IMG/VR virus record: IMGVR_UViG_3300037477_000009
Location: 11,514 to 75,513 of that record
Strand: one strand, 5' to 3'
Origin: a virus
Lineage: Duplodnaviria; Caudoviricetes
Length of the DNA stretch: 64,000 nucleotides
In this document: piece after piece, positions 1 to 64,000 of the stretch
Numbering within the stretch: the stretch's first letter is position 1
Layout of the letters: the number at the start of each line of letters is the position of its first letter
The notes under the pieces: generated by a model
The model's database searches: none
The model's input: only the letters and a program-made list of their open reading frames with translations
Told to the model about the DNA's origin: nothing
Translations under genes and position numbers: made by a program

Positions 1-303
1 GACCATAAAATCATTTACTCCGAATGCTTTTAATACATCCTTCCTTTTATCCTTGTACCTGGTGGCAAAGGACTCAGGAGTTACACCACTCCAGGCATCA
101 GCAGGTTGCTGCGCTGGTTGTTGTGTCGGTTGTTGAACTTCAGCAGGTTTTTCCACTTGTGCTGTCTCAGCCTGTTGTGGTTGTTGTGCTGGTTGTTCAG
201 CATTTGGGGTTTCTGTTTGTGCTTGCTCAGTTGGCGTATCCTTACCAGCCGCTATCTCAGCAGCAGAAGCATAGCCTGATATCACTACGTTTTCGTCTTG
301 CAT
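1..303 (-). CDS. Partial ORF (runs off window edge), Q/P/A/E-rich N-terminus; probable capsid scaffolding protein
   Basis: ATG at 303, open for 101 codons to position 1 (MQDENVVISGYASAAEIAAGKDTPTEQAQ...); directly downstream of portal; not in supplied ORF track. Confidence 0.55.
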   Translation of the reverse strand, partial: MQDENVVISGYASAAEIAAGKDTPTEQAQTETPNAEQPAQQPQQAETAQVEKPAEVQQPTQQPAQQPADAWSGVTPESFATRYKDKRKDVLKAFGVNDFMV

Positions 304-342
304 AAAGAACTTGTTTTTTATTCAGGGATATAATCTATATCC

Positions 343-395
343 CGAAGGTAAAATGCATTTATAATAAGTCGATCAAAAAACGGGGGCGAAAGTTT
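343..395 (-). promoter_or_regulatory. Late-type promoter A (scaffold/capsid operon)
   Basis: AAACTTTCGCCCCCG-TTT-TTTG-N23-TACCTTCG on minus strand. Confidence 0.55.
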
Positions 396-2707
396 CAGGC
401 CATCTGCATCTGCTGTTCTGGCGCAGCTTGTTGCTGCATCTCAGGCTGCTGCATTCCAGGCTGCATATCCCCAAGCTGTGGTGGCAAGCCTGGCTGCTGT
501 TCACCCATCGGCATACCACTCTCTGCTCCTTTCATTTTCTCCTGGCTGGCTATTTGTTCTTGCGCCATTCCGTATTTTACTTGCAGTTCCATTTCTTTGA
601 TCTTCATCTCCATTTGTTTTTCTTGCAGCATATACTGTGTCTTTAACTGCCACTCCAGTTGTAGCGTTTGCTGCTTGGATTGTTCAGCAGCCTGCGCAGA
701 TTGCATCTGTACCTGTGCATTCTGCTGTTGCATCTGCATGGCCTCTTCCTGTTTGCGCTTCTTATTCTTTTCTATTTTCAGATTCAGTATTTGTTCTTGT
801 TGTTTCAGGTTGCTCACGTTTTCTACAGTGATCGCATCAGTCACATCCAGGTCACCTCTCGCAATACTCTCCTGGATATGTTGCTGTAGCATTAACTTCT
901 GCTCATCAGTTGGTTTATCATCGAGCATGATCCCGAAATGGTGAAGTGCAAAGTCAGGTGACATCTTAAAGAACTGAAGCGTGTTAGTACCGAGTGAGTG
1001 TACATAACCGGATACGTCTCCTTCCTTCACTGCACGTTGCAGTCTGCATACAACTGTTTTCGCCAGTGAGAGTAGCAATTGCTTTTCCGCAAATACGAAT
1101 TGATATAATGAGTTGCTGGTGGCTTCATATGCCATCTTCGCTGGAGTCGTTAATGTTTTTGGATTTGGAGTTGATCCATCTGTCATCTCATTGAAGCCAG
1201 TGGCCTCTCTGATCATGTTGATGTTGTTGGTTAAATCTCCCCATGCCTCCCTGATCGCTTCACCATAATTGGTCTGCACATATTCGATGGATTTATAATT
1301 CACGTTTGTTCCTGCTAGTTCCGCTCTCCTGGTTATCAGTATGCCTGTCTGAAACATCATCTCCACAAGCTGCTTGGGTGTCATAACTGCTCCAGCTTTG
1401 CCATAGGCCACACCTTCCAATGCTGTTAAATCCATTTCGATCAGGAATGGCAGCAACTGATTTCTGATGTTCTGTAATTTCAACCAGGCTATTTGTGTTT
1501 GATCACCAATAGGAATGATATCCTGCATAATTCCTTTGGTTGTCATGTTATCGAAGTAAGTGGTCAGTACATGGAAATTCAGTTTTGACTTTGAGAACGA
1601 TTTGTAATCACGCAATTGATATTCCTCTAAACCCCAATTGTAAATTAAACCTGTATCGAGAATGTATTTTGCATGATACACCATCTCAAACTTTTTACGC
1701 TTATACTTTTCACCATTGGATTCATACGATGCCCTGCCCACTTTTACGTTTCCTCTTTTATCAGTACGCTCTTCAAATACAAATTCGTCAATAGAAATCC
1801 ATTGCAGGTCAAGCACCTTTACCTTGAACAGATCGCCTTCTCTCTCTGATCCGTAACGTGGATTACCATATCTGCCCTGTGATGTGCTAATGATATTTTC
1901 GTATTCTTGCTTGGTGAATTGATCACCTGCTTCCATCTTGAGTTCATTTAATGTCATGTACTGCAACTCACCGAAGTAAAGTGCATCCCTGAAGTCTGGA
2001 TACACACAAGCATTAGAAATTAAGTTGCGCAAGTCACAGTGGCGAAGCCTTATACGTTTGTTGGTATCAATGTAATCACGCACCACAGCAGTTCCATAAT
2101 CGAATGAATCATCCCATACACGATCCCTGATCGCAGCAATGTCATTTTCTTCAAAGACCATCTTCACACCGAGTTCTGCTTCAAGAGCCATAGCGTGTTT
2201 GAAGCCATGTGACTCCATCATTTTTAATTCATCCAAGTCTTTTGGCTCATCATCGTTCATCTGTAGTGCTGGTGAATTGAGTAGTTCAGGATTTGTTTGC
2301 TCTGCTTCCTGGCGCAGCATCAGCTTCGCATAGATCATCGAAACCTTCATGTCGATCTGATCTCTTGCCAGTGCATCAACAGGTGTGGCGATGATGTTGT
2401 AATCTCTTTTCTTCAGCATACCAAGAGCGATGGCTCTGTGTTTCTTTATTACAGGGAGAATGTTGAAATCTATATTGAGGTATGAGGTATCAGTTAATTC
2501 ATCAACACCCATTGTTCTCTTGTACTTGTGATTCGGTTGATTCGCCAGTGCATACTGCCTGATCCTATCGTACTCTTCAGTGTTGCGATAGAACATCTGA
2601 CCAGGTAAGGTATCATTGCTGTACCAGGCTGCTTCGCACCACTGCAAGTGCCACTCTTTATTCTTCAGCGAAGGATCGATGTCGTGCTTTGGGAATGCTC
2701 TTATCAT
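395..2707 (-). CDS. Portal protein (crAss-like podovirus type)
   Basis: 770 aa, adjacent to terminase; helical with Q/M-rich coiled C-terminal tail typical of these portals. Confidence 0.85.
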   Translation of the reverse strand: MIRAFPKHDIDPSLKNKEWHLQWCEAAWYSNDTLPGQMFYRNTEEYDRIRQYALANQPNHKYKRTMGVDELTDTSYLNIDFNILPVIKKHRAIALGMLKKRDYNIIATPVDALARDQIDMKVSMIYAKLMLRQEAEQTNPELLNSPALQMNDDEPKDLDELKMMESHGFKHAMALEAELGVKMVFEENDIAAIRDRVWDDSFDYGTAVVRDYIDTNKRIRLRHCDLRNLISNACVYPDFRDALYFGELQYMTLNELKMEAGDQFTKQEYENIISTSQGRYGNPRYGSEREGDLFKVKVLDLQWISIDEFVFEERTDKRGNVKVGRASYESNGEKYKRKKFEMVYHAKYILDTGLIYNWGLEEYQLRDYKSFSKSKLNFHVLTTYFDNMTTKGIMQDIIPIGDQTQIAWLKLQNIRNQLLPFLIEMDLTALEGVAYGKAGAVMTPKQLVEMMFQTGILITRRAELAGTNVNYKSIEYVQTNYGEAIREAWGDLTNNINMIREATGFNEMTDGSTPNPKTLTTPAKMAYEATSNSLYQFVFAEKQLLLSLAKTVVCRLQRAVKEGDVSGYVHSLGTNTLQFFKMSPDFALHHFGIMLDDKPTDEQKLMLQQHIQESIARGDLDVTDAITVENVSNLKQQEQILNLKIEKNKKRKQEEAMQMQQQNAQVQMQSAQAAEQSKQQTLQLEWQLKTQYMLQEKQMEMKIKEMELQVKYGMAQEQIASQEKMKGAESGMPMGEQQPGLPPQLGDMQPGMQQPEMQQQAAPEQQMQMA

Positions 2708-2708
2708 T

Positions 2709-4727
2709 TTAACTTGCTTTATAGAGTTTGAAAATTGAGTTGATGTCCTTCACTTCATTCATGTTTCTCTTTGCCATCCTATGCATATCAGCCATCAGTG
2801 TCCAGAGCGCAGCCATTGTCAGGTCATACTTCTGCGTGTCTTTAACATCGAAAGCGATCAGGTCATGTATGAGATCAGGGAAAAACATTCTGTCGGAAAA
2901 ATTGATAACATAGTCCTGCATAATTTCCAGGCCAGTGATCTTGTTCTCTTGTGTAGATGGAATACCAGGCTCTTTCTTGCCAGGTATTCTTATCAGGAAT
3001 CTGCTATAGCCACGATCTTTGAAGTAGCGAAGCAGACCAGGCTTGTTATCTTCTACCAACAATGGTGATCCGTAGAAGTGGCACTGCTTGATCATGTCCT
3101 CAAAAAATATGTTTGCTGTTTCAGGTCGTGCCAGGTACTTGCACACAAATGCTTTGTTGTATTCCTGATTCTCACCGAATGGATCATTACGCTTCAGTAC
3201 AAATGATGCAGCGTTACTCCTCCGGTAATCTTCTACAGTATCGTGATCAAATGGATCACACCCTGCTACGAACTGGTATGCATTACCAGGCTCAATGCTG
3301 CTGCCAAAGTGTGGCGAGTTATTTGTTTGCTCCGGTTTATCAAACATCCAGGCTATCTCCCATCTGCCTTTTGTGTTTCTCTGCCACTTTACTTTAGTAT
3401 CACGAATACCATTCTCCCAATAGAAATCACCACGCTCCTTATAATTCTCCATACCACTGAGTTCATCAAGGCGATCATTTAATCGAACTACATTAAAGTG
3501 ACATTGCTGGCTGCTGATCCTGAATGCTTCTTCTTCAGTGAGCGGCTCTTTTCTTATCAGATCATTTAATTCATCAGGCTCATTGATAAAAGATTTTCTA
3601 TCGGCCAGGATCGCAGCAAGTGTTTCCTTCTCTTCTGGATAACCATACACATCATAGTCACCACTGCGAGATGCTGGTATAAAAAATTTATAAAGACCAC
3701 TCTTGGTTGATCCACCTTTTTCTTTTTCAAATTGATTGCTTTGTTTCCATAAGTCTTTAAATCCAAACCGCACACCTATCTCTTCCACTGTTGTGGTCAC
3801 GATCATTTTACCGATCACTCTTCTACGCTGATCCATTAAACAATACTTCACCACCTTGTGCCTGTTAAGTATGTTCACTTCTGTCTTACCACTTTCATCA
3901 AGCAGTAATCGCTTCAGTTTACGACCATCGTATGCTTTCGGTTTGGAATCTTTGAAACCAATAGTTGATCTGAGTTCTTTTATTTTTTCTCTCCTGGTTG
4001 CAAGTTTTCCTTTCTGTGCAGTGCGGAAAAAGGAAAGCAACTCTTTGGGAGCATCTCCCTTAGTTGTGTCATATGTTGGCTTGAAGAAAAATGGTAACGC
4101 TTGAAATGGCGGTATAAGTTTAATCTGGAATACCTCTTGGCTATCGTCTTTATTTTTGGACTGGATTCCTGCGTGAGAATCTGCACAGCGACTGATGCAC
4201 TCTTCAAGTATGCACGTTGCACGATATGTTTTTCCATCACGTCTCTTCCTGATCTCGATCAGGCCAAAACATTTTGGATCGAATACACAATACTGCCAAA
4301 AAATAAAATACTCCCAATCAATGATGCGAAAATCTGGAAGGCCGATGTCCAAATTCCAGTAGTTCAAATAGTAATAATGTAAACCGGATAAATACCGCAT
4401 TTCACTCTTACCATCCTTGCCACGATTGTGAAACCATACACCATAAAGTCTACGATGCCATTCACGTTGTTTTATTTTCAGTAAGTCCTGGTGTACATAA
4501 GTTGGATTATCTTTCTTCATCTCATCCTCTTCTGCTTTCCAATCCTCCAGTTCTATCGGTAGTTCAACCGCTTCCCAATATTGTTCGGCTGCTACATTGC
4601 TGCGCTTGATAATATCAACACGCTTGATCTCACCAGTCTCCACATGGATACCATATCCCACTGGAGGAATCCAGCAAGTCAGTCCTTGTATTACTACAGT
4701 TGATCCACCTTCGATCTTGTTGAACAT
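2709..4727 (-). CDS. terL: Terminase large subunit
   Basis: Walker A-like RKRRDGKT, Walker B LLLDESGK, RNase H-like nuclease motif GCDPFD, C-terminal YDLTMA. Confidence 0.92.
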   Translation of the reverse strand: MFNKIEGGSTVVIQGLTCWIPPVGYGIHVETGEIKRVDIIKRSNVAAEQYWEAVELPIELEDWKAEEDEMKKDNPTYVHQDLLKIKQREWHRRLYGVWFHNRGKDGKSEMRYLSGLHYYYLNYWNLDIGLPDFRIIDWEYFIFWQYCVFDPKCFGLIEIRKRRDGKTYRATCILEECISRCADSHAGIQSKNKDDSQEVFQIKLIPPFQALPFFFKPTYDTTKGDAPKELLSFFRTAQKGKLATRREKIKELRSTIGFKDSKPKAYDGRKLKRLLLDESGKTEVNILNRHKVVKYCLMDQRRRVIGKMIVTTTVEEIGVRFGFKDLWKQSNQFEKEKGGSTKSGLYKFFIPASRSGDYDVYGYPEEKETLAAILADRKSFINEPDELNDLIRKEPLTEEEAFRISSQQCHFNVVRLNDRLDELSGMENYKERGDFYWENGIRDTKVKWQRNTKGRWEIAWMFDKPEQTNNSPHFGSSIEPGNAYQFVAGCDPFDHDTVEDYRRSNAASFVLKRNDPFGENQEYNKAFVCKYLARPETANIFFEDMIKQCHFYGSPLLVEDNKPGLLRYFKDRGYSRFLIRIPGKKEPGIPSTQENKITGLEIMQDYVINFSDRMFFPDLIHDLIAFDVKDTQKYDLTMAALWTLMADMHRMAKRNMNEVKDINSIFKLYKAS

Positions 4728-4753
4728 CTAAAACGATAGCAACTCGCTTTACT

Positions 4754-5377
4754 CTATACACCAGCATAACCTTCAGGTGAAAAATCACTTGTCTCCATTT
4801 TCTTTACCAACTGTTGATCATCGCCAACGAAGCGACTCCAGTTGCGATCAATCCTTTCATTGATATTTTCTTTATCCTCTGACAACTTTGTTTTCACAGA
4901 TACAGCAGCTACCAGGTCTTTATCCTTATCACCTCTTGTGATCGGTAGTAATAGTCGGATCACAAACTCCCAAAAAACTTGTTCATCAGCCTGGATCGCT
5001 GCCCACACTCTTGACTTCACCACTTCTTTCAAAAAGTTTTTGATCAGTAGTACCAGGAACTCACTGTCACATGAGAACAATTGCTCCATCAATCTTTCTT
5101 CTTCCTTGTTCGCTATATCAAAACCAGCAATTGTTGCTGCTGATAACTTGCGAGTATTAAGATCAGGGTAGTCTCTTACCAGTGGACTCTTGGGATCGTA
5201 CATTGCAAACACAAACCGGATCACCCTGTCATCATCAACCAGTTCATCGTTGATCTGTGTCTGTGCAGGGATCAATGCTTGCACTCTGTCGTTCTCCATC
5301 AAATCCTCATCCAATGGATTGAAGAAACATTTTTTAAAATCATTCTTCGTGTACATCAGGATATATTTTATATCCAA
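4754..5377 (-). CDS. Conserved hypothetical protein upstream of terL (possible small terminase)
   Basis: 207-aa helical ORF in operon; function inferred from position only. Confidence 0.5.
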   Translation of the reverse strand: MDIKYILMYTKNDFKKCFFNPLDEDLMENDRVQALIPAQTQINDELVDDDRVIRFVFAMYDPKSPLVRDYPDLNTRKLSAATIAGFDIANKEEERLMEQLFSCDSEFLVLLIKNFLKEVVKSRVWAAIQADEQVFWEFVIRLLLPITRGDKDKDLVAAVSVKTKLSEDKENINERIDRNWSRFVGDDQQLVKKMETSDFSPEGYAGV

Positions 5378-5379
5378 AG

Positions 5380-8300
5380 TTAACGCTCTGCTTTGGTTGT
5401 TATCGTGAACTCATCACCGCCATGCTTTTTCAAATCCTTCTCATGCGCAATTATCTTCAGTTTATTATTGAACTGGTTGATATATGAATCACCTACACCA
5501 AACCACCCAAGTGTATCGATCCAGAATATCAGTTGATGCATATGCTTCTCTTCATCGGTTAACTCCACTCTTTCGGTTTCTGGATGAAGGCCACCTTTCG
5601 TAACCTCATCTATCTTGCCAGTTGTTATCATCCTGCCATTACTCAGAACATCCACTATCTTATTTGGCAGGATCGCATAGAGGCCAGCATCATCCCATAC
5701 ATCCTTATCAGATAGTTTCGGAGAGAAGTACAAGTTTGGAAACTCTTTGATCGTACCACTGGCATACTGCTCTGTTGCTATCAGTCCGTATATCGCATTC
5801 ATTCCTTCCTGGAAACCTGTCTGCGTTAATGTACCCATACCACCAAAGAAGAAGTCACTGAATGTACTGGACATCCACTTCTTCATCTTCTTAGTGGTCT
5901 TGACTTCCTTGCCAGCGATAGTGATCGTTACTTCATCATCATCGTCATCTTCATCCTTGTAACCAAGCATCTTTGCAACAGCGTTTGCTGCCAGCGTAGA
6001 TAACCAGCCAGTCACAAATATTTTTATACCATTAAAAGTAAGCTGCTCTGCTACTGTTGCAGCCAGTGAGAGCGCAGCCTCTTTCGGATGTTCCCAATGA
6101 AGTATCTTCTGCATATCATTTGTCATCCGCACTCTCATGTTCACGTTGAAGGATGAGAACGGCAACATAATATTGGTCATAATTTTTTTCCATCCATTAC
6201 CGGAATCTCTGAGTATGCTACCCAAGTTGCTTGAATCATTCACGTTCTGTGATCTTGATACCATTTGTTCTGCATATGCTGCTGCTTCCTGGTTTGCATT
6301 AAGGTGTTCGGTTTGCCAGTTGACTGTGTCCAGGTTAACACCCTGCTTCTTCAGGCTCTGCATATAATATGCAAGCCAGGATGTGCGAGCAATACTTACG
6401 TCTGCTTTTACAAGTGACTTCATTGTAGCATCATGCATTTTTTCTCCGAGACGTATTGCTGCTTTGTAAACCGACATTGCGTTACCAGCAAGCACTGATC
6501 TGTCGATCTCTCCGGTATCAACCTTCCGTTTGTATCCAGCCTCTGTGCCACCACGAAGGCCAATGCCAAACTGATCAAAGAGTTCCAGCTTGTTGCTCAT
6601 CAAAAGTGCCTTATAGAATAATCCAACATCAGTACCCATATTAAATTGAGTACCTGCTCCTACACTCACATACTGCCATATCCACTGGAGAACAGAGCCA
6701 AGTGACATACGAGTCGCTTTTGCTTGCGCAGCATTAAGTGTTTTAGCAATGCTACTTCCTTGCTCATCCACCATTGGCATACGGCCTCTCTGCAACTGCA
6801 CCATCTTCTTCACCCCATCAAGCACAACATTCCGGTTGTATCTTCCACCAAACAGATCAGCTACTTCAGGATTGGCAATAAATTTTTTGAAGTGAACAAT
6901 CGCTTTGGAAGTTTCTACATCGTAGTTCGTTTCGTAAAATAATTTTGATTGCACGTTATCGAAATCAAGATTCAGCACATTACCCTTTGGCAGATTCTGT
7001 AACCTGACCTTTGCGATCTTCGTGCCAGCAGGTTGACTGCGCACACCTTTACTCATGTACGCTGCTGCAAAATCATCACGATCACGATTCTCTTCAACAC
7101 CTTTCTCACCATTGTAACCTTTGAGTGATGTTGCAGTATAGTTCTCTACGTTTTCCCAAATCCTGTTGTTATAAAGTTCAGTGTTCTCTTGCACCAGGTG
7201 CTTGCGTTTCATAAATGCATTCTGCCAGAACTCAACCAACTTGATGTTATGCGGCTCGATGCGCTTCATGTTCGCTGTTACATCAGCAGGAGTCTTTGCA
7301 TCTTTGAATAGTGTATCAACTACTCGCTGCAATACTATCCCTTCCAGTATATCTTTCTTGAACTGTGGCTCTGATTCACGCAAACGCTTTGCACTTTCTT
7401 CGATCCATCCTTTCCTGCGTTCAAACTCAGCAAGCACTTCTTCTTCTGTACCACCGAAGTTATTCATAACGTCTGCATACACTCCCCTCCGGTATCTGTT
7501 CATTGCAGAGTCAGCGTTCTTCATTCCCTTCTTCAGTTTCTCATACTCCTTGACAGTGTTTATCGTAAGCACTTTTGATTTTGCATGACCACTGTTGATA
7601 TCAAACACACCACTCATGCGCTGGAAGAACGCAGCAGCCTTTGAACTCCTGGTGATAAACTCATGTATCAACTGAGTGCTTGCAAAGTGTTTTACGTTTC
7701 TTAAAAATCTACCACTCAGATCACCGAATGAAACTTTATTATCCTTCCAGTGCTTCTGTGTTTCTTTTATTGCATCATTCACACTTGATATGATGGACAA
7801 CTCACCTGATCCAACAAAGTTTTCATTCACTGCAATATTGTTCATTGCATCAATCACCTTCGCCAGTTCAGTAGCACTTAGTTTTTCCAAGTCCATCCTC
7901 AAGTACCTGTTCATAATTTCCTGCTCTTCTTTTGTAAGATCAGGATTACTGTTACTATACTCCTGTACACCCATCTGTGCATATTCTGCTACAGACCTGA
8001 GTGCATTCATCTTATTAAACCAATCATCTTCCAAGTCCTCTTGTGCTTGCTTGATCTCAGCATCAGTACCTTTCTCCAATGAGTCGATCACCTTCTGCAT
8101 TTCTGCTGCACTCATCAGTGTTGGATTGATCTTACCTGCTGTTACCAGGTCAGCATACATATCAGCAAGCCTTGCAGCAGCAGCTTTGTCTGCTATCTTC
8201 AGTTGCTCGTTAGTATAATTGGTGATCTCAGCCAGGCTGATATTTAAGAACGGATTCTTCACACCACTGCGAGAAACCTTTACACCTTCAGCTACACCAA

Positions 8301-11300
8301 GTATTCTTGCAGCAAGATCATTGTACTGATAGATGTCCTCAACATTGGATGGACTGATGCGCAAGAAATCCTGGATCACCTGGTTAGTTGTTGCGCTATT
8401 GCGATCCTTCCTGTTCTTGATCGTGCTTCTTATTTTTTTCTTGTATGCATTTGCGCCTTGCAAATGTTTATCGTACTCCACATCATCAAGCACCTTCTCC
8501 AGATAGTCAGTATACTTCAGCATACTGTACGGACTTCTTACGTCATTGAGTTTACTCACTACTGTTTTCAGCAGGTTTGCCTTTACAACACCAGTAAATA
8601 CTTTGCGATCCTCCGCATCCTTCAGCATTGCAGTGATCTCTTTGTGTATCTCTTCTTTTACTGCATCAACTTTTTTCGCATTGCTTGCACCTGTTCCTTG
8701 CAGTTGACCTTTTACTTTTGCTCTGATGTCATTAAGTTTCTGCTGGAGAACTGCATCACGAACACCACCACCTTTACTGAATTTAGCCTGGCCGCTTTGT
8801 ACCTGTGCTATTACATCAGCAGTTATATTTATTGAATGCTGCCTTGAGTTGTTGTTGTACACAGTTCGCATAGCATCCATAGCCTCTGCCTTACTTTTAA
8901 ATCTTCCTTGCACCTGCCCATTCATTTTTGCTATCACCCAATTCCTACCATACCCATCAGGCGCAGTTTCGTAAACATTAAGTTTCCCTCCCAACTGAAT
9001 TTCAGTTGTTCCTGTTTCCTGACCAACAAGTTTACTTGCTGCACCACCAAGCATACCTGGCTTGCCTTCTGCTGGCACTCCATAGAAACCTTCCATTCCT
9101 TCTTTGCGTGGCAGTGATGTGCCTTCATCTTCAGTCTGCATTCTTTTCCAAATGCGATCAGTGAGTTTATTTAATTCATCCGTATTATGACTCCTGGATA
9201 GATTACGATCCACTGCTTCAAACAACTCATCTCTTGTCGTTATACGGATACCCTCTTCTTCCAGTCTGTTTGTTCTTAACGCATCTTCATTACCTTCAAA
9301 CGCATCAGCATCTGTCTGTTCATTTATAGCAACTGTCCACTCACCAGGTGCTGGCGATACTTCTATATCTTCTGGCTTTATTTTCCATTCGGCAGCGATA
9401 CGCTTGATATCAGACTCTGTAACTTCACGATCATACCATCCCAAATCTCTGTGCCTTGTGCCTCTTGCAGAGCGTGGTGCTTCCACACCTTCTTTCACCT
9501 TGATCTTATATCCTTTTGGCTTCATCCTGGTATTCCAATGAATTTCTTCTGATCCCCATCTATTGAATTGTTGCGTACCAGTTGTCCATGCAAGTTTATC
9601 TACTCCTTGCTTCACTGCTTCCTTCAGTGCTATCTTTAATGCAAGTTTCACCCAATGAGATGTCTCGGTTACATATGGCGCAGGAACAATTTGCGATGTA
9701 GGCTTTTCATCTTCCCGAAGTTGATTCACAAAGGCAAGCCTTCGATCCCTTGTTTGGTACATCTTATCATGCGCTACCTGCAATTCTTTATTACCAGCCT
9801 TTAGTTCACTGGCAATATTCGTAACCTTGCCTGTTTCTCTTATCTCACGCATCATCTTATTCACTACACCTTCAGCCTTGCGCTCTGCTTTCCACAACTC
9901 TTCAATTTTTTCATTTATCGCTGCTTTCTCTTCGGCTGTCTTTTTTACTTTCGGTTTCAAGAAACCTTCCTTCCTACCTGATTGCGCCCAATCACTTTGC
10001 ACCTCTTCCAGAAACAGAATCTTTTTACCATTGGCATCAGTGCGTGTACTCATGCGCAGGTGAAGCACCAGGTTTGGCTCACCTCTAAAGTGTGGTGGCC
10101 TGTATTGTAATTTATCTCCTTCCTCTTCTTTTTCCATTAGTGCTTTCAACTCTTTGTCCTCTGCCACTGTTCGCCTTGTAGTAGGTATGTTCAATAAATC
10201 CTGCATCCTTGTGCCTTCTTCATTGGTCAGTGATGGCTTCACTGGCAGCGTTACCAGTATCTCCTTATAATCCTCCTTCTCTCCTGGTAATTGATATTGC
10301 GAATAATGTGTATTAGTATCGGTATCATTGATGCTTGCTGGATAGTTAATAGCACCAGTTTCTATTTGCAGTCTTGAATTAATAGCATCTCCATCATCAT
10401 CTATCAATGTAAACCCTGCATCAAACGCAGCAAGTGCTTCTCGTTCATTTTGCACAGATGGCATTTCCAGATCACTCAACTCTTTTTCCTTTATTGTGAT
10501 TGGATTCTCTTTAAGAAATTTTCTTATCTCATCCCTTGTCACACTTCCTTGTTGTGCAGATAACCAGGCAGTGAGTCCAGTCCATTTTGCTTCTTCCTTG
10601 TTGCCAAGTTTTTCCATCCAGTGTTTCACTGGCTGCTTATCAACTTTCGATTCCAGTAATGTTTGTTCAAGTGGTGAATAGAAACCATTCACCACATCAG
10701 CCATGATTGATTTACCTGGTGCTGCTTCACCTTTGCTGAACTTCGCTTGTGACACTGGCTCTCGATACATACTTTCCTTCGTAGAAAAATCTTTATTCTT
10801 TCCTTTGTTCTCTACGAAACCAAACCGCTTATAGAATTCAGTAAGCCTTGCAACAGATGTTCCACCGAAGTCGGTTGATGGAGTTGCAACAATGCGCTTA
10901 TTATTTTCATCAGCATACTCAGTAATATCTTGCATGGCCGCAGTACCAACACCAGTGCCTCTGTCTGATTTAGGAACTTCTATTCTGGACAACGTAAGAT
11001 CGCCTTTATCCAAACTTCCTATTAGATCAACTATGATACCATGCTCTGCTTCCAATGACTTTGAAAACTCAGATGGTGATTCGCCTTTACTATACTTTCC
11101 TTTTGATTCAACCAATGGCTTCCATCCTTCACTTGTTTTTATTTCAATTTTTGCAGGGTTTATAGTTTCTCTGATAAAGTCATCAACATCGGCCTCTGTG
11201 CCAGATACCTCCGATGAAGGAAATCTCAAAAGAACATCACCATATTTTGAACTTTTAGGTTCTTCACTCATCACATATGTTCTTCCACTGACATCCTCTA

Positions 11301-14300
11301 TAGGTATGCCGAGTTCGTTTAACTCATCCTCAGACAACTCAGTCACATCAACATACTCACCATCTCTTCCTATCACCATTGACGATATCATTCCCTCATC
11401 ATCCACTAAGGATTGTCCTAATGAAGTTGGCTGTAACCCTGTTTCGGTTATTGATCCAATATGTTCTTTTTGAGTTTCGTGATACAGGTAGTCTCCTGCT
11501 TTTTCCATAGCAGCCTGATCTCCCTTACTGAACTTCGGTTTTGCTTGTTGAGTAGAAGAAAATAATTCAGCAGCAAGTTTTGCAGCGTTCTCAATTATTG
11601 GTTTTGATTTATCATACTCAACACCACTTTCTTTTTGTTTTGAAAGCCAGCCGAACATTGCATTAAAGAGATCACGCATCAGGTCAACGAAACTGGTTGC
11701 CTTTGAATCACGAATCGCTTTACTTGTTTTGCGGATGTCATCCAGGTTATCAGCAAATACATCACTGGCATACTCACGAAACTTTGGATTGATATTCAGT
11801 TCTGCCATGAACTCACTGAAATTATCCAAGCCTTGATTAAGGTCTGATCTATGCAGGAAGCCTGGCTTACCTTTCTTCGCAGCGATGTACTCATACATAT
11901 CTTGCAGTGCATTGTATGCAGTAGTTCCTTTTGCTTTCTCTGCTGCTGCACTATCAATGGTAAGGAAGTGCCTGAACTCATGCATCCCATTGTAGTACGA
12001 ATCACCAATGTCCTGCACTTGCAGCAGACCACCTTTCTTACCACCGAGTGGATGATATAGTCCACCATACTCACCGCCTGGTACTTTCTCCAGATCGGCA
12101 TACGCATCAAGTCTTATGATATTAAAGTTCGGATCAGCCTTGATCATCTTCAGCATATCGGTATACTCACCATCGTGCGCTATAAGTTTATCGATGAAGT
12201 CTGTTGCAGTATCACCTTCCTTAACACCAAGTTGTTTCAGTGTTGCTGGCTTACTACTTAAACTGAACTTTGCCTTTGCCTCTTTTTCTTTCTTCGTCAT
12301 TTTCGCTTCCTTCTTTGCATCATCTTCTTCCTGGCCTTCATACTTTGCATCTGAATCGATGTGATCTGCAAACCGGATCACCTTAGAATTACTAATGGTC
12401 GGGAACACTTTCATAAAGTCCTTGCGCTTCACGATCTCATTTGTTTCCAGATCAACTGTGTGTGCCTTCCAGTTCAATCTGTCTTGCAGTATATGTAACC
12501 TAACCTTCGCATTCTTATCAGTGCCACGAATTACCCATTCGTATGAATCATGCTGGCCAGGTATCTTGATGTGTTCAACAGGTGAGTCAAGTTCAAGCAC
12601 TGCGTACACTTGCTGCGATTCTGTATTGCGTAGCAGTGGCTCATTGAGTACAGCAGCAAAACCTTCCCGTAATTTTGTTGCTGACAATCCGCCGCTTTTT
12701 AATTTGGTATCACCAACCTCTTCAAAGAAGGCAACCATTTGGAGTGCCGCCTCTTCATCAGTTACGGCTTCGGCTATTTGATCAAATATGTAATCATTCA
12801 CTTCTGTGCGCTCCGGAAACGTGCTTACATTCAGATCATACCAACTTTCCATAATAGTATGCATCTCTTCCAATGGTGTGCTGGCAGGTATCACTGGTAA
12901 GTTCTTTGGCTCTTTAATGGCTTTCACCAATCCTTCATCACTCGTTCTGCCATCATATTTTTTATCTCCAGCCTCCGCAAGTCTTTTTCCAGCAGCCTTG
13001 CGATCATCTCTCAATTGATTTAATGCTCTGCTTATCGATGTCACTACTTGCTTTTCTGACAAGTGCATCTTCTCATCAAATGCTTTTGATGTTAAGATGC
13101 GAAGCATACCTGTTGATCCTGCCGAAGAGTTTAATACTTTATGCGTAGTTGCTGATACCAGTGCCATCCTTACTGTACCATTTTCGCTTTCGCCTCTCTT
13201 CTTACTCAACTTCATTTGTGCATTAAGAAGATTTGCAAATTGCGCTGCTGCTGATTCAGTTGTTGCTGCCCAAAAATTTCCTTCAGGATGGAACTTGATC
13301 ACATAAAATATTCCACCACTTCCTTCCATCAACACTTCACCATTCTTAAGCAACCTTCCAGTGAATGCATGATCAGGCATTGTAAGCACTGCTGTCTTGC
13401 TTGCAAAATTTGACAGTGTTTTATCTTCAGTTACAAATCCATCCTTTTTTAACTGAGCAAATTCTTCAGAGTCCTTCGCCAACTCATATGTCAATCCATG
13501 TGCAGGATCATGCACATTATCAATTGAGAATTTACCTCTTGGCTTTCCGTTTGATCCAAGTAGCGCAGGTGCAAATGCGATCTGCCTTCCATTGTGAATA
13601 GCATCAGAAAACTTTTGTGCTATTTCATAGATGCCATCATTTTCGCTGAACTCAATATTCGTAGGCAACCTGAACTTCAAGCCTGTCATCCCAATGATCC
13701 TGTTGATCAGGTCTTTTATTTTATTAACAGTAGACTTTGATAGTTTGTCGAGATTGATCTCACGATTTCCAACAAGTGCCAGGAACTGAACAACAGTTTC
13801 TTCATGCACCTTTGCTTCACCCTGATCTTCATATTTCAATCCATGCCTTATCGCTTCTTCAATGCCTGGTACATCATCAAGCATCTTAACTACATCCTCA
13901 TACATTCCCTTGATAATCTCAGGTGAATCTTTTGTGAGTGCAGTGAGAAGCGGATGTGCGCCTTCATGGAATATTGTTTCACTGGTTGCTTTTGTTAGAT
14001 TGATGTGTATTTGATTCGTGCCATCTTTACTAATGTAAAATCCCTGAGACAGTGATTCTTCTTTTGTACCATCGGCCTGATTCACTACACCATCCGTATA
14101 CGATGCCTGGCTGTAGTGTGCAGTCACAGTAAGATTAGGCATTCTCTTGCTCCATGCTTTTATAATACTTGCTACACCATCAAGGAATCCACCGAATACA
14201 CCACCATGCTTCTCAGCAGCCTTCCTTAGTTTGGCAATATCTTTTCCAGAGAACGTAACTGATGGCTGTGTTTTATTTGTGCCTGGAGGTTTCAACCATT

Positions 14301-17300
14301 CATCACCTGCCATTGGTGCAGATTCTTTTTCGGTTTCGGTTTCAGGCTTTTGCCATTTTTCCCTAATCTCTTTCTCTGCTTCTTCAATAGTCATCTTTCC
14401 AGAAGGATCGGTATCCGCATATGTTTCTGCTTCCGCTAATGCTTCTTTTAATGTTGGCTTCTGTAATATCTCGCTGCGAATTTGTGCAGGTGAAATCTCT
14501 TTTACTTTGCCAGATTCAGATTCTTTTTCAGTCTCCTTATCTTTTTCCTTTTGTGGCTCAGGTTTTTTTTCAGTTTCCTTCTCAGTTTCTTTTTCTGTTT
14601 CAGGTGCTTTCTCCTTCTCGGTTTCTTTCTCAGACTCCTTTTCTTTTTCAGTTTCTGTTGCAGGTGCTGGCTTTTCAACAATTGGATTTGGTACTTCCAT
14701 CTCCACTTCTCTTTCTACTTCATCATACACTTCATTGAATGCACCATCAGCAATTTCACCCATTGCATCAACGTGCATCTTTATCGCCAGGTCAAGTGCT
14801 AACTCAGGATTTTCTATAGTGATCAGCTTACCATCTCTTGTTTGTACAGTAACAGATTTCACATTTCCATTTTCATCCAGTGTAACAGGACTCTCATCGC
14901 CATCAGGTAATTTCAGATCACGATCATTGATCGCCTTCTCACCAACAGCAGCAACTTTATTTCCCTTGCCATCAATAACAAAGTAATGGCCATCCTCAAC
15001 CTTCAGGACTCCTGTTGCTTTTGTTCCATTGGGGAGAGTGACTGTGACTCTTGATCCTGTTGCTTGTTGGAGCGCAGGTTCGACTTTGATCTTAGTTTTG
15101 TTAGTACGGCCAGTTGGTACTTTTTCGGTAACCTTGCCAGTTTTAGTTGTTGTCGTAAATTCATAATTCTGTATTTTTTCTATTAGCGGTTCTATCAAGT
15201 GTGCCGCATTTGGATTTTTTTCTAACGCATCGTACAGTTCATTCTCTGCTGCTTTTAACTCATGCTCGTTTATATATTCAGCATTGTTCACTCTGTCAAC
15301 CACACCTTGTGTTGTATCGCTGACCTTGTGAGTAGGATCATACCATACCTGCCCTACTTTTGTTTTCGCACCAGGTGCTGTTGCCTGTTGTGCAGGTGCT
15401 GCTTGCGTTTTAGGTGCAGGATATTTTGAATTAATCTCATTCCACTTTTCCAACTTCGCTTCGCTATTTGCCAGTGCTTGCTTCGCCATTTCGTTACCAG
15501 GATCATGCAGCAAGGTTTCCTTCGCAAACTTTACATTGTTCTCAAAGAATTTTTTTGGATTGGCAAGAAACTCTTGCGCCTGTTTGACCTTCCACTTGGA
15601 ATCGCTATTCAAATCTTCATAATAACTATCAAAGTCAAACGCATCTTGCAGTTCTTTATCTCTTTTAGCTGCAAGCATCTCAGGTGTAACACCCTGTTCT
15701 TTTTCATCTTTGTTCGGTATTGGCATTGGTAAACGAGTGATCACTTCAGAACCTTTTTCTCTTGCTGCCTTTCTTGCTGCCCTTGCTTCCTTCAATTCTT
15801 TATCGGTCTGCTCAAGTATTTCCTGAGACTTCCCTCTCTTACCGAATGTGTGTAATTGAAAATTTCCTTTCTTATACTCATCAAGGAACTTCGGATTCTG
15901 CAATGCTGCTTCTGATTCACTCACTGATAAAACATATTGTTCGCCACTCGGATAAGTAAGAACAACATAATCACCTTTACCTTCTTTAACGAACTTCACC
16001 ATGTTGTCACCGATCTCTTTCGCTTTTTCTTCTGCTGCTTGTTTTAATCCAGGATCAGTTTGTGCTGCTGCCTGGCGAAGTGCATCTTGTTTTTGGAATG
16101 CCATTGAAGCATAGACTTTTTGCTGACCAGGTGTAAGTCCATATTTTTTCCCATTGGTTATTAATTGCTCTGAATGCTTCAGTGTGGCGGCCATTGATTC
16201 TGCTTCCTCCTGATTGATCACGCCACCACCAAACAGATGTGCAACGTATGCCTCTGCAAATGATTTTCCTCTGCGCTGCATGATGTCGAATACGAATTGA
16301 TCTCTCTGACCAGGCGCAACATTTTTGAAATCATTCTTCAGCATAAATGTTTTCACCTGCTTCTCAGTTTCCGCTTCCTCTCTCATGTGAGTCATCAAGT
16401 GACCACCACTTCCCATTAAAAACATTGGTGCAATATTCATCAGTGTGTGTTCTGCCCGATCCCAAGTCATAAGTTTGTAACCTTCCTGATATGGCTGGTC
16501 ATTTCTTATTGCTTGTTCAAATACATCCTGATGAAACTCTTGCGGAAACTCACCGACTAGTTCTTCTATACCACCCCAAAACAATCTCTTTCCAAGTGAT
16601 CCGGTAGTTAATCTGGCTGCTCTTGCTGATATATTTGCAATCTGTTCTGCTTTTAAAAATGGTGCGCCTTCAAGCATATATGCCCACATCAAATTAACCT
16701 GGCTATCGAATGTTCGCTTACCTGCTCTGTTTGCTTTTAATGCATCACCGCCACTCTCAGCGAAAATATCATCACGCATTCTTACTGCCATGTCACCTGT
16801 CTCCACCATCCATGCTGTAAGACCACCAGCTACTGCTGTCAACGCTGCTGGCGCACCCATACCACCAGTAGCGAATGTTACTGCTGCCGTTGCTGCCATA
16901 CTTGGTAGCATAAAGCCTGCGATATTACCTGTTGCCTTTGCGAGTTTATTCAGATCAAGATAATCTCTCCAGGAATTCAATTCAGTCCTACCAGTCTGAA
17001 TTGAATTCGCAAAATAATCTGCTGCCACTACACCAGTATCAAAATTTAAATTTGATGACCATGATCTTACAACACCAGCCATTGACTTGGCTGTTTGCCT
17101 GAATAAGTTTAGTGAAGGATTATAGGCAACACTATCCAATGCGTCTCTGAAATCCTTACCACCTGTATCAACATCTTTTAATGCCTGGCCATACACCTTC
17201 TGTATTTTTGCTTGCAGTTCAGGACTCGGCTGGAACTTATATTTTTTTTGCGCCTCTGCTAATTCTGCCCTTCCCACCTTTTCGATCTGTGCTGCTTGCA

Positions 17301-18648
17301 ATCTATACTTCGCATTATACTTTGTATTGATCTCATTTTGTTTGTGCAAGAGTTGATTGTTCAGTGCATCGAGTTGAGCATTTGTATTTTTATACAACGC
17401 TTCCGCTTGCTCTTTACTCGTTACAAGTTTTGCCGCTTGCTGGTAATCTGATTTTATTTTACTGGCCGTATCGGTTAATGTTTGATGAAATGCTGTGCCT
17501 TCCGCATTCGCTTGCTTGGCGAGTTCAGTAGATACAACATTGGCTTTTATTACCGCCTTCTGTCTTATTTCCTCACCTTCTTTAAATCCTGCATTGTACT
17601 CCGCATCACGCTCTTCTTCCATCGTCTTTCCATAGGTCTTAGTGTATATCTCATCAAATTTTTTATTAACCTCTGGCTGAATAATTTTAAACGCAACTGT
17701 TGCCATTGCTTCATTATACAGAAGTGTCTTATATGTTCCTTCATCACTCAGTCCATATTTCTTGGCTTGCGCTTTTGCGTATTCACTTATCTTGAATTCA
17801 TCAGGCACTCTATGAACTCCTTCTGCGATCCTTGTATACGCATTGAAATATTCTCCAATCGGCTCAAGGTCTTTTTTCACTGTTTCGTGAACAGCCTCTC
17901 TTGCATCATCTGCCTTCTTTACTTTCGCAGCATCCTTCGCTACTCGTTCAGCCTTACGTCTCTGCTGCTCCTGTATGTATGCGTTCCTGTCAACCTTGAT
18001 TGAACTTCCAAAACCTGCGCCTCCATCCGGAGGTAAATTTGTCTCTCCTTTGGAAACAGAAATATATTTATCAGTTTGTTTCTGCGCCCATTTTATATTG
18101 CGATCATAATCGATCACACCCTGTTCACCGCTAGTTATATTTCCATCTACATCACGCTCCGGTGTGAGTCCTTCCATCTGCGCTTTCTCATACTGCGCTG
18201 GCTTAAGATCAATTTCTTCTTTTGGTTGCACTACTGGTTTGGTAGGCATACTCACCATCTTACCTGATGGAGATGGTTGCTGCTTACCCGAAAGAATAGT
18301 AGTCATATAATCATGCTCAAACGGATCAGTTGTTGTTGCCAACTGTGGTTGCGCAACTTGTGCAGGTGCTTTTGTTTTTTGCGCTGGCACTACTGCTGGT
18401 GTTGCTATTGGTGGCTGTGTCTCGGCAGGTGGTTTTGGTGTGACATTGTTATTCATCCAATCCTTCCCCATCTTTCTTTCAACAGCACGATCAAGAGTAT
18501 ATCCCTGATCGCTCACCAGTGCATTCACAACTTTCAATCGCTTCAATGCTTCGCCATCGCCTTTGAGTTGTGTATACTTTTTTAGCAGCACACCATCATC
18601 TGCGCCTTTATTCATCTCTGCCAACAATTTTTCTAACCAGTCATTCAT
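5380..18648 (-). CDS. Giant (4422 aa) polyvalent virion/ejection protein: two zincin HExxH peptidase domains, ADP-ribosyltransferase-like domain, GNAT domain, LPD-type domain
   Basis: HEGAH (13954-13968); HEFRH (11968-11982); YLYHET...GLQP...TYV...LLRFP ART-like segment; TLSRIEVPKSDRGTGVGT...FYKRFGF GNAT motif; FYSPLEQ...FLEEVQSDW LPD-like segment; E/K/T-rich linker near 14510-14680. Confidence 0.8.
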   Translation of the reverse strand: MNDWLEKLLAEMNKGADDGVLLKKYTQLKGDGEALKRLKVVNALVSDQGYTLDRAVERKMGKDWMNNNVTPKPPAETQPPIATPAVVPAQKTKAPAQVAQPQLATTTDPFEHDYMTTILSGKQQPSPSGKMVSMPTKPVVQPKEEIDLKPAQYEKAQMEGLTPERDVDGNITSGEQGVIDYDRNIKWAQKQTDKYISVSKGETNLPPDGGAGFGSSIKVDRNAYIQEQQRRKAERVAKDAAKVKKADDAREAVHETVKKDLEPIGEYFNAYTRIAEGVHRVPDEFKISEYAKAQAKKYGLSDEGTYKTLLYNEAMATVAFKIIQPEVNKKFDEIYTKTYGKTMEEERDAEYNAGFKEGEEIRQKAVIKANVVSTELAKQANAEGTAFHQTLTDTASKIKSDYQQAAKLVTSKEQAEALYKNTNAQLDALNNQLLHKQNEINTKYNAKYRLQAAQIEKVGRAELAEAQKKYKFQPSPELQAKIQKVYGQALKDVDTGGKDFRDALDSVAYNPSLNLFRQTAKSMAGVVRSWSSNLNFDTGVVAADYFANSIQTGRTELNSWRDYLDLNKLAKATGNIAGFMLPSMAATAAVTFATGGMGAPAALTAVAGGLTAWMVETGDMAVRMRDDIFAESGGDALKANRAGKRTFDSQVNLMWAYMLEGAPFLKAEQIANISARAARLTTGSLGKRLFWGGIEELVGEFPQEFHQDVFEQAIRNDQPYQEGYKLMTWDRAEHTLMNIAPMFLMGSGGHLMTHMREEAETEKQVKTFMLKNDFKNVAPGQRDQFVFDIMQRRGKSFAEAYVAHLFGGGVINQEEAESMAATLKHSEQLITNGKKYGLTPGQQKVYASMAFQKQDALRQAAAQTDPGLKQAAEEKAKEIGDNMVKFVKEGKGDYVVLTYPSGEQYVLSVSESEAALQNPKFLDEYKKGNFQLHTFGKRGKSQEILEQTDKELKEARAARKAAREKGSEVITRLPMPIPNKDEKEQGVTPEMLAAKRDKELQDAFDFDSYYEDLNSDSKWKVKQAQEFLANPKKFFENNVKFAKETLLHDPGNEMAKQALANSEAKLEKWNEINSKYPAPKTQAAPAQQATAPGAKTKVGQVWYDPTHKVSDTTQGVVDRVNNAEYINEHELKAAENELYDALEKNPNAAHLIEPLIEKIQNYEFTTTTKTGKVTEKVPTGRTNKTKIKVEPALQQATGSRVTVTLPNGTKATGVLKVEDGHYFVIDGKGNKVAAVGEKAINDRDLKLPDGDESPVTLDENGNVKSVTVQTRDGKLITIENPELALDLAIKMHVDAMGEIADGAFNEVYDEVEREVEMEVPNPIVEKPAPATETEKEKESEKETEKEKAPETEKETEKETEKKPEPQKEKDKETEKESESGKVKEISPAQIRSEILQKPTLKEALAEAETYADTDPSGKMTIEEAEKEIREKWQKPETETEKESAPMAGDEWLKPPGTNKTQPSVTFSGKDIAKLRKAAEKHGGVFGGFLDGVASIIKAWSKRMPNLTVTAHYSQASYTDGVVNQADGTKEESLSQGFYISKDGTNQIHINLTKATSETIFHEGAHPLLTALTKDSPEIIKGMYEDVVKMLDDVPGIEEAIRHGLKYEDQGEAKVHEETVVQFLALVGNREINLDKLSKSTVNKIKDLINRIIGMTGLKFRLPTNIEFSENDGIYEIAQKFSDAIHNGRQIAFAPALLGSNGKPRGKFSIDNVHDPAHGLTYELAKDSEEFAQLKKDGFVTEDKTLSNFASKTAVLTMPDHAFTGRLLKNGEVLMEGSGGIFYVIKFHPEGNFWAATTESAAAQFANLLNAQMKLSKKRGESENGTVRMALVSATTHKVLNSSAGSTGMLRILTSKAFDEKMHLSEKQVVTSISRALNQLRDDRKAAGKRLAEAGDKKYDGRTSDEGLVKAIKEPKNLPVIPASTPLEEMHTIMESWYDLNVSTFPERTEVNDYIFDQIAEAVTDEEAALQMVAFFEEVGDTKLKSGGLSATKLREGFAAVLNEPLLRNTESQQVYAVLELDSPVEHIKIPGQHDSYEWVIRGTDKNAKVRLHILQDRLNWKAHTVDLETNEIVKRKDFMKVFPTISNSKVIRFADHIDSDAKYEGQEEDDAKKEAKMTKKEKEAKAKFSLSSKPATLKQLGVKEGDTATDFIDKLIAHDGEYTDMLKMIKADPNFNIIRLDAYADLEKVPGGEYGGLYHPLGGKKGGLLQVQDIGDSYYNGMHEFRHFLTIDSAAAEKAKGTTAYNALQDMYEYIAAKKGKPGFLHRSDLNQGLDNFSEFMAELNINPKFREYASDVFADNLDDIRKTSKAIRDSKATSFVDLMRDLFNAMFGWLSKQKESGVEYDKSKPIIENAAKLAAELFSSTQQAKPKFSKGDQAAMEKAGDYLYHETQKEHIGSITETGLQPTSLGQSLVDDEGMISSMVIGRDGEYVDVTELSEDELNELGIPIEDVSGRTYVMSEEPKSSKYGDVLLRFPSSEVSGTEADVDDFIRETINPAKIEIKTSEGWKPLVESKGKYSKGESPSEFSKSLEAEHGIIVDLIGSLDKGDLTLSRIEVPKSDRGTGVGTAAMQDITEYADENNKRIVATPSTDFGGTSVARLTEFYKRFGFVENKGKNKDFSTKESMYREPVSQAKFSKGEAAPGKSIMADVVNGFYSPLEQTLLESKVDKQPVKHWMEKLGNKEEAKWTGLTAWLSAQQGSVTRDEIRKFLKENPITIKEKELSDLEMPSVQNEREALAAFDAGFTLIDDDGDAINSRLQIETGAINYPASINDTDTNTHYSQYQLPGEKEDYKEILVTLPVKPSLTNEEGTRMQDLLNIPTTRRTVAEDKELKALMEKEEEGDKLQYRPPHFRGEPNLVLHLRMSTRTDANGKKILFLEEVQSDWAQSGRKEGFLKPKVKKTAEEKAAINEKIEELWKAERKAEGVVNKMMREIRETGKVTNIASELKAGNKELQVAHDKMYQTRDRRLAFVNQLREDEKPTSQIVPAPYVTETSHWVKLALKIALKEAVKQGVDKLAWTTGTQQFNRWGSEEIHWNTRMKPKGYKIKVKEGVEAPRSARGTRHRDLGWYDREVTESDIKRIAAEWKIKPEDIEVSPAPGEWTVAINEQTDADAFEGNEDALRTNRLEEEGIRITTRDELFEAVDRNLSRSHNTDELNKLTDRIWKRMQTEDEGTSLPRKEGMEGFYGVPAEGKPGMLGGAASKLVGQETGTTEIQLGGKLNVYETAPDGYGRNWVIAKMNGQVQGRFKSKAEAMDAMRTVYNNNSRQHSINITADVIAQVQSGQAKFSKGGGVRDAVLQQKLNDIRAKVKGQLQGTGASNAKKVDAVKEEIHKEITAMLKDAEDRKVFTGVVKANLLKTVVSKLNDVRSPYSMLKYTDYLEKVLDDVEYDKHLQGANAYKKKIRSTIKNRKDRNSATTNQVIQDFLRISPSNVEDIYQYNDLAARILGVAEGVKVSRSGVKNPFLNISLAEITNYTNEQLKIADKAAAARLADMYADLVTAGKINPTLMSAAEMQKVIDSLEKGTDAEIKQAQEDLEDDWFNKMNALRSVAEYAQMGVQEYSNSNPDLTKEEQEIMNRYLRMDLEKLSATELAKVIDAMNNIAVNENFVGSGELSIISSVNDAIKETQKHWKDNKVSFGDLSGRFLRNVKHFASTQLIHEFITRSSKAAAFFQRMSGVFDINSGHAKSKVLTINTVKEYEKLKKGMKNADSAMNRYRRGVYADVMNNFGGTEEEVLAEFERRKGWIEESAKRLRESEPQFKKDILEGIVLQRVVDTLFKDAKTPADVTANMKRIEPHNIKLVEFWQNAFMKRKHLVQENTELYNNRIWENVENYTATSLKGYNGEKGVEENRDRDDFAAAYMSKGVRSQPAGTKIAKVRLQNLPKGNVLNLDFDNVQSKLFYETNYDVETSKAIVHFKKFIANPEVADLFGGRYNRNVVLDGVKKMVQLQRGRMPMVDEQGSSIAKTLNAAQAKATRMSLGSVLQWIWQYVSVGAGTQFNMGTDVGLFYKALLMSNKLELFDQFGIGLRGGTEAGYKRKVDTGEIDRSVLAGNAMSVYKAAIRLGEKMHDATMKSLVKADVSIARTSWLAYYMQSLKKQGVNLDTVNWQTEHLNANQEAAAYAEQMVSRSQNVNDSSNLGSILRDSGNGWKKIMTNIMLPFSSFNVNMRVRMTNDMQKILHWEHPKEAALSLAATVAEQLTFNGIKIFVTGWLSTLAANAVAKMLGYKDEDDDDDEVTITIAGKEVKTTKKMKKWMSSTFSDFFFGGMGTLTQTGFQEGMNAIYGLIATEQYASGTIKEFPNLYFSPKLSDKDVWDDAGLYAILPNKIVDVLSNGRMITTGKIDEVTKGGLHPETERVELTDEEKHMHQLIFWIDTLGWFGVGDSYINQFNNKLKIIAHEKDLKKHGGDEFTITTKAER

Positions 18649-18659
18649 GTGATCCGTTT

Positions 18660-20411
18660 TTAATCTTCATAATGATTTTGAAGCATTGTGTCAAACTGCT
18701 CCTGGCTTATTACGAAATCATCTTTGCGTTTTCCTTCCGATGTATAATGAACTTTATATTTTCCGTTTTTCAAATGCTCGACAAGATTCACTTGCACCTT
18801 CGTCATCTTCGGACTCTTTTCTGTTCCTATGTTCAATCCGAAATAATCATCCATGTATGGTTGCAGTTGCGCTACCTTACCTGTCTTTTTAAAATCGTCA
18901 TACGCATCTTCATATGCGATCCGGTAACCTTCAGACTTCGCCTCTGGATTCTCACCAGGAAACATCTCCTGGTATAATTCATTAAACACTTCCATTGGCA
19001 TACCATTGGCCGTTACTCTTTTTGCAAGCCAGTCATAACGCTTCTCTGGCTTGATCATAACTTTTTTATCTCCGGCATTCTCCTGGTAATACATCTGTTT
19101 ATTGTTTTTATTTATGTATACTCCATGAAGTGCCTGTGTGGATGCGCCACCTTTCTCACCCTGCTCTTTCATTGACATCATATTACCACCAGGAAAATAT
19201 TGATCAATCTTCGCAAACCCATCTTTGTCGTATGCAGAAGCAGGTGGCTCTAATTTTCCTGATCCGTATTGCATGAATGCATAACCAGCAGTGGCTTTTG
19301 CTTTTTTCAACATCGATGCTTTCTCTTTTTCTTCAGGCGAGTTTACAGTTACATGAATACCTGGTGTGGCTTGCAGACTTGTATCAACTACTCTCGCAAC
19401 TTTACTACCAACTGCTTTTTTCTCCAGCAGATCGAGTGCCACAGCCTTCATCTTCTGTTGACCTTCTGCTGTGGATTCATCAATTGGCTTTCCACCATTC
19501 CTTATTCTTGTTTCAACGATCAGTGCGGCTTTGGTGCGTGGATCAGAGAAGTATTGATTGTACGCTTCATCACTAACTGTTTTAACTGTTTTGGTCTTAT
19601 CAGTTAAATCTTCTTCCTCCTGAAACTTGAATCGCAACTTCGGTGACATATTACCACGATCATCTTTATCAAAATAAGTTTCCTGCCCAAGCAACATATC
19701 TACCGAATACTGCTCCTTCCTTCTCTTCATTTGCTTTCCCTTCACATCGTAATCCGCATATGAATCGACAACCTTGTTTGTTAATTTTTGTTTCGCCATG
19801 TAATCCTCCAGGTCTTTATGAACTACCTGTAAATCCTTACCCATCTTCACAAAGCGTTCAGGATTTTTGGCGATCACCTCATACACACTCATTGGTTTTA
19901 TATCATCAGGATTTCTCATTGAATGAGTTCCTTTCTCTTCATCGTAATTCTCAAATGATCCACGATACATTGCCCTCTTCACCTTATCCATGTCCAGGCT
20001 CTCTGATCCACCGAATGCTTTCAAATCTTCATCAATCACTTTCACTGCATTCTTTGTTATGTTTGAATACTTACCGATCTCCATCATACCAGGTCTTACC
20101 CTGCTTTGTATTTCTGCTGTTGAGTATCCTGCTTTTTTCATTGCAGCAGCAGACTGAACAATTCCCTGCAAACCCAAATCGATTTGCTGATCCTGTCCTG
20201 CTATACCTGTATACAGTTTACTTGGATCACTTATCTTATCCATGAAGTCCTCATACTGCGCACGATCCTTACGTTGCAGATCAGCTTGCTCTAATGCCAT
20301 CTGTCTTGCCATCAGTTCTTTCTTCTCATTCTTTGCAGCACCTTGTTGCCATATCTGCAATGAAGTAGTATCCTGCGGAAGTACACCTGGTGCTGTTGAT
20401 TGTCCTGGCAT
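18660..20411 (-). CDS. Putative internal virion (ejection) protein
   Basis: 583 aa, helical, K/D/E-rich; between pilot-like gene and giant protein. Confidence 0.55.
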   Translation of the reverse strand: MPGQSTAPGVLPQDTTSLQIWQQGAAKNEKKELMARQMALEQADLQRKDRAQYEDFMDKISDPSKLYTGIAGQDQQIDLGLQGIVQSAAAMKKAGYSTAEIQSRVRPGMMEIGKYSNITKNAVKVIDEDLKAFGGSESLDMDKVKRAMYRGSFENYDEEKGTHSMRNPDDIKPMSVYEVIAKNPERFVKMGKDLQVVHKDLEDYMAKQKLTNKVVDSYADYDVKGKQMKRRKEQYSVDMLLGQETYFDKDDRGNMSPKLRFKFQEEEDLTDKTKTVKTVSDEAYNQYFSDPRTKAALIVETRIRNGGKPIDESTAEGQQKMKAVALDLLEKKAVGSKVARVVDTSLQATPGIHVTVNSPEEKEKASMLKKAKATAGYAFMQYGSGKLEPPASAYDKDGFAKIDQYFPGGNMMSMKEQGEKGGASTQALHGVYINKNNKQMYYQENAGDKKVMIKPEKRYDWLAKRVTANGMPMEVFNELYQEMFPGENPEAKSEGYRIAYEDAYDDFKKTGKVAQLQPYMDDYFGLNIGTEKSPKMTKVQVNLVEHLKNGKYKVHYTSEGKRKDDFVISQEQFDTMLQNHYED

Positions 20412-20420
20412 TTTATCTTA

Positions 20421-21233
20421 TTAGTTTATTGGAGGTATTTGGAAAAAATTTTGATATGGATTTATCGGTCTTACACCACCGAAATTGAATCCACTTGTGT
20501 TTGGCCTGTTGCCCATTCCTGGTTGCACACCTGTAAATGGTTGTTGTCCTCCATTCCAAAAAGTAGGTCGTGTCCAATTACCCTGCGCTGTTTCTACAGG
20601 ATTTCTATCAACAATATCAGATGGTAATCCTTTAGGCTTTCCCTTCATCATATCACCCATATCACCGAATGCACCAGTGCCAATCATTGCACCAATGTTT
20701 GAGATTGTATTAAAACCCATCTGCTTGTTCTGCATCGCTGATTGAAGTAGTGCTTGCTTTGCAGCGTTCTCCCTCTCATGCACATACCTCTTATCAGCAA
20801 ACACTTTATTTTCTTCACCTGTCATTCTACCAAGTGCATTGCTGAGTCCACTGAGCATTCCTGTTTTCTGTTGACCAAACTGCCCCATCAGGTTTAAGTA
20901 GGATTGGCTTTCCTGGCCTTGTATCAAACCACCCATCTTCATTCTGGCAGATGCACTTGTTGTATTCATCGAAGCATTGCGCCTCATAGTGTCTGCTTGA
21001 TTTTGCAAGCCTTGCATTGCAATTGCCTGGCCAGGCATCATACCTGTGTTGTATGCATTGCGCATCTCCTGCAAGTTTTGTTGCTCGTATGGAGATACAG
21101 TAGCATTAACATCTTCCGGTACAAAATATTTTTCTCCTTCTTTTTTTTGTTGCTTGGCAACCTTAAACTGATTCCACAATGCAGGTACTTGCATTGCTAA
21201 ACCAACTCCTGCACTCACTGGATCAAATGGCAT
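20421..21233 (-). CDS. Putative DNA pilot/ejection protein
   Basis: 270 aa; hydrophobic Gly/Ala N-terminal helix (DPVSAGVGLAMQV), Q/M/G-rich body. Confidence 0.55.
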   Translation of the reverse strand: MPFDPVSAGVGLAMQVPALWNQFKVAKQQKKEGEKYFVPEDVNATVSPYEQQNLQEMRNAYNTGMMPGQAIAMQGLQNQADTMRRNASMNTTSASARMKMGGLIQGQESQSYLNLMGQFGQQKTGMLSGLSNALGRMTGEENKVFADKRYVHERENAAKQALLQSAMQNKQMGFNTISNIGAMIGTGAFGDMGDMMKGKPKGLPSDIVDRNPVETAQGNWTRPTFWNGGQQPFTGVQPGMGNRPNTSGFNFGGVRPINPYQNFFQIPPIN

Positions 21234-21238
21234 AGTAT

Positions 21239-21853
21239 TTAATTTAAATGTCCTGAACTAATATTATAAGTCACATTGGCAAACCTTACATATGTAAGAG
21301 TCTGCCTTCTGAATTCCATCATTACCCTTAATGCTGCTGTACGCATACGATCACCTTTGATCATCTTCTCATCTGCTGATCCCGTTACGTTTGGTGAAAG
21401 GCGATCTCTGAGGAAGCCAGCGTAATACTGTCCTTCACGACTAACATAATCACCTGTTACAAGATCACTGCTCTGCTCATAAGGAACTTCTGATCTCAGG
21501 TGCGTGAACACTGGTGAATCGCTTCCTTCAATCGATGCTGATAAATAAATTTTCACCTTACTTGGATTTGCATTTGATGCAAACATTATTCTTGCAGGAT
21601 AAGGCACTCCATAGAAAGTTGAGAATACTGTATTGCTATTATGCTGAAATATTCCACCTGCTCTCAGGCTGAATAATTCAGTACCGCTTCCAATAAGATA
21701 ATCAGGTGTGAAAGTGTATGAGCCTACCCATCTCTCTGCGCTGATCTTGTATACAAGCACCTTCCCCGTATTATCCAGTATGTCGTATGGATAGACGTAA
21801 GTGTAATTAGTCTTACCTCCTGTGAACTGCGTTACTGTTGCGGTCATTGACAT
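21239..21853 (-). CDS. Probable C-terminal portion of the tail muzzle/stabilisation protein encoded as a separate ORF
   Basis: RWVGSYTFTPDY...FYGVPYPARIMF...KVKIY...REGQYYAGFLRD...GDRMR resembles the usual C-terminus of crAss-like muzzle proteins (recognition from memory). Confidence 0.55.
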   Translation of the reverse strand: MSMTATVTQFTGGKTNYTYVYPYDILDNTGKVLVYKISAERWVGSYTFTPDYLIGSGTELFSLRAGGIFQHNSNTVFSTFYGVPYPARIMFASNANPSKVKIYLSASIEGSDSPVFTHLRSEVPYEQSSDLVTGDYVSREGQYYAGFLRDRLSPNVTGSADEKMIKGDRMRTAALRVMMEFRRQTLTYVRFANVTYNISSGHLN

Positions 21854-22335
21854 TATGGATAAATTAAGATGTTTAGAAAATAAAAGTTTGGCAGACTTGC
21901 AAACACATTACTGTTAGGATTAACACACAACACATTTATTTGATCTGAGGCGGTAATTCTCGTATGGACTATATAGTATGAACCTACTCCTGAGATGATC
22001 GATTGCGAAAGAAAATTGGCCTTTCCTGCAACGAATATGTTTGTAGACACTCGTATATTAAGTCCTGTATCTACTCCAGATGACAACATCGAAACTATAG
22101 TAAGACCAGGAAAATCGTTTTCCATGATCGTACCTGAATAAGTGACGAGGTTGTTGTCAACCCTGATCACCAATCTTTTTGCAGTGCTGATGGGAAGTCC
22201 TAAGAGTATCAAGTCTTTTAATGTTTGCAATGTATTCTTCCCCTGCTCCGAAGCACCAACATTATCCTGACTGCCGAACACATCAGTCAGTCCAAGCGTT
22301 CTTGTTGTTAATTGAAAAAGTTGTCTATCTGCCAT
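21853..22335 (-). CDS. Small tail/fibre-associated protein
   Basis: 160 aa; N-terminus MADRQLFQLT resembles fibre-attachment N-termini; beta-rich C-terminus. Confidence 0.4.
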   Translation of the reverse strand: MADRQLFQLTTRTLGLTDVFGSQDNVGASEQGKNTLQTLKDLILLGLPISTAKRLVIRVDNNLVTYSGTIMENDFPGLTIVSMLSSGVDTGLNIRVSTNIFVAGKANFLSQSIISGVGSYYIVHTRITASDQINVLCVNPNSNVFASLPNFYFLNILIYP

Positions 22336-25300
22336 TATATTTTTATTTTATCAACACTATTAACTAATACTTTTTCGGTTGTATTGATCAGTAAAAAGTT
22401 TGTTGCTGCTGGTGGCGGTAATGGACAAAGAGTGGTATCAGGTGCATTCGGCACAAAATCACTTCCAGGAGTATTGAGTTCTGTATAGCCACTTGGTACA
22501 CTATCCAATACTCTTTCCCTGCTGACATATCGTTTCATTCCTGTGTTGTCACCACTGCCATCTTTCACGCACACTGGATTGACACCTCTCCAGGTTACTA
22601 CAACAACACTGATAGGAGTTATCTGCACACTTAACCTGCTGCCGATATTCATTATCTCACCAAGATTTGGTCTTGCTTTTATTGATATCACTCCAGCAGT
22701 GTTTGTAACTACATACCCGTAGTTGTTCAGTGCTAAAACATTTTTTACTGATGTGGCGAGTATTGTTACATCAGTGTCGGTTGCTTGCTTTACATAATAA
22801 CCAAGAGAAAGTTTTCCGTATAAAGGATCAACAACAAAGACTTCTATCTTATCACCATTATCACCAACATTGGTGATTGTTACTTGTCCAATTGCATCAA
22901 CATAAGAAAGCGGATAATCGTTGAGATATCCCTTTGGTGGCACTCCGAGTTTTGGTATTGCCCACAATACTTCGTTGTGATGCGGATCAACACCACCAAA
23001 TATGAATGGCCTGTTACCGAGCGTTTCAATGTCTGCTTGTGTGAGTGACATATAGGTTTCGCCAATCAACTTCGCAACTCTTTTCATTTTGTAATCACTG
23101 ATCGGGAATAATCCGTTTACATCGTAGCGAACAAAACATCCATTGGCTGCATCAAACCAATAAGCCTGGCCACGATGCAGCACAACACTCTCTGCGTTCT
23201 GTGTACCATATGATCCACGCAGTGCATTTATAGAGCCGATGACTCCTTCGCTCTTCACAAAGAATGCGGTTGATGCGGCATCTGATATCTGCGCCTCACC
23301 GAGATACATCGTCATCGTCTCTGCCCAACATATAACAAGCATTACAGTTCCATCATCCTGCACTTTGCTTGTTAATAATAATTTTTGTATTGCACCACTC
23401 TCCGGTGACACATCTTCTGTGTCGAGTATTTCAAAACTTGAAAGACCATTGGTCTGTGTGCCGATCACAAACACATTACTGAATGCAATCGAATATGGTT
23501 TGCGTATTTCTTTCCCTTGTATGTTTGGAAAAACCTTTCCCGTATCATCATGCCATCTCTGCCAGAACTTATCATTGGTACTCATCGATTCAGCAAAATA
23601 GGTAGCAGGAATAGTAGCACCACTGGCACGTTCCAGTAAATGTGTGTCACCTTGTATAGTTCCGGTAAGTGTATTGTATGATCTTGTTGCAGTGCCTGGT
23701 GTATTCACCTTGTACATCTCACCGATCTCAAAGAAATCTTCCTGATCGCTTCGCTTATACGGAATAAATAACTCAACGATCATCTTGCTTGTCGGTGCAA
23801 ATGTTCCGAAGTCATACCACTCGCATAGTATGTGTTTTCCCTGCATACCTACTACGGAAAGATTGACTGGTGGATAGTTCACCATGTCGCTGTAGTAAAC
23901 TCTTGCAATATCACCTGGTGAAATCTCCCATCCCATCCCATCCTTTAATAACGATCCAAGATCAATTGCAACATATGTTTTACCTGATGCTGATAAAGAT
24001 GTGTTGTCAATGGTTACTGTGCCATCCTGTGGATTCTTTGTGGCATACCTGCAATCATCAACATATGTCTGTACAAAATATCTTGTTCGTAAATTTTTTG
24101 TCATCACCAGGCCGTAGTAATATGCTTCTGCTGGTATCTCTGCTGGTACTGCACCACCTATTAAATTCCACCTGATCGCACTCTGGAATACAGTGCCAGT
24201 GAATTTGCGATCCGGTATGATCATTACACCGCCATTAGGTTGTGCCAGTGTGTTTGTCCTGTTGTCTGTGAACATTCCGATCCTTCTGCGCAGTCGGTCA
24301 TAGAATCCAATACCAAGTTGTATGCTGCTATTTGTCTTGAATAGTTTTGCATGATCACCGATAACAAGATCAGTTACTGTAGCAGTCGATGTAGTATCTG
24401 TATAGTTATAAAAACTATAACCATCATAACCTGCTGGTATATTGAAACCTGCTGCTGCCGCTTCTGTTGTTCCTGCAAACTGCAATGCAGAATATGATAT
24501 GGTAGTCGGCACTGCACCAAGCACTGGCCATTGAGAAGAGCCAACTACTGCACCTGGCAATTGATACCATCCAACATTTGCAACCGTATCAAGGTATACC
24601 ATGTAAGAGGAAGAGAACTTGTCTGCTGCTGCTGGAAAGTTAACATACGAACAATGCCATAAAAATACTTTTACACCAGTGATGGTTGATGTAAGGTTTG
24701 CATCAATGAGTGTAAGCGTAAGCGATGATTTAGTTGGAGTATTAAATCCTTCCAGGTAGTTGGCAAGGAATAATCTTTTTCTTGCAGTATCAAGTGTCTT
24801 ACACTTTCTTGGAATATTTTCTTCTGGCTTTGAAAATTCTTCTGACGATACACTGATGCCAGTCTTGTCATTGAAGAACCAGGTGACAAGTGGAATGGCT
24901 GCTGTATTATGGTTAGTGATTAAAGCCTCCTGATCAGGATCGCTCTTATCCCAAACTTGTATCGCTTGCACTGCCAGCGTATCCATGTTCTTTACAAGTA
25001 GTTCAACCCTGTGTACGGTTTGTGGTATCTTCTCATCCAGGCTCATTGTTACCTTAATCTTTTTAAGATCATCAGGAGTTGTAGGAGTCAAGTCCTTTGC
25101 ATTGTAGTTTTCCAGCTTGCTGTATATCCCAAGCACTGAATACTGGTAGTCACGATAAAAATATCTCCATGCAAATTGAAATGCTTGCTCCTTGATCCCG
25201 TTGATCGGATAAGTAGTGTCCAGTTCTTTTACTGTTAGTGGTGCATAGATCGGAGGTCTGCGCAGCAGTGTTATGTCCTCATGTGCAAGTCTTGGATTAG

Positions 25301-25811
25301 TTGGAGTGATACCTGTCGGAATGATATACGGCAGCACATCGGTAACGTATGACGGGTGATTTGCTTTGATACCTGCTTCGATGTTAATGATCTTGATCTC
25401 CTGGTTGTCATCTGTGTAAATGAGAAGATCACCATAGACCTTCGCTTGTATCAAAGAGTTCTTGCTGAAATTAAGATCGGCCTGAGTTTGATCAAGCACC
25501 TGGTATACGAGTCCATCTCTGCGGTCATAGCATTTGATCAGGTTGCCATTACCATCTTCGTAAAACAGAAAATAAATAATGCGCCTTCGTTCTTCATCTT
25601 CCACAGCGCACAGTGGTACATGGTTGCGGCCAGGCGCAGAAGGAAGCGATTCTATTGGAGTCGTTCCACCAACGGACTCTAATCGCAAAGCACTTCCAAC
25701 ATCGGTTGTACCGATGCGAAAGTTTTCCGCATTGATATAGTCAGTCTCTGCCAGGAGATTAACATCATCATCGGCATTCAATCCTTGAAAATATTTTTTT
25801 TCAAGTTGCAT
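22335..25811 (-). CDS. Tail muzzle/stabilisation protein (P22 gp10 / crAss muzzle-like), N-terminal part
   Basis: 1158 aa; GLNADDD...YINAENFR start; beta-propeller-like repeats; YGTQNAESVV...YWFDA...RY...GLFPISDYKMK motif. Confidence 0.75.
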   Translation of the reverse strand: MQLEKKYFQGLNADDDVNLLAETDYINAENFRIGTTDVGSALRLESVGGTTPIESLPSAPGRNHVPLCAVEDEERRRIIYFLFYEDGNGNLIKCYDRRDGLVYQVLDQTQADLNFSKNSLIQAKVYGDLLIYTDDNQEIKIINIEAGIKANHPSYVTDVLPYIIPTGITPTNPRLAHEDITLLRRPPIYAPLTVKELDTTYPINGIKEQAFQFAWRYFYRDYQYSVLGIYSKLENYNAKDLTPTTPDDLKKIKVTMSLDEKIPQTVHRVELLVKNMDTLAVQAIQVWDKSDPDQEALITNHNTAAIPLVTWFFNDKTGISVSSEEFSKPEENIPRKCKTLDTARKRLFLANYLEGFNTPTKSSLTLTLIDANLTSTITGVKVFLWHCSYVNFPAAADKFSSSYMVYLDTVANVGWYQLPGAVVGSSQWPVLGAVPTTISYSALQFAGTTEAAAAGFNIPAGYDGYSFYNYTDTTSTATVTDLVIGDHAKLFKTNSSIQLGIGFYDRLRRRIGMFTDNRTNTLAQPNGGVMIIPDRKFTGTVFQSAIRWNLIGGAVPAEIPAEAYYYGLVMTKNLRTRYFVQTYVDDCRYATKNPQDGTVTIDNTSLSASGKTYVAIDLGSLLKDGMGWEISPGDIARVYYSDMVNYPPVNLSVVGMQGKHILCEWYDFGTFAPTSKMIVELFIPYKRSDQEDFFEIGEMYKVNTPGTATRSYNTLTGTIQGDTHLLERASGATIPATYFAESMSTNDKFWQRWHDDTGKVFPNIQGKEIRKPYSIAFSNVFVIGTQTNGLSSFEILDTEDVSPESGAIQKLLLTSKVQDDGTVMLVICWAETMTMYLGEAQISDAASTAFFVKSEGVIGSINALRGSYGTQNAESVVLHRGQAYWFDAANGCFVRYDVNGLFPISDYKMKRVAKLIGETYMSLTQADIETLGNRPFIFGGVDPHHNEVLWAIPKLGVPPKGYLNDYPLSYVDAIGQVTITNVGDNGDKIEVFVVDPLYGKLSLGYYVKQATDTDVTILATSVKNVLALNNYGYVVTNTAGVISIKARPNLGEIMNIGSRLSVQITPISVVVVTWRGVNPVCVKDGSGDNTGMKRYVSRERVLDSVPSGYTELNTPGSDFVPNAPDTTLCPLPPPAATNFLLINTTEKVLVNSVDKIKI

Positions 25812-26113
25812 TACTCTCGTTTAGGAATTGCTTCAATGTCATCAATCGGTAGCGGTTCTTTTCCAAAAACATCTATCAATCTTTGAAATAACTCATTCGG
25901 ATTCGGAATAGGTGACCATCCATCAACAAGACCGATCTCCTGTGCAGGTATTTCAAGTCGAATGATATAGGATGAAACCTGGCGAATTATCAGCCTGTTT
26001 TTTGAATCGCCTGTCATATGCAGACTGACTTCATCATGCGGAAACATCCATTGCGCACCTGAATCATGCATGACCTTAGTGCCATACTTTACCTTGTAAA
26101 AATCATAAGGCAT
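25811..26113 (-). CDS. Hypothetical virion-module protein
   Basis: Start reassigned to MPYDFY (26113); stop abuts muzzle start. Confidence 0.55.
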   Translation of the reverse strand: MPYDFYKVKYGTKVMHDSGAQWMFPHDEVSLHMTGDSKNRLIIRQVSSYIIRLEIPAQEIGLVDGWSPIPNPNELFQRLIDVFGKEPLPIDDIEAIPKRE

Positions 26114-26123
26114 ATGATCTCGT

Positions 26124-26411
26124 TTAATCAAGTGTGAATGCTGCGCCCACTGCTTCCATTGCTGCAAGTACATCACCTGCTGGTGGTACTTCTTCTTCGA
26201 TCTCCAGTTCTGCAAGAGGAATTTCTATTTGCATCCACCCTGCTTTTATCAAAAGCACATCACCAACAGAACTTCCATCTGCTGATATAGAAAGTCCGAC
26301 ATGATCGTTGAATGCCCATGCTTGTTTAACGACTTCTGTTACTCCATCTTCGGCCATTTCAACTTTTGTGAGTAATGCACCATAGTCTTTTTTTGCAAGT
26401 TTGTAGCCCAT
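26124..26411 (-). CDS. Hypothetical protein (PH-like beta fold possible)
   Basis: 95-aa ORF in operon with AT-rich leader. Confidence 0.6.
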   Translation of the reverse strand: MGYKLAKKDYGALLTKVEMAEDGVTEVVKQAWAFNDHVGLSISADGSSVGDVLLIKAGWMQIEIPLAELEIEEEVPPAGDVLAAMEAVGAAFTLD

Positions 26412-26438
26412 TTGATTTAAGTTTTATATTGTTAATGA

Positions 26439-27194
26439 TTAAAAACCTTTGTATGTACCACTGTAACCTTTTCTGGCTGCATGAACAACATCTTCACAAG
26501 TCATCTTATTCATTCTTGCTTTCAATACTCTCAACTGCTTGTCGTATTGATCCGCTTCGTATGCGACCTCTCCTGGTTGATATCCCCTGTTGTTCGCTTT
26601 CATCTGCCAGATGATATAAGCCTCTACTGCTGCTTGTGCATACGGATTAATATTTGTTGCTGCATCGCATCCTTGTCCACCATCCATGTAGTCGATGATA
26701 ATATCCGGATAAGGGAAGCCAGGATCGAGTTGTATTTCATTGCGCTCCGGTATCTCCAAATAATTCAATCCTGCTTTGCCAGGATTGTGATTAAATATTC
26801 CACCATCATGTTCTCCCCAAATATTTTCATCCCATATGCTTGCTTCAAAACTTGAAATAATATTACCATCAGGCCATACATCTTCGTATGGAATTTTCTC
26901 TCCCTTGCTGTTGTAGTTATTCAGCCGATTCATATTATCCTCTGATGCCATTGGGTGCAGGTACTGGCCAGCAGCTACACCTACACGAATAAGATCAACA
27001 TAGTCGCAGGGAAGCGTGACTGCTTTGTAAGAGTTCACTGGCAACTTCACTGACTTCACATTCTTCAGTATATCAAAATGCATTTCACGCAGACCATCTG
27101 ATCCGTACTTCAGGAAGTCGATGTACCAATGAACAGGATACTTCCTTCTTAGAAGGACACTGTTGACGATTGTATCGAGTGTAACAAATTGCAT
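26439..27194 (-). CDS. Tail ring/adaptor protein
   Basis: 251 aa; VKSVKLPVN...TLPCDYVDLIRVG and YAQAAVEAYIIWQM motifs typical of crAss-like ring proteins. Confidence 0.7.
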   Translation of the reverse strand: MQFVTLDTIVNSVLLRRKYPVHWYIDFLKYGSDGLREMHFDILKNVKSVKLPVNSYKAVTLPCDYVDLIRVGVAAGQYLHPMASEDNMNRLNNYNSKGEKIPYEDVWPDGNIISSFEASIWDENIWGEHDGGIFNHNPGKAGLNYLEIPERNEIQLDPGFPYPDIIIDYMDGGQGCDAATNINPYAQAAVEAYIIWQMKANNRGYQPGEVAYEADQYDKQLRVLKARMNKMTCEDVVHAARKGYSGTYKGF

Positions 27195-27196
27195 TG

Positions 27197-27844
27197 TTAT
27201 TGTTTGAGTAACCTGTTATCAGTAACACTTGTTGCGATCTCAGGAGTCGGTTGTTCTACTGAGAATAATTTCAATACATCCATTACCACTTGTTGTTCCA
27301 TCTCTGCATCGATTGGCAGCAGATCATAATCTGTATATAAACTCAAGTCCATTACTACCAGTTGTATCATCACTGCTGTGATCGGTGTAGACAATGCAGT
27401 TAAGTCTTTGTCATACCATATTTCTTTCCCCGCCACTTCGTATCCATGCTGACCAAGCAGATCACTCATTATCTTCTGCGTTTTCACTTGAGCGATCTCG
27501 CCTCTGCGCATTGGAATAAACCGACAAAAAACATTGGTGGTAATTCCGATATGGAACACACCAATGTTTCTTGGTAGTTTAATTGGTATGGCAGGTAGTA
27601 TTGATTTAGAAATTCCGTTCCAGGCTGTAACAGGAACTGATGCATACGTTGCAAGCACACAACCTTCCGGTACAGTTTCACCGCCTGGTAATGTCTCTTT
27701 GAAGTATTGCGTGTGCAGCAGCGCATTGATCGATTGCCTGATCGCATCTTCCACTTCCTTCGCATGGATAGATGAGCCAACAGCACGATCACCTGCGTTT
27801 ATATGTCGCAGCACTCTTTCAGACAAGACTTTTATCGTAGGCAT
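27197..27844 (-). CDS. Tail ring/adaptor protein
   Basis: 215 aa; paralog-like architecture, ends LPIDAEMEQQVVMDVL. Confidence 0.65.
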   Translation of the reverse strand: MPTIKVLSERVLRHINAGDRAVGSSIHAKEVEDAIRQSINALLHTQYFKETLPGGETVPEGCVLATYASVPVTAWNGISKSILPAIPIKLPRNIGVFHIGITTNVFCRFIPMRRGEIAQVKTQKIMSDLLGQHGYEVAGKEIWYDKDLTALSTPITAVMIQLVVMDLSLYTDYDLLPIDAEMEQQVVMDVLKLFSVEQPTPEIATSVTDNRLLKQ

Positions 27845-28497
27845 TATGCAACTGATTTATCTTTCGCATCACCCACTTGTATCGCTTCACCATCTTTGAG
27901 GTTGATACCAAGTAGGCTCAGTGTTTTATAAATTATTTTTTCTATTGATGGATCATCCCATTCAAGCTGTGTTGATGCATTTTGATTGTATACAAGCTGC
28001 CTCCCATTTGGAGTATAAACAAACACTGGTGCTGCTGGCTTGCGCAGATAATAAACTGTTCCTGCTGATGGTACTGCTGGATACAGTTGCACTTTCTTTC
28101 CTTTCTTCAGCAAGCACACTGGAGTCTTTACACTGAGCGGTATCAACTGAGATGATCTGCGTGTTGATATCTGTGATTCATTCAGCAGTTCTGCTGCCAG
28201 GTACAGCGTAGTCGTGCCATCAAGTATTTGTGTTTCTACTGCAAGCAGGTGTTGGTAGTTGGCAGGTAGTGTGATCAGTCCACCTGGTGATGCTGCATTG
28301 GAAAAACCATACTCTTCTTTGAACGGCAGCAGTGAGTCATGCACCTTTTGTGTTGCGCCATACTGTGGTGCGAGTTGTGTGAAGAGTTCCAGTTGCGCAT
28401 CATCAAGCGTGTTATCCAGTTCGCCTGGTGGATACCAGTCGTTCTTAGATTTATCAATGTAGAAGCGCAGACGATTATGAACAATCTGTAAATCCAT
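27844..28497 (-). CDS. Tail ring/adaptor protein
   Basis: 217 aa; AQLELF...LPANYQHL...VYYLRKPAAP...QLEWD...IIYKTLSLLGINL. Confidence 0.7.
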   Translation of the reverse strand: MDLQIVHNRLRFYIDKSKNDWYPPGELDNTLDDAQLELFTQLAPQYGATQKVHDSLLPFKEEYGFSNAASPGGLITLPANYQHLLAVETQILDGTTTLYLAAELLNESQISTRRSSQLIPLSVKTPVCLLKKGKKVQLYPAVPSAGTVYYLRKPAAPVFVYTPNGRQLVYNQNASTQLEWDDPSIEKIIYKTLSLLGINLKDGEAIQVGDAKDKSVA

Positions 28498-29150
28498 TAA
28501 GCGATTTTTTTAGCGATGATGCGATCTTGTTCAAGCACTAACCACTTCCTTCCTTTGATGTCATAGTGTTGCACGAAGCGTGGATCGTATATGACTATGT
28601 CACCCTCACTCACATCAACAGGCTCTTGATTCTTTAGCGGATGGCCAATGTGAATGACCTTCGACATTCCTTTTGTTTCCAGTTCCTGCATATTGTCCGG
28701 TATAACAATTCCACCACTGGTTTTTTCTTGCTTCGTTTCATTCAGTGGATTCATGTATACATAACCAGCAGCAGGAATTATCGTTCCATCGATCTGAGAA
28801 ATAAATCCAAGCACCCATCTTGCGTGAACCTTCCAATATGATTTGCCATTGATCGTTACTTCGTTATTGTGTTCTGCGCTGCGATCCGTATGGCGATTCC
28901 AATCTGTGATCACCAGGTAAGAGAAGATCACCTGGTCACCAGGCTTTCCTTCTATTACCAAATGTTTTGTATCGATGGCAGGTGCGATCCTTGCTGGCAC
29001 TGAAACAATTCTGCCTGTTATTGTCGCATACTCTTCAGGATGATAAGTGGTATCACGATAAAGTAACACGCCACTTTGCGTTTCAACTTTGTCCTGAAAT
29101 TTTTCTTCGATCTCCACCAAAAAATAATCAACCGGACATATTGGCTTCAT
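28497..29150 (-). CDS. Tandem two-domain GroES-like co-chaperonin
   Basis: Two GroES-like units: LVEIEEK...TQSGVLL...GRIVSV...KPGDQVIF and YMNPL...KTSGGIVIP...KVIHIG...GDIVIY. Confidence 0.75.
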   Translation of the reverse strand: MKPICPVDYFLVEIEEKFQDKVETQSGVLLYRDTTYHPEEYATITGRIVSVPARIAPAIDTKHLVIEGKPGDQVIFSYLVITDWNRHTDRSAEHNNEVTINGKSYWKVHARWVLGFISQIDGTIIPAAGYVYMNPLNETKQEKTSGGIVIPDNMQELETKGMSKVIHIGHPLKNQEPVDVSEGDIVIYDPRFVQHYDIKGRKWLVLEQDRIIAKKIA

Positions 29151-29171
29151 GTGTAACGGCTTTACTCACTT

Positions 29172-29225
29172 CAAAGATATAATTTGTATCCACCACAAAT
29201 ATCAAAAATCGAGGGCGAAAGTTTT
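29172..29225 (-). promoter_or_regulatory. Late-type promoter B (GroES/tail/packaging operon)
   Basis: AAACTTTCGCCCTCG-ATT-TTTG-N23-TATCTTTG on minus strand; same geometry as promoter A. Confidence 0.6.
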
Positions 29226-29363
29226 GGAGGGATACATTTTATATCTTTGAGCCAGCAACTCGATCTCAAATCATACATTAATCTTCTTCGATGTATAGTT
29301 TTGTGCCGCAGATAGAAGGTGGTTTCAACCACCTTCACCATCGGCACTTTAAAAAAAAAGAGT

Positions 29364-29633
29364 ATGGTTACAATACACCCTGTAGGCTCAATGATACTGG
29401 TCGAACCGGAGACAAAACCGGAAACAACAAAGAGTGGACTCATCATTCCTGACTCAGCGAAAGAGCGGCCAGCCAGAGCAAAAGTTTTAGAAGTACCTAC
29501 CAAACTGGAAACAGTTGTCAAGCCAGGCGATACAATTTTCTTCCCACCTAATGCACTCAAACAATTTGTGGTAGACGATCAGCTACACTCTGCTGTGGCT
29601 GAAGAAAATATTTATTGCTATGAAACTACTTGA
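29364..29633 (+). CDS. groES: GroES-like co-chaperonin
   Basis: IHPVGSMILVEP...TTKSGLIIPDSAKERP...KVLEV...VKPGDTIFF; start reassigned to 29364. Confidence 0.85.
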   Translation: MVTIHPVGSMILVEPETKPETTKSGLIIPDSAKERPARAKVLEVPTKLETVVKPGDTIFFPPNALKQFVVDDQLHSAVAEENIYCYETT

Positions 29634-29868
29634 TACCATAACTGCCAATTACGAAGATGAAGAGATACTCAAGGCCGATGGCTTTGATGCAGCGATCATC
29701 GGTATTGAACTACCATCCATGCGGCTGATCTACTCAGTAAAAAAATGCATCAAGATTCTGATGAAGGATATGAGTTACGAAGATGCGGTTGAGCATTTTG
29801 AATTCAATGTGTCGGGTGCATATGTTGGTGAACAAACTCCGATTTGGTGTCACGATGATTTTCTATAA
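29620..29868 (+). CDS. Conserved phage hypothetical protein
   Basis: LKADGFDAAIIG...IYSVKKCI...AVEHFEFNVSGAYVGEQTPIW is a widespread phage motif. Confidence 0.7.
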   Translation: MKLLDTITANYEDEEILKADGFDAAIIGIELPSMRLIYSVKKCIKILMKDMSYEDAVEHFEFNVSGAYVGEQTPIWCHDDFL

Positions 29869-29891
29869 TTTTACATAGAAAACTATACAAT

Positions 29892-30161
29892 ATGCATTCC
29901 GATGACATACCTCCACTGGAGGAACTTGAAGAAGTGGAACTTGAACTCGATGATAAGATCACTGTTAAAATCTTCACCAATCTTGGCGGCTTCCTTGATC
30001 CAGCAGTAATGAACTGGCTTGCCAGGACTACCGACTACACAGCAGAATCATTTGCCTCATATGTCAAGAGCAAGCGTGACAAAGGTTACACCGACCATTG
30101 GGTGCTTACTGAACAGCAGTATGCACAAGTATTATCTGATCATCAAAAAAAACAACAATGA
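29892..30161 (+). CDS. Hypothetical protein
   Basis: 89 aa; AAACTATACA leader. Confidence 0.6.
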   Translation: MHSDDIPPLEELEEVELELDDKITVKIFTNLGGFLDPAVMNWLARTTDYTAESFASYVKSKRDKGYTDHWVLTEQQYAQVLSDHQKKQQ

Positions 30162-30490
30162 GAAAGAGATCATTCACACCCACCCTGCTTATATACACAG
30201 GGTTATTCTTCCTGGCTGTTGGTGTTATTGAAATAATCATGGGTATCAAAAATACCAACAGCACTGTACTCGGTACGATCTACATTACGACAGCCATTAT
30301 CGTTTCAGCAATTGAAGCATATTCGCTGCCGCTCCAAATCACCAACAACATCAAACCGGAAGTTATTGACCTGCTTGAATGGTCGAACAACAATATTCCC
30401 AACAGTGATCACCCTGATTTGTGTGCTGAGTTCGTAAAAGAGTTCAGAAAGCGATATAACACTGCTATACAAACAGATAACCAAAAATGA
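30158..30490 (+). CDS. Hypothetical membrane protein (2 TM)
   Basis: Two hydrophobic N-terminal segments; ATGA overlap with upstream stop. Confidence 0.6.
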   Translation: MRKRSFTPTLLIYTGLFFLAVGVIEIIMGIKNTNSTVLGTIYITTAIIVSAIEAYSLPLQITNNIKPEVIDLLEWSNNNIPNSDHPDLCAEFVKEFRKRYNTAIQTDNQK

Positions 30491-30674
30491 TACAGTATGC
30501 ATAGACTATACATAGTCTTTATATAGTATATGGATGGTCTATGGATATAGTAATACTAATACTAAGAGTAAGACTAATACTAAAAGAATATATATACATC
30601 AGGCACAAATAAAAATTCAAAACCCTGTGCTTGTTTCTACAGAATTCTATAACTTGGATGTAAACTATACATGA

Positions 30675-31169
30675 ATGCCCGACTTCATAATTCCAAAAGA
30701 ACTGGCACATCTCAAGATCGATGAACGTGGTTATCCAGTTCCCTTCTTTGTTCCGTATGTCAACGGCAAGCCAAACTTCAGATTCACTGATCACGAAAAA
30801 ATATGGGAAAGCGTAGAAAGCAATCGCTGTGGTGTATGCGGTAAGAAACTTTACAAAGACTATTCCTACATCATCACTGGTGTGATCGGCATGGGTAATC
30901 GTGTATCCAGTGATGCAGCCATGCACAGGGTGTGCGCTGAGTTCGCACTGGTATCATGTCCACATATGTTTTACGAGAAGGCAACACGCAAAGAAGATGC
31001 ACCAAGTGAACAGCAGTCATACCTGCTTACGCACAAGGTCGATGAAGTAATGCTGGTAAGGTGCAAGACAAAGTTCAAATGGATAGAAAGAAATCGCTGT
31101 ATTTTTGGATACACTTATGTCTCGCATGAAGTGTATCATTACATCAATGGTAAACTTGAAAAAAAATGA
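30675..31169 (+). CDS. Cys/His (Zn-binding) phage protein
   Basis: DERGYPVPFFV...RCGVCG...AMHRVCAEFALVSCPH. Confidence 0.7.
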   Translation: MPDFIIPKELAHLKIDERGYPVPFFVPYVNGKPNFRFTDHEKIWESVESNRCGVCGKKLYKDYSYIITGVIGMGNRVSSDAAMHRVCAEFALVSCPHMFYEKATRKEDAPSEQQSYLLTHKVDEVMLVRCKTKFKWIERNRCIFGYTYVSHEVYHYINGKLEKK

Positions 31170-31576
31170 GAGCCTTGTTGATCGATGAAATTACAAGAAA
31201 GAAGATTGCTGATGTGATCCGGTATGCAGAAGAAAATGTATACTCGATGGATGATCTGCTGGATATGATCAATGGACAACTACGGCCACCAGGTGATGAT
31301 GTATTTCGTGTGATCGTTATCCCTATTGGTTATCGCACTGTGTACTCACTGGAAGATCAAGCATCTGGAATGTGTAGGCATATCTCTATCTCTGTACCGA
31401 ATTCAGGTAAGCTGCCATCAATACCTGCTGTGCAGATGATCATAAAAGAATTTGGTTTCAAAAACGACCTGGTGATCCCAAGTGATATCAACGTACCGAT
31501 CAAGATCGATGTGGAAGAACTTGGCGATAATCACCAGGCTATTTCAATCATTGAAAAAATTAATGATCATGGATGA
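31166..31576 (+). CDS. Hypothetical protein
   Basis: 136 aa; overlapping start/stop. Confidence 0.65.
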   Translation: MRALLIDEITRKKIADVIRYAEENVYSMDDLLDMINGQLRPPGDDVFRVIVIPIGYRTVYSLEDQASGMCRHISISVPNSGKLPSIPAVQMIIKEFGFKNDLVIPSDINVPIKIDVEELGDNHQAISIIEKINDHG

Positions 31577-31892
31577 GGAATTTGTAAAGAAAGTTTTAGG
31601 CCAGGCAATGCAAGGTGGTGAACCTGCGCCTGACAATGCAAATGCACTATGGGAATGCTATAAGCGATTTCTAAAAGAACATCAACCTGATGTATACTCA
31701 CTCGTTGAACAGAACGAGATCGTAATGAAGAAACATTTTTTCTTTGGAATAGATATATTCACTTCTGTTGGGAAGTACCTGTACAATACAGGTACTCCAA
31801 GAGCAATTGCCGCAGGTGCGATGTATAGGCTTGAACAGGATGTGAAGATTGAGATACAGCGAATGGTTGATGAAGAAAAAAAGAAAATATGA
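31569..31892 (+). CDS. Hypothetical protein
   Basis: Start reassigned to MDEEFV. Confidence 0.6.
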   Translation: MDEEFVKKVLGQAMQGGEPAPDNANALWECYKRFLKEHQPDVYSLVEQNEIVMKKHFFFGIDIFTSVGKYLYNTGTPRAIAAGAMYRLEQDVKIEIQRMVDEEKKKI

Positions 31893-32179
31893 AACCACAA
31901 CAAGGCTTGTTACCAGGTAATGCAAAGTGTCCACGCTGTGGTGGTGGCGCAGATGGTTATACTAAGACACAGATGTCAACACCACCACGCACTGGCGATA
32001 TCACACTCTGCGCCTACTGCGCACACATTGGTGTGTATGAAGTGAAGGATGGCATCTACAGCGTAAGAAGTCCAACGAAGCAAGAGATAGAAATATTCTA
32101 TAAGGAGATACCCGATCTGCATATCAAGGTGCAAAAAATAAAACAATTCGTTCTTAATGAGCAAATGAAAAAGAACTGA
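31889..32179 (+). CDS. Zinc-ribbon protein
   Basis: CPRCG...CAYCAH. Confidence 0.65.
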   Translation: MKPQQGLLPGNAKCPRCGGGADGYTKTQMSTPPRTGDITLCAYCAHIGVYEVKDGIYSVRSPTKQEIEIFYKEIPDLHIKVQKIKQFVLNEQMKKN

Positions 32180-32523
32180 TGGCAAGAAGAAGTTCATACT
32201 ATAAACTGGTTGATAAAAAGCCTGTGCCATGCACACTACGGGAATATGCAGCGCAGTATAGTGGAGATAGGGATGAAGAACGCATTGTTAAAAAAACTGA
32301 ACTACCTGATGGCAGCGAAGTATCAACAGTATTCTTAGGACTTGATCACAACTGGACAGGCAGTTATCCTGTTCTCTTTGAGACGATGGTATTTGGTGGT
32401 GAGTATCATCACTACACCGAAAGATATCGCACATATGTAGGAGCGGAAGCAGGACATGAACGTACAGTGAAGATGGTGCTTAAAGGAGTAAAAACTAAAA
32501 CCGATAACAATGATGAACATTAA
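32179..32523 (+). CDS. Conserved phage hypothetical protein
   Basis: VSTVFLGLDHNW...VLFETMVFGG...RYRTY..AEAGH, a common phage motif. Confidence 0.7.
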   Translation: MARRSSYYKLVDKKPVPCTLREYAAQYSGDRDEERIVKKTELPDGSEVSTVFLGLDHNWTGSYPVLFETMVFGGEYHHYTERYRTYVGAEAGHERTVKMVLKGVKTKTDNNDEH

Positions 32524-32776
32524 TGTAAATGATTTTGTAGGAATAGATCATGGCAATGCCAAGATGGATTTATCAAGTCTATCAGAAAAGAAAGTGGTTG
32601 CTGAGATGAGGCCAGTGCAACTGCATCACAAGCGTGATGGCGCACTCGGTGATAAGCCATCCTTCGCTATCGTGTTCGTGTATCCTGCAATGGACATGGT
32701 TGTGTATGGCCAGGTATCACTGGCGATGATGACCAAAGCACTGGATGAGTGTGGTTATAAGCTAACTAAAAAATGA
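32510..32776 (+). CDS. Hypothetical protein
   Basis: 88 aa in tightly packed operon. Confidence 0.6.
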   Translation: MMNINVNDFVGIDHGNAKMDLSSLSEKKVVAEMRPVQLHHKRDGALGDKPSFAIVFVYPAMDMVVYGQVSLAMMTKALDECGYKLTKK

Positions 32777-33018
32777 TTGAGATGAAACACATAAACGAGC
32801 ATAAGCTGTCAAAGAATGTAAGCACTCACATTCGTGAAGGCTTTGATGGATGGCAAGCTGGCTTCACTGTGCAGCAACAGACATTCTACCTGCAACCAGT
32901 GTCAGCAGAGAAAGGTGATGAAGAAGATACAAGAGCAAAGGCGAAGTGGTATCAGAAGAATCTTGATCTTGCGCTGAATAAAATTTTGAATAACAAGTAC
33001 GAAAAATTATTACCATAA
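32773..33018 (+). CDS. Hypothetical protein
   Basis: 81 aa; overlapping start/stop. Confidence 0.6.
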   Translation: MIEMKHINEHKLSKNVSTHIREGFDGWQAGFTVQQQTFYLQPVSAEKGDEEDTRAKAKWYQKNLDLALNKILNNKYEKLLP

Positions 33019-33359
33019 TGGAAAAGAAGAAACGATTCGCAGCATACGTTAATAAGTTAGTTGGAATGAATGATGCTGAGATCATAAAGGAGCAAGCCAA
33101 AGTGAAAGCCAGGCTCGATAAACATCGCATCAATCATCTTGGTCAACTGCTTACACAAATAGAATTTTGGTCACAGCGATATGAATTCTCTTTTCAGTTT
33201 TGGGGAGACATTAACAATGTTTACATCAACAAGGATGATGTTGAGATCATGTCAACAGGTGGTCACGTTAGCATCATGGAGTTGCTTATAGAGGTAATTG
33301 TGTGGTGTGAGAAAGCAAATCCGAGAATTAAATTTCCAAGTGATGAATCCAAACATTAA
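33018..33359 (+). CDS. Hypothetical protein
   Basis: 113 aa; TAATG overlap. Confidence 0.6.
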   Translation: MEKKKRFAAYVNKLVGMNDAEIIKEQAKVKARLDKHRINHLGQLLTQIEFWSQRYEFSFQFWGDINNVYINKDDVEIMSTGGHVSIMELLIEVIVWCEKANPRIKFPSDESKH

Positions 33360-33756
33360 ATGCACTTGTCCATTTGGTAAGCCTGAAGTTGCTATTGCAG
33401 AAGATTGTCCTATACATGGATCGGCAGCTATAATAAAAAAGCGGTTTGAGGACTTGAATCATAAAATCGATTACAGCAACTACGAGCAGCTTGCAAAAGA
33501 TGTATGGTTGTTCCTGACCGATGATTCTATGCCTGACAAAGCGAAGATTAAAAAAGCGGCAGCGATCCATGAGATAAAAGTAATGATCGAATCAGCAGTA
33601 TTGTTTCAGCAGGGTGCAGCAGATATAGAAATAAAAAGATTGACAGGATTATTAAGAAAGGTTGTTACAAGGGAGCAATCGGAAGTGCATCCACGATACC
33701 AAACCGAAGCATGGGAAAAGTTTAAAAAAGAATACAACATACATGAATATACCTAA
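33343..33756 (+). CDS. Hypothetical protein (CTC...CPIH motif)
   Basis: Start reassigned to MNPNIKCTC. Confidence 0.6.
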   Translation: MNPNIKCTCPFGKPEVAIAEDCPIHGSAAIIKKRFEDLNHKIDYSNYEQLAKDVWLFLTDDSMPDKAKIKKAAAIHEIKVMIESAVLFQQGAADIEIKRLTGLLRKVVTREQSEVHPRYQTEAWEKFKKEYNIHEYT

Positions 33757-34081
33757 AGATGTGCAGGATGCACTTAAAAACGATTACAAGCTGATCCCGA
33801 TGGCTGATATCACTGAAGAAGCAAGAGTGATTGCTGTCAGGTGGATGGAGTGTGGTGATCGTGACTTCATCAGGGAGAAGCATAAACTTGCATCTGACAT
33901 TATGAACTATGCGAGAAGGCACAATGTGAAGCTGCTGCTTGAGCATTTACAGGTGTTGGGTACACTGAATACAAAGTTTTTAGAGGTCACCCAGAAGTAT
34001 ACTGATGAAGTGATGATGCTTCGTGCAAAGAACATTGCACTCACACAGGAGAATGAACTATTAAAAAACAAGCCAGCATGA
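33743..34081 (+). CDS. Hypothetical coiled-coil protein
   Basis: Start reassigned to MNIPKD. Confidence 0.6.
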   Translation: MNIPKDVQDALKNDYKLIPMADITEEARVIAVRWMECGDRDFIREKHKLASDIMNYARRHNVKLLLEHLQVLGTLNTKFLEVTQKYTDEVMMLRAKNIALTQENELLKNKPA

Positions 34082-34365
34082 GTGAGATACTGATTGAATC
34101 AATGACACGCTTTACATTCAGGCTATCACCTGGTAAGTTTTATAACATCCGAATGTGGCGGCAGGAAAAAGCGTATAGTGACAGCAGTTCAGTTGAAGTA
34201 TATGATATAGCAAGGAAGCTGTTAGAGAATCAAAAGCATTGGTTTAAAGACAAGACAAGTAAGTCCGAAGTTGCACAGGCCTTGCTTCAGGTGGATCGCA
34301 TGAATGCAGTGGAAGTGTTGGATGAGATGGGTGATGGTGTGGTGATGTACAAGGATTGGCCTTAG
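34078..34365 (+). CDS. Hypothetical protein
   Basis: 95 aa; stop overlaps a GATATA-N3-TATATC site. Confidence 0.6.
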   Translation: MSEILIESMTRFTFRLSPGKFYNIRMWRQEKAYSDSSSVEVYDIARKLLENQKHWFKDKTSKSEVAQALLQVDRMNAVEVLDEMGDGVVMYKDWP

Positions 34366-34398
34366 ATATAAACTATATCCAAATATAAAACCAAAACA

Positions 34399-34635
34399 AT
34401 GACTACTTTAAATTTTTTGAAAGTTCAGTTCGGCAAGGATCAGGAAGTGGGTGCTGACAACCTGCTTGAAGAAATGTCAGGTGAAGGAAAGGTACTTAAG
34501 ATCAAAAAGACACCGATCAAGGAAGGTGATAAAATTCTGTATGAGATATCATTCGGTAAGGCATATGATTGCTATGAATTCGGACACCGTTCAGCAGACC
34601 TGTGGAAGTATGCGATGAAAGATAGATATAAATAA
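34399..34635 (+). CDS. Hypothetical protein
   Basis: 78 aa; flanked on both sides by GATATA-N3-TATATC sites. Confidence 0.6.
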   Translation: MTTLNFLKVQFGKDQEVGADNLLEEMSGEGKVLKIKKTPIKEGDKILYEISFGKAYDCYEFGHRSADLWKYAMKDRYK

Positions 34636-34640
34636 TATCC

Positions 34641-34844
34641 ATGACACCTGATGAACGATTGAAAATACTAAAGGAGTTGCGCCTTGAGAATCTCAGGTGG
34701 TCGAAGTTCTATCAGAAACTTTCAGTGAGTGAGGAACATTGGCATACACCAAGACGGGAAGCGTATCAGGATAGTGCTATATCGTGCAGGAAAAGAGCAA
34801 CAGCGTTGTGGTGGGCAATACAATTTTTAAAACAACAACCATGA
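34641..34844 (+). CDS. Hypothetical protein
   Basis: 67 aa in operon. Confidence 0.55.
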   Translation: MTPDERLKILKELRLENLRWSKFYQKLSVSEEHWHTPRREAYQDSAISCRKRATALWWAIQFLKQQP

Positions 34845-35080
34845 GTGATTTTAAGATTCAAACAGTAACAGCATTCGTAGCAATCGATGAGAAGGATGGT
34901 GATGAAGGTGTGATCGCATTCTTTGATGGCGCAGGATGGATGCCACTCATCTGTGCAGATGAAGCAAGGATACAATCGATGCTACCACTCGCAAAGGATG
35001 TGTGCCGTAGGAGCAGGAAGAAGTTTAGGATCATTCAGTTCACAACAAGAGAAGATGTCACTGAAAAATACATACCATGA
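34841..35080 (+). CDS. Hypothetical protein
   Basis: Start reassigned to MSDFKIQ; AFVAIDEKDGDEGVIAF...MPLICAD. Confidence 0.6.
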   Translation: MSDFKIQTVTAFVAIDEKDGDEGVIAFFDGAGWMPLICADEARIQSMLPLAKDVCRRSRKKFRIIQFTTREDVTEKYIP

Positions 35081-35445
35081 ACTTCACCAGGCACATCACA
35101 CCAGTTGACTTCAGGGAGCATGATCAGTATCGGGAAGAGAAAGCACTGGCTGCACTCGTATCTTGTGCAAGAGAGATACAATCAGATTATACTATAAGCG
35201 GAAGGTTTAAACTCTATCGGCAGAATATGGAATCAGTTACTGTGATCATCGGCCACAAGCATTTTACCACAAGAGGAAAGGATTCACTGTACGAATCATG
35301 CACTCACGCAATCTATCATGTGCTTGACAGTTATGTGCAGTTCAGTGATTTGAAAAAAGAAAAAGACCGGATGCTTGCAGAGAGGAATAAGTTGTGTAAA
35401 ACAAAAAAGGTGAGTATGCTGATACCTGTGAAGGGATATAATTGA
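35077..35445 (+). CDS. Hypothetical protein
   Basis: 122 aa. Confidence 0.55.
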
Positions 35446-35504
35446 TATCCAATAAAATTATTAACTTGCGTGTACACAAGTTAATAATCCAAAATCTTAC
35501 AACT

Positions 35505-35669
35505 ATGCCTCTTAAAAAAGGATCATCTCAGAAAACGATCAGTGAGAACATTCGCAGAGAAGTTCACGCTGGTGTACCGCAGAAGCAAGCCATTGCAATT
35601 GCAATGAGTAAAGCAGGTAAATCAAACCAGTCGCATTCAGGCAGCAGAGGTGGTGGGAGGAAGAAGTGA
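35505..35669 (+). CDS. Small basic phage protein ([13 protein letters not shown] family)
   Basis: [19 protein letters not shown]...[14 protein letters not shown] is a recurrent phage small-protein motif; own promoter-like TAACTTG upstream. Confidence 0.7.
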
Positions 35670-35894
35670 TATCTTCACTTCCCTGTCAGCGATTAAATCC
35701 TTGAAGCACTTCATATCCTCATCGTACATGATCGGCATCATGCCCATGTAGATGCCACCCTGAACACCGCCTAACGCACCATCGAATGCGACCATGAGTG
35801 ATACACCATTGGGTGATGCGATCATAACAGTTGCATTGATGCTCTTACCCTGCATCTCAATTTTAACGTGCTGACCTTTTTTATATACTTCCAT
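35637..35894 (-). CDS. Hypothetical protein (SH3-like)
   Basis: 85 aa; [10 protein letters not shown]...ATVMIAS. Confidence 0.6.
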
Positions 35895-36193
35895 TATTGC
35901 AATCCGTTTTTATATTCGATCTCAAGCATCTTATCAGCAAGTTCCTGCGCTTCATTCATCGTCTTTACGATCATCTGTTCAAGTTCCTTGATCGCACTTT
36001 GTCTTGCAGCGATCTCAACACAGTTACGGGTGATATCCAATTTAAGGAAGTTGATGTAGCGATGCTTATCATCTCTTGCTTGCCTTAGACGCTTTATATT
36101 GTTTATCCATAGATATAATTTATATCCAAGTACCAAGTATGCATGGATCATCATCTTTTGATCGTTGCAACCAATACAAGTTCGGGTTTGCAT
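35894..36193 (-). CDS. Hypothetical coiled-coil protein (start uncertain)
   Basis: Stop abuts next gene; 5' part overlaps the neighbouring ORF. Confidence 0.4.
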   Translation of the reverse strand: MQTRTCIGCNDQKMMIHAYLVLGYKLYLWINNIKRLRQARDDKHRYINFLKLDITRNCVEIAARQSAIKELEQMIVKTMNEAQELADKMLEIEYKNGLQ

Positions 36194-36398
36194 CCATCAG
36201 TTTTTGAATTGAATCAACATTATCTTCGATCATCACAGGCTTGTCTACAGGCACAGGATTTGGATTACCATGCACAATGTGCCATTCACGCAGCACGAAC
36301 TTACCAGGATAGTCTGATGGATTCTTGTACAACACATATTGTTTCATTACTTCACGACTCATCTTCTGCTGGTTTATAGTTTGGATCATAGCGTTCAT
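36120..36398 (-). CDS. Hypothetical protein
   Basis: VLYKNPSDYPGKFVLREW...LQRSKDDDPCILGTWI. Confidence 0.65.
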   Translation of the reverse strand: MNAMIQTINQQKMSREVMKQYVLYKNPSDYPGKFVLREWHIVHGNPNPVPVDKPVMIEDNVDSIQKLMDANPNLYWLQRSKDDDPCILGTWI

Positions 36399-36939
36399 TA
36401 TTTGCCCACTTTTCGCAGTAGATGCAAATTTTCATCATCATATCAGGTGCATCGTTCCAAATATGGACACACTCTTTCGCATATGGCCTGAATGCACCAA
36501 AGCCACCAGTCACTGCACCACAGATCATGCAGGTTTCACCTTCAGAATTACCAGTACGATGAGAATGTGTGCAACCTTTGCGCCTGTTGGTCATCTTTAT
36601 CAAATCTTCTTCAGTGAGCCAGGTCACAACTTCTTTCACCTGGTCAAGTGTAAGTGTAGCACTCACTTCTTTTGGCATATCACTCTTCATCAGGATCGCT
36701 GTTCCTCTGATCGCACTGTGTGATCCAGTGATAAAGAAGAATGGCTTCTCTTTTCTGTACAATCCTTCCTCATCAATGTATAAAAAGTGATTTGTACCGA
36801 GTAGGAATGGTGAGAAGTTGAACATCTCGATGTGTTGGCAGCCGATGATCCAGTAGAACTCGGAGAGTTTAGGAATGATCATCGCTTCAGTGATCGTTCT
36901 CTCCTGTGGATTGATAATTATCGCTCTTATCTTTTCCAT
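36352..36939 (-). CDS. DUF3846-like domain protein with Cys-rich C-terminus
   Basis: RAIIINP...LSEFYWIIGCQHIE...LYIDEEGL. Confidence 0.55.
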   Translation of the reverse strand: MEKIRAIIINPQERTITEAMIIPKLSEFYWIIGCQHIEMFNFSPFLLGTNHFLYIDEEGLYRKEKPFFFITGSHSAIRGTAILMKSDMPKEVSATLTLDQVKEVVTWLTEEDLIKMTNRRKGCTHSHRTGNSEGETCMICGAVTGGFGAFRPYAKECVHIWNDAPDMMMKICIYCEKWANNERYDPNYKPAEDES

Positions 36940-37258
36940 TGGTTTTTGTTTTCTTATTCCGCAATTTGGTTAAAAGTTCGACTTCCTGCTTTCCTTTGAT
37001 CTTCGCCAGGTCGATCAGATAATTTACCTGGAATGCGATCCATACCAGCGCATCGATACCAAGTGCCTTCTCCAGCTTGAGTGCAACTGGTGCAGTGATG
37101 AACTGGTGGTCATTCAAAACAAGTTTGACGAAGGTTTCATCAGAACCCATCTTTTTTGCCAGGCTCTTCTTGCTCATCTTCCTGGCCTTGAGTTCATCTT
37201 TTAAAATTTCACCTGGTGAAGTAGCAAAGGCAGGGGTTAGTTCATTGATATTTGTCAT
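36887..37258 (-). CDS. higA: HigA-like antitoxin / XRE HTH protein
   Basis: ATSPGEILKDEL...MSKKSLAKKMG...ITAPVALKLEKALG...W..FQVNY. Confidence 0.8.
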   Translation of the reverse strand: MTNINELTPAFATSPGEILKDELKARKMSKKSLAKKMGSDETFVKLVLNDHQFITAPVALKLEKALGIDALVWIAFQVNYLIDLAKIKGKQEVELLTKLRNKKTKTNGKDKSDNYQSTGENDH

Positions 37259-37269
37259 ATGGATATAAT

Positions 37270-37512
37270 TTATATCTTTTTGTATTTATACTCGTCAGGC
37301 ACTTGGAGTACCGCATCAACACCTGCGAGATACTTTGTTGATAAGGTATCCTTTCTTTGGGCAATTGCGAAATGCACCCTCATTAACAATGGCAATAAAT
37401 GAAAGTCCTCATTACAGCACATGAATAATGCATTTAGATTCGCATGAAAATTGATAAGTTCTACGGAAGTATATTCCGCTAAACAACTTTCAAGACTTTG
37501 CTTCCTTGCCAT
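37270..37512 (-). CDS. Hypothetical protein
   Basis: 80 aa in minus-strand operon. Confidence 0.55.
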   Translation of the reverse strand: MARKQSLESCLAEYTSVELINFHANLNALFMCCNEDFHLLPLLMRVHFAIAQRKDTLSTKYLAGVDAVLQVPDEYKYKKI

Positions 37513-37907
37513 TACTGTATTGGTTTTTTAAGTACATCAGATGCGATCTCGCAGAGTGCCATACCTGCAAGCTGATTATCAGGTGGATTCCAATTGGCAT
37601 CATCCATCCACTCTGCCCATGTAGCCATCGCCAGCAATCGCCAGGAATACTTTTGCACGACATAGTAATCATATACTTTCTCTGCTCTGCGCACAGTCAT
37701 CTTGTTACGGATGTTGGTCTTGAACTTTGCAAAAGTTTCCTGTGCTTGTTTGGCCAGTTCTATAAACTTCTCAGGTGTATCAATGGGGATCGTGCCTTCC
37801 GGTTTTGGATTCCTGGCAGATTCAAGCAATGCTTTGTCAGTTGGGGATAACCTTCGGTTATTGTAATCTTCGTTTGATGCAATGATCGTTTTATCGTCAG
37901 CCATCAT
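37512..37907 (-). CDS. Hypothetical protein
   Basis: 131 aa; AAACTATACA leader. Confidence 0.6.
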   Translation of the reverse strand: MMADDKTIIASNEDYNNRRLSPTDKALLESARNPKPEGTIPIDTPEKFIELAKQAQETFAKFKTNIRNKMTVRRAEKVYDYYVVQKYSWRLLAMATWAEWMDDANWNPPDNQLAGMALCEIASDVLKKPIQ

Positions 37908-37916
37908 GTATAGTTT

Positions 37917-38090
37917 TTATTCGTCAGATAAAGACCAGGCTATTGCAGCCAGGCCACATACAATGAAATACCCAAGCGATGCAATATATTCCTTTGCACC
38001 AAACAGCACCATCATCGCACCGAGCGCACCCATGCACACAAATAATCTAAAGATGAATTCTAAAATGAACGTGAGGATTGATCTTGCCAC
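37917..38090 (-). CDS. Small 2-TM membrane protein (GTG start)
   Basis: VARSILTFILEFIFRLFVCMGALGAMMVLFG...; AAACTATACA leader; not in ORF track. Confidence 0.55.
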   Translation of the reverse strand: MARSILTFILEFIFRLFVCMGALGAMMVLFGAKEYIASLGYFIVCGLAAIAWSLSDE

Positions 38091-38160
38091 TTTGTATAGT
38101 TTTTATTTTTGAGGGATATAATTTATATCCTTATCCACATTTGATTCACAGGTTATTCAC

Positions 38161-38680
38161 AAAAAGGGGTGCATAGTGTAGAAACAGTACGCACCCACCA
38201 TTAACCATTAAACCTTATCAATAAAAAGAGTTGATTTAAAACTCTTTACCTGGCTCAAAGGTAAAAGAGAATCACATAGAATTCCAAAAAAAAATCAGAG
38301 GCGATGTGGAAACACTGCCTCTGAAACCATTAAACAAAAATTGAAAAATCATCAATTTTCATTCATCTTAAAAGTGTATTCTAGGCTGACAAATGTGGAG
38401 ACATTTCCCTGATCCTAAAACCTTATCTTATGAGGCTGTGAAGGTAAGGTGGATTTCTATGGAATTCCAAAAAAAACCTGATGTGGAAACACCAGGTTTA
38501 AAACATATATAAAATGTAAACAAGATTGGTGGTGAAGGTACGACCAGGTTACATGGAATTCCAAATAAAAAAGACCAGGTGTAGAAACACCCGATCTTTC
38601 AGCTTTTGAGGCCTGATTAGTAGCGGTGCAAAAGTAGGTGGCCAGGCTATACGGCAATTATATAGAATTCCACAAAAAAG
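38161..38680 (-). ncRNA. Array of four putative small-RNA transcription units (promoter then hairpin/U-tract terminator) sharing a TGTTTCYACA hairpin apex
   Basis: Three TTTG-N21-TACCTT(TG/CA) promoters plus a TACTTTTG element; five hairpins with TGTRGARACA (plus-strand reading); no ORF. Confidence 0.6.
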
Positions 38681-38738
38681 TAACATCCAAGTAACAGGTA
38701 AGTAGCACTTTTCGTAACTTCAGGACAAACTATACAAT

Positions 38739-39005
38739 ATGCGAGCAAATATGCGATCAGCAGTCCTGCTGCTGACAAAAGACACCAAGACAGGTAAGCG
38801 TAAAGGATATGTTTACTACACCGGAGAGAAAGGCGCAGTACAGTGCGATGTGATCTTGGGATCAGATCAGAAGATAATCATCGCCACTGGTGTAAAAGCA
38901 ATCGGTAAGGTCTTAAACTACTATCTCAAGGAAGGATACGAGATCACCTCCAGTGAGCCACACAAGGATGCGCTGCCTCAAAACAAAGAGGCCAGTGTTA
39001 CCTGA
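38739..39005 (+). CDS. Hypothetical protein
   Basis: 88 aa; AAACTATACA leader. Confidence 0.6.
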   Translation: MRANMRSAVLLLTKDTKTGKRKGYVYYTGEKGAVQCDVILGSDQKIIIATGVKAIGKVLNYYLKEGYEITSSEPHKDALPQNKEASVT

Positions 39006-39466
39006 CCTCAACGGAAAGAATCCATAGCCAAGAGCCTGGTTATACCAAGAAGGACTGCGATTGTCGGAATGCCCGTTGCGCTTGGCCAGCACAGTTGGTT
39101 AGAAATGCAGGAAAATCACCAACACTTCCGATGCGCACGATCTGCATTGACTGTCCTCCTGGTAAAAGATGAGGCCAGTGGAGAACCACCAGCCTGTAAT
39201 ACCCGTTTGCTTGTTAATTGCTACCTGAAGTTACGAAGGATACAAATTATATCCTCAAGAACAAGTTATCCACATCGCTCACTTTATCAATCTTGCTCAA
39301 ATCCGCACAATCTATAAGAAAAGCACTAACATCGGCATAACAAATAGTAACAAAAAGTAGCAAATCGCACAACTTAGAACAACCTGGTAATCAGTTTAGA
39401 ATGTGGATATAATTTATGTCTATCGCTCACTCCGGTCAGTAACTTGCTGACTTAACCTGGAGTGCT

Positions 39467-39775
39467 ATGGAAAAACTTTTGCACCTCACCTTGTCCTCAC
39501 CAATGCCATTTGGCAAGTTCAAGAACCAGGCGATCAGAAATGTTCCATTATCCTACTGGACATGGCTCTACGACAACCCTGAAGCTGTAGATAACTGGTG
39601 GAACAGATCACTCAGGAAGTTCATCGAGAACAATATTGACCTGTTCCTGATCGAATGTGGTGGTGAGGTCACCGATGAGATCATCCTGGTGGTGCAAAGA
39701 ATACAACTCAACCTGATAAAAAGAAAGAAGCGATCTAAAAAACGCAATCACGTTGCAATGCCTGAGTTGTTCTAA
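39467..39775 (+). CDS. DUF3820-like / ExoX C-terminal-like domain protein
   Basis: MPFGKFKNQAIRNVPLSYWTWL motif. Confidence 0.6.
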   Translation: MEKLLHLTLSSPMPFGKFKNQAIRNVPLSYWTWLYDNPEAVDNWWNRSLRKFIENNIDLFLIECGGEVTDEIILVVQRIQLNLIKRKKRSKKRNHVAMPELF

Positions 39776-39887
39776 TCAAAACCGCAGAAAACCGCCATGC
39801 GGCTGTCTCCATCCGGTGATGAAACCTGCCTTCCTGGTTCAATCACGCAAATAACCGCAATATAATCCGCAAAAAAAGAGGCCACTA

Positions 39888-39912
39888 TAGAGAATAGCGG
39901 CCTGATTCTACT
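39888..39912 (-). terminator. Hairpin with adjacent A-run (U-tract on minus strand)
   Basis: AGGCCACTAT-AGAGA-ATAGCGGCCT preceded by AAAAAAAG. Confidence 0.45.
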
Positions 39913-40529
39913 TTAAAATTAAAAAAATGGATGGAAATATGCCAGTGCAAAGATATAGGTTATATCCTACAGGTGATACAGGCGATATGTAAAGAAAAAG
40001 CCTGATCTCAGGCCGTAAAGTAGCACCTGGTTTACTTTCGGCACTTTCGGCTGACTTTCGGGAAAGTAGTGTTATAGGCTGGATATCAATTATATCCTTA
40101 CTTAACTTGAAAACAGCCAATGAGGATAGGGAGAAGGGGTATTACCTGGTAACGTGGGGGCGGCGATCTCAAGCGGAATTCAAAAGCGCAGACCGAGTGG
40201 CATCCGGTTTCCAGCGATTCAAAAGTAAACCGAGATTTGTAACTTAATTCTCCAAGAACTAAATAGAATGTGAGTAAAAAGCTGATATTCAGCAAGGTAT
40301 TAAGGTAACATGGATCGTAGGTCACATCATAGGTAACTTCAGGTGGGGGAATAGTGCATCACTGCGCTCTGATCACCAGCAATACACATCATGGATCGCA
40401 CACTGGCTACTCGCATCATGGTTGCATCTGTATGCGGCTTCGCCTTTATCCCATCACCACTCACATCAGTGTATCACCATGCACCACTTGCATCATGGTT
40501 GCACACCACGTTCCACATGGAATTCCATG

Positions 40530-40823
40530 TCACTGGTCAAGGTCATCCCAATCTGTGCATCGCATTACTTGTGCTTGTTGTGTTGTGAGGATAGTGATGT
40601 CTGTATCTCTGCCTCCGCATGGCTTGGCGAATACATGATCACTCTTGCATAACCACACAATGGTTGATGCTTCACCTTCTGGAGTGATAAGCACATCATG
40701 TAATCGCACTGGTTGTGTGATCTGTGCTTGGATATGATTTATATCTTGAGGTAAAACACTGGCTGGAATCGCTTGTAATGCGATCACAGCAGCCAGTGAT
40801 TGAATGAAGTGTTTGCGATGCAT
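40530..40823 (-). CDS. Exported protein with Tat-like signal peptide
   Basis: MHRKHFIQSLAAVIALQA N-terminus. Confidence 0.45.
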   Translation of the reverse strand: MHRKHFIQSLAAVIALQAIPASVLPQDINHIQAQITQPVRLHDVLITPEGEASTIVWLCKSDHVFAKPCGGRDTDITILTTQQAQVMRCTDWDDLDQ

Positions 40824-40824
40824 T

Positions 40825-40983
40825 TTATATTTTGATCAAGCCACTTCCGTTGACTAAGATCAGGATGATGATCAGCAGTATGATAATGTTCAATGCCTTT
40901 TGGTTGACCACTGTTGGCGCAACCAGTATAAGCACAAGCAATATCACTGTAACCACCAGTAGAATGATGAGAAGTATTGACAT
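40825..40983 (-). CDS. Very hydrophobic small membrane protein (2 TM)
   Basis: MSILLIILLVVTVILLVLILVAPTVVNQKALNIIILLIIILILVNGSGLIKI. Confidence 0.55.
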   Translation of the reverse strand: MSILLIILLVVTVILLVLILVAPTVVNQKALNIIILLIIILILVNGSGLIKI

Positions 40984-40993
40984 GATGATTGGT

Positions 40994-41536
40994 TTACACT
41001 GGTTGTTTGAACACTGCACCAGCAAGCCATGCTGACCATGCAATGCCATCGCCACTATCAATCGTATCTGCCTTGTAACTATCACCAGCTTTCTGTGCAG
41101 TCAGATGAGCGACACGCACATCCCATGTGCCATCAGGTATCTCACCATTGCATTGCTTACCATTGTTGATGAAGCGAGTGATCAATGGCACTCTGCTAAA
41201 CTGCTTGATCTCTACACCACCACTTGGCTCAGTCTGGCCACCACCAGTCCACTGTACCACTGTGATCACAACAATCCGGTCATCTGTTGCATCATCTGGA
41301 GTTAATGCACCAAGATCATCTGGAGTTGGTAATGTCCACTCAAGTTCATTCTCTGCTGGATGAGTTACCACTGGCGCAGCAATGAGCAATGCACCGACTG
41401 ATGCACCACTCTTGGTTGATTTTTTACTCTTTGGTTTGCTTGCTTCTGCCACTGGTATACCACTGACGTTAGACAAGTCTTTTGCATAGTCCTCAACATT
41501 TTCTTTTGCCATTAGTTTGTGTTTTTTCATTGACAA
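40994..41536 (-). CDS. Hypothetical protein (basic N-terminus, beta-sandwich-like C-terminus)
   Basis: 180-aa ORF. Confidence 0.6.
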   Translation of the reverse strand: MSMKKHKLMAKENVEDYAKDLSNVSGIPVAEASKPKSKKSTKSGASVGALLIAAPVVTHPAENELEWTLPTPDDLGALTPDDATDDRIVVITVVQWTGGGQTEPSGGVEIKQFSRVPLITRFINNGKQCNGEIPDGTWDVRVAHLTAQKAGDSYKADTIDSGDGIAWSAWLAGAVFKQPV

Positions 41537-41641
41537 ATCAATTTACAAATTACGATCCAATATTGTTTGCACTGGTTATGCACAATGCAACCAGTGTTCA
41601 TTTTTCTTTTGCACAGGATATAAACAATATCCATTGTAAAT

Positions 41642-42076
41642 TTGATCATGTACATACCAGTGCAAGACTTCAGATATCTTAAACGATTTTGTTACTTCGA
41701 TACTACACTGGAGAAGTATAATCGCAAAGCCATGATGCGTCTCAATCGCACTCAGGTATTACTGCTGTATACACTCTATGATCTCACTCGTAAGAAACCA
41801 ACAGCAACAGCACCTTTCATTGGTAAATACTTTCTTGTATCAAAGAGCAAACGCAGTGCAAGATTTCATACAGTCAAACAATTGCACATACTGGAAGTAG
41901 CAGAACTTGTGTTGCATATCACTGATAAAAATGGATTCTATCATTGGTCATTAACACTGCTTGGTCACAATACACTCAAAGCAATTGAACGCATGATTCG
42001 CAAACAAGAAAATGTTTCAAAGATCAGTTCTCGATCCTCTGTCTTAACTCAATTATTCTCCTCTCAAAACAAGTGA
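41642..42076 (+). CDS. Hypothetical protein, possible winged-HTH
   Basis: 144 aa; LTLLGHNTL wing-like C-terminus. Confidence 0.45.
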   Translation: MIMYIPVQDFRYLKRFCYFDTTLEKYNRKAMMRLNRTQVLLLYTLYDLTRKKPTATAPFIGKYFLVSKSKRSARFHTVKQLHILEVAELVLHITDKNGFYHWSLTLLGHNTLKAIERMIRKQENVSKISSRSSVLTQLFSSQNK

Positions 42077-42428
42077 TAATACCTGGCTTTGTGTGTATTT
42101 GATTGTGACATTGCCAACACAGTATTGCGATGTTATCTGGATCATATCTTAGCAATGGAAATTTTGATTTCTCCAATAGATGATGGAAGTTGAATAACTG
42201 TGGCTCATGGATAATATTCTCACATCCTACTGCCTGACATTTGTTGCTCGTTCTATTGAGCCAGACATCCATGTAAAAATCAATATCATCTTGCTTCCTC
42301 TCACGAAACATATGTTGCTTCACTCTTACAGATGCTGATGTTGCACATCGTTTGCATCTCCCATGAGAGAAGATCAGTCTCATCTTGTGACATTCAATGC
42401 ACTCTTTTGGTTTCTGTCTGATAGCCAT
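42024..42428 (-). CDS. HNH endonuclease (NinG/Rap-like)
   Basis: CIECH...CKRC, CQAVGC...FHHLLEKSKFPLLRYDPDNIAILCWQCHNQIH. Confidence 0.8.
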   Translation of the reverse strand: MAIRQKPKECIECHKMRLIFSHGRCKRCATSASVRVKQHMFRERKQDDIDFYMDVWLNRTSNKCQAVGCENIIHEPQLFNFHHLLEKSKFPLLRYDPDNIAILCWQCHNQIHTKPGIITCFERRIIELRQRIEN

Positions 42429-42584
42429 TTTACCAATGAGAATTGATTGTTATAGCAAGATATAATTTATATCCATTCATTGATCAAAACGTGAGGTCGA
42501 TAGTTTTTTCCATAGAATTATGTGGATAACTTTTTGGATCTTTTTTTTGCTACGTTAAAGAATTGGATATCAAATATATCTGAG

Positions 42585-43023
42585 GCATACAGTCCACAGT
42601 AAAAACTTACACTGGCGGTTGATGCTATGTGGTATACAGTCCACAGCTATCTTTGTGGGAGTTCTTTGATAGGCCAGTTGGAAGCCAGATACCACGACAA
42701 AACGGTCAAACTCGCTCTGAGACTACGTTTCAGACGATCCTCACTCCGAAAATTGTCAGGTAGATCACACTTGATCACTGGTTGTACAACGGAAACAGCG
42801 CAAGACAGACTTGAAGAATACTCTAACGGAGATTCGCACAGACAGCAGCCACCACGTTTCATTTCTCATAGGAGAAAGTAAGCAAACGGATTCTGCAAAG
42901 ACTAAATGTTCACGATGTAATATCGTTCACTGTGTACGAAAATTTTTCACTGACACTGCGCCCTTCATTCACCAGCTTTCGATTTATCACTGCTGTGTGT
43001 GGTCTTGAGGCCAGATGATTGTA
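42585..43023 (+). ncRNA. Candidate long structured non-coding leader RNA
   Basis: Multiple hairpins, 13-bp direct repeat ATACAGTCCACAG, ends at the hammerhead; only weak ORFs. Confidence 0.4.
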
Positions 43024-43073
43024 TCGTACAATGGTAATCGCCATTGCTGATGAGACTATACAAGTCGAAACGG
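43024..43073 (+). ncRNA. Type III hammerhead ribozyme
   Basis: TCGTA | CAATGG-TAATCG-CCATTG | CTGATGA | GACT-ATACA-AGTC | GAAA-CGG: intact core, 6-bp stem I, 4-bp stem II, 4-bp stem III; GUA cleavage after 43028. Confidence 0.88.
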
Positions 43074-43095
43074 AAAAAAAATAAACTATACAGAT

Positions 43096-44088
43096 ATGTC
43101 AATGGAATTAATCAACATCGCAATTGCAAATGATGCAGATTTTTGGGTGAGTATGTCAGGTGGAAAAGATAGTGAAGCAACAGCACTCACACTGAGAGCA
43201 AATAACATCAGGATCGCTGGTGGAGTTCATGCTGATCTCGGTAGACTGGAGCATAAAGAATCAGGTGATCAATGTCAGCAGTTAGCTGCTGAGTTAGGCA
43301 TTCCACTGGTAGTAGTGAGAAGAACAGATGGTGCAGATATGTTAACTCACTGGAGAAACAGAATGCTGAAGTTGAAATCACAGGGTAAGATCAACGTAGG
43401 TGGTAAGACTACCCCATTCTGGAGTTCATCTGGCGCACGTTATTGCACCAGTGATATGAAGCGTGAGCCGATCAACAAACACTTCCGTAGTGTAAAAAAT
43501 AATCTCATCGTTTCGTGTGAGGGTATCAGAGCGGATGAAGGGGATGCGAGAAAATTCAAATCACCAATAGCAGTTAGATGGGCAATCACATCTGAGTATT
43601 ACATGAAGTTCGCTGGAGTTGCAGTAAGAGTGAAGCAGATAAAAAAATTGAATGATTCAGCAAAAGCAATGAAGTCATCCAATCCACTCAAAGCAAAAAA
43701 ATATAGCCAGATCGCAGTGTTGGAAAGAGAAGTGCTGGAGATTGTTCTACCAGTATACAATCCAAAAAAGCGTTTGGCTATTACATGGTTTCCAATTTTC
43801 AATTTCACTACTGATGAAGTGTGGGCAACAAGAGGACACACCAGTGCAGATTTGCAAGCAGCAAGAATTGAATTCAAGCAGACTGGTAAAGCAAATGACT
43901 GGAGATTTCATCCAGCATATGCGAAGGGAAACAACAGGGTATCATGTGTGTTCTGTGTGATGGGTTGCAGTAATGATCTCGCAGTAGGCGCAAAACATTA
44001 TCCTGAGTTACTCAAGGAAATGATTGCACTGGAGAAAGAAGGTAACGCAACATTCAAGGATGGTGAATCACTGGAGAGATATTTATAA
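43096..44088 (+). CDS. PAPS-reductase-like PP-loop (ANH) protein with Fe-S Cys motifs
   Basis: VSMSGGKDS, ARYCTSDMK, EGIRADE, PIFNFTTDEVW, HPAY...RVSCVFC. Confidence 0.85.
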   Translation: MSMELINIAIANDADFWVSMSGGKDSEATALTLRANNIRIAGGVHADLGRLEHKESGDQCQQLAAELGIPLVVVRRTDGADMLTHWRNRMLKLKSQGKINVGGKTTPFWSSSGARYCTSDMKREPINKHFRSVKNNLIVSCEGIRADEGDARKFKSPIAVRWAITSEYYMKFAGVAVRVKQIKKLNDSAKAMKSSNPLKAKKYSQIAVLEREVLEIVLPVYNPKKRLAITWFPIFNFTTDEVWATRGHTSADLQAARIEFKQTGKANDWRFHPAYAKGNNRVSCVFCVMGCSNDLAVGAKHYPELLKEMIALEKEGNATFKDGESLERYL

Positions 44089-44095
44089 GTTCAAT

Positions 44096-44135
44096 GGGTA
44101 GCAGTGTATGCTGTGAGATTCAAATCTAACTACCC
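44096..44135 (+). ncRNA. tRNA-like T-loop element 1
   Basis: GGGTAG/CTACCC; CAG-TGTATG-CTG; AGA-TTCAAA-TCT. Confidence 0.7.
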
Positions 44136-44167
44136 ACTAATATTTAATCAACAAAAAAAACAGACAA

Positions 44168-44647
44168 ATGAACACAAAAATTGAATGCCCAAAATGTGGC
44201 CGCACAAATTGTACAACAATTGATAACGAGCCATTGAGCCATGACAAAGAGTGGTTAACCAAAAATGGTATGCAGTTCGATAACCAGTTGTATGTATTCT
44301 TCCGGTGCAATGACTGCGACAATAGGTTTCGTGGTACACTGGAGATAATCACACAGAGTGAACACAAGGCACTCACTGGTCTACAGAGCAAGTTTCCAAA
44401 TGGCTTTGCTTCATGGATAGAAACGCATCACGAAGTTGTGGCCATTATAACCAACGAACTTAGAAAAAATGAAAGAGAAGGATCGGTTATCTGGAAGAGA
44501 CAAATCGAACAAGGCACTGGTGGTATGTTTGAGTTAGCAGAAGAGTGGACAGATGAATTTGAAAAGAAGAACATAGATAGAGAATGGGATGGTGAATTCT
44601 TTGAAGAGGTTGAAGATTTCTGTATCGCAAAAGACAAAGCAAATTAA
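44168..44647 (+). CDS. Zinc-ribbon-containing hypothetical protein
   Basis: CPKCG...CNDC. Confidence 0.7.
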   Translation: MNTKIECPKCGRTNCTTIDNEPLSHDKEWLTKNGMQFDNQLYVFFRCNDCDNRFRGTLEIITQSEHKALTGLQSKFPNGFASWIETHHEVVAIITNELRKNEREGSVIWKRQIEQGTGGMFELAEEWTDEFEKKNIDREWDGEFFEEVEDFCIAKDKAN

Positions 44648-44653
44648 TCACAC

Positions 44654-44697
44654 TGGCTGCATCGCTATAGGCACACCATCGAATGGTAATGCAGCCA
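44654..44697 (+). ncRNA. tRNA-like T-loop element 2
   Basis: TGGCTGCAT/ATGCAGCCA; ACCA-TCGAA-TGGT. Confidence 0.7.
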
Positions 44698-44730
44698 CTA
44701 ACAAATTTCAAAAACAAAAAAGCAAACACA

Positions 44731-44970
44731 ATGAAAAGTTTAATCGCAATCGCAGCAGTAATCATGTTATCATCATTCACCAATGGTGATCATTGCAAGG
44801 GTAAAAAGAAAGATGGCACACCATGTCAATCTACAATCGTAAGCAAAGCCACTGGCTATTGCAATGCACACAATCCAAACGCAAAGAAGTGTGTGTTCAT
44901 CAAGAAAGATGGAGAGCGTTGTAAGATGACTGTAAAGGCCACAGAGACACTTTGCAGATTCCACAAGTAA
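44731..44970 (+). CDS. Small secreted protein with two C-x9-C...C-x2-H repeats
   Basis: Signal peptide MKSLIAIAAVIMLSSF; CKGKKKDGTPC...CNAH and CVFIKKDGERC...CRFH. Confidence 0.7.
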   Translation: MKSLIAIAAVIMLSSFTNGDHCKGKKKDGTPCQSTIVSKATGYCNAHNPNAKKCVFIKKDGERCKMTVKATETLCRFHK

Positions 44971-44977
44971 ATGGTAA

Positions 44978-45038
44978 GGGTAGCAGAATAGGATCGCCAG
45001 TGCGATCTTATTGCTGTGAGATTCGATTCTAACTACCC
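44978..45038 (+). ncRNA. tRNA-like T-loop element 3
   Basis: GGGTAG/CTACCC; long arm AATAGGATCGC-CAGT-GCGATCTTATT; AGA-TTCGAT-TCT. Confidence 0.75.
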
Positions 45039-45072
45039 ACTAACAATTATTCAATCTTAAAATTTAATCGAC

Positions 45073-45810
45073 ATGACAACAGATCAGTTATTGCAAGCAG
45101 CATTTTATGCACTCAATGAAATTCCAAACAAAGAGATCAGTGGTGAATTCAAAAACAGTTATGCACTGGCAGCAGCACTTGGTAATCATCTTAGGAAAGA
45201 AGATGATGCATCGTATCTCCTGACGTTCACATTGCGTACCACATACAAGGATGGAGTGAAGGACAATGATTACACTGAAATATTCTGTGATGAATCAGAA
45301 GGTCGCACACCAAAGCAACAGGCACATGAAAGGATGGAAATGTTACGCAGCCAGTATGATTCCATGTATAGCAAGACAGAGATGTACACTTGGAACATCG
45401 CTAAGATCACAAGCACCAGCGAACATTACAACTTAGGTAATGAGCCAGCACCAGTGCAACCAGCAGATGATCTCGTTACACTGGAGAGAGGCGCAGAGAT
45501 AAAGCAAGAGCAACCATCACTTACGTTTGAAGTAAGATCATCACATGGCACACTCACTGCTGCTAAATCAAATGGTGCAGTTGTGAATTGTGTGCTGAAT
45601 GATAACGAAGATGAAGATGGACACTCACTACTTGATATCACCAAGTTCGATGTGAAAGAGTTTCGCACCTATCATAACATCGGCATCGATGCAATGCCTG
45701 ATAGTATCGACATACTCGATCTTGGTTACTGGTATGATAACGGAATTGGATTATACGAATCACCGGATGGTGACTGGAGAGAGATGATGATCAACATCGC
45801 AGATGACTAA
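45073..45810 (+). CDS. Acidic hypothetical protein
   Basis: 245 aa. Confidence 0.7.
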   Translation: MTTDQLLQAAFYALNEIPNKEISGEFKNSYALAAALGNHLRKEDDASYLLTFTLRTTYKDGVKDNDYTEIFCDESEGRTPKQQAHERMEMLRSQYDSMYSKTEMYTWNIAKITSTSEHYNLGNEPAPVQPADDLVTLERGAEIKQEQPSLTFEVRSSHGTLTAAKSNGAVVNCVLNDNEDEDGHSLLDITKFDVKEFRTYHNIGIDAMPDSIDILDLGYWYDNGIGLYESPDGDWREMMINIADD

Positions 45811-45819
45811 ATGATCTCA

Positions 45820-45862
45820 GGGTAGCAGAACGAAAGTTGCTGTGGATCGAATCCAACTACCC
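45820..45862 (+). ncRNA. tRNA-like T-loop element 4
   Basis: GGGTAG/CTACCC; CAGAAC-GAAA-GTTGCTG (GNRA loop); GG-ATCGAAT-CC. Confidence 0.75.
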
Positions 45863-45895
45863 ACTAAATATTTAATCAACAAAAACAAACGACAA

Positions 45896-46435
45896 ATGAC
45901 AGTTAATCCAAGTCTCACTCCAGAGACTTTAAAAGCAACAGATGAAATGATAGATGCAGCCAATGCGCTGATCTTAGCAACAGCCTATGCCAGTGTAGTA
46001 ACTCCAGTGGTAGAAAAAATCCACCAAGATGTGCTAAACGAAAATCGTTATGCATGGGATATGAAAATTGTATTCTGTGGCCGTAGATCGGAGAGTGACA
46101 AAGTAAACTTCCTGAAAGAGAATGGTGAGTATTGCAGCAAGCCATCACTTGTCCAACTTACAGGCAGCAAGAACTTCAATGACTACTTCGTTCAGGTAGC
46201 AAAAAAACTTGCACTGGCTGGCTTTGAAGTGAATGATGATGTATGCCCAATGCTGGAAGCAATAGATTTAGAATGGAAGGCGAAGAAGGTGCTTATCGAT
46301 ACCATGCAACCAACTACTGGTTTCAAGTACGATGACTTCTTCAAGACAACGAAGTGGAAAGAACATATCGAGAGGTATGTTGATCTACTCTTGAGGTGGC
46401 TTGCACCACATCTCAGGAACACACTGGTAAAATAA
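45896..46435 (+). CDS. Hypothetical protein
   Basis: Start reassigned to MTVNPS after the element leader. Confidence 0.7.
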   Translation: MTVNPSLTPETLKATDEMIDAANALILATAYASVVTPVVEKIHQDVLNENRYAWDMKIVFCGRRSESDKVNFLKENGEYCSKPSLVQLTGSKNFNDYFVQVAKKLALAGFEVNDDVCPMLEAIDLEWKAKKVLIDTMQPTTGFKYDDFFKTTKWKEHIERYVDLLLRWLAPHLRNTLVK

Positions 46436-46462
46436 TTTAATCAATCTTAAAATTTAATCGAC

Positions 46463-46765
46463 ATGAACAAAGTAGCATTTAAAGAAACAGACATTTTTTG
46501 GCAACCGGAAATCACCGAAGATGGTGATGGGGTAATCGGCCATGAAGATGAAGAGTATTTATTTTCATTTGAAGTATGGAGTACGTTAAGAAATCTTTTA
46601 AAGGATTATCCTAACTGTGAACCAGTGGAACACGAAAGAAGTGAGTTTGATATAGAGTATCCAAATTTTGTAGATGAGGTCGCATTCAATTCGCCTCCAG
46701 ACAGATCAACAGAAGATGAGTTGATCATCTTGGAGTTGTTATGGAAGTGCGAGATGGAATCATAA
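46463..46765 (+). CDS. Acidic hypothetical protein
   Basis: 100 aa; leader TCAATCTTAAAATTTAATCGACATG identical to that of 45073. Confidence 0.65.
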   Translation: MNKVAFKETDIFWQPEITEDGDGVIGHEDEEYLFSFEVWSTLRNLLKDYPNCEPVEHERSEFDIEYPNFVDEVAFNSPPDRSTEDELIILELLWKCEMES

Positions 46766-46771
46766 GATCAC

Positions 46772-46818
46772 TGGACTGGCTGGTTAATTCGCAGTAGCAT
46801 TTCAATTGCACCAGTCCA
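46772..46818 (+). ncRNA. tRNA-like T-loop element 5
   Basis: TGGACTGG/CCAGTCCA; CTG..CAG arm (swapped relative to CAG..CTG); GCA-TTTCAAT-TGC. Confidence 0.7.
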
Positions 46819-46851
46819 CTAAACAATTCAATCATTTAAAATTTAATCGAC

Positions 46852-47220
46852 ATGACAACAAAGCAGACAATCGACATCACCCCAAGATGGGCAGAGTTAT
46901 TACCAGCAATGCTTCAATTGCACAGGCAGTACAATAAGAAGCGTAAGCCTACACTGGAAGATGCAAAGTGGTATGAAACATTGCTTGCAGAATTCAAGAC
47001 GATGGCATTCGCTGCTGACAAGTGGAATGCACATGAGAAACTCAACACTGGTGAGGTAAAGACAGATCATTACAACACACTGGTGAAGATCACTGGTGGT
47101 AGTTATGATAGCATCGGCAGATACTTCTATGCGCACATCGACCAATTGAATCGTGCATGGATCAACATACCAGCAGGAGTGTATGATGCAAACAAATTTG
47201 AGATCGTAGCAGGTCAATAA
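46852..47220 (+). CDS. Hypothetical protein
   Basis: IDITPRWAELLPAM...MAFAADKWN. Confidence 0.7.
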   Translation: MTTKQTIDITPRWAELLPAMLQLHRQYNKKRKPTLEDAKWYETLLAEFKTMAFAADKWNAHEKLNTGEVKTDHYNTLVKITGGSYDSIGRYFYAHIDQLNRAWINIPAGVYDANKFEIVAGQ

Positions 47221-47228
47221 GATCACAC

Positions 47229-47275
47229 TGGACTGTTCAGGTTAACTCGCTGTGGCACTCGATGCAAGCAGTCCA
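47229..47275 (+). ncRNA. tRNA-like T-loop element 6
   Basis: TGGACTG/CAGTCCA; CAG..CTG arm; GCA-CTCGA-TGC. Confidence 0.7.
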
Positions 47276-47307
47276 CGAAATATTTAATCACAAAAATTAA
47301 ATGACAA

Positions 47308-48036
47308 ATGCCGACACAAAAAGAAATGGAAACTTATCCAGACACTTGCGATAAGTTAATCGTATCGCTTTACGATTCATCAGAAGCATGGCCACAGCCA
47401 TATGCTGATGCAGGGTATCCTGTAATGTTTTGGGATATGAATCACGAAGGTGATATCATTCACCACTGGTCAACATTCATGGACAACATTGAAGAAGCAA
47501 TCGAAGAAGGTTATTATCCGTATGGCCTACTGGCAGCACCACCATGCGATCATTTCGCTTCCAGTGGTGCAAGGTGGTGGAAAGAGAAAGATGCCAGTAC
47601 AGAGCGTGTAGGCCACAAGGACATTGCCGAAAACAATGTTGACTTGGGAGTGCTGCTTGCTGAGATACCGATGCTGATATTGGATCAGGTAGAACAACAC
47701 TTCGGTTATGAATTCAAGTGGTGGGCATTAGAGAATCCTGTTGGCCGTATTGAGAAAATGTGTCCAGACTTAAAGCCATACAGAAAGATGATGTTCGATC
47801 CATGTGACTATGGCGATCCATATACCAAGAAAACTATTCTATGGGGAACATTCAATCCCGATCTTCCCAAGACACCAGTAGAGCCAGAGTACGTTACCTA
47901 TGTGAAGAAGGATGGATCGCTCACAAGGTTTGCACCACAGTTTGGTCGCACTGGTGGTAAGTCTGCAAAGACAAAAGCGATCAGGAGTAAAACACCAAGC
48001 GGATTTGCCAAAGCGTTTTTCCAAGCAAATCAATAG
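47308..48036 (+). CDS. DNA cytosine-C5 methyltransferase-like protein
   Basis: Catalytic LAAPPCDHF, ALENPVG, FDPCDYGDPYTKKT; degenerate SAM motif (SLYDSSEAW). Confidence 0.75.
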   Translation: MPTQKEMETYPDTCDKLIVSLYDSSEAWPQPYADAGYPVMFWDMNHEGDIIHHWSTFMDNIEEAIEEGYYPYGLLAAPPCDHFASSGARWWKEKDASTERVGHKDIAENNVDLGVLLAEIPMLILDQVEQHFGYEFKWWALENPVGRIEKMCPDLKPYRKMMFDPCDYGDPYTKKTILWGTFNPDLPKTPVEPEYVTYVKKDGSLTRFAPQFGRTGGKSAKTKAIRSKTPSGFAKAFFQANQ

Positions 48037-48052
48037 GCCAGGTAGATGATGA

Positions 48053-48093
48053 TGGACTGCGATCAGGTCGTGGAGTTCAAACTCGACAGTCCA
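48053..48093 (+). ncRNA. tRNA-like T-loop element 7
   Basis: TGGACTG/CAGTCCA; CGAT-CAG-GTCG; GAG-TTCAAA-CTC. Confidence 0.7.
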
Positions 48094-48123
48094 CTAAATA
48101 TTTAATCAACAAACGACAAGACA

Positions 48124-48993
48124 ATGGACTTAACTATTTTTTCATTTGGCGCAGGGCAAGAATCAACTTACCTGTTGCATAAGCTGGTCAGCGATCCAGC
48201 GTTCAGAGCCAAGCACATCAAAGGCCACTTGCTGGTTGTAGGATCAGACACTGGCGATGAGCATCCGCATACTTATCAGAATGTGGAGAAGCTAAAGTTG
48301 TTCTGCAAGTACAACGATGTTGAATTCTATTGGGTAACTCCTGACATGGGATATCACACGAACACATGGCAGAGTCTCACTGGTCAGTACAAACGCAACA
48401 GTTCAATTGGCTCTGCTGCATTCAAACAGACTTGCACTGATAACCTGAAGGTGAAAGTGGTTGACAACTTTGTTGAAGGCTGGTTGAAGAAACAACTTGG
48501 CAAGCCTGATGCAAAGCGTAAGACGATCTTCAAAGGGATCACTGACATCAGGCTCATACTTGGATTTGCGAAAGGTGAGGAATCAAGGACAACCAGTGGC
48601 AACAAATTTGATGCAGTGTGGAAGAAGAAGTCAATGGTGCGTTACTTCCCACTCATTGAAGATGGGATCACTCGTCAGGATTGTATTGACTACAATACGA
48701 TCAACATCCCATACACTGTGTGGCCATCCAATTGTATGCGCTGTTTCTATCAGGCAGATCAGGAAGTGTTGTGGTTGCACAGAAACTTTCCTGAGAAGTT
48801 CCTTGAGTGGTACACGATGGAGCAAGCGAAGCTGACCAAGTACGCTGGTGCTGATAAGAACTATGGAGTGTATGGCAAGGTCTTACTGATGCAGAAGCTG
48901 GAGAAGGCCACTGATCTGTATGGTCACTGGAGTGATGAGCAACTTGATGAATACAAGTTCTCACATGGCCACTGTATAAAGTCAAAATATTGA
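48124..48993 (+). CDS. Second PAPS-reductase-like PP-loop (ANH) protein
   Basis: FSFGAGQES, SDTGDEHPHTY, CTDNLKV, GFAKGEESR, FPLIEDGITRQDC, SNCMRCFY. Confidence 0.75.
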   Translation: MDLTIFSFGAGQESTYLLHKLVSDPAFRAKHIKGHLLVVGSDTGDEHPHTYQNVEKLKLFCKYNDVEFYWVTPDMGYHTNTWQSLTGQYKRNSSIGSAAFKQTCTDNLKVKVVDNFVEGWLKKQLGKPDAKRKTIFKGITDIRLILGFAKGEESRTTSGNKFDAVWKKKSMVRYFPLIEDGITRQDCIDYNTINIPYTVWPSNCMRCFYQADQEVLWLHRNFPEKFLEWYTMEQAKLTKYAGADKNYGVYGKVLLMQKLEKATDLYGHWSDEQLDEYKFSHGHCIKSKY

Positions 48994-49016
48994 TCACTAT
49001 AAAAACTAAAAGACAA

Positions 49017-49301
49017 ATGACAAAGCGAATTCCCATCCCAAGAGTTGATCTTAAAAGAAAGCTGGTCTGCGTATACTCTACGCAGCTTTCCATGTTTGAG
49101 GTTTGCCAGATGACAAACAAAGGCACAGTCTCAAAGATGTTCAAGCCACAGGTTGCATTCACTGATGACGTACACAAAGCCTTCAAGCGATTCACTGTGC
49201 CATTCGCACGTTTCAGAATCGTGGCTGGAGTGAAGCGTGATCAGTGTAAGACATGGAATGAATGGATCGAAAGAGTATGGCAAAAAGCAAATCAGAAATA
49301 G
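49017..49301 (+). CDS. Hypothetical protein
   Basis: Start reassigned to MTKRIP. Confidence 0.55.
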   Translation: MTKRIPIPRVDLKRKLVCVYSTQLSMFEVCQMTNKGTVSKMFKPQVAFTDDVHKAFKRFTVPFARFRIVAGVKRDQCKTWNEWIERVWQKANQK

Positions 49302-49327
49302 TATTTTTAAATTTTAAAACTATACAA

Positions 49328-49600
49328 ATGGCAGCGAAACATTATCAGCTTCTTTCACTTCCACAGATCACTTCAGCTAATATCGATAAGAGGGTTGCAG
49401 ACAAGCAAGAAGAAATCAGGTTGAAGTTACCGGACATCTTCACCCATTTACCATACGCTGAAGAAGTAGGCAAGGATTTGCTTTACTTAGTGGCATTAGA
49501 AAATGCAAGGACACTAATGAACACAATTGATTACAGAAATTATGAGAAGGCAGGTAAGCCAGTGGATTACGAAACCTGGCTACAACAGAATGCTGAATGA
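49328..49600 (+). CDS. Hypothetical protein
   Basis: Start MAAKHY after AAACTATACA leader. Confidence 0.6.
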   Translation: MAAKHYQLLSLPQITSANIDKRVADKQEEIRLKLPDIFTHLPYAEEVGKDLLYLVALENARTLMNTIDYRNYEKAGKPVDYETWLQQNAE

Positions 49601-49610
49601 TCACAGGAGT

Positions 49611-49651
49611 GGCTGCGAATTAACTTGTCGTGGGTTTCGATACCGACAGCC
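49611..49651 (+). ncRNA. tRNA-like T-loop element 8
   Basis: GGCTG/CAGCC; CGA..TCG arm; GGT-TTCGAT-ACC. Confidence 0.7.
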
Positions 49652-49687
49652 GTCTAAATATTTAATCACAAAAAAACAAATGACAAA

Positions 49688-49912
49688 ATGGAAAAAGAAA
49701 AGAAAGTCTCAGTAGGGCAACAGTTGGTTATTAACCACACTGACAAAGCGATCCTTGCGTATGAAGCATGGAGAAGAGCCACACAGATAGAGTGGTCGCA
49801 TAAGTACCAGTGCTATAAAAGATTTTTCGGTAAAGCGTTTACCAAAAATCCAAAGACACCACAACAATTGTATAACATCTACAAAAAAGAAAGCAATGGC
49901 AAAATCAGTTAA
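49688..49912 (+). CDS. Hypothetical protein
   Basis: 74 aa. Confidence 0.6.
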   Translation: MEKEKKVSVGQQLVINHTDKAILAYEAWRRATQIEWSHKYQCYKRFFGKAFTKNPKTPQQLYNIYKKESNGKIS

Positions 49913-50195
49913 AGGTCTTGAGGACTATGGAATAAAAAATCTTGAAGATTTTCTTGACAGGCTGGAGTTATTTATGTTTCATGGCGGCACTGATATCTTA
50001 AACGCTATGAGTAAAACGCACCTAACAGAATATATGTGCAGGAAGTATTTGAATGAAGCTGTTGAAAAAGGATTCTATAAAAAGTCATGGCTGCGTGGTG
50101 ATGCAAATAAAAAGAACACTCCAATGTCAATGCGGTATCTACACAAATATTATTACACTAAAATTAAAGACCATGCAACCGATCAGGGAACTTAA
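49896..50195 (+). CDS. Hypothetical protein, possible winged-HTH
   Basis: 99 aa. Confidence 0.55.
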   Translation: MAKSVKGLEDYGIKNLEDFLDRLELFMFHGGTDILNAMSKTHLTEYMCRKYLNEAVEKGFYKKSWLRGDANKKNTPMSMRYLHKYYYTKIKDHATDQGT

Positions 50196-50439
50196 TGAAA
50201 GAGAAAACATCGTTCTTGAATACTGTCAGGAACACGCACAGGATATCATCTGGATATACAAGGTTGTTGAGTATGCAACCGAGCAAGGGATCGCATTAAA
50301 AGAAAGCAAGGCTGGTGCGATCCTGTTGCAGTTCTCCAGATGTGGATGGCTTAACAGGTTACCACGATCATCCAGAGGATGGGGATTAGGATGGGATGTG
50401 CAAGCGTACACTGTCAAGCCTATTGTAATTCCGAAATGA
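50173..50439 (+). CDS. Hypothetical protein, possible winged-HTH
   Basis: Start reassigned to MQPIRE. Confidence 0.55.
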   Translation: MQPIRELNERENIVLEYCQEHAQDIIWIYKVVEYATEQGIALKESKAGAILLQFSRCGWLNRLPRSSRGWGLGWDVQAYTVKPIVIPK

Positions 50440-50445
50440 TTCACA

Positions 50446-50487
50446 GGACTGGTTGCTTCAGGCAAGGCATCGAATGCCAGCCAGTCC
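50446..50487 (+). ncRNA. tRNA-like T-loop element 9
   Basis: GGACTGG/CCAGTCC; TTGC-TTCAG-GCAA; GGCA-TCGAA-TGCC. Confidence 0.72.
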
Positions 50488-50519
50488 ACTAATATTTAAT
50501 CACAAAAACTAAAAGACAA

Positions 50520-51035
50520 ATGAACAAAGAAACAAGGGATCGAGTTGCTAAACTGCAAAGCGATCTCAATGTAGCGCACAGGAATCTTGGTAACCTTCAA
50601 GAAGAACTCTTCCTTATCATAGAGGTAGAACGGGAAGCGGAAGCTAGTGACCAAATTTTTGAGATACTACAAAGCGCATCAAAATTAGTTATGAACGCTG
50701 GCACTGACCTTGAGGTATCGGTCAGTGTTCTTGGTGGCATCGTTAATCACCAAGAGCAACCGAAAGTTCTCAAGACATCGTTCAACGATCAAGAGAAGAA
50801 GGAATTGCATGGAGGCTTTCATGGTAATATTCGTTTTGATTTACTCAACGACCAAAACGAAAGAGTGCTATCATGTTACAGAGCAACGATACCAGGTGGC
50901 CTTGATTTTATGAATGCGAAGATGGAAGAACACAAAAGCACATGGTTTACTGTTCATATAATGAAAAAGACTGGCGGTAAGTTCAGGTCTGTTGCTCATT
51001 TAGAAACAGAAGCAGGTACAATATTCCAACATTAA
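50520..51035 (+). CDS. Hypothetical protein (coiled-coil N-terminus)
   Basis: 171 aa. Confidence 0.65.
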   Translation: MNKETRDRVAKLQSDLNVAHRNLGNLQEELFLIIEVEREAEASDQIFEILQSASKLVMNAGTDLEVSVSVLGGIVNHQEQPKVLKTSFNDQEKKELHGGFHGNIRFDLLNDQNERVLSCYRATIPGGLDFMNAKMEEHKSTWFTVHIMKKTGGKFRSVAHLETEAGTIFQH

Positions 51036-51046
51036 AAAAACATACA

Positions 51047-51394
51047 ATGAAAAAAGAATTCAAGTATGAGGCCATCATGTATTTCACTGGCAAGCGGAAG
51101 TCCTTCACTGATTATATCGACATCTTTGCAGCCAATGATTCAGTAGCACTCGCAACGGCTACTGAATACCTGTTAGAGACAGAAGGTGCAAGTGCTATTC
51201 ACTTCCGTAAGGTCGGCAACAAGAAATGGAGAGCCGTTAACCAAAGTGAAGTGATGTCGCATGACTTCAGAGACATGAAGTATTACATCGATTACGTTAC
51301 CGAATGCATCGAAAACAGGAGAAAGCCAATGACGTTTGAGAAGTACAATGGATTACTCGATGGTGAGAATTGCATAATGGGTACTATCATGTAA
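51047..51394 (+). CDS. Hypothetical protein
   Basis: 115 aa. Confidence 0.65.
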   Translation: MKKEFKYEAIMYFTGKRKSFTDYIDIFAANDSVALATATEYLLETEGASAIHFRKVGNKKWRAVNQSEVMSHDFRDMKYYIDYVTECIENRRKPMTFEKYNGLLDGENCIMGTIM

Positions 51395-51396
51395 CC

Positions 51397-51438
51397 GGAA
51401 GTGAAGTGGTGCGCTGAGTTCGATTCTCAGCCACTTCC
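51397..51438 (+). ncRNA. tRNA-like element 10 (acceptor + T-arm minihelix)
   Basis: GAAGTGG/CCACTTC 7-bp stem, 4-nt linker, CTGAG-TTCGATT-CTCAG canonical T-arm. Confidence 0.72.
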
Positions 51439-51463
51439 CAAGAATTCTATATCTTAGTGACTA

Positions 51464-52372
51464 ATGAGATCGAAGTCACTTAACCTACCAAAGCGAATTG
51501 CAATCGCAAGAAAATTCCTTAAAGGATCGTCAGTCAGAGAACTTGCAAAAGAATACAGCCTGGCTGAACAAACCATTGCTGGCTACTTGCGCAATCACAT
51601 TGATAAAAACGGAAGAGTGATCTCTGCGCCACCAGCGATGTCGAAGGAATTGCAGCTACCAGGTGAAAAGTGGAAGGTAGTACCAGTGCCATCCAAGAAC
51701 AAGATAGAAGCCAGTAATCTTGGCCGTATCAAGAGCCACGCATATGGTAGGGAGAGGATACTTGATGGCAATATAAAGTTCGGTTACAGATCGATCTGCT
51801 ACCGAGTAAAGAATAATAAACGAAGAGATGAACTAAGCCATATGCTTGTTGCAAAAGCCTGGCTTGAGCCAAGACCATCAACAAGGCACGTTATCGTTCA
51901 TCTGGATCACAACAGGTGGGATAACAGTCCAGCGAATCTGAAGTGGATGATCAAGCGTGATGCACAACGTCACGCACGACATTCGCCTTACATGGAGATA
52001 CTACGCAAACGTGCAAGAGCGATGCCTACCGAACAGGCGAACAAAGCCAGGTATGGTAAGCTGTCTCGTAAGGAGGTCATCAGCATCAAGCAGAAGATAC
52101 ACAATGGCAGAAGGATAATTGATATCGCAAAGGAATACGGGATCGCAGAGATGACTGTATCACGCATTCATCGGGGTATCATATGGGCAGATGTTCTTCC
52201 GCAATTAACCAGGAAGAAAAAGGAGTTGAAAATAGTGCCAGTGGAAACAAGGATCAAGATCATCAATGCACTTCGTGCTGGTATGCAGGGAAAGGTAGCT
52301 GCTGCACTGTATGGCTTCGATCCTACCACCATCTCCCGTATTAAAAAATCGTTACAACATGGAAACGATTAA
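51464..52372 (+). CDS. NUMOD4/HNH homing-endonuclease-like protein with several HTH repeats
   Basis: EKWKVVP...EASNLGRIKS (NUMOD4), HMLVAKAW...HLDHNRWDNSPANLKW (HNH), HTH repeats. Confidence 0.8.
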   Translation: MRSKSLNLPKRIAIARKFLKGSSVRELAKEYSLAEQTIAGYLRNHIDKNGRVISAPPAMSKELQLPGEKWKVVPVPSKNKIEASNLGRIKSHAYGRERILDGNIKFGYRSICYRVKNNKRRDELSHMLVAKAWLEPRPSTRHVIVHLDHNRWDNSPANLKWMIKRDAQRHARHSPYMEILRKRARAMPTEQANKARYGKLSRKEVISIKQKIHNGRRIIDIAKEYGIAEMTVSRIHRGIIWADVLPQLTRKKKELKIVPVETRIKIINALRAGMQGKVAAALYGFDPTTISRIKKSLQHGND

Positions 52373-52658
52373 GCTGCCAGAATTCATCAGTACCTTTGTT
52401 GCTGGCAGACAACTATTGATACGCACCACCAATCCGCATTTAATCGGTGAGGTGGTGCAGTATCAAAGCACAGATCAGATGTTACAGGCAGTTGGCTTAC
52501 TCAATGTAGATCATGTTCCCTACTTCATAAACACAAAGAGAAACGTGGCGATCATATTTGTAGGCGCAATGGGCAAGGTACAGATCACACCAGGCTTCCA
52601 ACAACAGATCAGAGAGGTCATCTTTACGATGGCCGATTACTATTTAAAAAATTTTTGA
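52359..52658 (+). CDS. Hypothetical protein
   Basis: Start reassigned to METIKL. Confidence 0.6.
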   Translation: METIKLPEFISTFVAGRQLLIRTTNPHLIGEVVQYQSTDQMLQAVGLLNVDHVPYFINTKRNVAIIFVGAMGKVQITPGFQQQIREVIFTMADYYLKNF

Positions 52659-52678
52659 TAACCCATAAAATAAGTACA

Positions 52679-52894
52679 ATGAAAAAACAGGACTTAGTGA
52701 AATCGGTATGCGCTGCCGTAAAAGAATTGCGCATCAGCAAAGATGTATCTCAGGTTGCGCTGGCTGAGAAGTCAGGAGTGGATCGCTCTTATATCATTCG
52801 CCTGGAAACAGGCACTGCAAACAATCCTTCTATTAAGCAGATCGAGAAATTGGTGAAGGCACTTGGTGGGAAGATCGTGATCACGATCTCCTGA
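52679..52894 (+). CDS. XRE-family HTH regulator
   Basis: VKELRISKDVSQVALAEKSGVDRSYIIRLETG..NPSIKQIEKLVKALG. Confidence 0.9.
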   Translation: MKKQDLVKSVCAAVKELRISKDVSQVALAEKSGVDRSYIIRLETGTANNPSIKQIEKLVKALGGKIVITIS

Positions 52895-53306
52895 TCATAG
52901 CCATGTTCCTTCTTACCAGTTCATTCTTCATCCACACTCTTTGCGCCAGGTCTTGGCGATTATAATTCCACAATTGATTACTGATCTTCTCTGCTGCCTC
53001 ACGCATCTTGATGCGATAGGTCGCTGACATTCGTCTGTAGTAAGGTAGATCGATGCGAAGGTAGTTGCAGATATCTTTCTCTCGGAAGCCAGTGGTTTCA
53101 GCCAGGCCAATAAAAACAATGACAGCAGTATCTGCACTGCACTCGATCTCAGGGTTGCAGTGGAACTTTCGTTGCATGGGTTTGTTCCATACAAACTGTC
53201 CTTTCAATGCACTTTCTATATCGCACAATTCCATAGTAGGATGACACTGGATTACGCTCTGAGGATACAATTGATATCCCAAATTAAGAATTTTTTTTAT
53301 CTTCAT
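52881..53306 (-). CDS. Hypothetical protein (DnaA C-terminal-like HTH possible)
   Basis: 141 aa; lone minus-strand gene. Confidence 0.5.
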   Translation of the reverse strand: MKIKKILNLGYQLYPQSVIQCHPTMELCDIESALKGQFVWNKPMQRKFHCNPEIECSADTAVIVFIGLAETTGFREKDICNYLRIDLPYYRRMSATYRIKMREAAEKISNQLWNYNRQDLAQRVWMKNELVRRNMAMIRRS

Positions 53307-53320
53307 TAAAACATATATAA

Positions 53321-53551
53321 ATGAAACAACACAACGGCCTCACACCAGCCGATCAGAAAATCTGTAAACGATTCCGTAAGACAAGGATCGAGGCAGAACA
53401 AACTCAAGCAATCTTTGCAAAGAAACTCGGAACTAACGTGCCATACATCAAGGCAGTCGAGCAGGAGAAATTTGTACCCAACTTTATGATCATGCGAAAG
53501 TGGTCGAGACTATATGACAAGGATTATAGCTGGATCATCGATGGCAAATAA
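53321..53551 (+). CDS. XRE-family HTH regulator
   Basis: FRKTRIEAEQTQAIFAKKLGTNVPYIKAVEQEKFVP. Confidence 0.8.
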   Translation: MKQHNGLTPADQKICKRFRKTRIEAEQTQAIFAKKLGTNVPYIKAVEQEKFVPNFMIMRKWSRLYDKDYSWIIDGK

Positions 53552-53563
53552 AACTGAGAATTC

Positions 53564-53595
53564 TTTGGAATTTCCGAGAAGTCGTTTATCTTAGG
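53564..53595 (+). promoter_or_regulatory. Bacteroidota sigma-type promoter
   Basis: TTTG-N19-TATCTTAG upstream of the 53631 paralog trio. Confidence 0.55.
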
Positions 53596-53630
53596 AGTAA
53601 TTTTATTTTCTAATTAAAAACTATACAGTT

Positions 53631-53915
53631 ATGGCAAAGTCAACAAAGCAAAATGGAGTATCGAATTCTCCATACAAAATCGAAGCAGGTATTGAAATAA
53701 CGGGTGCTTCCCGAAACCCTGATAGTTGGAAGCGATATCCATTCGGTGATATGAAAGTTGGCGATTCATTCGCTATACCCGAAAACGATGAACATGGTGC
53801 GCCACATCGTATTGCACACGCAGCAGCTATCTACAACCAACTCTTCAAGACCAAGATGCACTTTACATCAAGGAAGCAAGCAGATGGCTCACGCAGATAT
53901 TGGAGAGATCAATAA
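53631..53915 (+). CDS. YPFxxMxVGDSF-family small phage protein, paralog 1
   Basis: YPFGDMKVGDSFAIP...FTSRKQADGSRRYWR. Confidence 0.75.
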   Translation: MAKSTKQNGVSNSPYKIEAGIEITGASRNPDSWKRYPFGDMKVGDSFAIPENDEHGAPHRIAHAAAIYNQLFKTKMHFTSRKQADGSRRYWRDQ

Positions 53916-53940
53916 TTAATAAATTAAAAAACTACTAATT

Positions 53941-54225
53941 ATGGCAACTCCAAAATCAGACAACGGACAAAGCATTTCACCTTACAAGATAGAAAGAAAT
54001 ATTCCAGTACAAGGCAGAGCAAGAAATTCGGAAGCATGGAAACGATACCCATTAGAGAAGATGAAAATCGGTGATTCATTCTTGATGAAAGAAAGCGATC
54101 CGAATGCTAAACCACACTTGGTACAACCAGCAGTCAAAAATTACAACAGAGTATTTGGTACTAAGATAGAATGTGTATCAAGGTTGCAGCCTGATGGTGG
54201 TCGCAGAGTTTGGCGAATCAAATAA
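53941..54225 (+). CDS. Same family, paralog 2
   Basis: YPLEKMKIGDSFLMK...SRLQPDGGRRVWRIK. Confidence 0.75.
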   Translation: MATPKSDNGQSISPYKIERNIPVQGRARNSEAWKRYPLEKMKIGDSFLMKESDPNAKPHLVQPAVKNYNRVFGTKIECVSRLQPDGGRRVWRIK

Positions 54226-54248
54226 TCATTCACTTAAAACCTTAACCC

Positions 54249-54494
54249 ATGTATAAAGTAGATAAACCAGCGAATGTAGTAGCAAGCAAGTGGCAGTTAG
54301 AAACGAAACAATTTCCATTTGGAAATTTAACGAAGCCAGGCGATCTCTTTATTATCCCATTCACAAGTGTGTTTGCAAAAGAGCCTCATCAGATTTACCA
54401 GTCGGCCAATGAGTATGCAAGGCTGCGACCAGGCTTTCATATATCAACGGCACTTGATAGCATTGGTAACAGGATCGTGAGGCGATTAAAGTAA
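54249..54494 (+). CDS. Same family, paralog 3 (more divergent)
   Basis: FPFGNLTKPGDLFIIP...GNRIVRRLK. Confidence 0.65.
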   Translation: MYKVDKPANVVASKWQLETKQFPFGNLTKPGDLFIIPFTSVFAKEPHQIYQSANEYARLRPGFHISTALDSIGNRIVRRLK

Positions 54495-54517
54495 TTCGCT
54501 TACATTTGAGCATTGAA

Positions 54518-54805
54518 TCACATTGTGATTTGCTTTTTAAGCTGTCGTTTAAGTACGGCAGCTTTTCTTTTTTCCATGATCTCAGGATTGATCATGTACT
54601 CATTGCCTACACGAATAACAATTCCCTTTTGGTGCAGATGATGCAGCACCTTACTTCTTACATTGGTTATCGGTGAATGATCAAATGACATCATCCGATA
54701 ACATCTCGTACCAGTGATCTTCATATGAGCCACGATCACTGATCCTTCATGCAGCACCAACAAACGCTTTACGTTATACTGTGCCTTCGTTAGTTTCATG
54801 TTCAT
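54518..54805 (-). CDS. Hypothetical protein, possible winged-HTH
   Basis: Start reassigned to MNMKLT. Confidence 0.55.
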   Translation of the reverse strand: MNMKLTKAQYNVKRLLVLHEGSVIVAHMKITGTRCYRMMSFDHSPITNVRSKVLHHLHQKGIVIRVGNEYMINPEIMEKRKAAVLKRQLKKQITM

Positions 54806-54809
54806 TTGA

Positions 54810-55376
54810 TTAGTTATTGTGGTTAAATAATAAATCATACACCTCAACAAACTTCTTTTTAAGTTCCTTGAATTCTTTCTCCTTGTGGTAATATTTTAAT
54901 TCAGCTATTGGCCTTAGTCTATCTCTGTGTACACACACCCTATCACCATGACCAAAATTTTTATTTACAAGCGAATCGAGAACATCCTTCTTTGATAAAA
55001 ACCCGACAATCTCATAGCTTCTGTCTTTGACAACAACCAGGATATTTATCAAAGCCTTTATCTCTTCTTTAGTGTCATATATCATATACCCATCCCGACC
55101 AGTATATCCACTTGTTTTCACCTGTACAGACCACTCATCAAGATTAAGGTCTTGGATACCCCCATCACCATTTAAACTGACTGATGTGTCCATAGGAATG
55201 CCGAAATACTTAGCTACTGCAAATTCACCAGCTACTCCCAAGTAGTCGGTGAGGTGCTGATTGTTATTCAGTATATGCTGATCCCTATTTGGATTTGCTT
55301 TATCCTTGATCTCGTATCGCTTTCTTGCGAGATCGTTTATCTCTTCAAATTCATCATCTGTAAATATCCCTTTCAC
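54810..55376 (-). CDS. PD-(D/E)XK-like nuclease
   Basis: GVAGEFAVAKYF...GDGGIQDL...VQVKTS. Confidence 0.7.
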   Translation of the reverse strand: MKGIFTDDEFEEINDLARKRYEIKDKANPNRDQHILNNNQHLTDYLGVAGEFAVAKYFGIPMDTSVSLNGDGGIQDLNLDEWSVQVKTSGYTGRDGYMIYDTKEEIKALINILVVVKDRSYEIVGFLSKKDVLDSLVNKNFGHGDRVCVHRDRLRPIAELKYYHKEKEFKELKKKFVEVYDLLFNHNN

Positions 55377-55693
55377 GTCTCCTTTATTTTTATGTTATAC
55401 AATGCCAGCATTAATTTCTTTTTGATGTTGTACACCCTTGTCTTAACTCCTTTCACATCTTCAACAACAAACCCTGATCTGTCCAGGTATGTGAAGTCAG
55501 CGATGTAATTGCAGATGTGTGTACCATGCACATCGAGCGCAAACGATACTTGCAACTTCAGATCACTGATCTTCCCTGCACGTTGCAGCAGCTTCAGCAT
55601 TCCGTATCTATCTGCTTCTTTCTTTGATTGGAACTTGATCCCATCAATGACAGGATGGTACACACCATACTTGCCATACTTTTTCTTCTCCAT
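55373..55693 (-). CDS. DUF1064-family endonuclease (resolvase-like)
   Basis: IDGIKFQSKKEADRY...LKLQVSF...YIADFTY...VVEDVKG. Confidence 0.85.
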   Translation of the reverse strand: MEKKKYGKYGVYHPVIDGIKFQSKKEADRYGMLKLLQRAGKISDLKLQVSFALDVHGTHICNYIADFTYLDRSGFVVEDVKGVKTRVYNIKKKLMLALYNIKIKET

Positions 55694-57549
55694 TAAAAAT
55701 TGACAGCAACTCTTTCACTCAAACCGAAATACAATTTTCTTCTCTCCAGTGCCAGTTCCAGGTAATCCACCTGGTCGAACTCAAATCGCCTGGTCTTTCT
55801 ATTTAAGTCAAATAATATGAATCCCCTGTGGCCTACAGTCTTTTGATCTTTAATTTTTTTCGTATGGAACTCTACAAGAGGGTTTGCAGGATCAGTTTGC
55901 ATAAATGGTCTGTGATAAACCAATATGTTACTCATCTTGTTTGACCACATCGCTCCACCAGCCAGATCAAATACATCTGGACATGGATAGTTCCCATCTT
56001 TACCTTTCGTCATCTTCGCAGGATGTGCGATCACCAGGAAGTAAATGTTATTCTGTTGTGCGAAGCGAAGGAAGTCTGCCAGCACTCCTTCCAGGTACTT
56101 GTCATCACGATAGTTACTTCCACGATAATCATTGGTCATTTGGTTAAAAGGATCAATGTCCACTCCATCAATTTTTTCTTTGATGATCAGTTCCAAAAAT
56201 CGTTGCTTGATATATTCAGGAGTCGGAGACAGATCAGTTGGTGCGATGTAGAAGAAGTGCTTGCTTATAAAATCATAGGCCGCATTGTACTCCGCTCTAA
56301 CCGGACAGCCTGGATTATTCGGAGTACAATCGCAGCCTAATAAAATTTCTGTGAGTTCGTGATAATAATTATGCACTGGATAATCTTCTGGAGGAAATGA
56401 TGCAAACTTTTCATCCAGTGCCACTGCCCTGAGTACCTGAAACCATTTCTTGAACATTGACTTACCATAATTGCCAATGCCAGTGAGTAAAGTGATCTCT
56501 GATCTGCGCATCTTAAACAAGCGATCCAGTTGTGGTATGCCAATAGGAACTACAAACTCGTATCCGTTCTCGTATATCTTGAATGCTTGCTCCTTCACAT
56601 CCTGGCCATACACCACATCACGCAGCCTGGCTGCTTCATCATCGATCTCGATCTTCACTTCCTTCATCGTTACCTTATCATACAATGTTTCCCTCTCAAA
56701 AAATGCAGAGCCGAATTTATCTTTGTTCTTCCGGTATGCAGACTTGATCGCTTTCCTTCCTTCTTTATCAGTGAAGTCATTGGATGTTGGAAACTCACGC
56801 AAGATCATGGCTATCGCTGTATCTTCCCACACACCGAATCTGCACAAGGCACAGGCCAGCTTGAACACAAACAAATTTCTTTCACCACTCACGAATGCAT
56901 CATTGCGATTCGACAACCACTTCAGTATGTTGCGGAATATATTTTCATCTTCTCTTACCGCTTCAGTTGTTTCAATGCGCTCAACAGTTTTTGTTTTTGT
57001 AAATGCTACTGCATCGGTCTTGATTGTGATACTCGGATCATATGATTCGTAGCATACTCTGGATGGATTGACACCACTGCGATCTACGTCCTTGAATACA
57101 TCTTGCAATGCAGCGAAGTGTTCACGATGCTTGCTACCATCAGCGATCTTTACCAGTGCCTTCAGTCCATTGCCTCTTGGTGAGAGCCACAGCGCATAAA
57201 TAAAATTGTGGCGCAGTATATCCACCGCCAGCACGTCTACATTCACCTCATCGAAGTCAAGCACCAGGTAACCGGAATGCTCAGTCAGGCAGCTATCCTT
57301 TCGTTCAGTGAACTTACCGGAGAAACATATCGATGGCAGATCACGCTTCAGCAGATCAGCTTTCTTCTTATCAAGCGTGAGCCTGATCTCTTCAATTCTC
57401 TTTTGGCTCTTGCCAGTCTTAATACGATCCAGTGCCGCATCAACAGTTATGTAATGCGGATCATTGGAATAAATGTTTTCGTAGATCGTACACATCATCT
57501 TACCATTCGTTACTAAACTTTGAAGTTTGTTGTTGTGGTTGCACTCCAT
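55693..57549 (-). CDS. Primase-helicase (BT4734/VirE-N-like N-terminus, PriCT, SF4 helicase)
   Basis: LPSICFSGKF...SGYLVLDFD...SPRGNGLKAL; GERNLFVFKLAC; TGIGNYGKS; IDPFN; VIAHPAK. Confidence 0.88.
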   Translation of the reverse strand: MECNHNNKLQSLVTNGKMMCTIYENIYSNDPHYITVDAALDRIKTGKSQKRIEEIRLTLDKKKADLLKRDLPSICFSGKFTERKDSCLTEHSGYLVLDFDEVNVDVLAVDILRHNFIYALWLSPRGNGLKALVKIADGSKHREHFAALQDVFKDVDRSGVNPSRVCYESYDPSITIKTDAVAFTKTKTVERIETTEAVREDENIFRNILKWLSNRNDAFVSGERNLFVFKLACALCRFGVWEDTAIAMILREFPTSNDFTDKEGRKAIKSAYRKNKDKFGSAFFERETLYDKVTMKEVKIEIDDEAARLRDVVYGQDVKEQAFKIYENGYEFVVPIGIPQLDRLFKMRRSEITLLTGIGNYGKSMFKKWFQVLRAVALDEKFASFPPEDYPVHNYYHELTEILLGCDCTPNNPGCPVRAEYNAAYDFISKHFFYIAPTDLSPTPEYIKQRFLELIIKEKIDGVDIDPFNQMTNDYRGSNYRDDKYLEGVLADFLRFAQQNNIYFLVIAHPAKMTKGKDGNYPCPDVFDLAGGAMWSNKMSNILVYHRPFMQTDPANPLVEFHTKKIKDQKTVGHRGFILFDLNRKTRRFEFDQVDYLELALERRKLYFGLSERVAVNF

Positions 57550-58207
57550 TGCTCGACACTATTTCATTCTCCCACCTTCTTTGATTGAGATAGGTTGCAG
57601 GGTGCGGCCTGAAATGTTTATCTGGCTGCGCAACTTTAAAAAGAGGAACGTGATCCATGATTGCATCACGTTCCTGGTCGTTCAACTTATTCCATAACCG
57701 CTCTGCACGAACTCTGTCACCAGTCTTGCGATCATAGAGATTCCAAAACTCGTTGAACGATTTATTGATCAGAGGGATAGCATCATTTGTTTCTTCCTGG
57801 CTCTCTTCACCAGGCTCTTCCATTGGCACAGGCTCACCTACTCCATTCACCATCATGTCTACCAGGTCACGATCTTTCACTGCACTTAGTTCACTGGTCA
57901 CACGCTTCTGAAACTTCCAACTCTTATTGCCGTTGTACTTGCGCCAGTTGAGCATTGCGATCTCACCTGTCTTTCTACTGTAAGCGATCTTCTGATCCTT
58001 TTCAAACTTATTCAGTATACTTTTTAATTCAGCCTGGCTGTACTTCAGATCGGCACACATCCTGTTCAGTGTTGTTTCATAGATGCCACAGGCACTTGTT
58101 CTCTCATTGGTGATCAGGTACAGGAATGCATCACGCTCTTCAACTGATAGTGAAACGATGTAGGGATCACTCCAGAAACTCATATGTACTGTTCTGTATA
58201 AGGCCAT
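57500..58207 (-). CDS. Replisome organiser / replication initiator
   Basis: MALYRTVHMSFWSDP...YLITNERTSACGIYE; FNEFWNLYDRK...PATYLNQRRWENE. Confidence 0.8.
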   Translation of the reverse strand: MALYRTVHMSFWSDPYIVSLSVEERDAFLYLITNERTSACGIYETTLNRMCADLKYSQAELKSILNKFEKDQKIAYSRKTGEIAMLNWRKYNGNKSWKFQKRVTSELSAVKDRDLVDMMVNGVGEPVPMEEPGEESQEETNDAIPLINKSFNEFWNLYDRKTGDRVRAERLWNKLNDQERDAIMDHVPLFKVAQPDKHFRPHPATYLNQRRWENEIVSSNGVQPQQQTSKFSNEW

Positions 58208-58214
58208 GCTCTTT

Positions 58215-58403
58215 TTAATTTATGAGTTCAAGTTTTTCTCTGAGTACAGGAAACCGGATTCCTTTATCATTCTGCACGATGCAGATGCCTTCAAACTCTG
58301 CAACGATCTGTACAACATCACCTGCCTTGCCATAATAGATCGGATGCTTCTTATCGATCCTCTTGAATGATGTGATATCATCTATTAGTTTATACTTCTT
58401 CAT
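58215..58403 (-). CDS. Small SH3-like protein
   Basis: YGKAGDVVQIV...CIVQNDKGIRFPV. Confidence 0.55.
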   Translation of the reverse strand: MKKYKLIDDITSFKRIDKKHPIYYGKAGDVVQIVAEFEGICIVQNDKGIRFPVLREKLELIN

Positions 58404-58836
58404 CGAACTTCATTTCCGTTTGCACCTCTGGATCAGGTATATTTATTCCAAACACATCTGCTGCCCACATCCTGATCATCTCGCAATAGTTGCTGAATTC
58501 TTCTTTGTTAAGTTCAGTGGTGGTATCTGCTCTTTCATCTACCTGGCCATTGGGCAGGTAGACTTTTATGCTATTGAACTTTTCTTTCATCCAATCATGC
58601 ACACCATCATTATCTATCCTGTTGCCAAGTTGCATGAGTGCAAACATGATCTCCTGGCAGATCACTCCACGATACCAGTTGTTTTGTTTGGTAGTACGCT
58701 TGCCTCTGTTCTTTACTACCAGGATCACGTCAGCATCGGGATGCTTCTTTATCTCCTGGTCAAAGCGGCCACGATTCTGCAAGACCAGTCGGCCTCCAGC
58801 AATGTATCCGTAGGTTTCAATTTTCATCTCTGTCAA
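58390..58836 (-). CDS. NinB-like recombination protein
   Basis: RTTKQNNWYRGVI...HDWMKEKF...TTELNKEEFSNYCE...GINIPDP. Confidence 0.75.
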   Translation of the reverse strand: MTEMKIETYGYIAGGRLVLQNRGRFDQEIKKHPDADVILVVKNRGKRTTKQNNWYRGVICQEIMFALMQLGNRIDNDGVHDWMKEKFNSIKVYLPNGQVDERADTTTELNKEEFSNYCEMIRMWAADVFGINIPDPEVQTEMKFDEEV

Positions 58837-59662
58837 CTACGTTGCGTAAGTGTTCATTGATTTGTGCCTGTGATGGATTCACTGTTTCGTGAATGGATGG
58901 TTGCAGATGCCTGAGTCTTGCTTCAAGACGTGCGAAGAGATCATAGTCAACACAACCAGCAATAAGTGCAAGTGCTTCGATCTTCTTTTGTTCCTGTGCA
59001 GTTTTATCATCATCAAACTTTGCATTGAGTGCAAGATTGATCAGCATTCTTTTTTCATCAGGCTTCGGACAATTCTCAAGGAATTCTTTTTTGGCATTAT
59101 CCATCTCTTCATATGGAGTAGGCTCAAACCCTGCCGCTTTCATTATCCAGCCAAGCAGCATTCGCCAGGCTTTTCCTTCCGCTCTTGTCTGCGCCATCGA
59201 TAACACTGCATACTCAGTGAAGTCATGCTTTCCGAATTCATCATTAGTGCAGATCATCTCTCCCCTGCTGAGTAACTTATCATCAGTGTACCTTCTCACC
59301 TCCACTACTGCACGATATTTATATCCAATTGTCTTTACTTCCTTCGGATTATTCTTCCTGTCAAACCACTTGTAATGCTTAGCCTGGTAATCACTTTCAT
59401 TCTTTACTTCCACGCACACTGGATAAAGACCAAACTGCGATCCGCAGAATTGCCAGGCTTCGACATATGCGTATGGCCGATCCTGTATGTTGCGCACCAG
59501 TTGTTGTTCGGTTACAAATTTCTTCAGCATATTAGCTACCTCAAGTGCCTGTCGTGGTTTGGCAATATCAAATCCTTCAATGGTGAGCGAAGGAACATTG
59601 TTCTCTTCCTCATGTTCTCTTGGTATTTCCTTTGTTGGAAATTTTGTTGTTGTCGCTGTCAT
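58817..59662 (-). CDS. Single-strand annealing protein (Rad52/Sak/ERF-like)
   Basis: YAYVEAWQ...YRAVVEV...SMAQTRAEGKA...TPYEEM. Confidence 0.65.
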   Translation of the reverse strand: MTATTTKFPTKEIPREHEEENNVPSLTIEGFDIAKPRQALEVANMLKKFVTEQQLVRNIQDRPYAYVEAWQFCGSQFGLYPVCVEVKNESDYQAKHYKWFDRKNNPKEVKTIGYKYRAVVEVRRYTDDKLLSRGEMICTNDEFGKHDFTEYAVLSMAQTRAEGKAWRMLLGWIMKAAGFEPTPYEEMDNAKKEFLENCPKPDEKRMLINLALNAKFDDDKTAQEQKKIEALALIAGCVDYDLFARLEARLRHLQPSIHETVNPSQAQINEHLRNVVDRDEN

Positions 59663-59668
59663 ATGAAT

Positions 59669-59878
59669 TTATTTTAACGGGTTGCTTAATTCAAGTTCTT
59701 CACGCTTGGCTGTGATCTTCTTTAGCAGCAGTTCTTTTATCTCAGGCATCGAGTGATGACCAGCATATCTTTCTGCAAGCAGATAAATCATATCCCTGCA
59801 AGCAGCCAGGTGCTGATCAGTTGTGCTGGTTGATATCCACCTGCGAATAGTTTCGGCACTTGATTCAATCGCTTCCAT
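59669..59878 (-). CDS. Hypothetical protein
   Basis: 69 aa. Confidence 0.55.
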   Translation of the reverse strand: MEAIESSAETIRRWISTSTTDQHLAACRDMIYLLAERYAGHHSMPEIKELLLKKITAKREELELSNPLK

Positions 59879-60221
59879 TTTGTCTCTTCTCTTTTAAATA
59901 TTCCTTCACTATATCTCGGCATTCTCTTTCTACGATCCATGATCTGTAATCATCCCACTCCATATACAACTTGCTTACACGCTGCGTGTGTTCGCCATGA
60001 TGGTTGATGTCATCGTAGATCGTTTCAAACCTTACCATCACTACATTACCATATACATCATAATCATCGAGCCATCCGGTACGTCTCATTAGCCTGGCTG
60101 CATCAACCTTACTTAGTTCCAATTCTTTGATCTCATCTTCCTTACTGGTTGAATAGAATATGATCAGTCCGTTTTCGCCAGCGTGAAACTCTTCTATCGT
60201 GATGTTTGGCAGTGTGACCAT
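59865..60221 (-). CDS. Hypothetical protein
   Basis: 118 aa. Confidence 0.6.
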   Translation of the reverse strand: MVTLPNITIEEFHAGENGLIIFYSTSKEDEIKELELSKVDAARLMRRTGWLDDYDVYGNVVMVRFETIYDDINHHGEHTQRVSKLYMEWDDYRSWIVERECRDIVKEYLKEKRQNGSD

Positions 60222-60253
60222 ATACTACTACATTTGCCATGTCATTTAGTCGA

Positions 60254-60538
60254 TTAAATATTGGGGAGATTGCCTTTGTCAGCAGTCTCCCTTTTCTTTA
60301 TTAGCAGTTGTTCTGGCAGCGATTCAAGCAAATACCTCATCGAGTTTCCTTCACCTGTGGTACTTACTCCTGCTCTTCGCAAGGCTCGTAACTCAAGTCG
60401 GGTAAGTCCGTAGGCGGTAGCCAGGAATCTTCCACTCACCCATGTCTCCTTACTTTTCACTTGCAGATGCACCATGAGCGAGTCCATCTTATCATTGAGG
60501 CTCTTTAACTGCTGCTGCAACTTTCTTTCGTTTGTCAT
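60254..60538 (-). CDS. Excisionase-like HTH protein
   Basis: ETWVSGRFLATAYGLTRLELRALRR; downstream of the cro-like gene. Confidence 0.5.
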   Translation of the reverse strand: MTNERKLQQQLKSLNDKMDSLMVHLQVKSKETWVSGRFLATAYGLTRLELRALRRAGVSTTGEGNSMRYLLESLPEQLLIKKRETADKGNLPNI

Positions 60539-60749
60539 TTACCTGTAGCTTTACAAGTGAATCAACTCTTGTTATATTATAATGTCTGCTGATGGTGTAT
60601 AGCACAGCATACTTGGTTAGCTGGTCGCTTCCTGTCTCCAGCCACCGGATCACCGAGAAGATTTCCTTGCCAGTGACCTTTGCGATCTTACCGATGAGTT
60701 CTGGATCAGCAGCGATCCGCTTGAGGTACTCGTCTTTTAACTGGTACAT
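60492..60749 (-). CDS. Cro-like HTH protein
   Basis: KIAKVTGKEIFSVIRWL; divergent from cI-like gene; start reassigned to MYQLKD. Confidence 0.6.
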   Translation of the reverse strand: MYQLKDEYLKRIAADPELIGKIAKVTGKEIFSVIRWLETGSDQLTKYAVLYTISRHYNITRVDSLVKLQVNDKRKKVAAAVKEPQ

Positions 60750-60779
60750 TATTTTCTTTTTGATTGTAGCAGGAAGGTA

Positions 60780-60960
60780 CAGACAGATTATATAGAATAA
60801 CATAGATTCTATATAATATTATGCACAACTATTGTGCATTTTTCTGCACACTTTTTCCATAGATTTATCCACATTTAGAATTCCACAGAAAAATTTTGCT
60901 ATAGAATACCATAGCAATTATATTTATATATAATTTTATACTTAATTCTATGGAATTCTT
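60780..60960. promoter_or_regulatory. cI/cro divergent control region with clustered TTCYAYRGAA-like operators
   Basis: TTATATAGAA 60786, TTCTATATAA 60805, TTCCATAGAT 60855, TTCCACAGAA 60881, TGCTATAGAA 60897, TTCTATGGAA 60946. Confidence 0.6.
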
Positions 60961-61014
60961 TGTCTATTTTTTTTATTACACTTTTAAACATTACATTAGT
61001 CACTGATCTTAAAA

Positions 61015-61434
61015 ATGAACTTTATGGACTTGTCGTTAGGTGCAATTATTAGTCAAGCCAGGAAGCGTAAGAATCTCACACAAGGTGAGGTTGCCCGACA
61101 GATAGATATGAAGCTGTCAACTTATGCGAAGAAAGAAACTGATGGCGGTTTCACTGAAGAGCAACTCAAAAAACTCTCAAAGTTGCTTCAGTTAAAGTTA
61201 GTGGAGTTACAAAAAGCAAAGGAGCGAGGTGTTGTCATTATTCCAGATGCGATAAAAACGCTGATAGAAAAGGCACTGGTCAATGAGGCTTGCCAGCGTG
61301 TTTTACTGGAGGATATGGCTTATGTGATCGCTGAGATGAAGAAGATGAAGGTCGGTGCTGTGCGGCTTGCGCAGGAGACGAGAATAACCGATGTCCTTGC
61401 ACAACTAAGTCAGCAATACGGATCGCAAGACTGA
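61015..61434 (+). CDS. CI-like repressor (XRE HTH; no S24 peptidase domain)
   Basis: ISQARKRKNLTQGEVARQIDMKLSTYAKKETDG; divergent from cro-like gene. Confidence 0.75.
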   Translation: MNFMDLSLGAIISQARKRKNLTQGEVARQIDMKLSTYAKKETDGGFTEEQLKKLSKLLQLKLVELQKAKERGVVIIPDAIKTLIEKALVNEACQRVLLEDMAYVIAEMKKMKVGAVRLAQETRITDVLAQLSQQYGSQD

Positions 61435-61596
61435 TCTTTTGTTTTTTGGGCTGTGACATAGGCGGTTTCTTTGTGGTTTAATGGTAAAAGTAAATTCCCT
61501 GAAAGGGTAAGTTAAGAAATTAGATAATTCTATAGATATTTGGGAACAGATTTCTATAGAATTTTTTTTGCACATACACCAAACCAATCTCGTTTT

Positions 61597-62079
61597 ATGA
61601 AACTTTATCACGTTGATGCTAAAAGGCGCAATGAATGGCTTGAGGCTGTAGTAATTAAATTCATACCAGGTGGCTATGTAACTGGTGATCCTGATAAGCC
61701 AGTGGTAATACTCAGGGATGCACCAGGAAAGAAAACATTTGCACTCTCCTGCTATGTTTCAAATTTTGATCTGCATCTCTTGGATGCACCTGAAGGCGAT
61801 CACCTGCTCACCATTCGCCTGAAGAAAAACCTGGACATAGATCACTCCACTGTAAGGGCGATCCAAAGGTGGCTTGTAAAGGCGCAGCACAGGCAGGTGT
61901 ATGTGATCGGTAAGTGTGATGTTTTGCTCTGGATCACCGGATGGAACTTCATGGATCGCTTGAATAAAATAGGTCGCTATCCGGTCTTTGCCAGGAACAA
62001 GCCACTGATCTTCTGGGAGAAGGAGACAGCCGACCAGGTTGCAGCAGAACTGAAGGATTACAAACTGGCGGTATGCTAA
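61597..62079 (+). CDS. Hypothetical protein in the lysogeny module
   Basis: Start reassigned to MKLYHV; preceded by two TTCTATAGA(A/T) sites. Confidence 0.6.
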   Translation: MKLYHVDAKRRNEWLEAVVIKFIPGGYVTGDPDKPVVILRDAPGKKTFALSCYVSNFDLHLLDAPEGDHLLTIRLKKNLDIDHSTVRAIQRWLVKAQHRQVYVIGKCDVLLWITGWNFMDRLNKIGRYPVFARNKPLIFWEKETADQVAAELKDYKLAVC

Positions 62080-62080
62080 A

Positions 62081-62105
62081 ATGCCAGGCTACATGAGCCT
62101 GGCAT
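62081..62105. terminator. Hairpin between convergent genes
   Basis: ATGCCAGGCT-ACATG-AGCCTGGCAT, perfect 10-bp stem. Confidence 0.65.
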
Positions 62106-62126
62106 TGGATGGATATAAATTATATC

Positions 62127-63374
62127 TTAAAAGTTTTTCCAGAATAATTCAACCTCCTTGCCGATCTTTTCCTCCGTTACATCATAATAACTATCAACAC
62201 AGGTCTGCATATCGATAGCCATCAGTGTGGCGCATACCTCACATGATATTCCACTATTAGCACAGAGTTCTACGGCAAAAGTCTTTCTTCCGCAGTGACT
62301 GGTTATGTGCTTATTGATCTCAAGGTCTGCCATTGCTTCACCAATGTTTTCATTGATATCTTTTAATTGCTCAGTGGTAAGCGGATGCCTCTTCATAAAC
62401 TCAAACAAACGCAACAGTCTTTTAGTCGCTGGAATAACAACTGGCTCACCAGTTTTTTTCGTAACCATTCCTGCAATACCACGCTTAGTAATGTGCTTGC
62501 GTGGATCAAACCTGTACCAGTCGCTTACACGAAGGCCAGTACAGCATCCAAAAAGAAGATAAAGTGTTGCCAGTTTTTTGTAGTATGGAGATGTTCCTTT
62601 TCTGTAGAATTTTCTCCTGGTTACTTTGTGATCATCGATATCACTAATATATTCCTCAACCATATCCAGCTCTGCAAGAGTCAGGTACTCTTTTTTCTTA
62701 ACATCTACAGCCTCTGGAAGTTTATAGCCAGCGAATGGTTTGAAATTGATCACACCCTCTGTGTGTGCCTGCTCGCAAAACTGTTTAATCACTTTCATGT
62801 TCTCCCGTATAGTGTTGCCACCATACTCCAGCGTTTTCATATCCATCTGCATCTTCTTTAAGAACTTCACATTGATCTGTGAGAACATCAGGTTAGTACC
62901 ATCAAGATACTTCTCCAGCATACGGAAAGTATTCCTGAATATAGATACCCTTCCTTCTCCTTCCTTATGCTTCTCAGGATTCGTTGTGATCATAAAATTG
63001 ATGTGCGAGTTCACATAAGTGAAGATGTTCATATCGTTCCTGATCATCGGATCAACTCCATCTGCCTTGATATCGTTCTTCACTAAAGCCAGGTCAACAT
63101 TCCCTTCGCCATTAACACGAAGGAAATCATAACGCTTCGTAAGATCGGCTTCCATTGTTCTGAGTTCTCCGTTGATCATCTCTGCCTGTGGATGCACATT
63201 ACTGCCCTTCTCTTTTAAACGAGCCTTGTTATTATCCCACTGATTTTCGGATGCGTAATACTTTGTACTCTTCAAAACAGTTTGGCCATTCAGATATAAC
63301 CTGAGATAGATGGCGAACTGATCTTTAGAATTCTTCTTGTTTGATTTTAAATGAGGCGTGATTGTGAATGACAT
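62127..63374 (-). CDS. int: Tyrosine integrase (arm-binding N-terminus, SAM-like core, catalytic domain)
   Basis: IYLRLYLNG arm domain; TGLRVSD (R), SHCGRKTFA (HxxR), terminal Tyr in DSYY. Confidence 0.92.
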   Translation of the reverse strand: MSFTITPHLKSNKKNSKDQFAIYLRLYLNGQTVLKSTKYYASENQWDNNKARLKEKGSNVHPQAEMINGELRTMEADLTKRYDFLRVNGEGNVDLALVKNDIKADGVDPMIRNDMNIFTYVNSHINFMITTNPEKHKEGEGRVSIFRNTFRMLEKYLDGTNLMFSQINVKFLKKMQMDMKTLEYGGNTIRENMKVIKQFCEQAHTEGVINFKPFAGYKLPEAVDVKKKEYLTLAELDMVEEYISDIDDHKVTRRKFYRKGTSPYYKKLATLYLLFGCCTGLRVSDWYRFDPRKHITKRGIAGMVTKKTGEPVVIPATKRLLRLFEFMKRHPLTTEQLKDINENIGEAMADLEINKHITSHCGRKTFAVELCANSGISCEVCATLMAIDMQTCVDSYYDVTEEKIGKEVELFWKNF

Positions 63375-63515
63375 AATTGTATAGTTTTTATATATTGAGA
63401 AAAGTGTTACTCGGTAAGATCAGGTCATATGATAGGTCACAAAAAACGGTTATCCTGATGACTCCAGGTAACTCCACATGACTCCTAAATCTGTTTTTTA
63501 ATTTCATTGAAACCT

Positions 63516-63529
63516 GCGCTCAGAGTGGG
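63516..63529 (-). other. Candidate att core resembling a tRNA 3' end
   Basis: Minus strand CCCACTCTGAGCGC fits the 3' T-stem strand plus 3' acceptor strand; upstream of int. Confidence 0.4.
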
Positions 63530-63539
63530 TTTAAAAGAA

Positions 63540-63562
63540 GAAGCCTCTGATACAGAGGCTTC
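63540..63562. terminator. Hairpin next to candidate att
   Basis: GAAGCCTCT-GATAC-AGAGGCTTC. Confidence 0.5.
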
Positions 63563-63631
63563 AAAGGTAAGAAGAAGTTTTATTCTTCAGGCATAAATTT
63601 TGGAACAAATTTAAATGGCCTTTTTTCAATG

Positions 63632-63904
63632 CTAAACGTTTGATAATCCACGTTTCATCTTTGATCGTGTTTTGTGATTGGAACGAACTGGTCGCTCTAC
63701 AGGTAACAAAACTTCCTGGTCTTTCTTTATTATACCAGTCTGCGTTCCTCTCTCCACCAATAGTAAATCAAGTTCGTCAAACTTGCGCACTGTAATAAGA
63801 TTATTCTTGATCCAGTAGTTCATCTTCTGCTTGTTGATGCCGAGTTCTTTTGCGTAGGTGTTCGGTCTTACCAATTTGTCTGTGTTGATCCTGTACTCTG
63901 CCAT
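63632..63904 (-). CDS. Small HTH protein (Xis/regulator-like)
   Basis: RPNTYAKELGINKQKMNYWIKNN. Confidence 0.65.
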   Translation of the reverse strand: MAEYRINTDKLVRPNTYAKELGINKQKMNYWIKNNLITVRKFDELDLLLVERGTQTGIIKKDQEVLLPVERPVRSNHKTRSKMKRGLSNV

Positions 63905-64000
63905 ATTTATTAATGTTTGATTTCGGTGAAGGTAAGGATAATTATGTTACTCGGTAACACTTTTTATTTTCTTGAACAGGTTTGCAAACCTGCCTCCCAT

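Follow-up and report, generated by a model that had tools for sequence, protein, structure and literature searches.

Background and related systems

In phages and conjugative elements, polyvalent proteins comprise 2-15 unrelated globular domains per polypeptide, and zincin MPTases were proposed to release these domains (Iyer et al. 2017, J Bacteriol, PMC5512222), as the first-pass annotation of the DNA analysed here had correctly stated. The criteria for such a zincin MPTase are a three-stranded sheet, a helix bearing HExxH and a second helix with Glu (Iyer et al. 2017, PMC5512222). Precedents for cleavage are mixed: N4 vRNAP, ArdC and TraC1 carry an MPTase but are transferred uncut (Iyer et al. 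2017, PMC5512222), which counts against it. For the fused giant virion proteins of crAss-like phages, Drobysheva et al. (bioRxiv 10.1101/2020.03.07.982082) state that they are 'likely cleaved into individual components'. In the papers found, neither the autoproteolysis proposed for polyvalent zincins nor the cleavage proposed for crAss-like giant proteins comes with a site or motif.

Short peptides at domain junctions are found in several other systems. The polyproteins of RNA viruses contain a repeated site at each junction and the protease in the same chain, the sites being lineage-specific (picornavirus 3C, potyvirus NIa, coronavirus Mpro). The pre-toxin VENN peptide of CdiA and similar proteins is a short conserved peptide between the constant region and exchangeable modules. 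In the self-cleavage of Nup98 and PIDD, the Phe-Ser bond of H-F-S is cut with Ser as the nucleophile, downstream of one conserved fold.

Identity and context of the giant protein

The window, i.e. the whole stretch of 64,000 nucleotides that was analysed, belongs to a phage genome of 75.5 kb, rated complete by CheckV. It contains a single ORF of 4,422 amino acids (P0001, Table 1), which is flanked by tail/virion genes on one side and by a 207-aa ORF, the terminase large subunit and the portal on the other. At E below 1e-5, 43 giant homologs were found, most of them with PF18760, PF18857, PF18823, PF18796 or PF18834. The Pfam domains of these homologs (ART-PolyVal, LPD1/37/38 and InPase) agree with Iyer et al. 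2017 and bear out the earlier classification as a polyvalent protein; the window protein itself reached no Pfam LPD cut-off. In this phage-encoded chain, at least eight modules could be separated, each with a homolog set of its own. With its multi-domain architecture, a zincin MPTase and shared domains, the giant protein fits the definition of polyvalent proteins by Iyer et al. 2017.

Like the proteins described there, it combines many unrelated conflict domains in one polypeptide, is encoded among virion genes and contains an MPTase of the kind proposed as releaser. In contrast, the text of Iyer et al. 2017 contains neither the word 'linker' nor a junction or cleavage motif, whereas each module of the present array is marked by a defined peptide, of which relatives carry their own versions at module borders. 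The crAss-like giants are large virion-packaged proteins, as the giant protein would be, and likewise adjoin morphogenesis genes and contain a zincin-like domain, but they differ in an RNA polymerase module, of which none was recognised here (no specific search), and no motif was proposed for them.

Table 1. Positions of the giant ORF, its modules and its junction peptides in the window
Feature	Residues (aa)	Window position	Strand	Remarks
Giant ORF P0001, phage polyvalent protein		5380..18648	(-)	homologs with polyvalent-protein Pfam domains
Z1, first zincin-like MPTase	1496-1700	13549..14163	(-)	HEGAH at aa 1561, conserved Glu about 45 aa downstream
Junction 1, RGKFSID	1704-1710	13519..13539	(-)	variable-length Z1/M1 linker; indels in all five homolog alignments
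M1, unnamed conserved domain	1711-2086	12391..13518	(-)	always follows Z1-type zincin in homologs
Junction 2, AKAKFSLS	2124-2131	12256..12279	(-)	M2 homology begins 5-11 aa downstream; pLDDT 44-59
M2, second zincin	2130-2366	11551..12261	(-)	HEFRH at aa 2223; AF2 model and family alignment
Junction 3, KPKFSKG	2370-2376	11521..11541	(-)	M2 matches stop and M3 matches start either side; pLDDT 40-45
M3, ART-fold module	2377-2515	11104..11520	(-)	equals free-standing 123-170-aa proteins; AF2 pLDDT 88
Junction 4, KGKYSKG	2516-2522	11083..11103	(-)	9 HSP ends within 25 aa; free-standing M3 homologs stop at junction start
M4, GNAT acetyltransferase module	2523-2633	10750..11082	(-)	equals free-standing 108-120-aa proteins
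Junction 5, QAKFSKG	2634-2640	10729..10749	(-)	38 HSP ends within 25 aa
M5a, widespread polyvalent-protein-associated domain	2651-3031	9556..10698	(-)	in most of 43 giants
M5b, further domain	3032-3286	8791..9555	(-)	accompanies M5a in some homologs only
Junction 6, QAKFSKG	3287-3293	8770..8790	(-)	homology of L002 giant starts at aa 3293
Conserved C-terminal region	3293-4422	5383..8772	(-)	38-39% identity to giants of two related phages

Repeated K[FY]S peptides at the module borders

K[FY]S occurs in the giant protein at aa 1679, 1706, 2127, 2372, 2518, 2636 and 3289. The last six are the K[F/Y]S linkers claimed by the first-pass annotation, all of which were found in this one ORF at matching positions (K[FY]S codons at window 13525-13533, 12262-12270, 11527-11535, 11089-11097, 10735-10743 and 8776-8784). 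The seventh peptide, at aa 1679 (QKFSDA), is no linker but part of the first zincin region, where the sequence is conserved and probably helical. All six junctions share [AGP]-K-[FY]-S, K[FY]SKG being present in four, and like ordinary linkers they are flanked by sequence with much Gly, Ser, Ala, Lys, Pro and Gln. For these patterns, which like the motif definitions were chosen post hoc, after inspecting the data, the observed counts were 7 compared to 1.5 expected for K[FY]S, 6 compared to 0.29 for [AGP]K[FY]S and 4 compared to 0.01 for K[FY]SKG, the latter two being reached in none of 2000 shuffles. A motif-agnostic control (any 5-mer seen three times with a spacing >30 aa) was reached in 13 of 1000 shuffles. 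When the window was translated in six frames, [AGP]K[FY]S was confined to the giant protein, except for a probably accidental GKYSNIT in the neighbouring 583-aa ORF.

All six peptides lie between evolutionary modules, and at five of them homology to other proteins begins or ends no more than a few residues away. The BLAST HSP ends cluster at aa 2518, 2636 and 3289. A phmmer search with aa 2127-2517 against 1.8 billion representatives split cleanly into matches to M2 (query 6-12 to 239-253) and to M3 (query 252-261 to 382-390), with KFS at query 246-248. In the AF2 model of M2, the core showed a pLDDT above 90, while both junction flanks reached 40-59. Free-standing M3 and GNAT proteins stop where the junctions start. 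Coincidence with domain boundaries had been set as a test of the earlier claim, and the HSP ends, the phmmer split and the low-pLDDT flanks all agree with it. The same holds true for modular variation among homologs at these points: the giant of the related phage L002 comprises neither module array nor zincin nor motif and becomes homologous at the residue after KFSK of junction 6, and the sister phage L007 carries other modules between FS[KR] junctions.

The sixth case, at aa 1706, falls in a linker with many indels whose two neighbouring domains always occur together, so that this junction splits a unit of first zincin and ~415-aa domain that is conserved as such in homologs. At its place, a polar residue followed by Phe/Tyr is kept in three of five homologs (elemoE RFQ, P0003 QFN, P0002 QYR). 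Junction 2 is preceded by a Lys/Glu-rich spacer of ~40 aa. The domain border at aa 3031 carries no peptide, so not every border is marked. The order of segments given by the first-pass annotation was right, except that its last segment holds at least two domains and that Z1 and the 415-aa domain co-travel across aa 1706.

Modules of the array

The assignment of Z1 consists solely in its HExxH and downstream Glu, which are conserved in five homologs; by sequence, no match was found in Pfam or PDB. M1 gave no match in Pfam, NCBIfam or Atlas. For M2, the family alignment showed H2223, E2224, H2227, E2279 and E2283 to be invariant, and the AF2 model comprises strands at model residues 80-84, 97-99 and 109-113, followed by the HExxH-bearing helix 118-133. 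Its best structural match was the catalytic domain of anthrax lethal factor (Z 8.1, 169 residues aligned), followed by PPEP-2/3 (Z 6.5-6.6), all Z values lying in the range that the tool calls middling. Lethal factor is the best profile match for polyvalent-protein MPTases too (Iyer et al. 2017, PMC5512222). Compared to lethal factor and PPEP (MEROPS M34), M2 likewise shows HExxH and downstream Glu ligands, but its sequence gave no significant match to a solved structure. Judged from this model, M2 is a zincin, probably of the anthrax-lethal-factor/PPEP type, in line with the second HExxH zincin named earlier.

The ART-like domain that had been claimed for M3 was recovered in its AF2 model, since nearly all of the 50 matches listed by VIA-align are ARTs, headed by Tpt1 (7yw2, Z 8.6, rmsd 2.8, 89 aligned) and KptA (9ld3, Z 8.1). 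Tpt1 was also matched by Foldseek (E 0.04), and the NCBIfam Tpt1 model gave E 0.041. On the basis of the modelled structure, M3 is an ART fold similar to Tpt1/KptA. ARTs use different catalytic residue sets, R-H-R-R in Tpt1 and H-Y-E or R-S-E in others. Candidate residues for such a set in the family alignment of M3 are H16, which is near-invariant (>=90% of sequences), and R82 and R101, which are invariant.

M4 itself scored just under the cut-off of the GNAT profiles PF13508 (22.9 bits, cut-off 27) and PF13673 (20.1, cut-off 23.6), and its free-standing homologs of 50-66% identity carry GNAT Pfams, which supports the GNAT domain proposed before. These homologs end 1-4 aa past MYREP.

In the segment from aa 2636 to 3288, at least two domains follow each other (2651-3031 and 3032-3288), and K[FY]S is absent from their border. 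M5a contains the motifs YSQYQLPGE and EEVQSDWAQSGRK. P0003 and P0011 align through M5b, while most other homologs stop at 3031. For aa 2639-3288, no Pfam match was found and the gathering score of the named LPD profiles was not reached; in the homolog P0010, the region matching M5 falls outside LPD37 and LPD38. Unnamed polyvalent-associated domains are present here, whereas the label 'LPD-type' of the first-pass annotation is only descriptive, as no named Pfam LPD model was matched.

Junction peptides in other giant proteins

Eleven other giant polyvalent proteins each repeat a junction peptide of their own 3-5 times, for example PSFSR, TLNQS or QFSLA, and the sister phage L007 likewise has its own, [ED]FS[KR]KK; these peptides bracket the same modules. 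Of 41 repeated-peptide sites in the eleven giants, 26 were no more than 5 aa away from an HSP end, compared to 9.8 for random positions (maximum 22 in 5000 trials). The same GNAT module has a junction peptide on either side, namely KYSKG/KFSKG in the window protein, PSFSR/PSFSR in P0019, TLNQS/TLNQS in P0013, and two copies each of QPSLME in P0002, KFAL in P0030, YSLK in P0034 and FATK in P0005. Among 42 non-redundant IMG/VR giants, the two flanks of the same GNAT were more alike than flanks of different proteins (Mann-Whitney p = 1e-5), a similarity that could in part be explained by shared linker composition within a protein; in 14 of the 42, it lay above the cross-protein 95th percentile. 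elemoE, P0012 and P0009 have the same modules and a zincin, yet no obvious repeated peptide.

Possible function of the junction peptides

At the level of sequence, these comparisons show the peptides to be non-random, located in linkers at module borders and kept as peptides. Their interpretation as a peptide-level signal, most likely polyprotein cut sites read by a built-in zincin, is given slightly better than even chances. In the mechanism that we infer, which covers cleavage, the protease and its scissile bond, the timing, and the packaging of the protein by this phage, the two ends of the chain would be constant, with Z1 in the N-terminal one. They would enclose an array of self-contained modules (M1, the zincin M2, the ART fold, GNAT and M5), each of which corresponds to an entire small protein that exists on its own elsewhere. 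In frame, these would be joined via the short exposed peptide [AGP]-K-[FY]-S-[KLI]-[GSD], the recognition and cleavage site of a protease. The two built-in zincins are the likeliest candidates for this protease, and the cut would probably fall between K and F/Y-S, ahead of the aromatic residue. This would free the modules with near-native ends, either inside the capsid or once they have been ejected into the host. A protease on board is suggested because an HExxH zincin is present in every repeated-peptide giant except P0021 (repeated KLHKK, no HExxH), and because L002 lacks both zincin and motif. As in RNA-virus polyproteins, the same short peptide is found at the junctions between functional units, a candidate protease lies in the same chain and the site varies by lineage as if co-evolving. 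In contrast to those Cys/Ser proteases with experimentally mapped sites, this is a virion protein of a DNA phage with metalloprotease domains, and its sites are read from sequence.

An alternative explanation would be that the peptide is the translated DNA joint for cassette swaps, the protein staying uncut. Relatives do swap modules exactly at these points, and codon choices common to the junctions within a gene suggest copying of junction DNA: in the window, five of the six Ser codons are AGY and all five Phe codons are TTC, while L007, with F-S-[KR] kept around unrelated modules, uses TCN for Ser at four of four sites. This uniformity fits linker copying by descent as well as selection. However, the codons of the six junctions differ synonymously (Lys, Ser, Gly), the longest identity between any two is ~8 nt and therefore too short for homologous recombination, and the F-S-[KR] core is common to window and L007 despite the switch of Ser codon family. 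Furthermore, the junction peptide around one and the same module varies from lineage to lineage; therefore the seam is not carried along by the cassette, and homology between donor and recipient would be lacking there. A peptide-level signal is favoured because of these synonymous differences and because relatives bracket the same modules with their own peptides, which leaves the DNA-seam half of the first-pass inference weak and this explanation unlikely. A seam of the VENN type was rejected on the same grounds (at most ~8 identical bases between sites, differing peptides in relatives): VENN also is a short peptide at the border of exchangeable modules, but it is DNA-conserved across alleles and marks one border per protein, whereas the junction peptides are repeated per module, lineage-specific and not DNA-conserved. 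The uniform codon families and the linker-like flanks would also be expected of passive linkers, copied along during cassette gain, not yet diverged and without specific function. This is highly improbable in our view, since K-[FY]-S persists at each of the six sites although the residues around it have diverged, synonymous changes accumulated with the peptide retained, and many lineages show the pattern independently, each with a different peptide.

If the peptides are cut sites, the cutter could also be a host protease or an unrecognised phage protease, with the zincins targeting the host or peptidoglycan. Effector roles of MPTases are listed as an alternative by Iyer et al. (PMC5512222), a preprint on phi24B proposes that the metallopeptidase of the phage's virion polyvalent protein acts on peptidoglycan, and P0021 repeats its peptide without HExxH. 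Nevertheless, a search of the phage genome for S78, S77 and ClpP-type prohead proteases found none, zincin and repeated peptide co-occur in nearly all giants examined and are both missing from L002, and one conserved host protease is hard to square with lineage-specific motifs, so that an external cutter has a low probability. Self-cleavage of the Nup98/PIDD type was rejected: the upstream domain differs per site (zincin, M1, zincin, ART, GNAT, M5), Lys instead of His precedes Phe, and P0030/32/35 use KFAL, without Ser. The position of an exposed peptide a few residues ahead of each module would also suit an uncut address or docking tag for capsid loading or tail threading, similar to the capsid targeting sequence of T4. 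Modules in one chain need no separate address, though, the motif is just 3-6 residues long, and the T4 sequence is itself removed by a protease; we therefore consider such tags very doubtful.

Built-in cleavage might extend to polyvalent proteins generally, which would then be polyproteins with a 'junction code': the peptide of each lineage would co-evolve with its built-in zincin, the chain would be cut into free effectors, and K[FY]S and the sister [ED]FS[KR]KK would be dialects of the same Z1-type zincin. We put this forward tentatively, at somewhat less than even probability. If true, a new cassette would become functional merely by insertion between two copies of the lineage's peptide. 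Among 42 non-redundant IMG/VR giants, the two flanks of the same GNAT were more alike than flanks of different proteins (Mann-Whitney p = 1e-5), a similarity that could in part be explained by shared linker composition within a protein; in 14 of the 42, it lay above the cross-protein 95th percentile.

Giant protein and genomic context

The virus record holding the window comprises 75,513 bases and was rated complete by CheckV. The gene of the giant protein P0001 (Table) is preceded by virion-protein genes; downstream come a 207-aa ORF and then the genes for the terminase large subunit and the portal. A megablast search of the phage collection showed no relative of this gene at the DNA level, and no close relative was found in viral contigs queried with the N-terminal part of P0001 or with the alignment of its ART-fold module M3. 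At the protein level, parts of P0001 are similar to giant "structural proteins" encoded by Flavobacterium Elemovirus phages as well as to giant proteins from Klebsiella, Vibrio and Bacillus phages. Pfam, NCBIfam and PHROGs, searched with the whole protein and with ten segments of it, gave almost no match above cut-off. P0001 belongs to an established group, the polyvalent proteins. Based on the gene position, the annotation of the Elemovirus homolog as "structural protein" and the analogy to phi24B gp47, we infer that P0001 may be packaged and injected. The protein contains no cysteine, and its N-terminal half carries an acidic low-complexity repeat (Table).

Features of the giant protein P0001 and of homologous giant proteins (positions refer to the window unless a locus is named)
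Feature	Position	Strand	Description
P0001	5380-18648	-	single ORF, 4,422 aa
Acidic repeat	~14500-14700 (aa ~1320-1380)		ETEKE/KETEKE units, before the first zincin Z1
M3	11104-11520		Tpt1-like ART fold in predicted structure
EFSK	11062-11073 (aa 2526-2529)		second F-S-K, at GNAT start
M5a	9556-10698		module without Pfam model
Adjoining ORF	18660-20411	-	583-aa protein
GKYSNIT	20064-20075		within the 583-aa protein
L002 giant	L002:7553-13501		IMGVR_UViG_3300023107_000002, 1,982-aa version of the giant protein
L007 giant	L007:2-13657		Ga0154020_10000197, sister-phage giant, at least 4,552 aa
P0002			repeated peptides QFSL[AT] and QPSLM
P0003			repeated peptide SQAS.GERK
P0005			repeated peptide FATK
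P0013			repeated peptide TLNQS
P0019			repeated peptide PSFSR
P0025			repeated peptide R[FY]S[LS]
P0030, P0032, P0035			repeated peptide KFAL[SP]
P0034			repeated peptide YSLK
P0036			repeated peptide VLESR
P0042			repeated peptide [YF]SQFG

Junction peptides and module borders

The six linker positions given in the first-pass annotation match those found in the translation of P0001, where the form [AGP]K[FY]S occurs at aa 1706, 2127, 2372, 2518, 2636 and 3289. With motifs defined post hoc, after inspection of P0001, six copies of [AGP]K[FY]S were observed compared to 0.29 expected and four copies of K[FY]SKG compared to 0.01 expected, and none of 2000 shuffles was as high in either case; the shorter K[FY]S was observed seven times compared to 1.5 expected. 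Since the K[FY]S motif was defined after being seen, a motif-agnostic control was run, which accepts any 5-mer present three times and spaced apart and which was reached by 13 of 1000 shuffles. The seventh K[FY]S site, QKFSDA at aa 1679, falls in a conserved stretch that is probably helical, and does not represent a linker. Gly, Ser, Ala, Lys, Pro and Gln are overrepresented in the flanks of the six junctions. In a six-frame scan of the window the linker form was confined to P0001, except for a single GKYSNIT in the protein of the adjoining ORF (Table), which is probably due to chance.

All six junctions of P0001 are module borders, in agreement with the division into modules proposed in the first-pass annotation. 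In a BLAST comparison of P0001 with 43 giant homologs, the GNAT matches span aa 2520-2551 to 2631-2640 and the matches to the following domain begin at aa 2651-2656, while the match of the giant protein from the related phage L002 begins at aa 3293, immediately past KFSKG. A phmmer search with aa 2127-2517 against 1.84 billion representatives yielded 58 proteins, which fall cleanly into two classes, one matching the zincin module M2 (query 6-12 to 239-253) and one matching M3 (query 252-261 to 382-390), and these are separated by the KFS at query 246-248. The M3 matches are mostly complete proteins with a length of 123-170 aa. A further search yielded dozens of GNATs that stand alone and measure 108-120 aa, which equals the inter-junction length in P0001; they stop 1-4 residues past MYREP, where P0001 reads VSQA-KFSKG. 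The AlphaFold model of aa 2100-2400 showed a pLDDT above 90 in the M2 core (2130-2366) and of 40-59 at both junction peptides. The junction at aa 1706 lies in the sole indel-rich stretch in the alignment of the unit formed by the zincin Z1 and module M1, a unit otherwise intact in five homologs. Z1 and M1 are a conserved pair, though split by a junction, and the domain border at aa 3031 carries no junction peptide. Both observations indicate that the peptide marks modules and not each domain.

Peptide or DNA signal

A repeated linker could act as a peptide or, as the first-pass annotation also suggested, as a recombination seam in the DNA. The six junctions are encoded by AAR TTC/TAT AGY/TCA, mostly followed by AAR GGN, with synonymous differences at Lys, Ser and Gly and at most about 8 identical bases between any two of them, and the sister phage L007 encodes the same junction Ser by TCN. 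This sequence is too short and too varied for a homologous seam, and the codon comparison favours selection acting on the junction peptide and not on the DNA. A kinship at the DNA level is nevertheless visible, since within each gene nearly all junction Ser codons come from one family and Phe is always TTC in P0001, from which it follows that linkers may be copied along with the gain of a cassette. Such copying is compatible with both readings, a peptide signal and a DNA seam.

Junction peptides in related giant proteins

Two related phages, L002 and L007, share the C-terminal 1,100 residues of P0001 with an identity of 38-39%. The module array, HExxH and the junction peptide are all absent from the L002 protein, which, as judged from this comparison, illustrates the constant frame. 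The L007 giant has a Z1-type zincin in common with P0001 and an unrelated middle part; its N-terminal 135-700 aa align with the N-terminal part of the M2-family giants, and Pfam gave no match at all. It carries a junction of its own, [ED]FS[KR]KK, at four sites (aa 1964, 2734, 3048 and 3245). Nine HSPs stop at aa 1957-1970 around the first site, and one HSP stops at aa 2726, slightly ahead of the second. Compared to KFSK in P0001, the core F-S-[KR] is kept between the sister phages around different cargo, which bears out the expectation that homologs vary modularly at the junctions. In P0001, a second F-S-K (EFSK, Table) lies ten residues past KYSKG; it is kept in P0002 (IEFSK), resembles the L007 junction EFSKKK and may be an older junction brought in with the GNAT module.

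Repeated 4-mers were also sought within each giant homolog, blind to the homology borders. Eleven homologs each showed a characteristic peptide in 3-5 copies with domain-sized spacing (Table). For 26 of 41 such peptide sites a BLAST HSP end was found no more than 5 aa away, compared to 9.8 for randomly placed sites (at most 22 in 5000 trials); HSP ends pile up from -5 to +4 around the start of the peptide, and HSP starts lie 0-20 residues past its end. In at least eight lineages one and the same GNAT module is enclosed between copies of the peptide that belongs to the host protein. A comparison free of hand-picking used 80 IMG/VR loci encoding this module, 54 of them within longer ORFs and 42 of these non-redundant. 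When the flanks upstream and downstream of one module were compared, their best 6-residue match scored significantly higher than for flanks taken from different proteins (Mann-Whitney p 1e-5, n=42); 14 of 42 flank pairs lay above the 95th percentile of the cross-protein comparisons and 7 of 42 above the 99th. As a negative control, 34 M2-family giants of fixed architecture showed no convincing repeat. A repeat scan with a reduced alphabet was too noisy to serve as a statistic, since 14 of 49 shuffled proteins scored too. The protein P0021 shows KLHKK three times. A Z1-type zincin and an "FS" core co-occur in P0001, L007, P0002 and P0003; this link is a hint only, since no clear repeated peptide was found in elemoE (a homolog sharing the Z1-M1 unit), P0012 and P0009.

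Proposed cleavage at the junctions

The junction peptide looks like a polyprotein cleavage site, since it is homogenised within the protein, lineage-specific and exposed, since it lies a few residues past the natural C-terminus of each module, and since the same chain includes a protease domain. An HExxH zincin is present in every repeat-bearing giant except P0021. Zincins such as thermolysin and lethal factor favour a hydrophobic residue at P1', and lethal factor also basic residues upstream. These preferences suggest that a cut may fall between Lys and Phe/Tyr-Ser of the junction peptide. The peptides of most other lineages include one hydrophobic residue, which could serve as P1' as well. 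Cleavage would free M1 (~46 kDa), M2 (27 kDa), the ART module (16 kDa), the GNAT module (13 kDa) and M5 (72 kDa), and the modules would be cut loose from the constant N- and C-terminal parts of P0001.

Other routes to processing were considered. Cleavage by a prohead protease is unsupported, as no member of the S78 (HK97-type), S77 (T4-type) or ClpP-type families was detected in the 75.5-kb phage genome, and self-cleavage at the junctions in the manner of Nup98/PIDD was rejected. For the metallopeptidase domains (MPTases) of polyvalent proteins autoproteolysis has been proposed without a cleavage site, certain MPTase-bearing proteins stay uncut, and the word "linker" is absent from the text (Iyer et al. 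2017, PMC5512222). Likewise, cleavage of fused giant virion proteins was proposed without a site (Drobysheva et al., bioRxiv 10.1101/2020.03.07.982082). Neither the junction peptide nor the existence of a separate version in each lineage was found described in the papers searched.

Polyvalent proteins occur widely among phages and conjugative elements, and since their description in 2017 they have posed the question of how a single chain with up to fifteen enzymes is activated. With a defined junction peptide the question of autoproteolysis is now directly testable. The junction peptides also offer a practical way to divide unannotated giant phage proteins into functional units, and they suggest a reading of module gain in which a small gene placed between two of them would become deliverable anti-host cargo.

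Identity of the modules

The second HExxH zincin claimed from the sequence is M2, in which H2223, E2224, H2227, E2279 and E2283 are invariant in 29 sequences. Its AlphaFold model shows the layout strand-strand-strand-helix(HExxH) described for polyvalent MPTases, and the best structural matches are the catalytic domain of anthrax lethal factor (Z 8.1, 169 aligned) and PPEP-2/3 (Z 6.5-6.6); Foldseek returned the same theme with weak E-values. By sequence, Z1 is likewise a probable zincin, with HExxH conserved in all homologs together with a Glu some 45 residues downstream. When solved structures were searched by sequence, both Z1 and M2 returned noise only. The M2 zincin family (P0046-P0101) consists of separate giants of 1,700-4,400 aa with a fixed architecture, a conserved LLGxxPLAL ahead of the domain and DNAxxLATxLFFGG behind it. 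In P0001, comparison with this family indicates that M2 is a cassette taken up between two KFS junctions.

The predicted ART-like domain corresponds to M3, for which the AlphaFold model is confident (pLDDT 88). The best structural matches are Tpt1/KptA (Z 8.6 and 8.1), and the remaining list consists nearly entirely of ADP-ribosyltransferases. NCBIfam showed a weak Tpt1 match (E 0.041), and no Pfam model matched the P0001 copy. Members of the M3 family (P0069-P0102) are free-standing proteins of ~150 aa with a Tpt1-like ART fold and conserved YLYHET, SYGQS, RTY, LLRFP and DVD; a pattern scan of IMG/VR found no member. M4 itself lies slightly below the Pfam GNAT cut-offs; its identity of 50-66% to proteins carrying GNAT Pfams marks it as a probable GNAT domain, in agreement with the earlier assignment.

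Homologs of M1 and M5a are numerous among giant phage proteins, and no named family matched either module. The ESM Atlas gave no usable match for M1 and for M5a only unnamed viral clusters under 0.9. Together with the Tpt1-like M3 family, M1 and M5a are unnamed self-contained units worth a study of their own. M5a is the commonest domain across the giant homologs, with the motifs YSQYQLPGE and EEVQSDWAQSGRK, and its counterpart in P0010 sits between LPD37 and LPD38.

Follow-up and report, generated by a model that had tools for sequence, protein, structure and literature searches.

In Bacteroides thetaiotaomicron, the multicopy FopS/GibS sRNAs block translation by pairing beside the start codon (PMC11697453). 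They consist of a free 5' stretch and a terminator hairpin, exist as many paralogues with canonical promoters, and bind the protein RbpB (PMC11697453). The sRNA array considered here lies on the minus strand at positions 38161-38680 of a 64,000-nt stretch of viral DNA (the window), and it resembles FopS/GibS in that it comes from the same phylum, has many paralogues per genome and uses canonical Bacteroidota promoters. Also the mode of action proposed for it, at translation start regions, is alike, and a FopS copy occurs in a phage as well. Unlike FopS/GibS, the array is a compact, operator-controlled tandem in a phage, in which two members have replaced 5' tails; there is no similarity in sequence or model, and the host family here is Chitinophagaceae. 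The FopS model RF04319 (cut-off 56 bits), which as a positive control gave matches in B. thetaiotaomicron, had no match in the array or in the host copies of the sRNA family described below. Its best and only match in the phage is a weak one (17.8 bits) at 52603-52690 on the minus strand, just past the 3' end of a 141-aa ORF that is divergent from a helix-turn-helix (HTH) gene at 53321.

Short phage RNAs with a role in the lysis-lysogeny decision are the c4 RNA of P1/P7, the sar RNA of P22, the CI RNA of P4 and the OOP RNA of lambda. By base pairing they target the start region or leader of a regulatory gene in the phage; each is a single gene that lies opposite or next to its target. One member of the array, unit B, is like these antisense immunity RNAs in that it may pair with the start of an HTH gene of its own phage, but it lies 15 kb from this candidate target and is part of a paralogous array with a host-type scaffold. 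Sets of sibling sRNAs that each have their own promoter and terminator are represented by LhrC1-5 in Listeria and Qrr1-5 in Vibrio, which answer to one regulator and share their seed, whereas the phage units share the hairpin apex and differ in their 5' parts. Guide RNAs of the dCas12f/TnpB type in Bacteroidota have a large scaffold and a 3' guide and are encoded beside dcas12f-rpoE (PMC13472631). The idea that the phage RNAs are such guides was rejected, as they end in a terminator hairpin and no such genes were found among the neighbours scanned.

The window comes from an IMG/VR virus record of 75.5 kb, which is rated "complete" by CheckV. As a portal protein, a large terminase, a virion protein, a primase/helicase and an integrase are all encoded, the virus is a temperate tailed phage; it is a phage of soil Bacteroidota, and its host is probably a Chitinophagaceae bacterium. 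No DNA relative of it was found in the phage database, and the closest IMG/VR terminases are only about 33% identical to that of the phage. One syntenic relative, a 20.3-kb contig in ERZ3979533 that encodes P0008, was found, and a further contig (L149), at 100% identity to the window, is uninformative. Among the proteins encoded near the array, the HTH neighbour has no relatives in IMG/VR and no homologue at all was found for an 88-aa neighbour. The whole window has no Rfam family at gathering thresholds and no tRNA according to ARAGORN. The array lies in a 648-bp gap between divergent gene sets, in a divergent control region, directly upstream of a minus-strand operon. Its surroundings are as follows.

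From 38739, plus strand: ORFs to the right of the array
38114-38130: palindrome GGATATAAATTATATCC, between the last terminator of the array and the first gene of the minus-strand operon
From 38090, minus strand: operon of a 57-aa ORF (start 38090), a 131-aa ORF (start 37907), an 80-aa ORF, a 123-aa HTH gene (36887-37258) and a DUF3846 gene

A separate observation concerns the word AAACTATACA, which has 10 exact copies in the window, and 21 copies at no more than one mismatch where 5.5 are expected. The exact copies are at 29292, 29880, 30662, 37907, 38093, 38727, 43083, 49317, 53618 and 63378. Those of them that were compared with a listed ORF start stand 3-4 nt before the start codon, and the genes behind them, the integrase among them, open transcription units. 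The word may be a phage-specific leader or translation-start signal.

The initial annotation had described 38161-38680 as a tandem array of small-RNA units, each with its own promoter and terminator, and had placed all of them on the minus strand. Its coordinates were all confirmed, the paralogous, independent units are supported, and 38161-38680 is a real tandem array of sRNA genes. There are four promoter-like sites and five hairpins, and all five hairpins have the apex UGU-YUCY-ACA in common. The four units, named A to D in the direction of transcription, are made up as follows, with RNA starts set 6-7 nt past the -7 box and RNA ends as predicted.

38629-38679, minus strand: promoter A, with -7 box TACTTTTG (38629-38636), operator-like GGAATTCTATATAA (38658-38671) and a poor -33 element
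38567-38622, minus strand: predicted sRNA A, about 56 nt, with a unique 5' tail that begins UACUAAUCAGGCC, fold -19.7 kcal/mol, z -4.1
38570-38599, minus strand: terminator hairpin of sRNA A, apex UGUUUCUACA
38533-38565, minus strand: promoter B, with TTTG (38562-38565) from the end of the unit A U-run, operator-like TTCCATGTAA in the spacer and -7 box TACCTTCA (38533-38540)
38469-38526, minus strand: predicted sRNA B, about 58 nt, with an AU-rich 5' tail, fold z -4.3
38474-38499, minus strand: terminator hairpin of sRNA B, apex UGUUUCCACA
38439-38471, minus strand: promoter C, with TTTG, the perfect palindrome TTCCATAGAA (38455-38464) in the spacer and -7 box TACCTTCA (38439-38446)
38286-38432, minus strand: predicted sRNA C, about 147 nt with the first U-run as its end, fold z -3.9
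38388-38409, minus strand: hairpin of module C1 of sRNA C, a module with the family core CAUAAGAUAAGGUUU
38295-38324, minus strand: terminator hairpin of module C2 of sRNA C, a module with the partial core GUUUAAUGGUU
38256-38288, minus strand: promoter D, with TTTG, operator-like TTCTATGTGA and the perfect -7 box TACCTTTG (38256-38263)
38161-38249, minus strand: predicted sRNA D, about 89 nt, with a 5' hairpin and the family core GAUAAGGUUUAAUGGUUAAUGGU, fold z -3.6
38167-38196, minus strand: terminator hairpin of sRNA D, apex UGUUUCUACA

The pattern TTTG-N21-TACCTT, three promoters of identical geometry according to the initial annotation, occurs exactly three times in the window (0.51 expected), each time inside the array; only the box of promoter D is a perfect TAnnTTTG. 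A fourth -7 box that had been proposed for unit A is present, but it lacks a TTTG at the correct spacing. In three of the four units the promoter TTTG consists of the end of the preceding terminator's U-run and a G, which makes the array very compact. The hairpins fold as had been described, and four of them are followed by a U-run, but the C1 hairpin is not. The shared apex, searched as TGTYTCYACA, has five copies between 38177 and 38589, every one on the minus strand, and seven matches in the whole window against 1.04 expected, a number reached by none of 100 shuffles. Also the words GUUUAAUGGUU and AUAAGGUUU occur twice each, as had been noted. In each predicted RNA the 5' part is open and the 3' end folds into a strong hairpin (fold z -3.6 to -4.3), and the predicted lengths are 56 (A), 58 (B), 147 (C) and 89 nt (D). 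That the units are transcribed at all follows from these modelled promoters and ends and is to be read as a prediction. The alternative that translation of plus-strand micro-ORFs accounts for the conservation did not hold: the micro-ORFs, on either strand (39, 66, 45 and 31 aa), are not conserved in the homologous array of a second phage or in 80 loci of the sRNA family, with no protein-level conservation (all E >0.09), and the reading frame of the apex differs from copy to copy.

Outside the gap there is an additional unit of promoter, hairpin and U-run.

39871-39955, minus strand: predicted RNA of about 70 nt, apex UAUUCUCUAUA, fold z -4.7

Its -7 box TATCTTTG overlaps a GGATATA-N3-TATATC palindrome, and the covariance model R1 described below gives it 18.3 bits (E 0.09); it may be a sixth small RNA of the same control region. 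With this unit included, combinations of hairpin and U-run lie on the minus strand of the region 38740-40300 at 38988-39009, 39172-39195, 39871-39940 and about 39990-40013, and some of them are preceded by GGATATA-N3-TATATC palindromes overlapping with -7-like boxes. No family match was obtained for the two ORFs predicted on the plus strand here (88 aa and 82 aa), and much of these 1.6 kb may be non-coding.

The TTCTATGGAA-type operators that had been noticed in the promoter spacers are indeed there, and copies of their palindrome also stand at further control regions in the phage genome. All four spacers (-33 to -7) contain a palindrome of the type TTCYATRGAA, with the extended form AATTCYATRGAATT; it is perfect in unit C, and in units A, B and D its right half differs at one or two positions. 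The operator-like box TTGGAATTCYAT has four copies in the array. In the window, the 12-mer form has 27 matches where 7.3 are expected, and the perfect 10-mer palindrome occurs four times where 0.42 is expected. Other sites of the box are at 40517, 42508, 53227, 53559-53572 and 61526-61563, and the boxes are densest at 60788-60957, near the following genes.

60788-60957: box cluster, before the CI-like gene
61015-61434, plus strand: CI-like 139-aa HTH_3 gene
62127-63374, minus strand: integrase, close to the CI-like gene, lysogeny module

Together, 60788-60957 and 61526-61563 hold about seven boxes, between minus-strand replication genes and the HTH_3 gene. This region has the look of the phage's main immunity switch, and the 139-aa CI-like protein is the likely candidate for the reader of the array operators. 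A box between -33 and -7 stands where a repressor blocks RNA polymerase, and the array is thus probably held off or tuned. The CI-like repressor of the phage would silence or tune the array and release it together with other early units, and all of its RNAs would probably be made together, at a single stage of the phage's life. Both the operator-binding protein and a regulation by base pairing are inferred.

By sequence, modules C1 and D, and in part C2, are members of a multicopy sRNA family encoded in Chitinophagaceae chromosomes. Rfam lacks this family, and no report of it turned up in the literature searched. The hallmark of this family is a single-stranded, conserved 5' core of 27 nt, AAUUUUCAUAGGAUAAGGUUUAAUGGU, which is carried by C1 and D; units A and B are without it, as they have kept the hairpin apex and have different 5' tails. 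A pattern scan for the shared pre-hairpin word ATAAGGTTTWANGRT, a gap and then the apex found three contigs in IMG/VR and 27 places in species-representative genomes, of which 24 are clear copies, nearly all from Chitinophagaceae (e.g. Puia, Agriterribacter) or unclassified Bacteroidota MAGs. The copies begin with (A)AUUUUCAUAGGAUAAGGUUUAAUGGU at a fixed distance past a TAnnTT box, which 38 of 66 distinct copies have at the expected spacing, and they have a terminator at the end. In the alignment A2 of 20 sequences, 95.4% of the cells pair and six of the nine stem pairs change on both sides; the both-side changes, in 49 cells, fall on the six lower pairs, and the top three (UGU/ACA) are invariant. 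The covariation score was reached by none of 500 shuffles, and slid registers scored far lower. Covariation gave no backing for a conceivable pairing, within the molecule, of the core (UAGGA) with the loop (UUCUA).

The covariance model R1, which was built from the alignment A2, recovers all five hairpins of the window, with D at 58.3 bits (E 6e-10), C1 at 46.5 and C2 at 30.1, whereas the lower scores of B (25.7) and A (21.6) come from the hairpin and U-run only. It finds two to five copies per genome in five host-type genomes, and it matches 38 of 121 sampled host-like family genomes (Chitinophagaceae by record titles) as against 4 of 151 genomes sampled across the phylum. Tandem sets are also found in host chromosomes, one of which (L069) has four copies. 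There is a long form of about 85 nt, in which the core is continued by UAAUGGUWUUUGAUUAG and the terminator loops are arbitrary, and a short form of about 60 nt with the terminator cap G-U-[UUCY]-A-C, and the phage units are of the short kind. Compared with this family, C1 and D have the core and the covarying terminator and C2 has part of the core, but in the phage array A and B lack the core, the U-runs of the terminators supply the next TTTG, and a phage operator is present on all units. In Rfam 15, the window and the host copies had no match at gathering thresholds and gave only noise (E up to 5).

Among phages the core is found on 26 stretches from about 24 IMG/VR contigs. In one of them (L132:464-671) it lies between tRNA-Met and tRNA-Trp, clearly without a U-run of its own, and in another (L139:5129-5286) directly after tRNA-Ala. 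The absence of a U-run inside the tRNA cluster suggests that this RNA is released by processing, probably by tRNA-processing enzymes. In six Chitinophagaceae/Bacteroidota MAGs (L039, L040, L043, L048, L057, L058), one sRNA copy is found at a fixed chromosomal site, with a 371-aa gene starting MKFIVSSSALLKQLQ, dnaN-like to judge by this start, and a 73-78-aa gene starting M(K/N/Q)FIELC as neighbours. A third, single-copy sRNA-like gene is kept in all five genomes searched for it (G001, G212, G004, G192, G220; the loci in the first three are L172:1460-1520, L174 and L176). Read on the opposite strand from the pattern, its sequence is UUUUCAUAGGGUACGGAUU and then a hairpin, with the cap GUGUCUAC or GGUUUCUACC in two copies, and it has the 5' word and the apex in common with the family, but not the middle part.

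A homologous array is present on a contig from another metagenome (L032), which was found through the 131-aa neighbour; a metagenome scan with the 131-aa family returned this contig again and nothing else. There the array precedes an operon of SHOCT, DUF3846 and 130-aa genes, and it includes homologues of A, C1 and C2, whose stems differ and whose apexes (TGTTTCCACA, TGTTTCTACA, TGTGTCCACA, TGTATCCACA) are of the same kind. The homologue of unit A has the same 5' words, the homologue of C1 has a full terminator and that of C2 has none. In the promoter of the corresponding unit, TTCCGTAGAA takes the position of the operator box. Unit B is absent from L032, which fits with a tail made for the own 53321 gene of the phage in the window. 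Just upstream of the L032 array (180-330) there are five repeats at a spacing of about 30 bp with the core ATTTTCCCACC, one of which reads TTTTCCACA and is DnaA-box-like; these repeats look like iterons.

An antisense function had also been suggested for the array, and here a concrete candidate emerged for one unit only.

53306-53331, plus strand: start region of the candidate target of sRNA B
53321-53551, plus strand: coding sequence of this target, a 76-aa XRE-type HTH protein (HTH_19, 31.4 bits against a Pfam cut-off of 30.2)

The 5' tail of unit B has 16 nt of perfect complement to 53306-53321, ending at the A of the ATG, and the whole duplex has 24 bp with two one-base bulges, covers about -15 to +10 and reaches -19.6 kcal/mol. 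A match of at least 16 nt arises by chance in 2 of 200 shuffles of B and for 2 of 400 random 58-mers of the genome. The gene is divergent from the 141-aa ORF, a layout typical of switch regions. The duplex is AU-rich and its energy is no better than that of the best shuffled-seed matches. The plus strand has the 16-mer at both places in the same orientation, as a direct repeat, so the two copies could be a shared DNA-binding site instead of pairing partners. From the sequence, the odds that unit B pairs with this start region are about even, and if it does, the tail would block translation of the HTH gene. For A, C and D no phage target beyond chance was found, neither by energy nor by the length of perfect complement, and among the duplex energies of the 5' tails with all start regions of the phage none was better than with shuffled tails. 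The 5' words of unit A had 28 matches in IMG/VR, all of them coding, and the array-junction pattern had one chance match there, in a coding region. The family core contains the anti-start word UUUUCAU; a search with the core against the mRNAs of five host-type genomes gave no target and only the sRNA-like genes on the opposite strand, and in three host-type genomes there was no significant complement to 16S rRNA, the 3' end of which is CCUCCUUUUUAGA and not the apex word.

It is probable that the four sRNA genes with their five modules encode repressor-controlled, trans-acting base-pairing sRNAs on a scaffold that derives from the host family. Each gene would have a Bacteroidota-type promoter and an intrinsic terminator at its end, and the design would be a single-stranded 5' part followed by the terminator hairpin, as in the multicopy host family. 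C1 and D with the full core and C2 with a part of it would probably act on the targets of host sRNAs, and A and B would have retained the hairpin and acquired new 5' tails. By analogy, the action of the units most likely resembles that of the FopS-type start-site blockers and of the classical phage antisense immunity RNAs. The conserved apex is most likely a protein handle or a stability element.

The RNAs might also be a decoy, whose five hairpins and GGA/AAGG-rich core titrate an RNA-binding protein of the host or the phage, with little importance of the tails. This would account for an invariant UGU-YUCY-ACA on freely varying lower stems and for five copies at one locus, and in Bacteroides the RRM protein RbpB, to which the FopS RNAs bind, is a competitor of their target pairing (PMC11697453). 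In the long form of about 85 nt, however, the loops are arbitrary and the constant part of the family is the 5' core and not the apex, the unit B tail has a specific 24-bp complement at a start codon, and no candidate binding protein is encoded beside the array, all of which makes a sponge unlikely.

The hairpins could also act in cis, as attenuators or nut/boxB-like sites that govern read-through into the minus-strand operon, and the conserved apex would then be read by an antiterminator. The array does lie directly upstream of the adjoining operon on the same strand, so that some read-through or leader function is possible, and strand and position are those of an operon leader in both the window and L032; each array has one hairpin without a U-run, namely C1 in the window and the last hairpin in L032, and boxB likewise is a conserved loop on variable stems. 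But the same RNA stands alone in hosts, between convergent genes and after a dnaN-like gene, as well as in phage tRNA clusters, every unit has its own promoter and operator, and a scan of neighbouring proteins recognised none that is N- or Q-like. It is thus improbable that the array is mainly a leader.

A function at the level of DNA only, with the palindromes as repressor operators or the region as an origin with DnaA-like boxes and the hairpins as insulating terminators, would agree with operator palindromes that are real and common to other control regions, and with the five ATTTTCCCACC-like repeats that flank the L032 array. Insulation would not need five one-way terminators with promoters of their own, though, and the 5' core and hairpin are kept as a unit in many unrelated genomic contexts, with stems whose covariation indicates selection on RNA or single-strand pairing, which leaves little probability for this explanation. 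That the array mimics defence RNAs, as CRISPR repeats (Racr) or as a type III antitoxin array of the ToxI/CptI kind, an idea of the initial annotation suggested by tandem, structured, promoter-driven units in a phage, is without support and very improbable, since the units have only 10 nt in common, differ outside the apex, unlike the near-identical repeats of ToxIN/CptIN, have individual promoters and terminators instead of being cut from one repeat transcript, and have no ToxN/AbiE-type nuclease, other toxin or defence protein among ten neighbouring proteins in Pfam, PHROG or PADLOC, and since the apex word is no CRISPR repeat in five family-carrying genomes, where it is scattered (30-57 matches against 23-36 in the reversed control) and never in periodic arrays, with one match per stretch in each of the family loci.

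Within the preferred reading of trans-acting base-pairing sRNAs, a more far-reaching and still doubtful idea is that the host sRNA design is a re-targetable scaffold, in which the hairpin is a stabiliser or a handle for a host RNA-binding protein, the 5' tails are swapped so that every sibling has its own target mRNA, and the phage repressor is the common switch. Some siblings would then copy the host seed and thereby hijack the host regulon, and others, such as B with the HTH regulator of its own phage, would be wired into the lysis-lysogeny circuit.

The regulatory RNA biology of Bacteroidota beyond the gut Bacteroides is almost unexplored, and only a handful of phage-encoded trans-acting sRNAs are known. 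The locus, where a phage has five siblings modelled on a host sRNA and places them all under the same operator, is a compact natural system, in which sRNA B and the 53321 start region are a directly testable pair, and the hairpin cap is a possible bait for an RNA-binding partner in Chitinophagaceae. For the family as a whole, the model R1 is now available together with its distribution, which comprises about one third of the sampled family genomes, few genomes from the rest of the phylum, and 24 or more phage contigs.

Follow-up and report, generated by a model that had tools for sequence, protein, structure and literature searches.

Organization of the locus

The window, a stretch of 64,000 nucleotides, comes from a temperate, Bacteroidota-type phage, and it carries on the plus strand a run of small accessory genes that are set apart by compact intergenic folds (Table 1). 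Between 43096 and 51394 there are 16 ORFs with positive in-frame codon scores, as the initial annotation had estimated. Ten folds divide these genes into 10 units, and the HNH gene that follows E10, where the punctuated array ends, makes an eleventh. Four gene junctions, with spacers of 11-27 nt, have no element at all; among them are the g5/g6 gap, which consists of a 27-nt type B leader, and the short g9/g10/g11 spacers. The cargo is also as first described, with two PP-loop proteins (phrog_424), a methyltransferase (phrog_757), a Cys-rich peptide, and four acidic proteins (g2, g4, g6 and g8; pI 4.1-5.1). Homologs of g1 are in their majority from Bacteroidota prophages, the tblastn matches of g8 carry DNA or C5 methylase annotation, and g3, a Cys-rich protein of the zf-primase/DUF5763 type, has a hydrophobic N-terminus and two CCCH-type Zn knuckles. 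The label of anti-defence cargo is a putative one, taken from family names alone. A tyrosine integrase, in appearance an ordinary phage integrase, is encoded 11 kb off.

Table 1. Features of the accessory operon, with positions in the window (R1, covariance model of the Y elements)
Feature	Position	Strand	Description
Leader	42429..43023	+	Long non-coding leader and divergent control region, upstream of operon
Hammerhead	43024..43073	+	Type III hammerhead ribozyme, complete core; Rfam RF00008, full model
g1	43096..44088	+	PAPS-reductase-like PP-loop protein, 330 aa; PF01507, phrog_424 3.6e-29
E1	44095..44136	+	P1 7 bp, P2, P3 with UCAA loop; R1 48.1 bits
g2	44168..44647	+	Zn-ribbon protein, acidic, 159 aa
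E2	44654..44697	+	Divergent Y: P1 9 bp, weak P2, P3 with CGA loop; R1 only 9.1 bits
g3	44731..44970	+	Small basic protein, 79 aa; PF09329 3e-10, DUF5763
E3	44978..45038	+	Y with long P2 hairpin; R1 30.8 bits though outside seed
g4	45073..45810	+	ORFan, acidic, 245 aa, pI 4.4
E4	45820..45862	+	Y; R1 44.4 bits
g5 + g6	45896..46765	+	g6 acidic, pI 4.1
E5	46772..46818	+	Y, 9-nt P2 loop of GUUAAU type; R1 51.4 bits
g7	46852..47220	+	122 aa
E6	47229..47275	+	Y; R1 49.1 bits
g8	47308..48036	+	DNA methyltransferase-like, 242 aa; phrog_757 2.4e-43
E7	48053..48093	+	Y; R1 47.8 bits
g9, g10, g11	48124..49600	+	g9, second PAPS-reductase-like protein, phrog_424 4.5e-20
E8	49609..49653	+	Y; R1 58 bits
g12, g13, g14	49688..50439	+	Small overlapping genes
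E9	50446..50487	+	Y; R1 33.7 bits
g15 + g16	50520..51394	+	ORFs, codon scores
E10	51397..51438	+	7-bp outer stem and 5-bp/7-nt UUCGAUU arm; no P2
g17	51464..52372	+	HNH homing-endonuclease-like; HTH and NUMOD4 domains

The 667 nt from 42429 to 43095 are non-coding, every ORF in this interval scoring negative in every frame. Two 13-nt direct repeats in the leader (42587-42599 and 42634-42646) have in common with each other and with four of the elements the motif CAGTCCAC, which occurs 8 times, on the plus strand only, against 1.6 expected. A scan for TAnnTTTG located a Bacteroidota-type -7 box, TATCTTTG, at 42648-42655, and we infer a transcript start near ~42585 that is shared by all units. 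The ~440-nt leader had been described as a structured RNA; it folds slightly better than its shuffles (z = -1.73) and is not convincingly structured.

Downstream of the leader lies the hammerhead, with the core CUGAUGA...GAAA, a stem III of 4 bp, a stem I of 7 bp and a stem II of 4 bp, and a predicted cleavage site after GUA, between 43028 and 43029. The ATG of gene 1 is 19-22 nt past its end, and the slot that it occupies before gene 1 is equivalent in position to those of the intergenic elements. A strict descriptor gave 1 match against 0.033 expected per 64 kb, and RF00008 scored 30.2 bits (E = 0.0035 in 11 kb), below the Rfam gathering score of 48.5; the earlier identification stands as regards the complete core and the three helices, and by this score is weaker than first stated. 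The region is covered by no relative found.

Structure and conservation of the intergenic elements

Elements E1-E9 are Y-shaped three-way junctions, and E10 is an acceptor/T-arm minihelix. In the nine Y elements P2 abuts P1 directly, the P3 arm has 3-5 bp and a loop of 3-7 nt, 1-3 nt lie between P3 and the closing stem, and conservation in the short junctions is loose (UG, and AA, GA or UA). P1 begins 6-9 nt past the stop codon, except in E7 (16 nt) and E10 (2 nt). The tail after each Y is (A)CUAA, followed by an unpaired, A/U-rich leader of 30-34 nt, and the distance from P1' to the ATG is likewise 30-34 nt for E1-E9. The two recurring leaders of the initial annotation were recovered, TATTTAATCA in exactly 6 copies within the operon and AAATTTAATCGACATG in 3 copies against 0.12 expected; CUAA and the TATTTAATCA leader come after E1, a type B leader after E3. 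Both leader types contain a conserved ATTTAATC block, whose distance to the ATG is not the same in the two, and in 6 of the 10 spacers the A/U-rich single-stranded tract CUAAAUAUUUAAUCA comes directly after a stable structure. The tail of E10 differs from those of the other elements, and the HNH endonuclease gene is just downstream of it.

The elements are real, strand-specific and covarying structures of the RNA type. P1 is paired at 94.6%, with both sides varying in five of its seven pairs, while registers slid along the alignment pair at 26-52% only. None of 500 shuffles matched the observed covariation score, which, because no independent family members were found in any search, rests on the paralogs of one genome and one near-identical contig. 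The curated P1 and P3 stems hold 107 Watson-Crick pairs, 2 G-U pairs and no A-C pair, and P1 of E8 contains two G-U pairs that are possible on the plus (RNA-sense) strand only. The plus strand gives the better fold in nine of the ten elements, and UCRA is kept in all ten P3 loops on stems that differ. The covariance model, whose seed did not include E3, had all its matches in these spacers and on the plus strand, with none elsewhere in the 75.5-kb genome; E10 was not found in 401 Bacteroidota genomes. When the full transcript is folded, P1 has a probability above 0.8 in seven of the ten elements, being poorly predicted in E7 (0.31) and E8 (0.07), and the unpaired probability is 0.69 at translation-initiation regions versus 0.44 +/- 0.07 in coding sequence.

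The ten elements had been called tRNA-like, and ten structured elements there are, but they are tRNA-like to no detector: ARAGORN reported no tRNA among them, no Rfam model recognises them, and the 10.3-bit match of E10 to a tRNA-Sec fragment is not significant. With the tRNA finders and Rfam silent, the term tRNA mimic therefore describes their shape only. A canonical 5-bp/7-nt T-arm is present in E10 only, and the arm spacing in E1-E9 is unfavourable to the coaxial acceptor/T-arm stack read by RNase P and RNase Z.

The only relative found (L035) allows a comparison at the element boundaries. It keeps E1 with 0 of 42 positions changed (100% identical) and E2 with 1 of 39 changed, in the P2 loop, around a gene 2 that has diverged by 30%; the divergence of gene 1 is 6.1%. 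Conserved elements with a diverged gene between them are what a model of swappable cassettes would predict.

Transcription of the operon

The possibility that each gene has its own promoter, or that the elements are plain terminators, was raised at the outset and was checked against the spacers. No TAnnTTTG, no Bacteroidota -33/-7 consensus and no excess of sigma-70 motifs was found in them, and none of the ten elements is a hairpin with a U-run, while Bacteroidota-type promoters and canonical terminators do occur elsewhere in this phage. The four spacers of 11-27 nt are too small for a promoter, and no phage RNA polymerase able to read a private promoter is recognisable. As the spacers hold no host promoter or terminator consensus, the 16 accessory genes are likely to be carried on a single long plus-strand message. 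Co-transcription, transcript ends and cleavage alike are what we infer from the sequence.

Possible function of the elements

The best explanation, plausible yet tentative, is that the elements are RNA punctuation modules which split or insulate the message and provide each unit with an open leader of uniform type, fit for translation that is blind to Shine-Dalgarno sequences. To judge by its sequence, the operon looks like a built-in system for gene-by-gene cleavage or insulation. The hammerhead would remove the ~400-600-nt untranslated leader ahead of gene 1, and a structure-specific host endonuclease would recognise the folds on the RNA, the likeliest cutters being RNase P on the 5' side and/or RNase Z on the 3' side, after the CCA-less tail. 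What favours these enzymes is that the closing stem has 7 bp, that the 3'-proximal arm carries the UCRA loop, and that E10 is a canonical minihelix. At a minimum the folds may serve in end protection and insulation. Units that are separate, or that have a stability of their own, would result, each with a standard open leader of a kind that would suit Bacteroidia ribosomes, which ignore Shine-Dalgarno sequences and need open A-rich leaders for initiation (PMC6847099, PMC3155529). Being repeated and conserved, the modules may double as homology islands for gene exchange. The RNA-programmed platform for swappable genes that had been proposed is supported in part, by the covarying folds, the fixed geometry, the spacers free of promoter and terminator consensus and the pattern in the relative; its processing and its output of small RNAs are putative, and its tRNA mimicry is one of shape only.

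The main rival, on balance unlikely, is that these are cassettes resembling the PeSL of T4-type phages, with the Y acting as attenuator or terminator of the upstream gene, (A)CTAA-TATTTAATCA acting as promoter or operator for the next, and repetition of the module driving gene shuffling by homologous recombination. The layout of stop codon, stem-loop, AT-rich conserved block, ATG and flanking ORFans is indeed the same (PMC2839356, PMC4122927), the mosaic relationship to the one relative would be expected, CAGTCCAC recurs in four elements and in the control region ahead of the operon, and the variable distance from the ATTTAATC core to the ATG would also suit a promoter or protein-binding site. 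Against this, the spacers lack a promoter consensus, no phage polymerase that could serve such cassettes is recognisable, a -33 position would sit within the covarying stems, the U-run is missing from every element of a phage that uses canonical terminators elsewhere, a terminator can do without a three-way junction that is conserved and bears a UCRA loop, and the slot of gene 1 is filled by a ribozyme rather than by the (A)CTAA-TATTTAATCA block. It is rather improbable that the folds are structural insulators that are never cleaved, blocking pairing between upstream coding sequence and leader, keeping a landing pad of ~30 nt open for SD-independent initiation, and perhaps tuning coupling or re-initiation as a terminating ribosome melts P1 6-9 nt past the stop codon. 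Such insulators would account for the tight P1'-to-ATG distance and the open leaders with no need of a nuclease, and leader structure does govern translation in Bacteroidia (PMC6847099). They would leave unexplained why the UCRA loop is conserved, why the fold is Y-shaped and why the tail is (A)CUAA; four gene junctions function with no element, and the hammerhead in an equivalent slot suggests cutting as the design principle.

In bacterial and T4 operons, stem-loop stabilisers between cistrons are familiar, and the classic processing sites found there have an A/U-rich single strand after a stable structure. The CUAAAUAUUUAAUCA tracts match this form, so that cutting by an RNase E/G/Y-type enzyme 3' of a fold that protects the upstream mRNA 3' end might be considered; we regard it as improbable, since a simple hairpin suffices for end protection and the conserved junction and loop motif imply recognition of a specific fold. 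The order of helices, an outer stem enclosing two hairpins, is that of the type III hammerhead, and the elements share the slot that a ribozyme fills before gene 1, yet a new class of small self-cleaving ribozyme with this three-helix topology is very improbable: the hammerhead core is mostly missing, no known ribozyme family matches, the short junctions show loose conservation, and conservation peaks in the hairpin loop instead of a junction core. Least probable of all is a DNA-level role as folded single strands akin to integron attC sites, at which a recombinase would insert or excise cassettes. One structured site per unit, the mosaic pattern and the possession of an integrase would fit, but that enzyme is distant and ordinary, the sequence has neither the attC-type core (GTTRRRY) nor R/L box symmetry, four junctions lack a site, and the G-U pairs and conserved loop indicate RNA.

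Relation to known systems

In mitochondrial tRNA punctuation, and in the t-elements of plant mitochondria, reportedly the subject of work by Forner and colleagues in 2007, RNase P and RNase Z are believed to free the mRNAs by cleaving intercistronic folds. The elements of the phage resemble these in being compact, in lying between cistrons, and in having a T-loop-like arm beside a closing stem of ~7 bp. They differ in that E1-E9 have neither a canonical T-arm nor the stacking seen in the top half of a tRNA, in that tRNA models miss them, and in that the setting is a bacterial virus, in which cleavage is a prediction. Closer in setting are the prophage genes flanked by clustered hammerheads, for which cutting into gene-length mRNAs was proposed (Perreault et al. 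2011; PMC3088659). There, too, the coding strand carries self-cleaving RNA ahead of accessory genes of the phage or between them, anti-restriction genes being among these (PMC3088659). Here the ribozyme is confined to one slot at the head of the operon, and the ten other slots contain a Y fold or minihelix of non-catalytic appearance, absent from Rfam. The PeSL, which combine a consensus host promoter with a proven terminator hairpin (PMC2839356, PMC4122927), share with the present modules a repeated intergenic layout, ~80-100 bp long, of structure, AT-rich conserved block and start codon, as well as a position beside ORFans in a plastic region and conservation around divergent genes; the present modules lack a promoter consensus and a U-run, and their structure is a covarying three-way junction. 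Given these published precedents, the idea put forward earlier as an undescribed system is in part already described; the Y fold is new.

RiboJ-type ribozyme insulators and polycistrons processed by way of tRNAs or Csy4 are engineered parts. In them a ribozyme just before the first start codon and processing elements between cistrons standardise the 5' leaders, as they would in this operon. If the punctuation reading is true, the phage operon would be a natural counterpart of such synthetic insulators.

Structure of the intergenic elements

Each of the 16 plus-strand ORFs of the operon has a higher codon score in its own frame than in the other frames, in agreement with the roughly 16 genes of the initial annotation, and a stable fold is present in 10 of the 14 spacers. 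Coordinate dissection reveals a common plan for nine of the ten structured elements, the Y-shaped three-way junctions E1-E9: a closing stem (P1), an enclosed hairpin (P2), a linker, a further hairpin (P3), a linker, the 3' strand of the closing stem (P1') and a tail. P1 has 7 bp in six of the ten elements, and 6, 6, 8 and 9 bp in the other four. In E1-E9, P2 is a variable hairpin directly abutting P1; a linker of 0-3 nt, mostly UG, separates it from P3, which consists of a 3-5-bp stem and a 3-7-nt loop with the motif UCRA in every case; a purine-rich linker of 1-3 nt leads to P1', and the tail reads (A)CUAA and continues in mixed A/U. The tenth element, the minihelix E10, is without P2 and carries a textbook arm of 5 bp and 7 nt (UUCGAUU) on a 7-bp stem. 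The stop codon lies 6-9 nt from P1 (16 nt in E7 and 2 nt in E10), and P1' lies 30-34 nt from the ATG in E1-E9. Both types of recurring leader described in the initial annotation were confirmed. A near-palindromic RUUAAY core is common to the P2 loops of E5, E6 and E8, each of 9 nt. The loops of E5 and E8 are complementary to each other along 6 nt, and the core of E6 to itself, so that kissing between loops, or binding by a dimeric protein, is conceivable.

A covariance model seeded with seven element copies, from which E3 had been left out, recovered E3 at 30.8 bits and E2 weakly, and found nothing beyond the elements on either strand of the whole genome. On the alignment fitted to this model, pairing in P1 amounts to 94.6%, with changes on both sides in five of the seven pairs; its covariation score was reached by none of 500 shuffles, and slid registers of the stem are paired at 26-52%. 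The curated P1 and P3 stems comprise 107 Watson-Crick pairs, two G-U pairs and no A-C pair, and the plus strand gives the better fold in nine of the ten elements, which points to elements that act as RNA in the sense orientation; DNA-level sites of the attC kind are unlikely. When the whole transcript is folded locally, the P1 probability exceeds 0.8 in seven of the ten elements, and the initiation regions have an unpaired probability of 0.69, against 0.44 +/- 0.07 in coding sequence.

Resemblance to tRNA

The initial annotation had described ten tRNA-like elements. Ten folds with a covarying closing stem of about 7 bp are indeed present, but the likeness to tRNA is one of outline. ARAGORN reported 0 tRNAs, its permissive modes calling only the E10 region, and that weakly; an Rfam search over the 11-kb region gave no tRNA-clan match at E <= 10, and searches with single elements returned nothing for E8 and an insignificant 10.3-bit fragment for E10. 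A canonical T-arm has a 5-bp stem and a 7-nt UUCRANN loop and lies directly against P1'; such an arm occurs in E10 only. The arm beside P1' in E1-E9 is not a canonical T-arm; a linker parts it from P1', while it is P2 that abuts P1. The resemblance consists of a 7-bp closing stem, a UCRA loop and a tail without CCA, and the elements would be tRNA mimics only in outline. The idea that E10 is a copy of the 3' end of a host tRNA was rejected, as it is absent from 401 sampled Bacteroidota genomes.

Transcription of the operon

The window, taken from a 75.5-kb IMG/VR virus record (bases 11514-75513), encodes a portal, a large terminase, a primase/helicase, a DnaD-like loader and a tyrosine integrase, and the phage is therefore temperate and tailed. 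Its host is likely a member of the Bacteroidota, because the nearest homologs of the cargo genes reside in prophage-like regions of Chitinophagaceae, Sphingobacteriales and other Bacteroidota, and because Bacteroidota-type promoters (TTTG...TAnnTTTG) and canonical terminators are used by the phage outside the operon.

Within the operon, none of the spacers contains a TAnnTTTG box, the sole plus-strand copy nearby being situated in the upstream control region together with a divergent one, and sigma-70-like sites are not enriched in the spacers. No element passed a terminator scan for a GC hairpin with a directly adjoining U tract, although strong hairpin and U-run terminators are clustered at 38.4-40.0 kb in the same phage. 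This cluster, situated in a gene-poor stretch, might represent several small transcription units. A phage-encoded RNA polymerase was sought in the phage and not found. An ORF of 4,422 aa was rejected as such a polymerase, reading a private promoter: it has no match in Pfam, NCBIfam or PDB, and its look-alikes are phage polyvalent ART/acetyltransferase proteins. One of its blocks is conserved with a 3,925-position PHROG profile, and its single DxDGD motif, at residue ~2750, is probably due to chance. At four gene junctions the spacing is only 11-27 nt, and the genes there must presumably be co-transcribed. Given these junctions, the spacers devoid of promoter and terminator signals and the lack of a phage RNA polymerase, the simplest reading would be one long message from an upstream promoter. 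The opposite arrangement, envisaged in the initial annotation, with a promoter for every gene and elements that are plain terminators, is disfavoured by the absence of TAnnTTTG boxes, of a sigma-70 excess and of U-run terminators from the spacers.

By the codon-score test the 667 nt upstream of the first gene are non-coding. The structured RNA of about 440 nt that had been proposed is not established, because the fold of this leader is only marginally better than those of its shuffles (z = -1.73). The start of the leader contains two copies of a 13-nt direct repeat, ATACAGTCCACAG, and overlapping alternative hairpins (TGTGG / CCACA / TGTGGG) followed by a T-rich tail, a layout that resembles an attenuator or operator adjoining the divergent -7 boxes. 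At its outer margins the operon is bracketed by two HNH endonuclease-type genes, the right-hand one directly following the canonical minihelix E10 and encoding NUMOD4 and several HTH domains. One operon product previously described as a secreted Cys-rich peptide is Cys-rich, being a tandem CCCH zinc-knuckle protein (zf-primase/DUF5763-like), but its hydrophobic N-terminal segment may serve as a membrane anchor rather than in secretion.

Immediately before gene 1, in a slot equivalent to those of the elements, the type III hammerhead model (Rfam RF00008) aligns end to end at 30.2 bits. This is below the Rfam gathering threshold of 48.5, the score being low because stem III is short and the loops are non-consensus. 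The catalytic core is nevertheless complete (C3-U4-G5-A6-N7-G8-A9 and G12-A13-A14), it is surrounded by stems I, II and III of 7, 4 and 4 bp, with stem III open, and the triplet GUA conforms to NUH and is accompanied by the A15.1-U16.1 pair. A strict descriptor finds one site in the window, against 0.033 per shuffled window (both strands). The motif is on the coding strand and its 3' end lies 19-22 nt before the first ATG. The hammerhead of the initial annotation is thus upheld: judged by its core and helices it is very probably genuine, and cleavage is predicted.

Positions of the features discussed (window coordinates unless a contig is named)
Feature	Position	Strand	Remark
4,422-aa ORF	5380-18648	minus	among virion genes
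Bacteroidota-type promoter	38263		
Terminator-rich stretch	38474-40014	minus	at least five strong hairpin + U-run terminators
Left HNH endonuclease-type gene	42024-42428	minus	
Non-coding leader	42429-43095		
TAnnTTTG box	42578	minus	divergent
Repeats and alternative hairpins	42587-42668		
TAnnTTTG box	42648	plus	
RF00008 alignment	43021-43076	plus	
Hammerhead	43024-43073	plus	
Predicted cleavage	between 43028 and 43029	plus	
CUGAUGA	43047-43053	plus	
GAA	43067-43069	plus	
Operon ORFs	43096-51394	plus	
Gene 2 (mosaic)	44168-44647	plus	aligned with L035:833-1318
Zinc-knuckle protein gene	44731-44970	plus	
E5 P2 loop	46783-46791	plus	
E6 P2 loop	47241-47249	plus	
E8 P2 loop	49619-49627	plus	
Right HNH endonuclease-type gene	51464-52372	plus	
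L034 non-coding gap	L034:12484-12709		226 nt
L034 non-coding gap	L034:14677-15172		496 nt

Relatives and exchange

Phage records, IMG/VR, GTDB genomes, JGI metagenomes and a 5.8-billion protein set together yielded one useful relative, the 1,363-nt metagenomic contig L035 from JGI sample 3300037609, and the phage lineage stands almost alone in public data. Between L035 and the window, the PAPS-reductase-like gene 1 is 6.1% diverged and the acidic Zn-ribbon gene 2 is 30% diverged, while E1 has 0 changes over 42 nt and E2 a single change, in its P2 loop, in the 39 nt covered. Gene 2 is a mosaic, its N-terminal Zn-ribbon half being 87-97% identical and its C-terminal half 52-70%, with indels. In this one relative, therefore, the elements appear as conserved stretches on either side of a gene that has changed fast or been exchanged, and the modules may be points of exchange.

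The region had no megablast match among 50,697 phage records, and tblastn with gene 1 and with the DNA methyltransferase-like g8 gave only matches of <=39% identity in unrelated phages. No relative was found in IMG/VR by a scan with gene 1; a TerL search there returned relatives of only ~33%, with neither element nor hammerhead. GTDB genomes yielded nothing by TerL, and 53 PAPS-reductase neighbourhoods among them were without an element. In the large protein database g4 is an ORFan, and gene 1 has one 97% fragment (from L035) and otherwise homologs of <=50%. As gene 1 homologs of ~50% identity in other phages have ordinary terminator/promoter spacers, the modules would belong to this operon and not to its genes. 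None of these searches turned up another member of the element family. Several candidate matches were rejected: an exact 18-mer of an element edge in seven contigs, all one unrelated conserved sequence without a fold; a match in contig L058, which is coding sequence; one 29-bit match among 101 Chitinophagaceae genomes, inside a 780-aa ORF; and 69 matches of a metagenome pattern scan, all chance (0 of 69 with the fold). An 83-kb metagenomic phage-like contig with a gene 1 homolog, L034, contains two long non-coding gaps whose predicted folds are very stable.

Function of the folds

The folds would be cutting sites of the message, or failing that points of insulation, and each unit would thereby receive a uniform open leader of ~30 nt. 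Such a leader would matter because Bacteroidia ribosomes disregard the Shine-Dalgarno sequence and respond to leader structure (PMC6847099, PMC3155529). Of the nucleases that could do the cutting, RNase P and RNase Z would be the best fit to the shape; a sober alternative is a cut of the RNase E/G/Y type in the A/U tract, with the fold protecting the end. A more elaborate proposal is that the Y folds are new phage-encoded processing signals at which the tRNA-maturation enzymes of the host, RNase P and RNase Z, are hijacked and excise about ten anticodon-less tRNA-like RNAs of 40-60 nt, cutting the message into single units, and that these RNAs are decoys or sponges for host defence toxins targeting the tRNA acceptor end. 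The proposal would agree with a cargo that has a flavour of DNA modification and anti-restriction, but we regard it as very improbable.

The strongest rival to message cutting or insulation is a cassette like the promoter-early stem-loop (PeSL) of T4-type phages, in which a terminator or attenuator is followed by a promoter and recombination occurs between the repeats (PMC2839356, PMC4122927). A repeated stop-to-ATG intergenic composite flanking ORFans matches the present arrangement, and the mosaic signal of the one relative may be in common. However, the spacers are without the host early promoter consensus, the stem-loops fail the terminator consensus even though canonical terminators occur elsewhere in the phage, and the junction shape is left unexplained. 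A new self-cleaving ribozyme is unlikely, as the folds have short junctions with only loose conservation and lack the hammerhead core.

The concept of a punctuated operon has published precedent. Perreault et al. (2011; PMC3088659) described single prophage genes, ardA among them, with several hammerheads at their flanks, and proposed the processing of long phage transcripts. What is new is the family of Y-shaped folds, used ten times within a single operon and combined with a hammerhead at the front; literature searches found no paper in which tRNA-like or Y-shaped folds punctuate a phage operon. The original observation is largely right, its interpretation is partly supported and the mechanism is plausible.

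Implications

The purpose of self-cleaving ribozymes in bacteria and phages has been a question since 2011, when they were found flanking prophage genes. The presence of a hammerhead and ten apparently non-catalytic covarying folds in equivalent slots of one message argues that their common job is to define mRNA units, by a ribozyme or by borrowed host nucleases. At 9 kb, and with ten natural variants bearing compensatory changes as internal replicates, this compact operon lends itself to tests of what RNase P, RNase Z or another nuclease of the Bacteroidota must recognise, of leader standardisation in a phylum with ribosomes blind to the Shine-Dalgarno sequence, and of gene shuffling promoted by repeated regulatory modules. 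It may also be a source of natural insulator parts for synthetic biology in the Bacteroidota.

Follow-up and report, generated by a model that had tools for sequence, protein, structure and literature searches.

A compact type III hammerhead ribozyme motif 22 nt upstream of a PAPS-reductase-like gene in a putatively temperate soil phage

The stretch of viral DNA analysed in this study (64,000 nucleotides, hereafter the window) carries on its plus strand a predicted type III hammerhead ribozyme that is convincing by sequence and is an ordinary member of a phage class known since 2011, when such ribozymes were reported ahead of phage genes (Perreault et al., 2011; PMC3088659). The hammerhead fold is very probably genuine and kept by selection. 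Taken as a whole, the arrangement is best explained by a co-transcriptional cut after A43028 which would free the mRNA of a PAPS-reductase-like gene from a long leader, a reading to which we give a probability of roughly two in three. In it, we infer that the site is transcribed, that its RNA is cleaved and that the phage draws a benefit from the cleavage. The window copy adds to the known examples a clean single-gene case, in which a ribozyme heads a gene block in an uncultured, apparently temperate soil phage of Bacteroidota type.

The window is part of a complete virus contig of 75.5 kb obtained from soil. The phage encodes a portal protein and a terminase, a primase with a BT4734-like domain and an integrase with Arm-DNA-bind_5 and SAM_5 domains, and its gene leaders are devoid of Shine-Dalgarno sequences; we infer that the phage is temperate and that its host belongs to the Bacteroidota. 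The 330-aa protein encoded just behind the ribozyme matched Pfam family PF01507 (E = 4e-7) and PHROG 424 (E = 3.6e-29), and 599 homologues of it were found, the named ones coming from Chitinophaga. Its start codon is the ATG at 43096, and all ORFs from this position to approximately 52400 are located on the plus strand. Given that the HNH endonuclease gene is on the minus strand and all the ORFs that follow are on the plus strand, the ribozyme belongs to the sense strand and stands at the head of the gene block, outside any credible ORF. The preliminary description of this DNA had announced that the genes downstream share their sense strand with a complete type III hammerhead, and this was borne out by our reading of the sequence. 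That the plus-strand block is expressed early is a guess. The coordinates of the locus are provided in Table 1. Elsewhere in the window, an ORF of 4422 aa (5380-18648, minus strand) without any Pfam match adjoins the terminase and portal genes; it may encode a giant virion or ejection protein.

Table 1. Features of the predicted hammerhead ribozyme and of its surroundings (window coordinates).
Feature	Position	Strand	Remarks
HNH endonuclease gene	42024-42428	minus	nearest upstream gene, divergent
Non-coding stretch, presumed 5' leader cut off	42429-43023	+	between HNH gene and ribozyme
Stem III, 5' strand UCGU	43024-43027	+	positions 16.4-16.1; from sequence
H17 = A	43028	+	family rule; alignment to RF00008 and R1
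Stem I hairpin	43029-43046	+	6 bp, 6-nt loop starting with U; from sequence
Catalytic core strand CUGAUGA (C3-A9)	43047-43053	+	from sequence
Stem II hairpin	43054-43066	+	4 bp, G10.1-C11.1, 5-nt loop with final A; contains ACTATACA
Core G12 A13 A14	43067-43069	+	from sequence; R1 alignment
Stem III, 3' strand (A15.1 to 15.4)	43070-43073	+	from sequence; R1 alignment
A-rich leader, 22 nt, no Shine-Dalgarno	43074-43095	+	second ACTATACA box at 43085-43092, 3 nt before ATG
PAPS-reductase-family (PP-loop) gene, 330 aa	43096-44088	+	first gene of plus-strand block

The motif is organized in three helices, of which stems I and II end in loops and stem III is open (6-7, 4 and 4 pairs, respectively, according to the descriptor). 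Stem I is built from 43029-43034 and 43041-43046, which form six Watson-Crick pairs around the loop 43035-43040, with U43035-G43040 as a possible seventh pair. The strands of stem II are 43054-43057 and 43063-43066 (four pairs, loop 43058-43062), and the four pairs of stem III are A15.1-U16.1 (A43070-U43027), C-G, G-C and a terminal G43073-U43024. The core C3 U4 G5 A6 N7 G8 A9 lies between stems I and II, and G12 A13 A14 lies between stems II and III, next to the A15.1-U16.1 pair. In addition, H17 is not G (A43028), N1.1 and N2.1 are paired (C43029-G43046), and stem II is closed at the core by G10.1-C11.1 (G43054-C43066). By the family rule, the scissile bond is predicted 3' of H17, that is, at A43028/C43029. 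U43035, at the 5' end of loop 1, and A43062, at the 3' end of loop 2, are the right nucleotides for a loop-loop tertiary contact; a contact motif of this kind, with a 5' U in loop 1 and a 3' A in loop 2, is reported for natural hammerheads (PMC2632901). The type III hammerhead which the preliminary description had placed at 43024-43073 of the plus strand was thus found to be exact to the base and in every detail, and the two loop features to which it had drawn attention match the published motif and most of the phage class.

The motif was sought with a descriptor that demanded the core, GAAA, U16.1, an H17 other than G and three helices. It gave a single match on both strands of the 64-kb window (128 kb of sequence), while 300 dinucleotide shuffles of the window yielded three loose matches (0.01 per window). 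At its gathering thresholds, Rfam gave no match in the window. A check with the Hammerhead_3 model, as had been proposed beforehand, succeeded only in part: at relaxed thresholds RF00008 aligned with the motif end-to-end, but the score of 30.2 bits is below the gathering threshold of 48.5 bits. The corresponding E-value was 2.5e-4 in a search of 801 nt and 5.7e-6 across the whole 75.5-kb virus record, in which this was the sole match. The other members of the phage class reached 32-42 bits with RF00008 or were unreported. As they miss the Rfam cut-off too, failing it says little, and the cut-off is too strict for the compact phage subclass. By contrast with RF00008, the model of this class (R1, see below) recognized the window copy over its full length at 43022-43075, as its sole match in the window, with 49.1 bits and an E-value of 2.6e-11, which is rough because the calibration was short.

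These values bear directly on whether the motif could be a chance resemblance to the hammerhead consensus, devoid of fold and function. The score under the gathering threshold would agree with such a resemblance, as would the weak matches, with E up to 10, that RF00008 gave in 7 of the 14 control genomes. Nevertheless, the E-value was 5.7e-6 per genome with RF00008 and 2.6e-11 with R1, none of the 300 shuffled windows contained an equal motif (stems of at least 6, 4 and 4 pairs), and both the loop features and the placement are typical of the phage class, all of which makes chance very improbable.

The class used for comparison was obtained by searching IMG/VR with the string of stem II and core, which was present in at least 119 contigs when, by a rough estimate, approximately one match was expected by chance. 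Among the matches listed, most of the contigs carried type I hammerheads, and the descriptor picked out some 40 different compact type III hammerheads, of which many were not the copy that had pulled in their locus. Thirty-seven compact type III hammerheads made up the alignment (A2) from which the covariance model R1 was built, the window sequence being excluded. Since these members were picked for pairing and are non-orthologous, their 100% pairing exists by construction and is not evidence of covariation. Throughout the 37 members the core strand was invariant except at N7, and so was G10.1-C11.1. When the window copy was added (38 members), H17 was A in 10, the first base of loop 1 was U in 30 and the last base of loop 2 was A in 28, the loop bases being counted for stems I and II of 6 and 4 bp, respectively; the window copy agrees with the majority at both loop positions. 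A stem III of only 4 bp was present in 5 of the 38, the window copy included.

The position with respect to genes was also shared. An ATG opening an ORF followed the ribozyme at 9-30 nt in 30 of the 37 class members among the matches listed (median 21), taking in each case the first ATG that opened an ORF of at least 40 codons on the same strand. At random positions of the same loci, 8.6% lay within 9-30 nt of such an ATG (binomial p ~7e-26); the 37 examples come in part from related contigs and are not fully independent, and the effect of placement is large. The spacer of 22 nt between the window copy and its ATG falls within the 9-30 nt range of the class. Two or three compact type III hammerheads per contig were seen in four IMG/VR contigs (L014, L068, L095 and L103). 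For most of these copies, the ATG located 14-29 nt further on opened an ORF of about 54-116 codons, one copy in L103 preceded an ORF of 344 codons, and a few had no ORF start that near.

Folding predictions gave ensemble pair probabilities of at least 0.98 for stem I and at least 0.93 for stem II. Stem III, with its 4 bp and terminal G-U, is the weakest part of the motif: its probability was about 0 in nearest-neighbour ensembles, and the hammerhead secondary structure lies 1.9 kcal/mol above the minimum free energy of the 50-mer. It must be considered that nearest-neighbour models omit tertiary energy, so that they can be expected to under-predict a stem III this short within a three-way junction. 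A pseudoknot in which the 5' tail pairs with loop II, complementary on paper, was discarded, given that its ensemble probability was 0.01 and that it is sterically unlikely because stems II and III stack.

No orthologous locus with the ribozyme was found in phage records, in viral and metagenome contigs, in the protein database or in bacterial genomes, and hence there is no covariation at 43024-43073. Neither blastn against phage records nor the comparison of the PAPS-reductase protein with viral contigs gave any match or homologue, and the three PAPS-reductase loci retrieved from metagenome contigs, with 40-45% identity, were all without a hammerhead. In the protein database, a relative of this protein with 97% identity is encoded on a contig that ends on the 5' side of the gene, and relatives with 48-50% identity have upstream neither a hammerhead nor a long non-coding gap; one of the latter (L126) shows a terminator and a TAnnTTTG promoter upstream of the gene. 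Look-ups of the exact protein returned the source assembly only, R1 gave 0 matches in five records of terminase relatives (31-34% identity), and no protein relative was found in bacterial genomes. A pattern match in one bacterial genome (L150) was due to chance and is not a hammerhead. The public runs containing this sequence were two DNA soil metagenomes, and no RNA run was among them. One of the two is probably the source sample, and in the other a relative approximately 94% identical was present in small contigs. Judged from these sequences, the ribozyme copy looks sporadic, as phage hammerheads generally are. In the literature, nothing was found that links hammerheads to PAPS-reductase genes.

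The 8-mer ACTATACA, which occurs both within the ribozyme and in the leader behind it, is over-represented in the window. It is present in 14 copies between 23653 and 63385, versus 1.6 expected, a count reached in none of 100 shuffles, and its sites include 29882, 30664, 37907, 38093, 38729, 43085, 49319, 53620 and 63378. In about ten of them, which lie on the strand of the gene, the sequence is AAAACTATACA and a start codon comes 0-4 nt later; these boxes head apparent transcription units, that of the integrase gene among them. Possible roles of the box are that of a promoter or transcript-start element serving near-leaderless mRNAs and that of a binding site for a regulator. The copy that coincides with stem II and loop II of the ribozyme may be a coincidence, because other class members have similar stem II strings. 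Nothing usable on the 8-mer was found in the literature, and a paper on the virion polymerase of crAss-like phages contained no promoter motif matching the box.

As regards its role, we favour the maturation of the mRNA 5' end. Transcription of the plus strand would start at some point within the 670 nt of non-coding sequence upstream, the RNA would fold once the 3' strand of stem III has been transcribed, and self-cleavage would take place between A43028 and C43029. The upstream leader would then end with a 2',3'-cyclic phosphate and, being bound by the four pairs of stem III only, should dissociate. The mRNA carrying the PAPS-reductase-like gene and those behind it would bear a 5'-hydroxyl and keep stems I and II folded at its 5' end, with the 22-nt A-rich leader remaining unstructured between the ribozyme stems and the AUG. 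By this means, translation initiation and mRNA decay would be insulated from any dependence on the long upstream RNA.

It is the precedents in the literature that lead us to favour 5'-end maturation together with insulation of the first cistron. Hammerheads flanking genes of prophages cut themselves both in vitro and in vivo (PMC3088659). In haloviruses HF1/HF2, the first early ORF begins 13 nt after the hammerhead, and the 5' end that was mapped there is no more than 3 nt away from the cleavage site (PMC3088659). The closest analogue in function is the engineered RiboJ, a type III hammerhead placed in the 5' UTR, which is reported as an insulator with which expression rose in E. coli (PMC6206723). 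Counting against the benefit stated here, a 5'-OH end may destabilise the mRNA, as in the case of glmS with RNase J1 (PMC6765202). The function of bacterial and phage hammerheads is still termed largely elusive, and one suggested role is the processing of polycistronic RNA into pieces that differ in stability or translation (PMC6765202). For the specific role of a 5'-UTR insulator of the first cistron, the chances appear to us to be about even.

Cleavage could instead serve the RNA on the other side of the cut, the ribozyme setting the 3' end (2',3'-cyclic phosphate) of a non-coding RNA spanning 42429-43028 and any effect on the mRNA being secondary. An upstream RNA, of ~440 nt, was proposed in the preliminary description, and this reading agrees with the approximately 600 nt without a credible ORF that precede the ribozyme, in which the ORFs (42429-43023) are short and implausible only and a 19-nt direct repeat is found at 42581 and 42628. 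But this stretch folds no better than its shuffles (z = -1.07 on the plus strand, +1.34 on the minus strand), and no Rfam family besides the hammerhead was recognized in it. Promoter scans upstream were likewise at chance level, with 7 sigma-70-type matches versus 6.5 expected and only weak matches to the Bacteroidota TAnnTTTG promoter, so that an upstream RNA of ~440 nt as a defined species is not supported. Moreover, the constant neighbour of the class is the downstream start codon and not an upstream RNA. We consider it rather unlikely that the cut is made for the sake of the leader.

Two further explanations involve the box in front of the ATG. According to one, the ribozyme would act as a switch in which, prior to cleavage, UGUAU (43020-43024) pairs with AUACA (43088-43092), so that cutting would free the box for translation or for a factor. 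The probability of this pairing was 0.3-0.8 in ensembles of 96-171 nt, and the box is 9-fold over-represented and found ahead of about ten start codons; yet the helix consists of only five A-U-rich pairs, it competes with stem III for U43024 and it has no comparative support, all of which leaves the switch quite improbable. According to the other, the hammerhead is real and goes unused at this locus, either as an untranscribed recent insertion or relic, or because a promoter between the ribozyme and the ATG, in the ACTATACA region, bypasses it. The ribozyme is indeed absent from all the relatives examined, the box, preceded by AT-rich sequence resembling a promoter, opens several apparent transcription units and could be where transcripts begin, and a weak sigma-70-like match at 43005-43032 would start the RNA within the ribozyme itself. 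An idle ribozyme should nonetheless decay, and here all core positions and 14 stem pairs are intact. Furthermore, only 22 nt separate the ribozyme from the ATG, the AT-rich stretch that usually precedes the other boxes is missing, and the promoter-like matches do not exceed the chance number given above; we therefore regard disuse as distinctly unlikely, and 5'-end maturation of the mRNA as the preferred reading.

Compared with the compact type III hammerheads of phages and prophages (PMC3088659; RF00008, clan CL00010), the window copy has the same core, the same topology with an open stem III, the same sizes (stem I of 6-8 bp, stem II of 4-5 bp, small loops) and the same placement, from a few to ~30 nt before the start codon. 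The former occur in gene-flanking clusters, whereas the window phage has a single copy, the other gaps of its gene block carry tRNA-like folds and not ribozymes, and its putative host is of a Shine-Dalgarno-less, Bacteroidota-like type. In HHphage (HF1/HF2, PMC3088659) the ribozyme makes the 5' end of an early polycistronic mRNA, which is the arrangement proposed here, but that ribozyme is a structural variant in a virus of halophilic archaea, without sequence kinship, and its 5' end was mapped experimentally while the one reported here is predicted. The likeness to RiboJ (PMC6206723) resides in a type III hammerhead in the 5' UTR, about 20 nt before the translation start, by which the variable RNA ahead of it is cut away while the mRNA retains the folded ribozyme at its 5' end; RiboJ differs in having been engineered from the sTRSV plant satellite RNA, in an added hairpin that exposes the Shine-Dalgarno sequence and in having been tested in E. 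coli. Finally, the type III hammerheads of viroids and satellites (RF00008 seed) have the same core, topology and loop 1/loop 2 motif (PMC2632901 for the last). They process rolling-circle multimers of circular RNAs, whereas the window copy, which scores 30 bits with that family, stands in an mRNA leader of a DNA phage.

The tRNA-like folds of the gene block deserve a description of their own. Ten intergenic, anticodon-less tRNA-like three-way junctions are distributed over 44096-51460, after almost every stop codon of the plus-strand block, each with a closing stem, a variable arm, a T-loop-like arm and an ACUA tail, and they are located 27-31 nt before the next ATG. Five of them were folded and gave z from -1.5 to -4.1. 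ARAGORN recognized no tRNA among these elements, and a search of 44000-51600 with Rfam (E up to 1) did not yield any tRNA-like family. The CAGTCCAC core of the 19-nt direct repeat upstream of the ribozyme (42581-42599 and 42628-42646, non-coding, 89% identical) is also the 3' closing strand of several of the tRNA-like elements; the repeat itself was absent from the rest of the window at up to 2 mismatches.

The similar distance to the start codon suggests that the ribozyme and the tRNA mimics do one job. On this basis a mixed RNA punctuation can be put forward tentatively, although we hold it doubtful, in which the ribozyme would set the 5' end of the first cistron and the anticodon-less tRNA mimics, cut by tRNA-processing enzymes of the host, would set those of the ~10 following cistrons, with gating by ACUAUACA in addition. 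Each message would then start with a folded RNA plus an A-rich leader of 22-31 nt, which would suit a Shine-Dalgarno-less Bacteroidota host, and through the ACUAUACA box, common to loop II and the start region, expression could be gated by one phage factor or by the cleavage itself. Should mRNA 5' ends be made by both kinds of element, the block would offer a natural side-by-side of self-cleavage versus cleavage by host enzymes.

Other hammerheads were also observed near phage genes. A pattern match to stem I in the IMG/VR contig L124 was set aside as a relative of the window copy, being an unrelated type II hammerhead that coincidentally has the same stem I. This ribozyme (L124:2048-2137), from an unrelated phage, is located about 25 nt before a start codon, and all three hammerhead topologies therefore occupy slots of this kind. 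In two other contigs (L038 and L045) an apparent tRNA 3' end, made up of T arm and acceptor strand, was present ~45 nt upstream of the pattern match and stopped about 8 nt before the hammerhead core strand, an adjacency of tRNA and hammerhead in phages.
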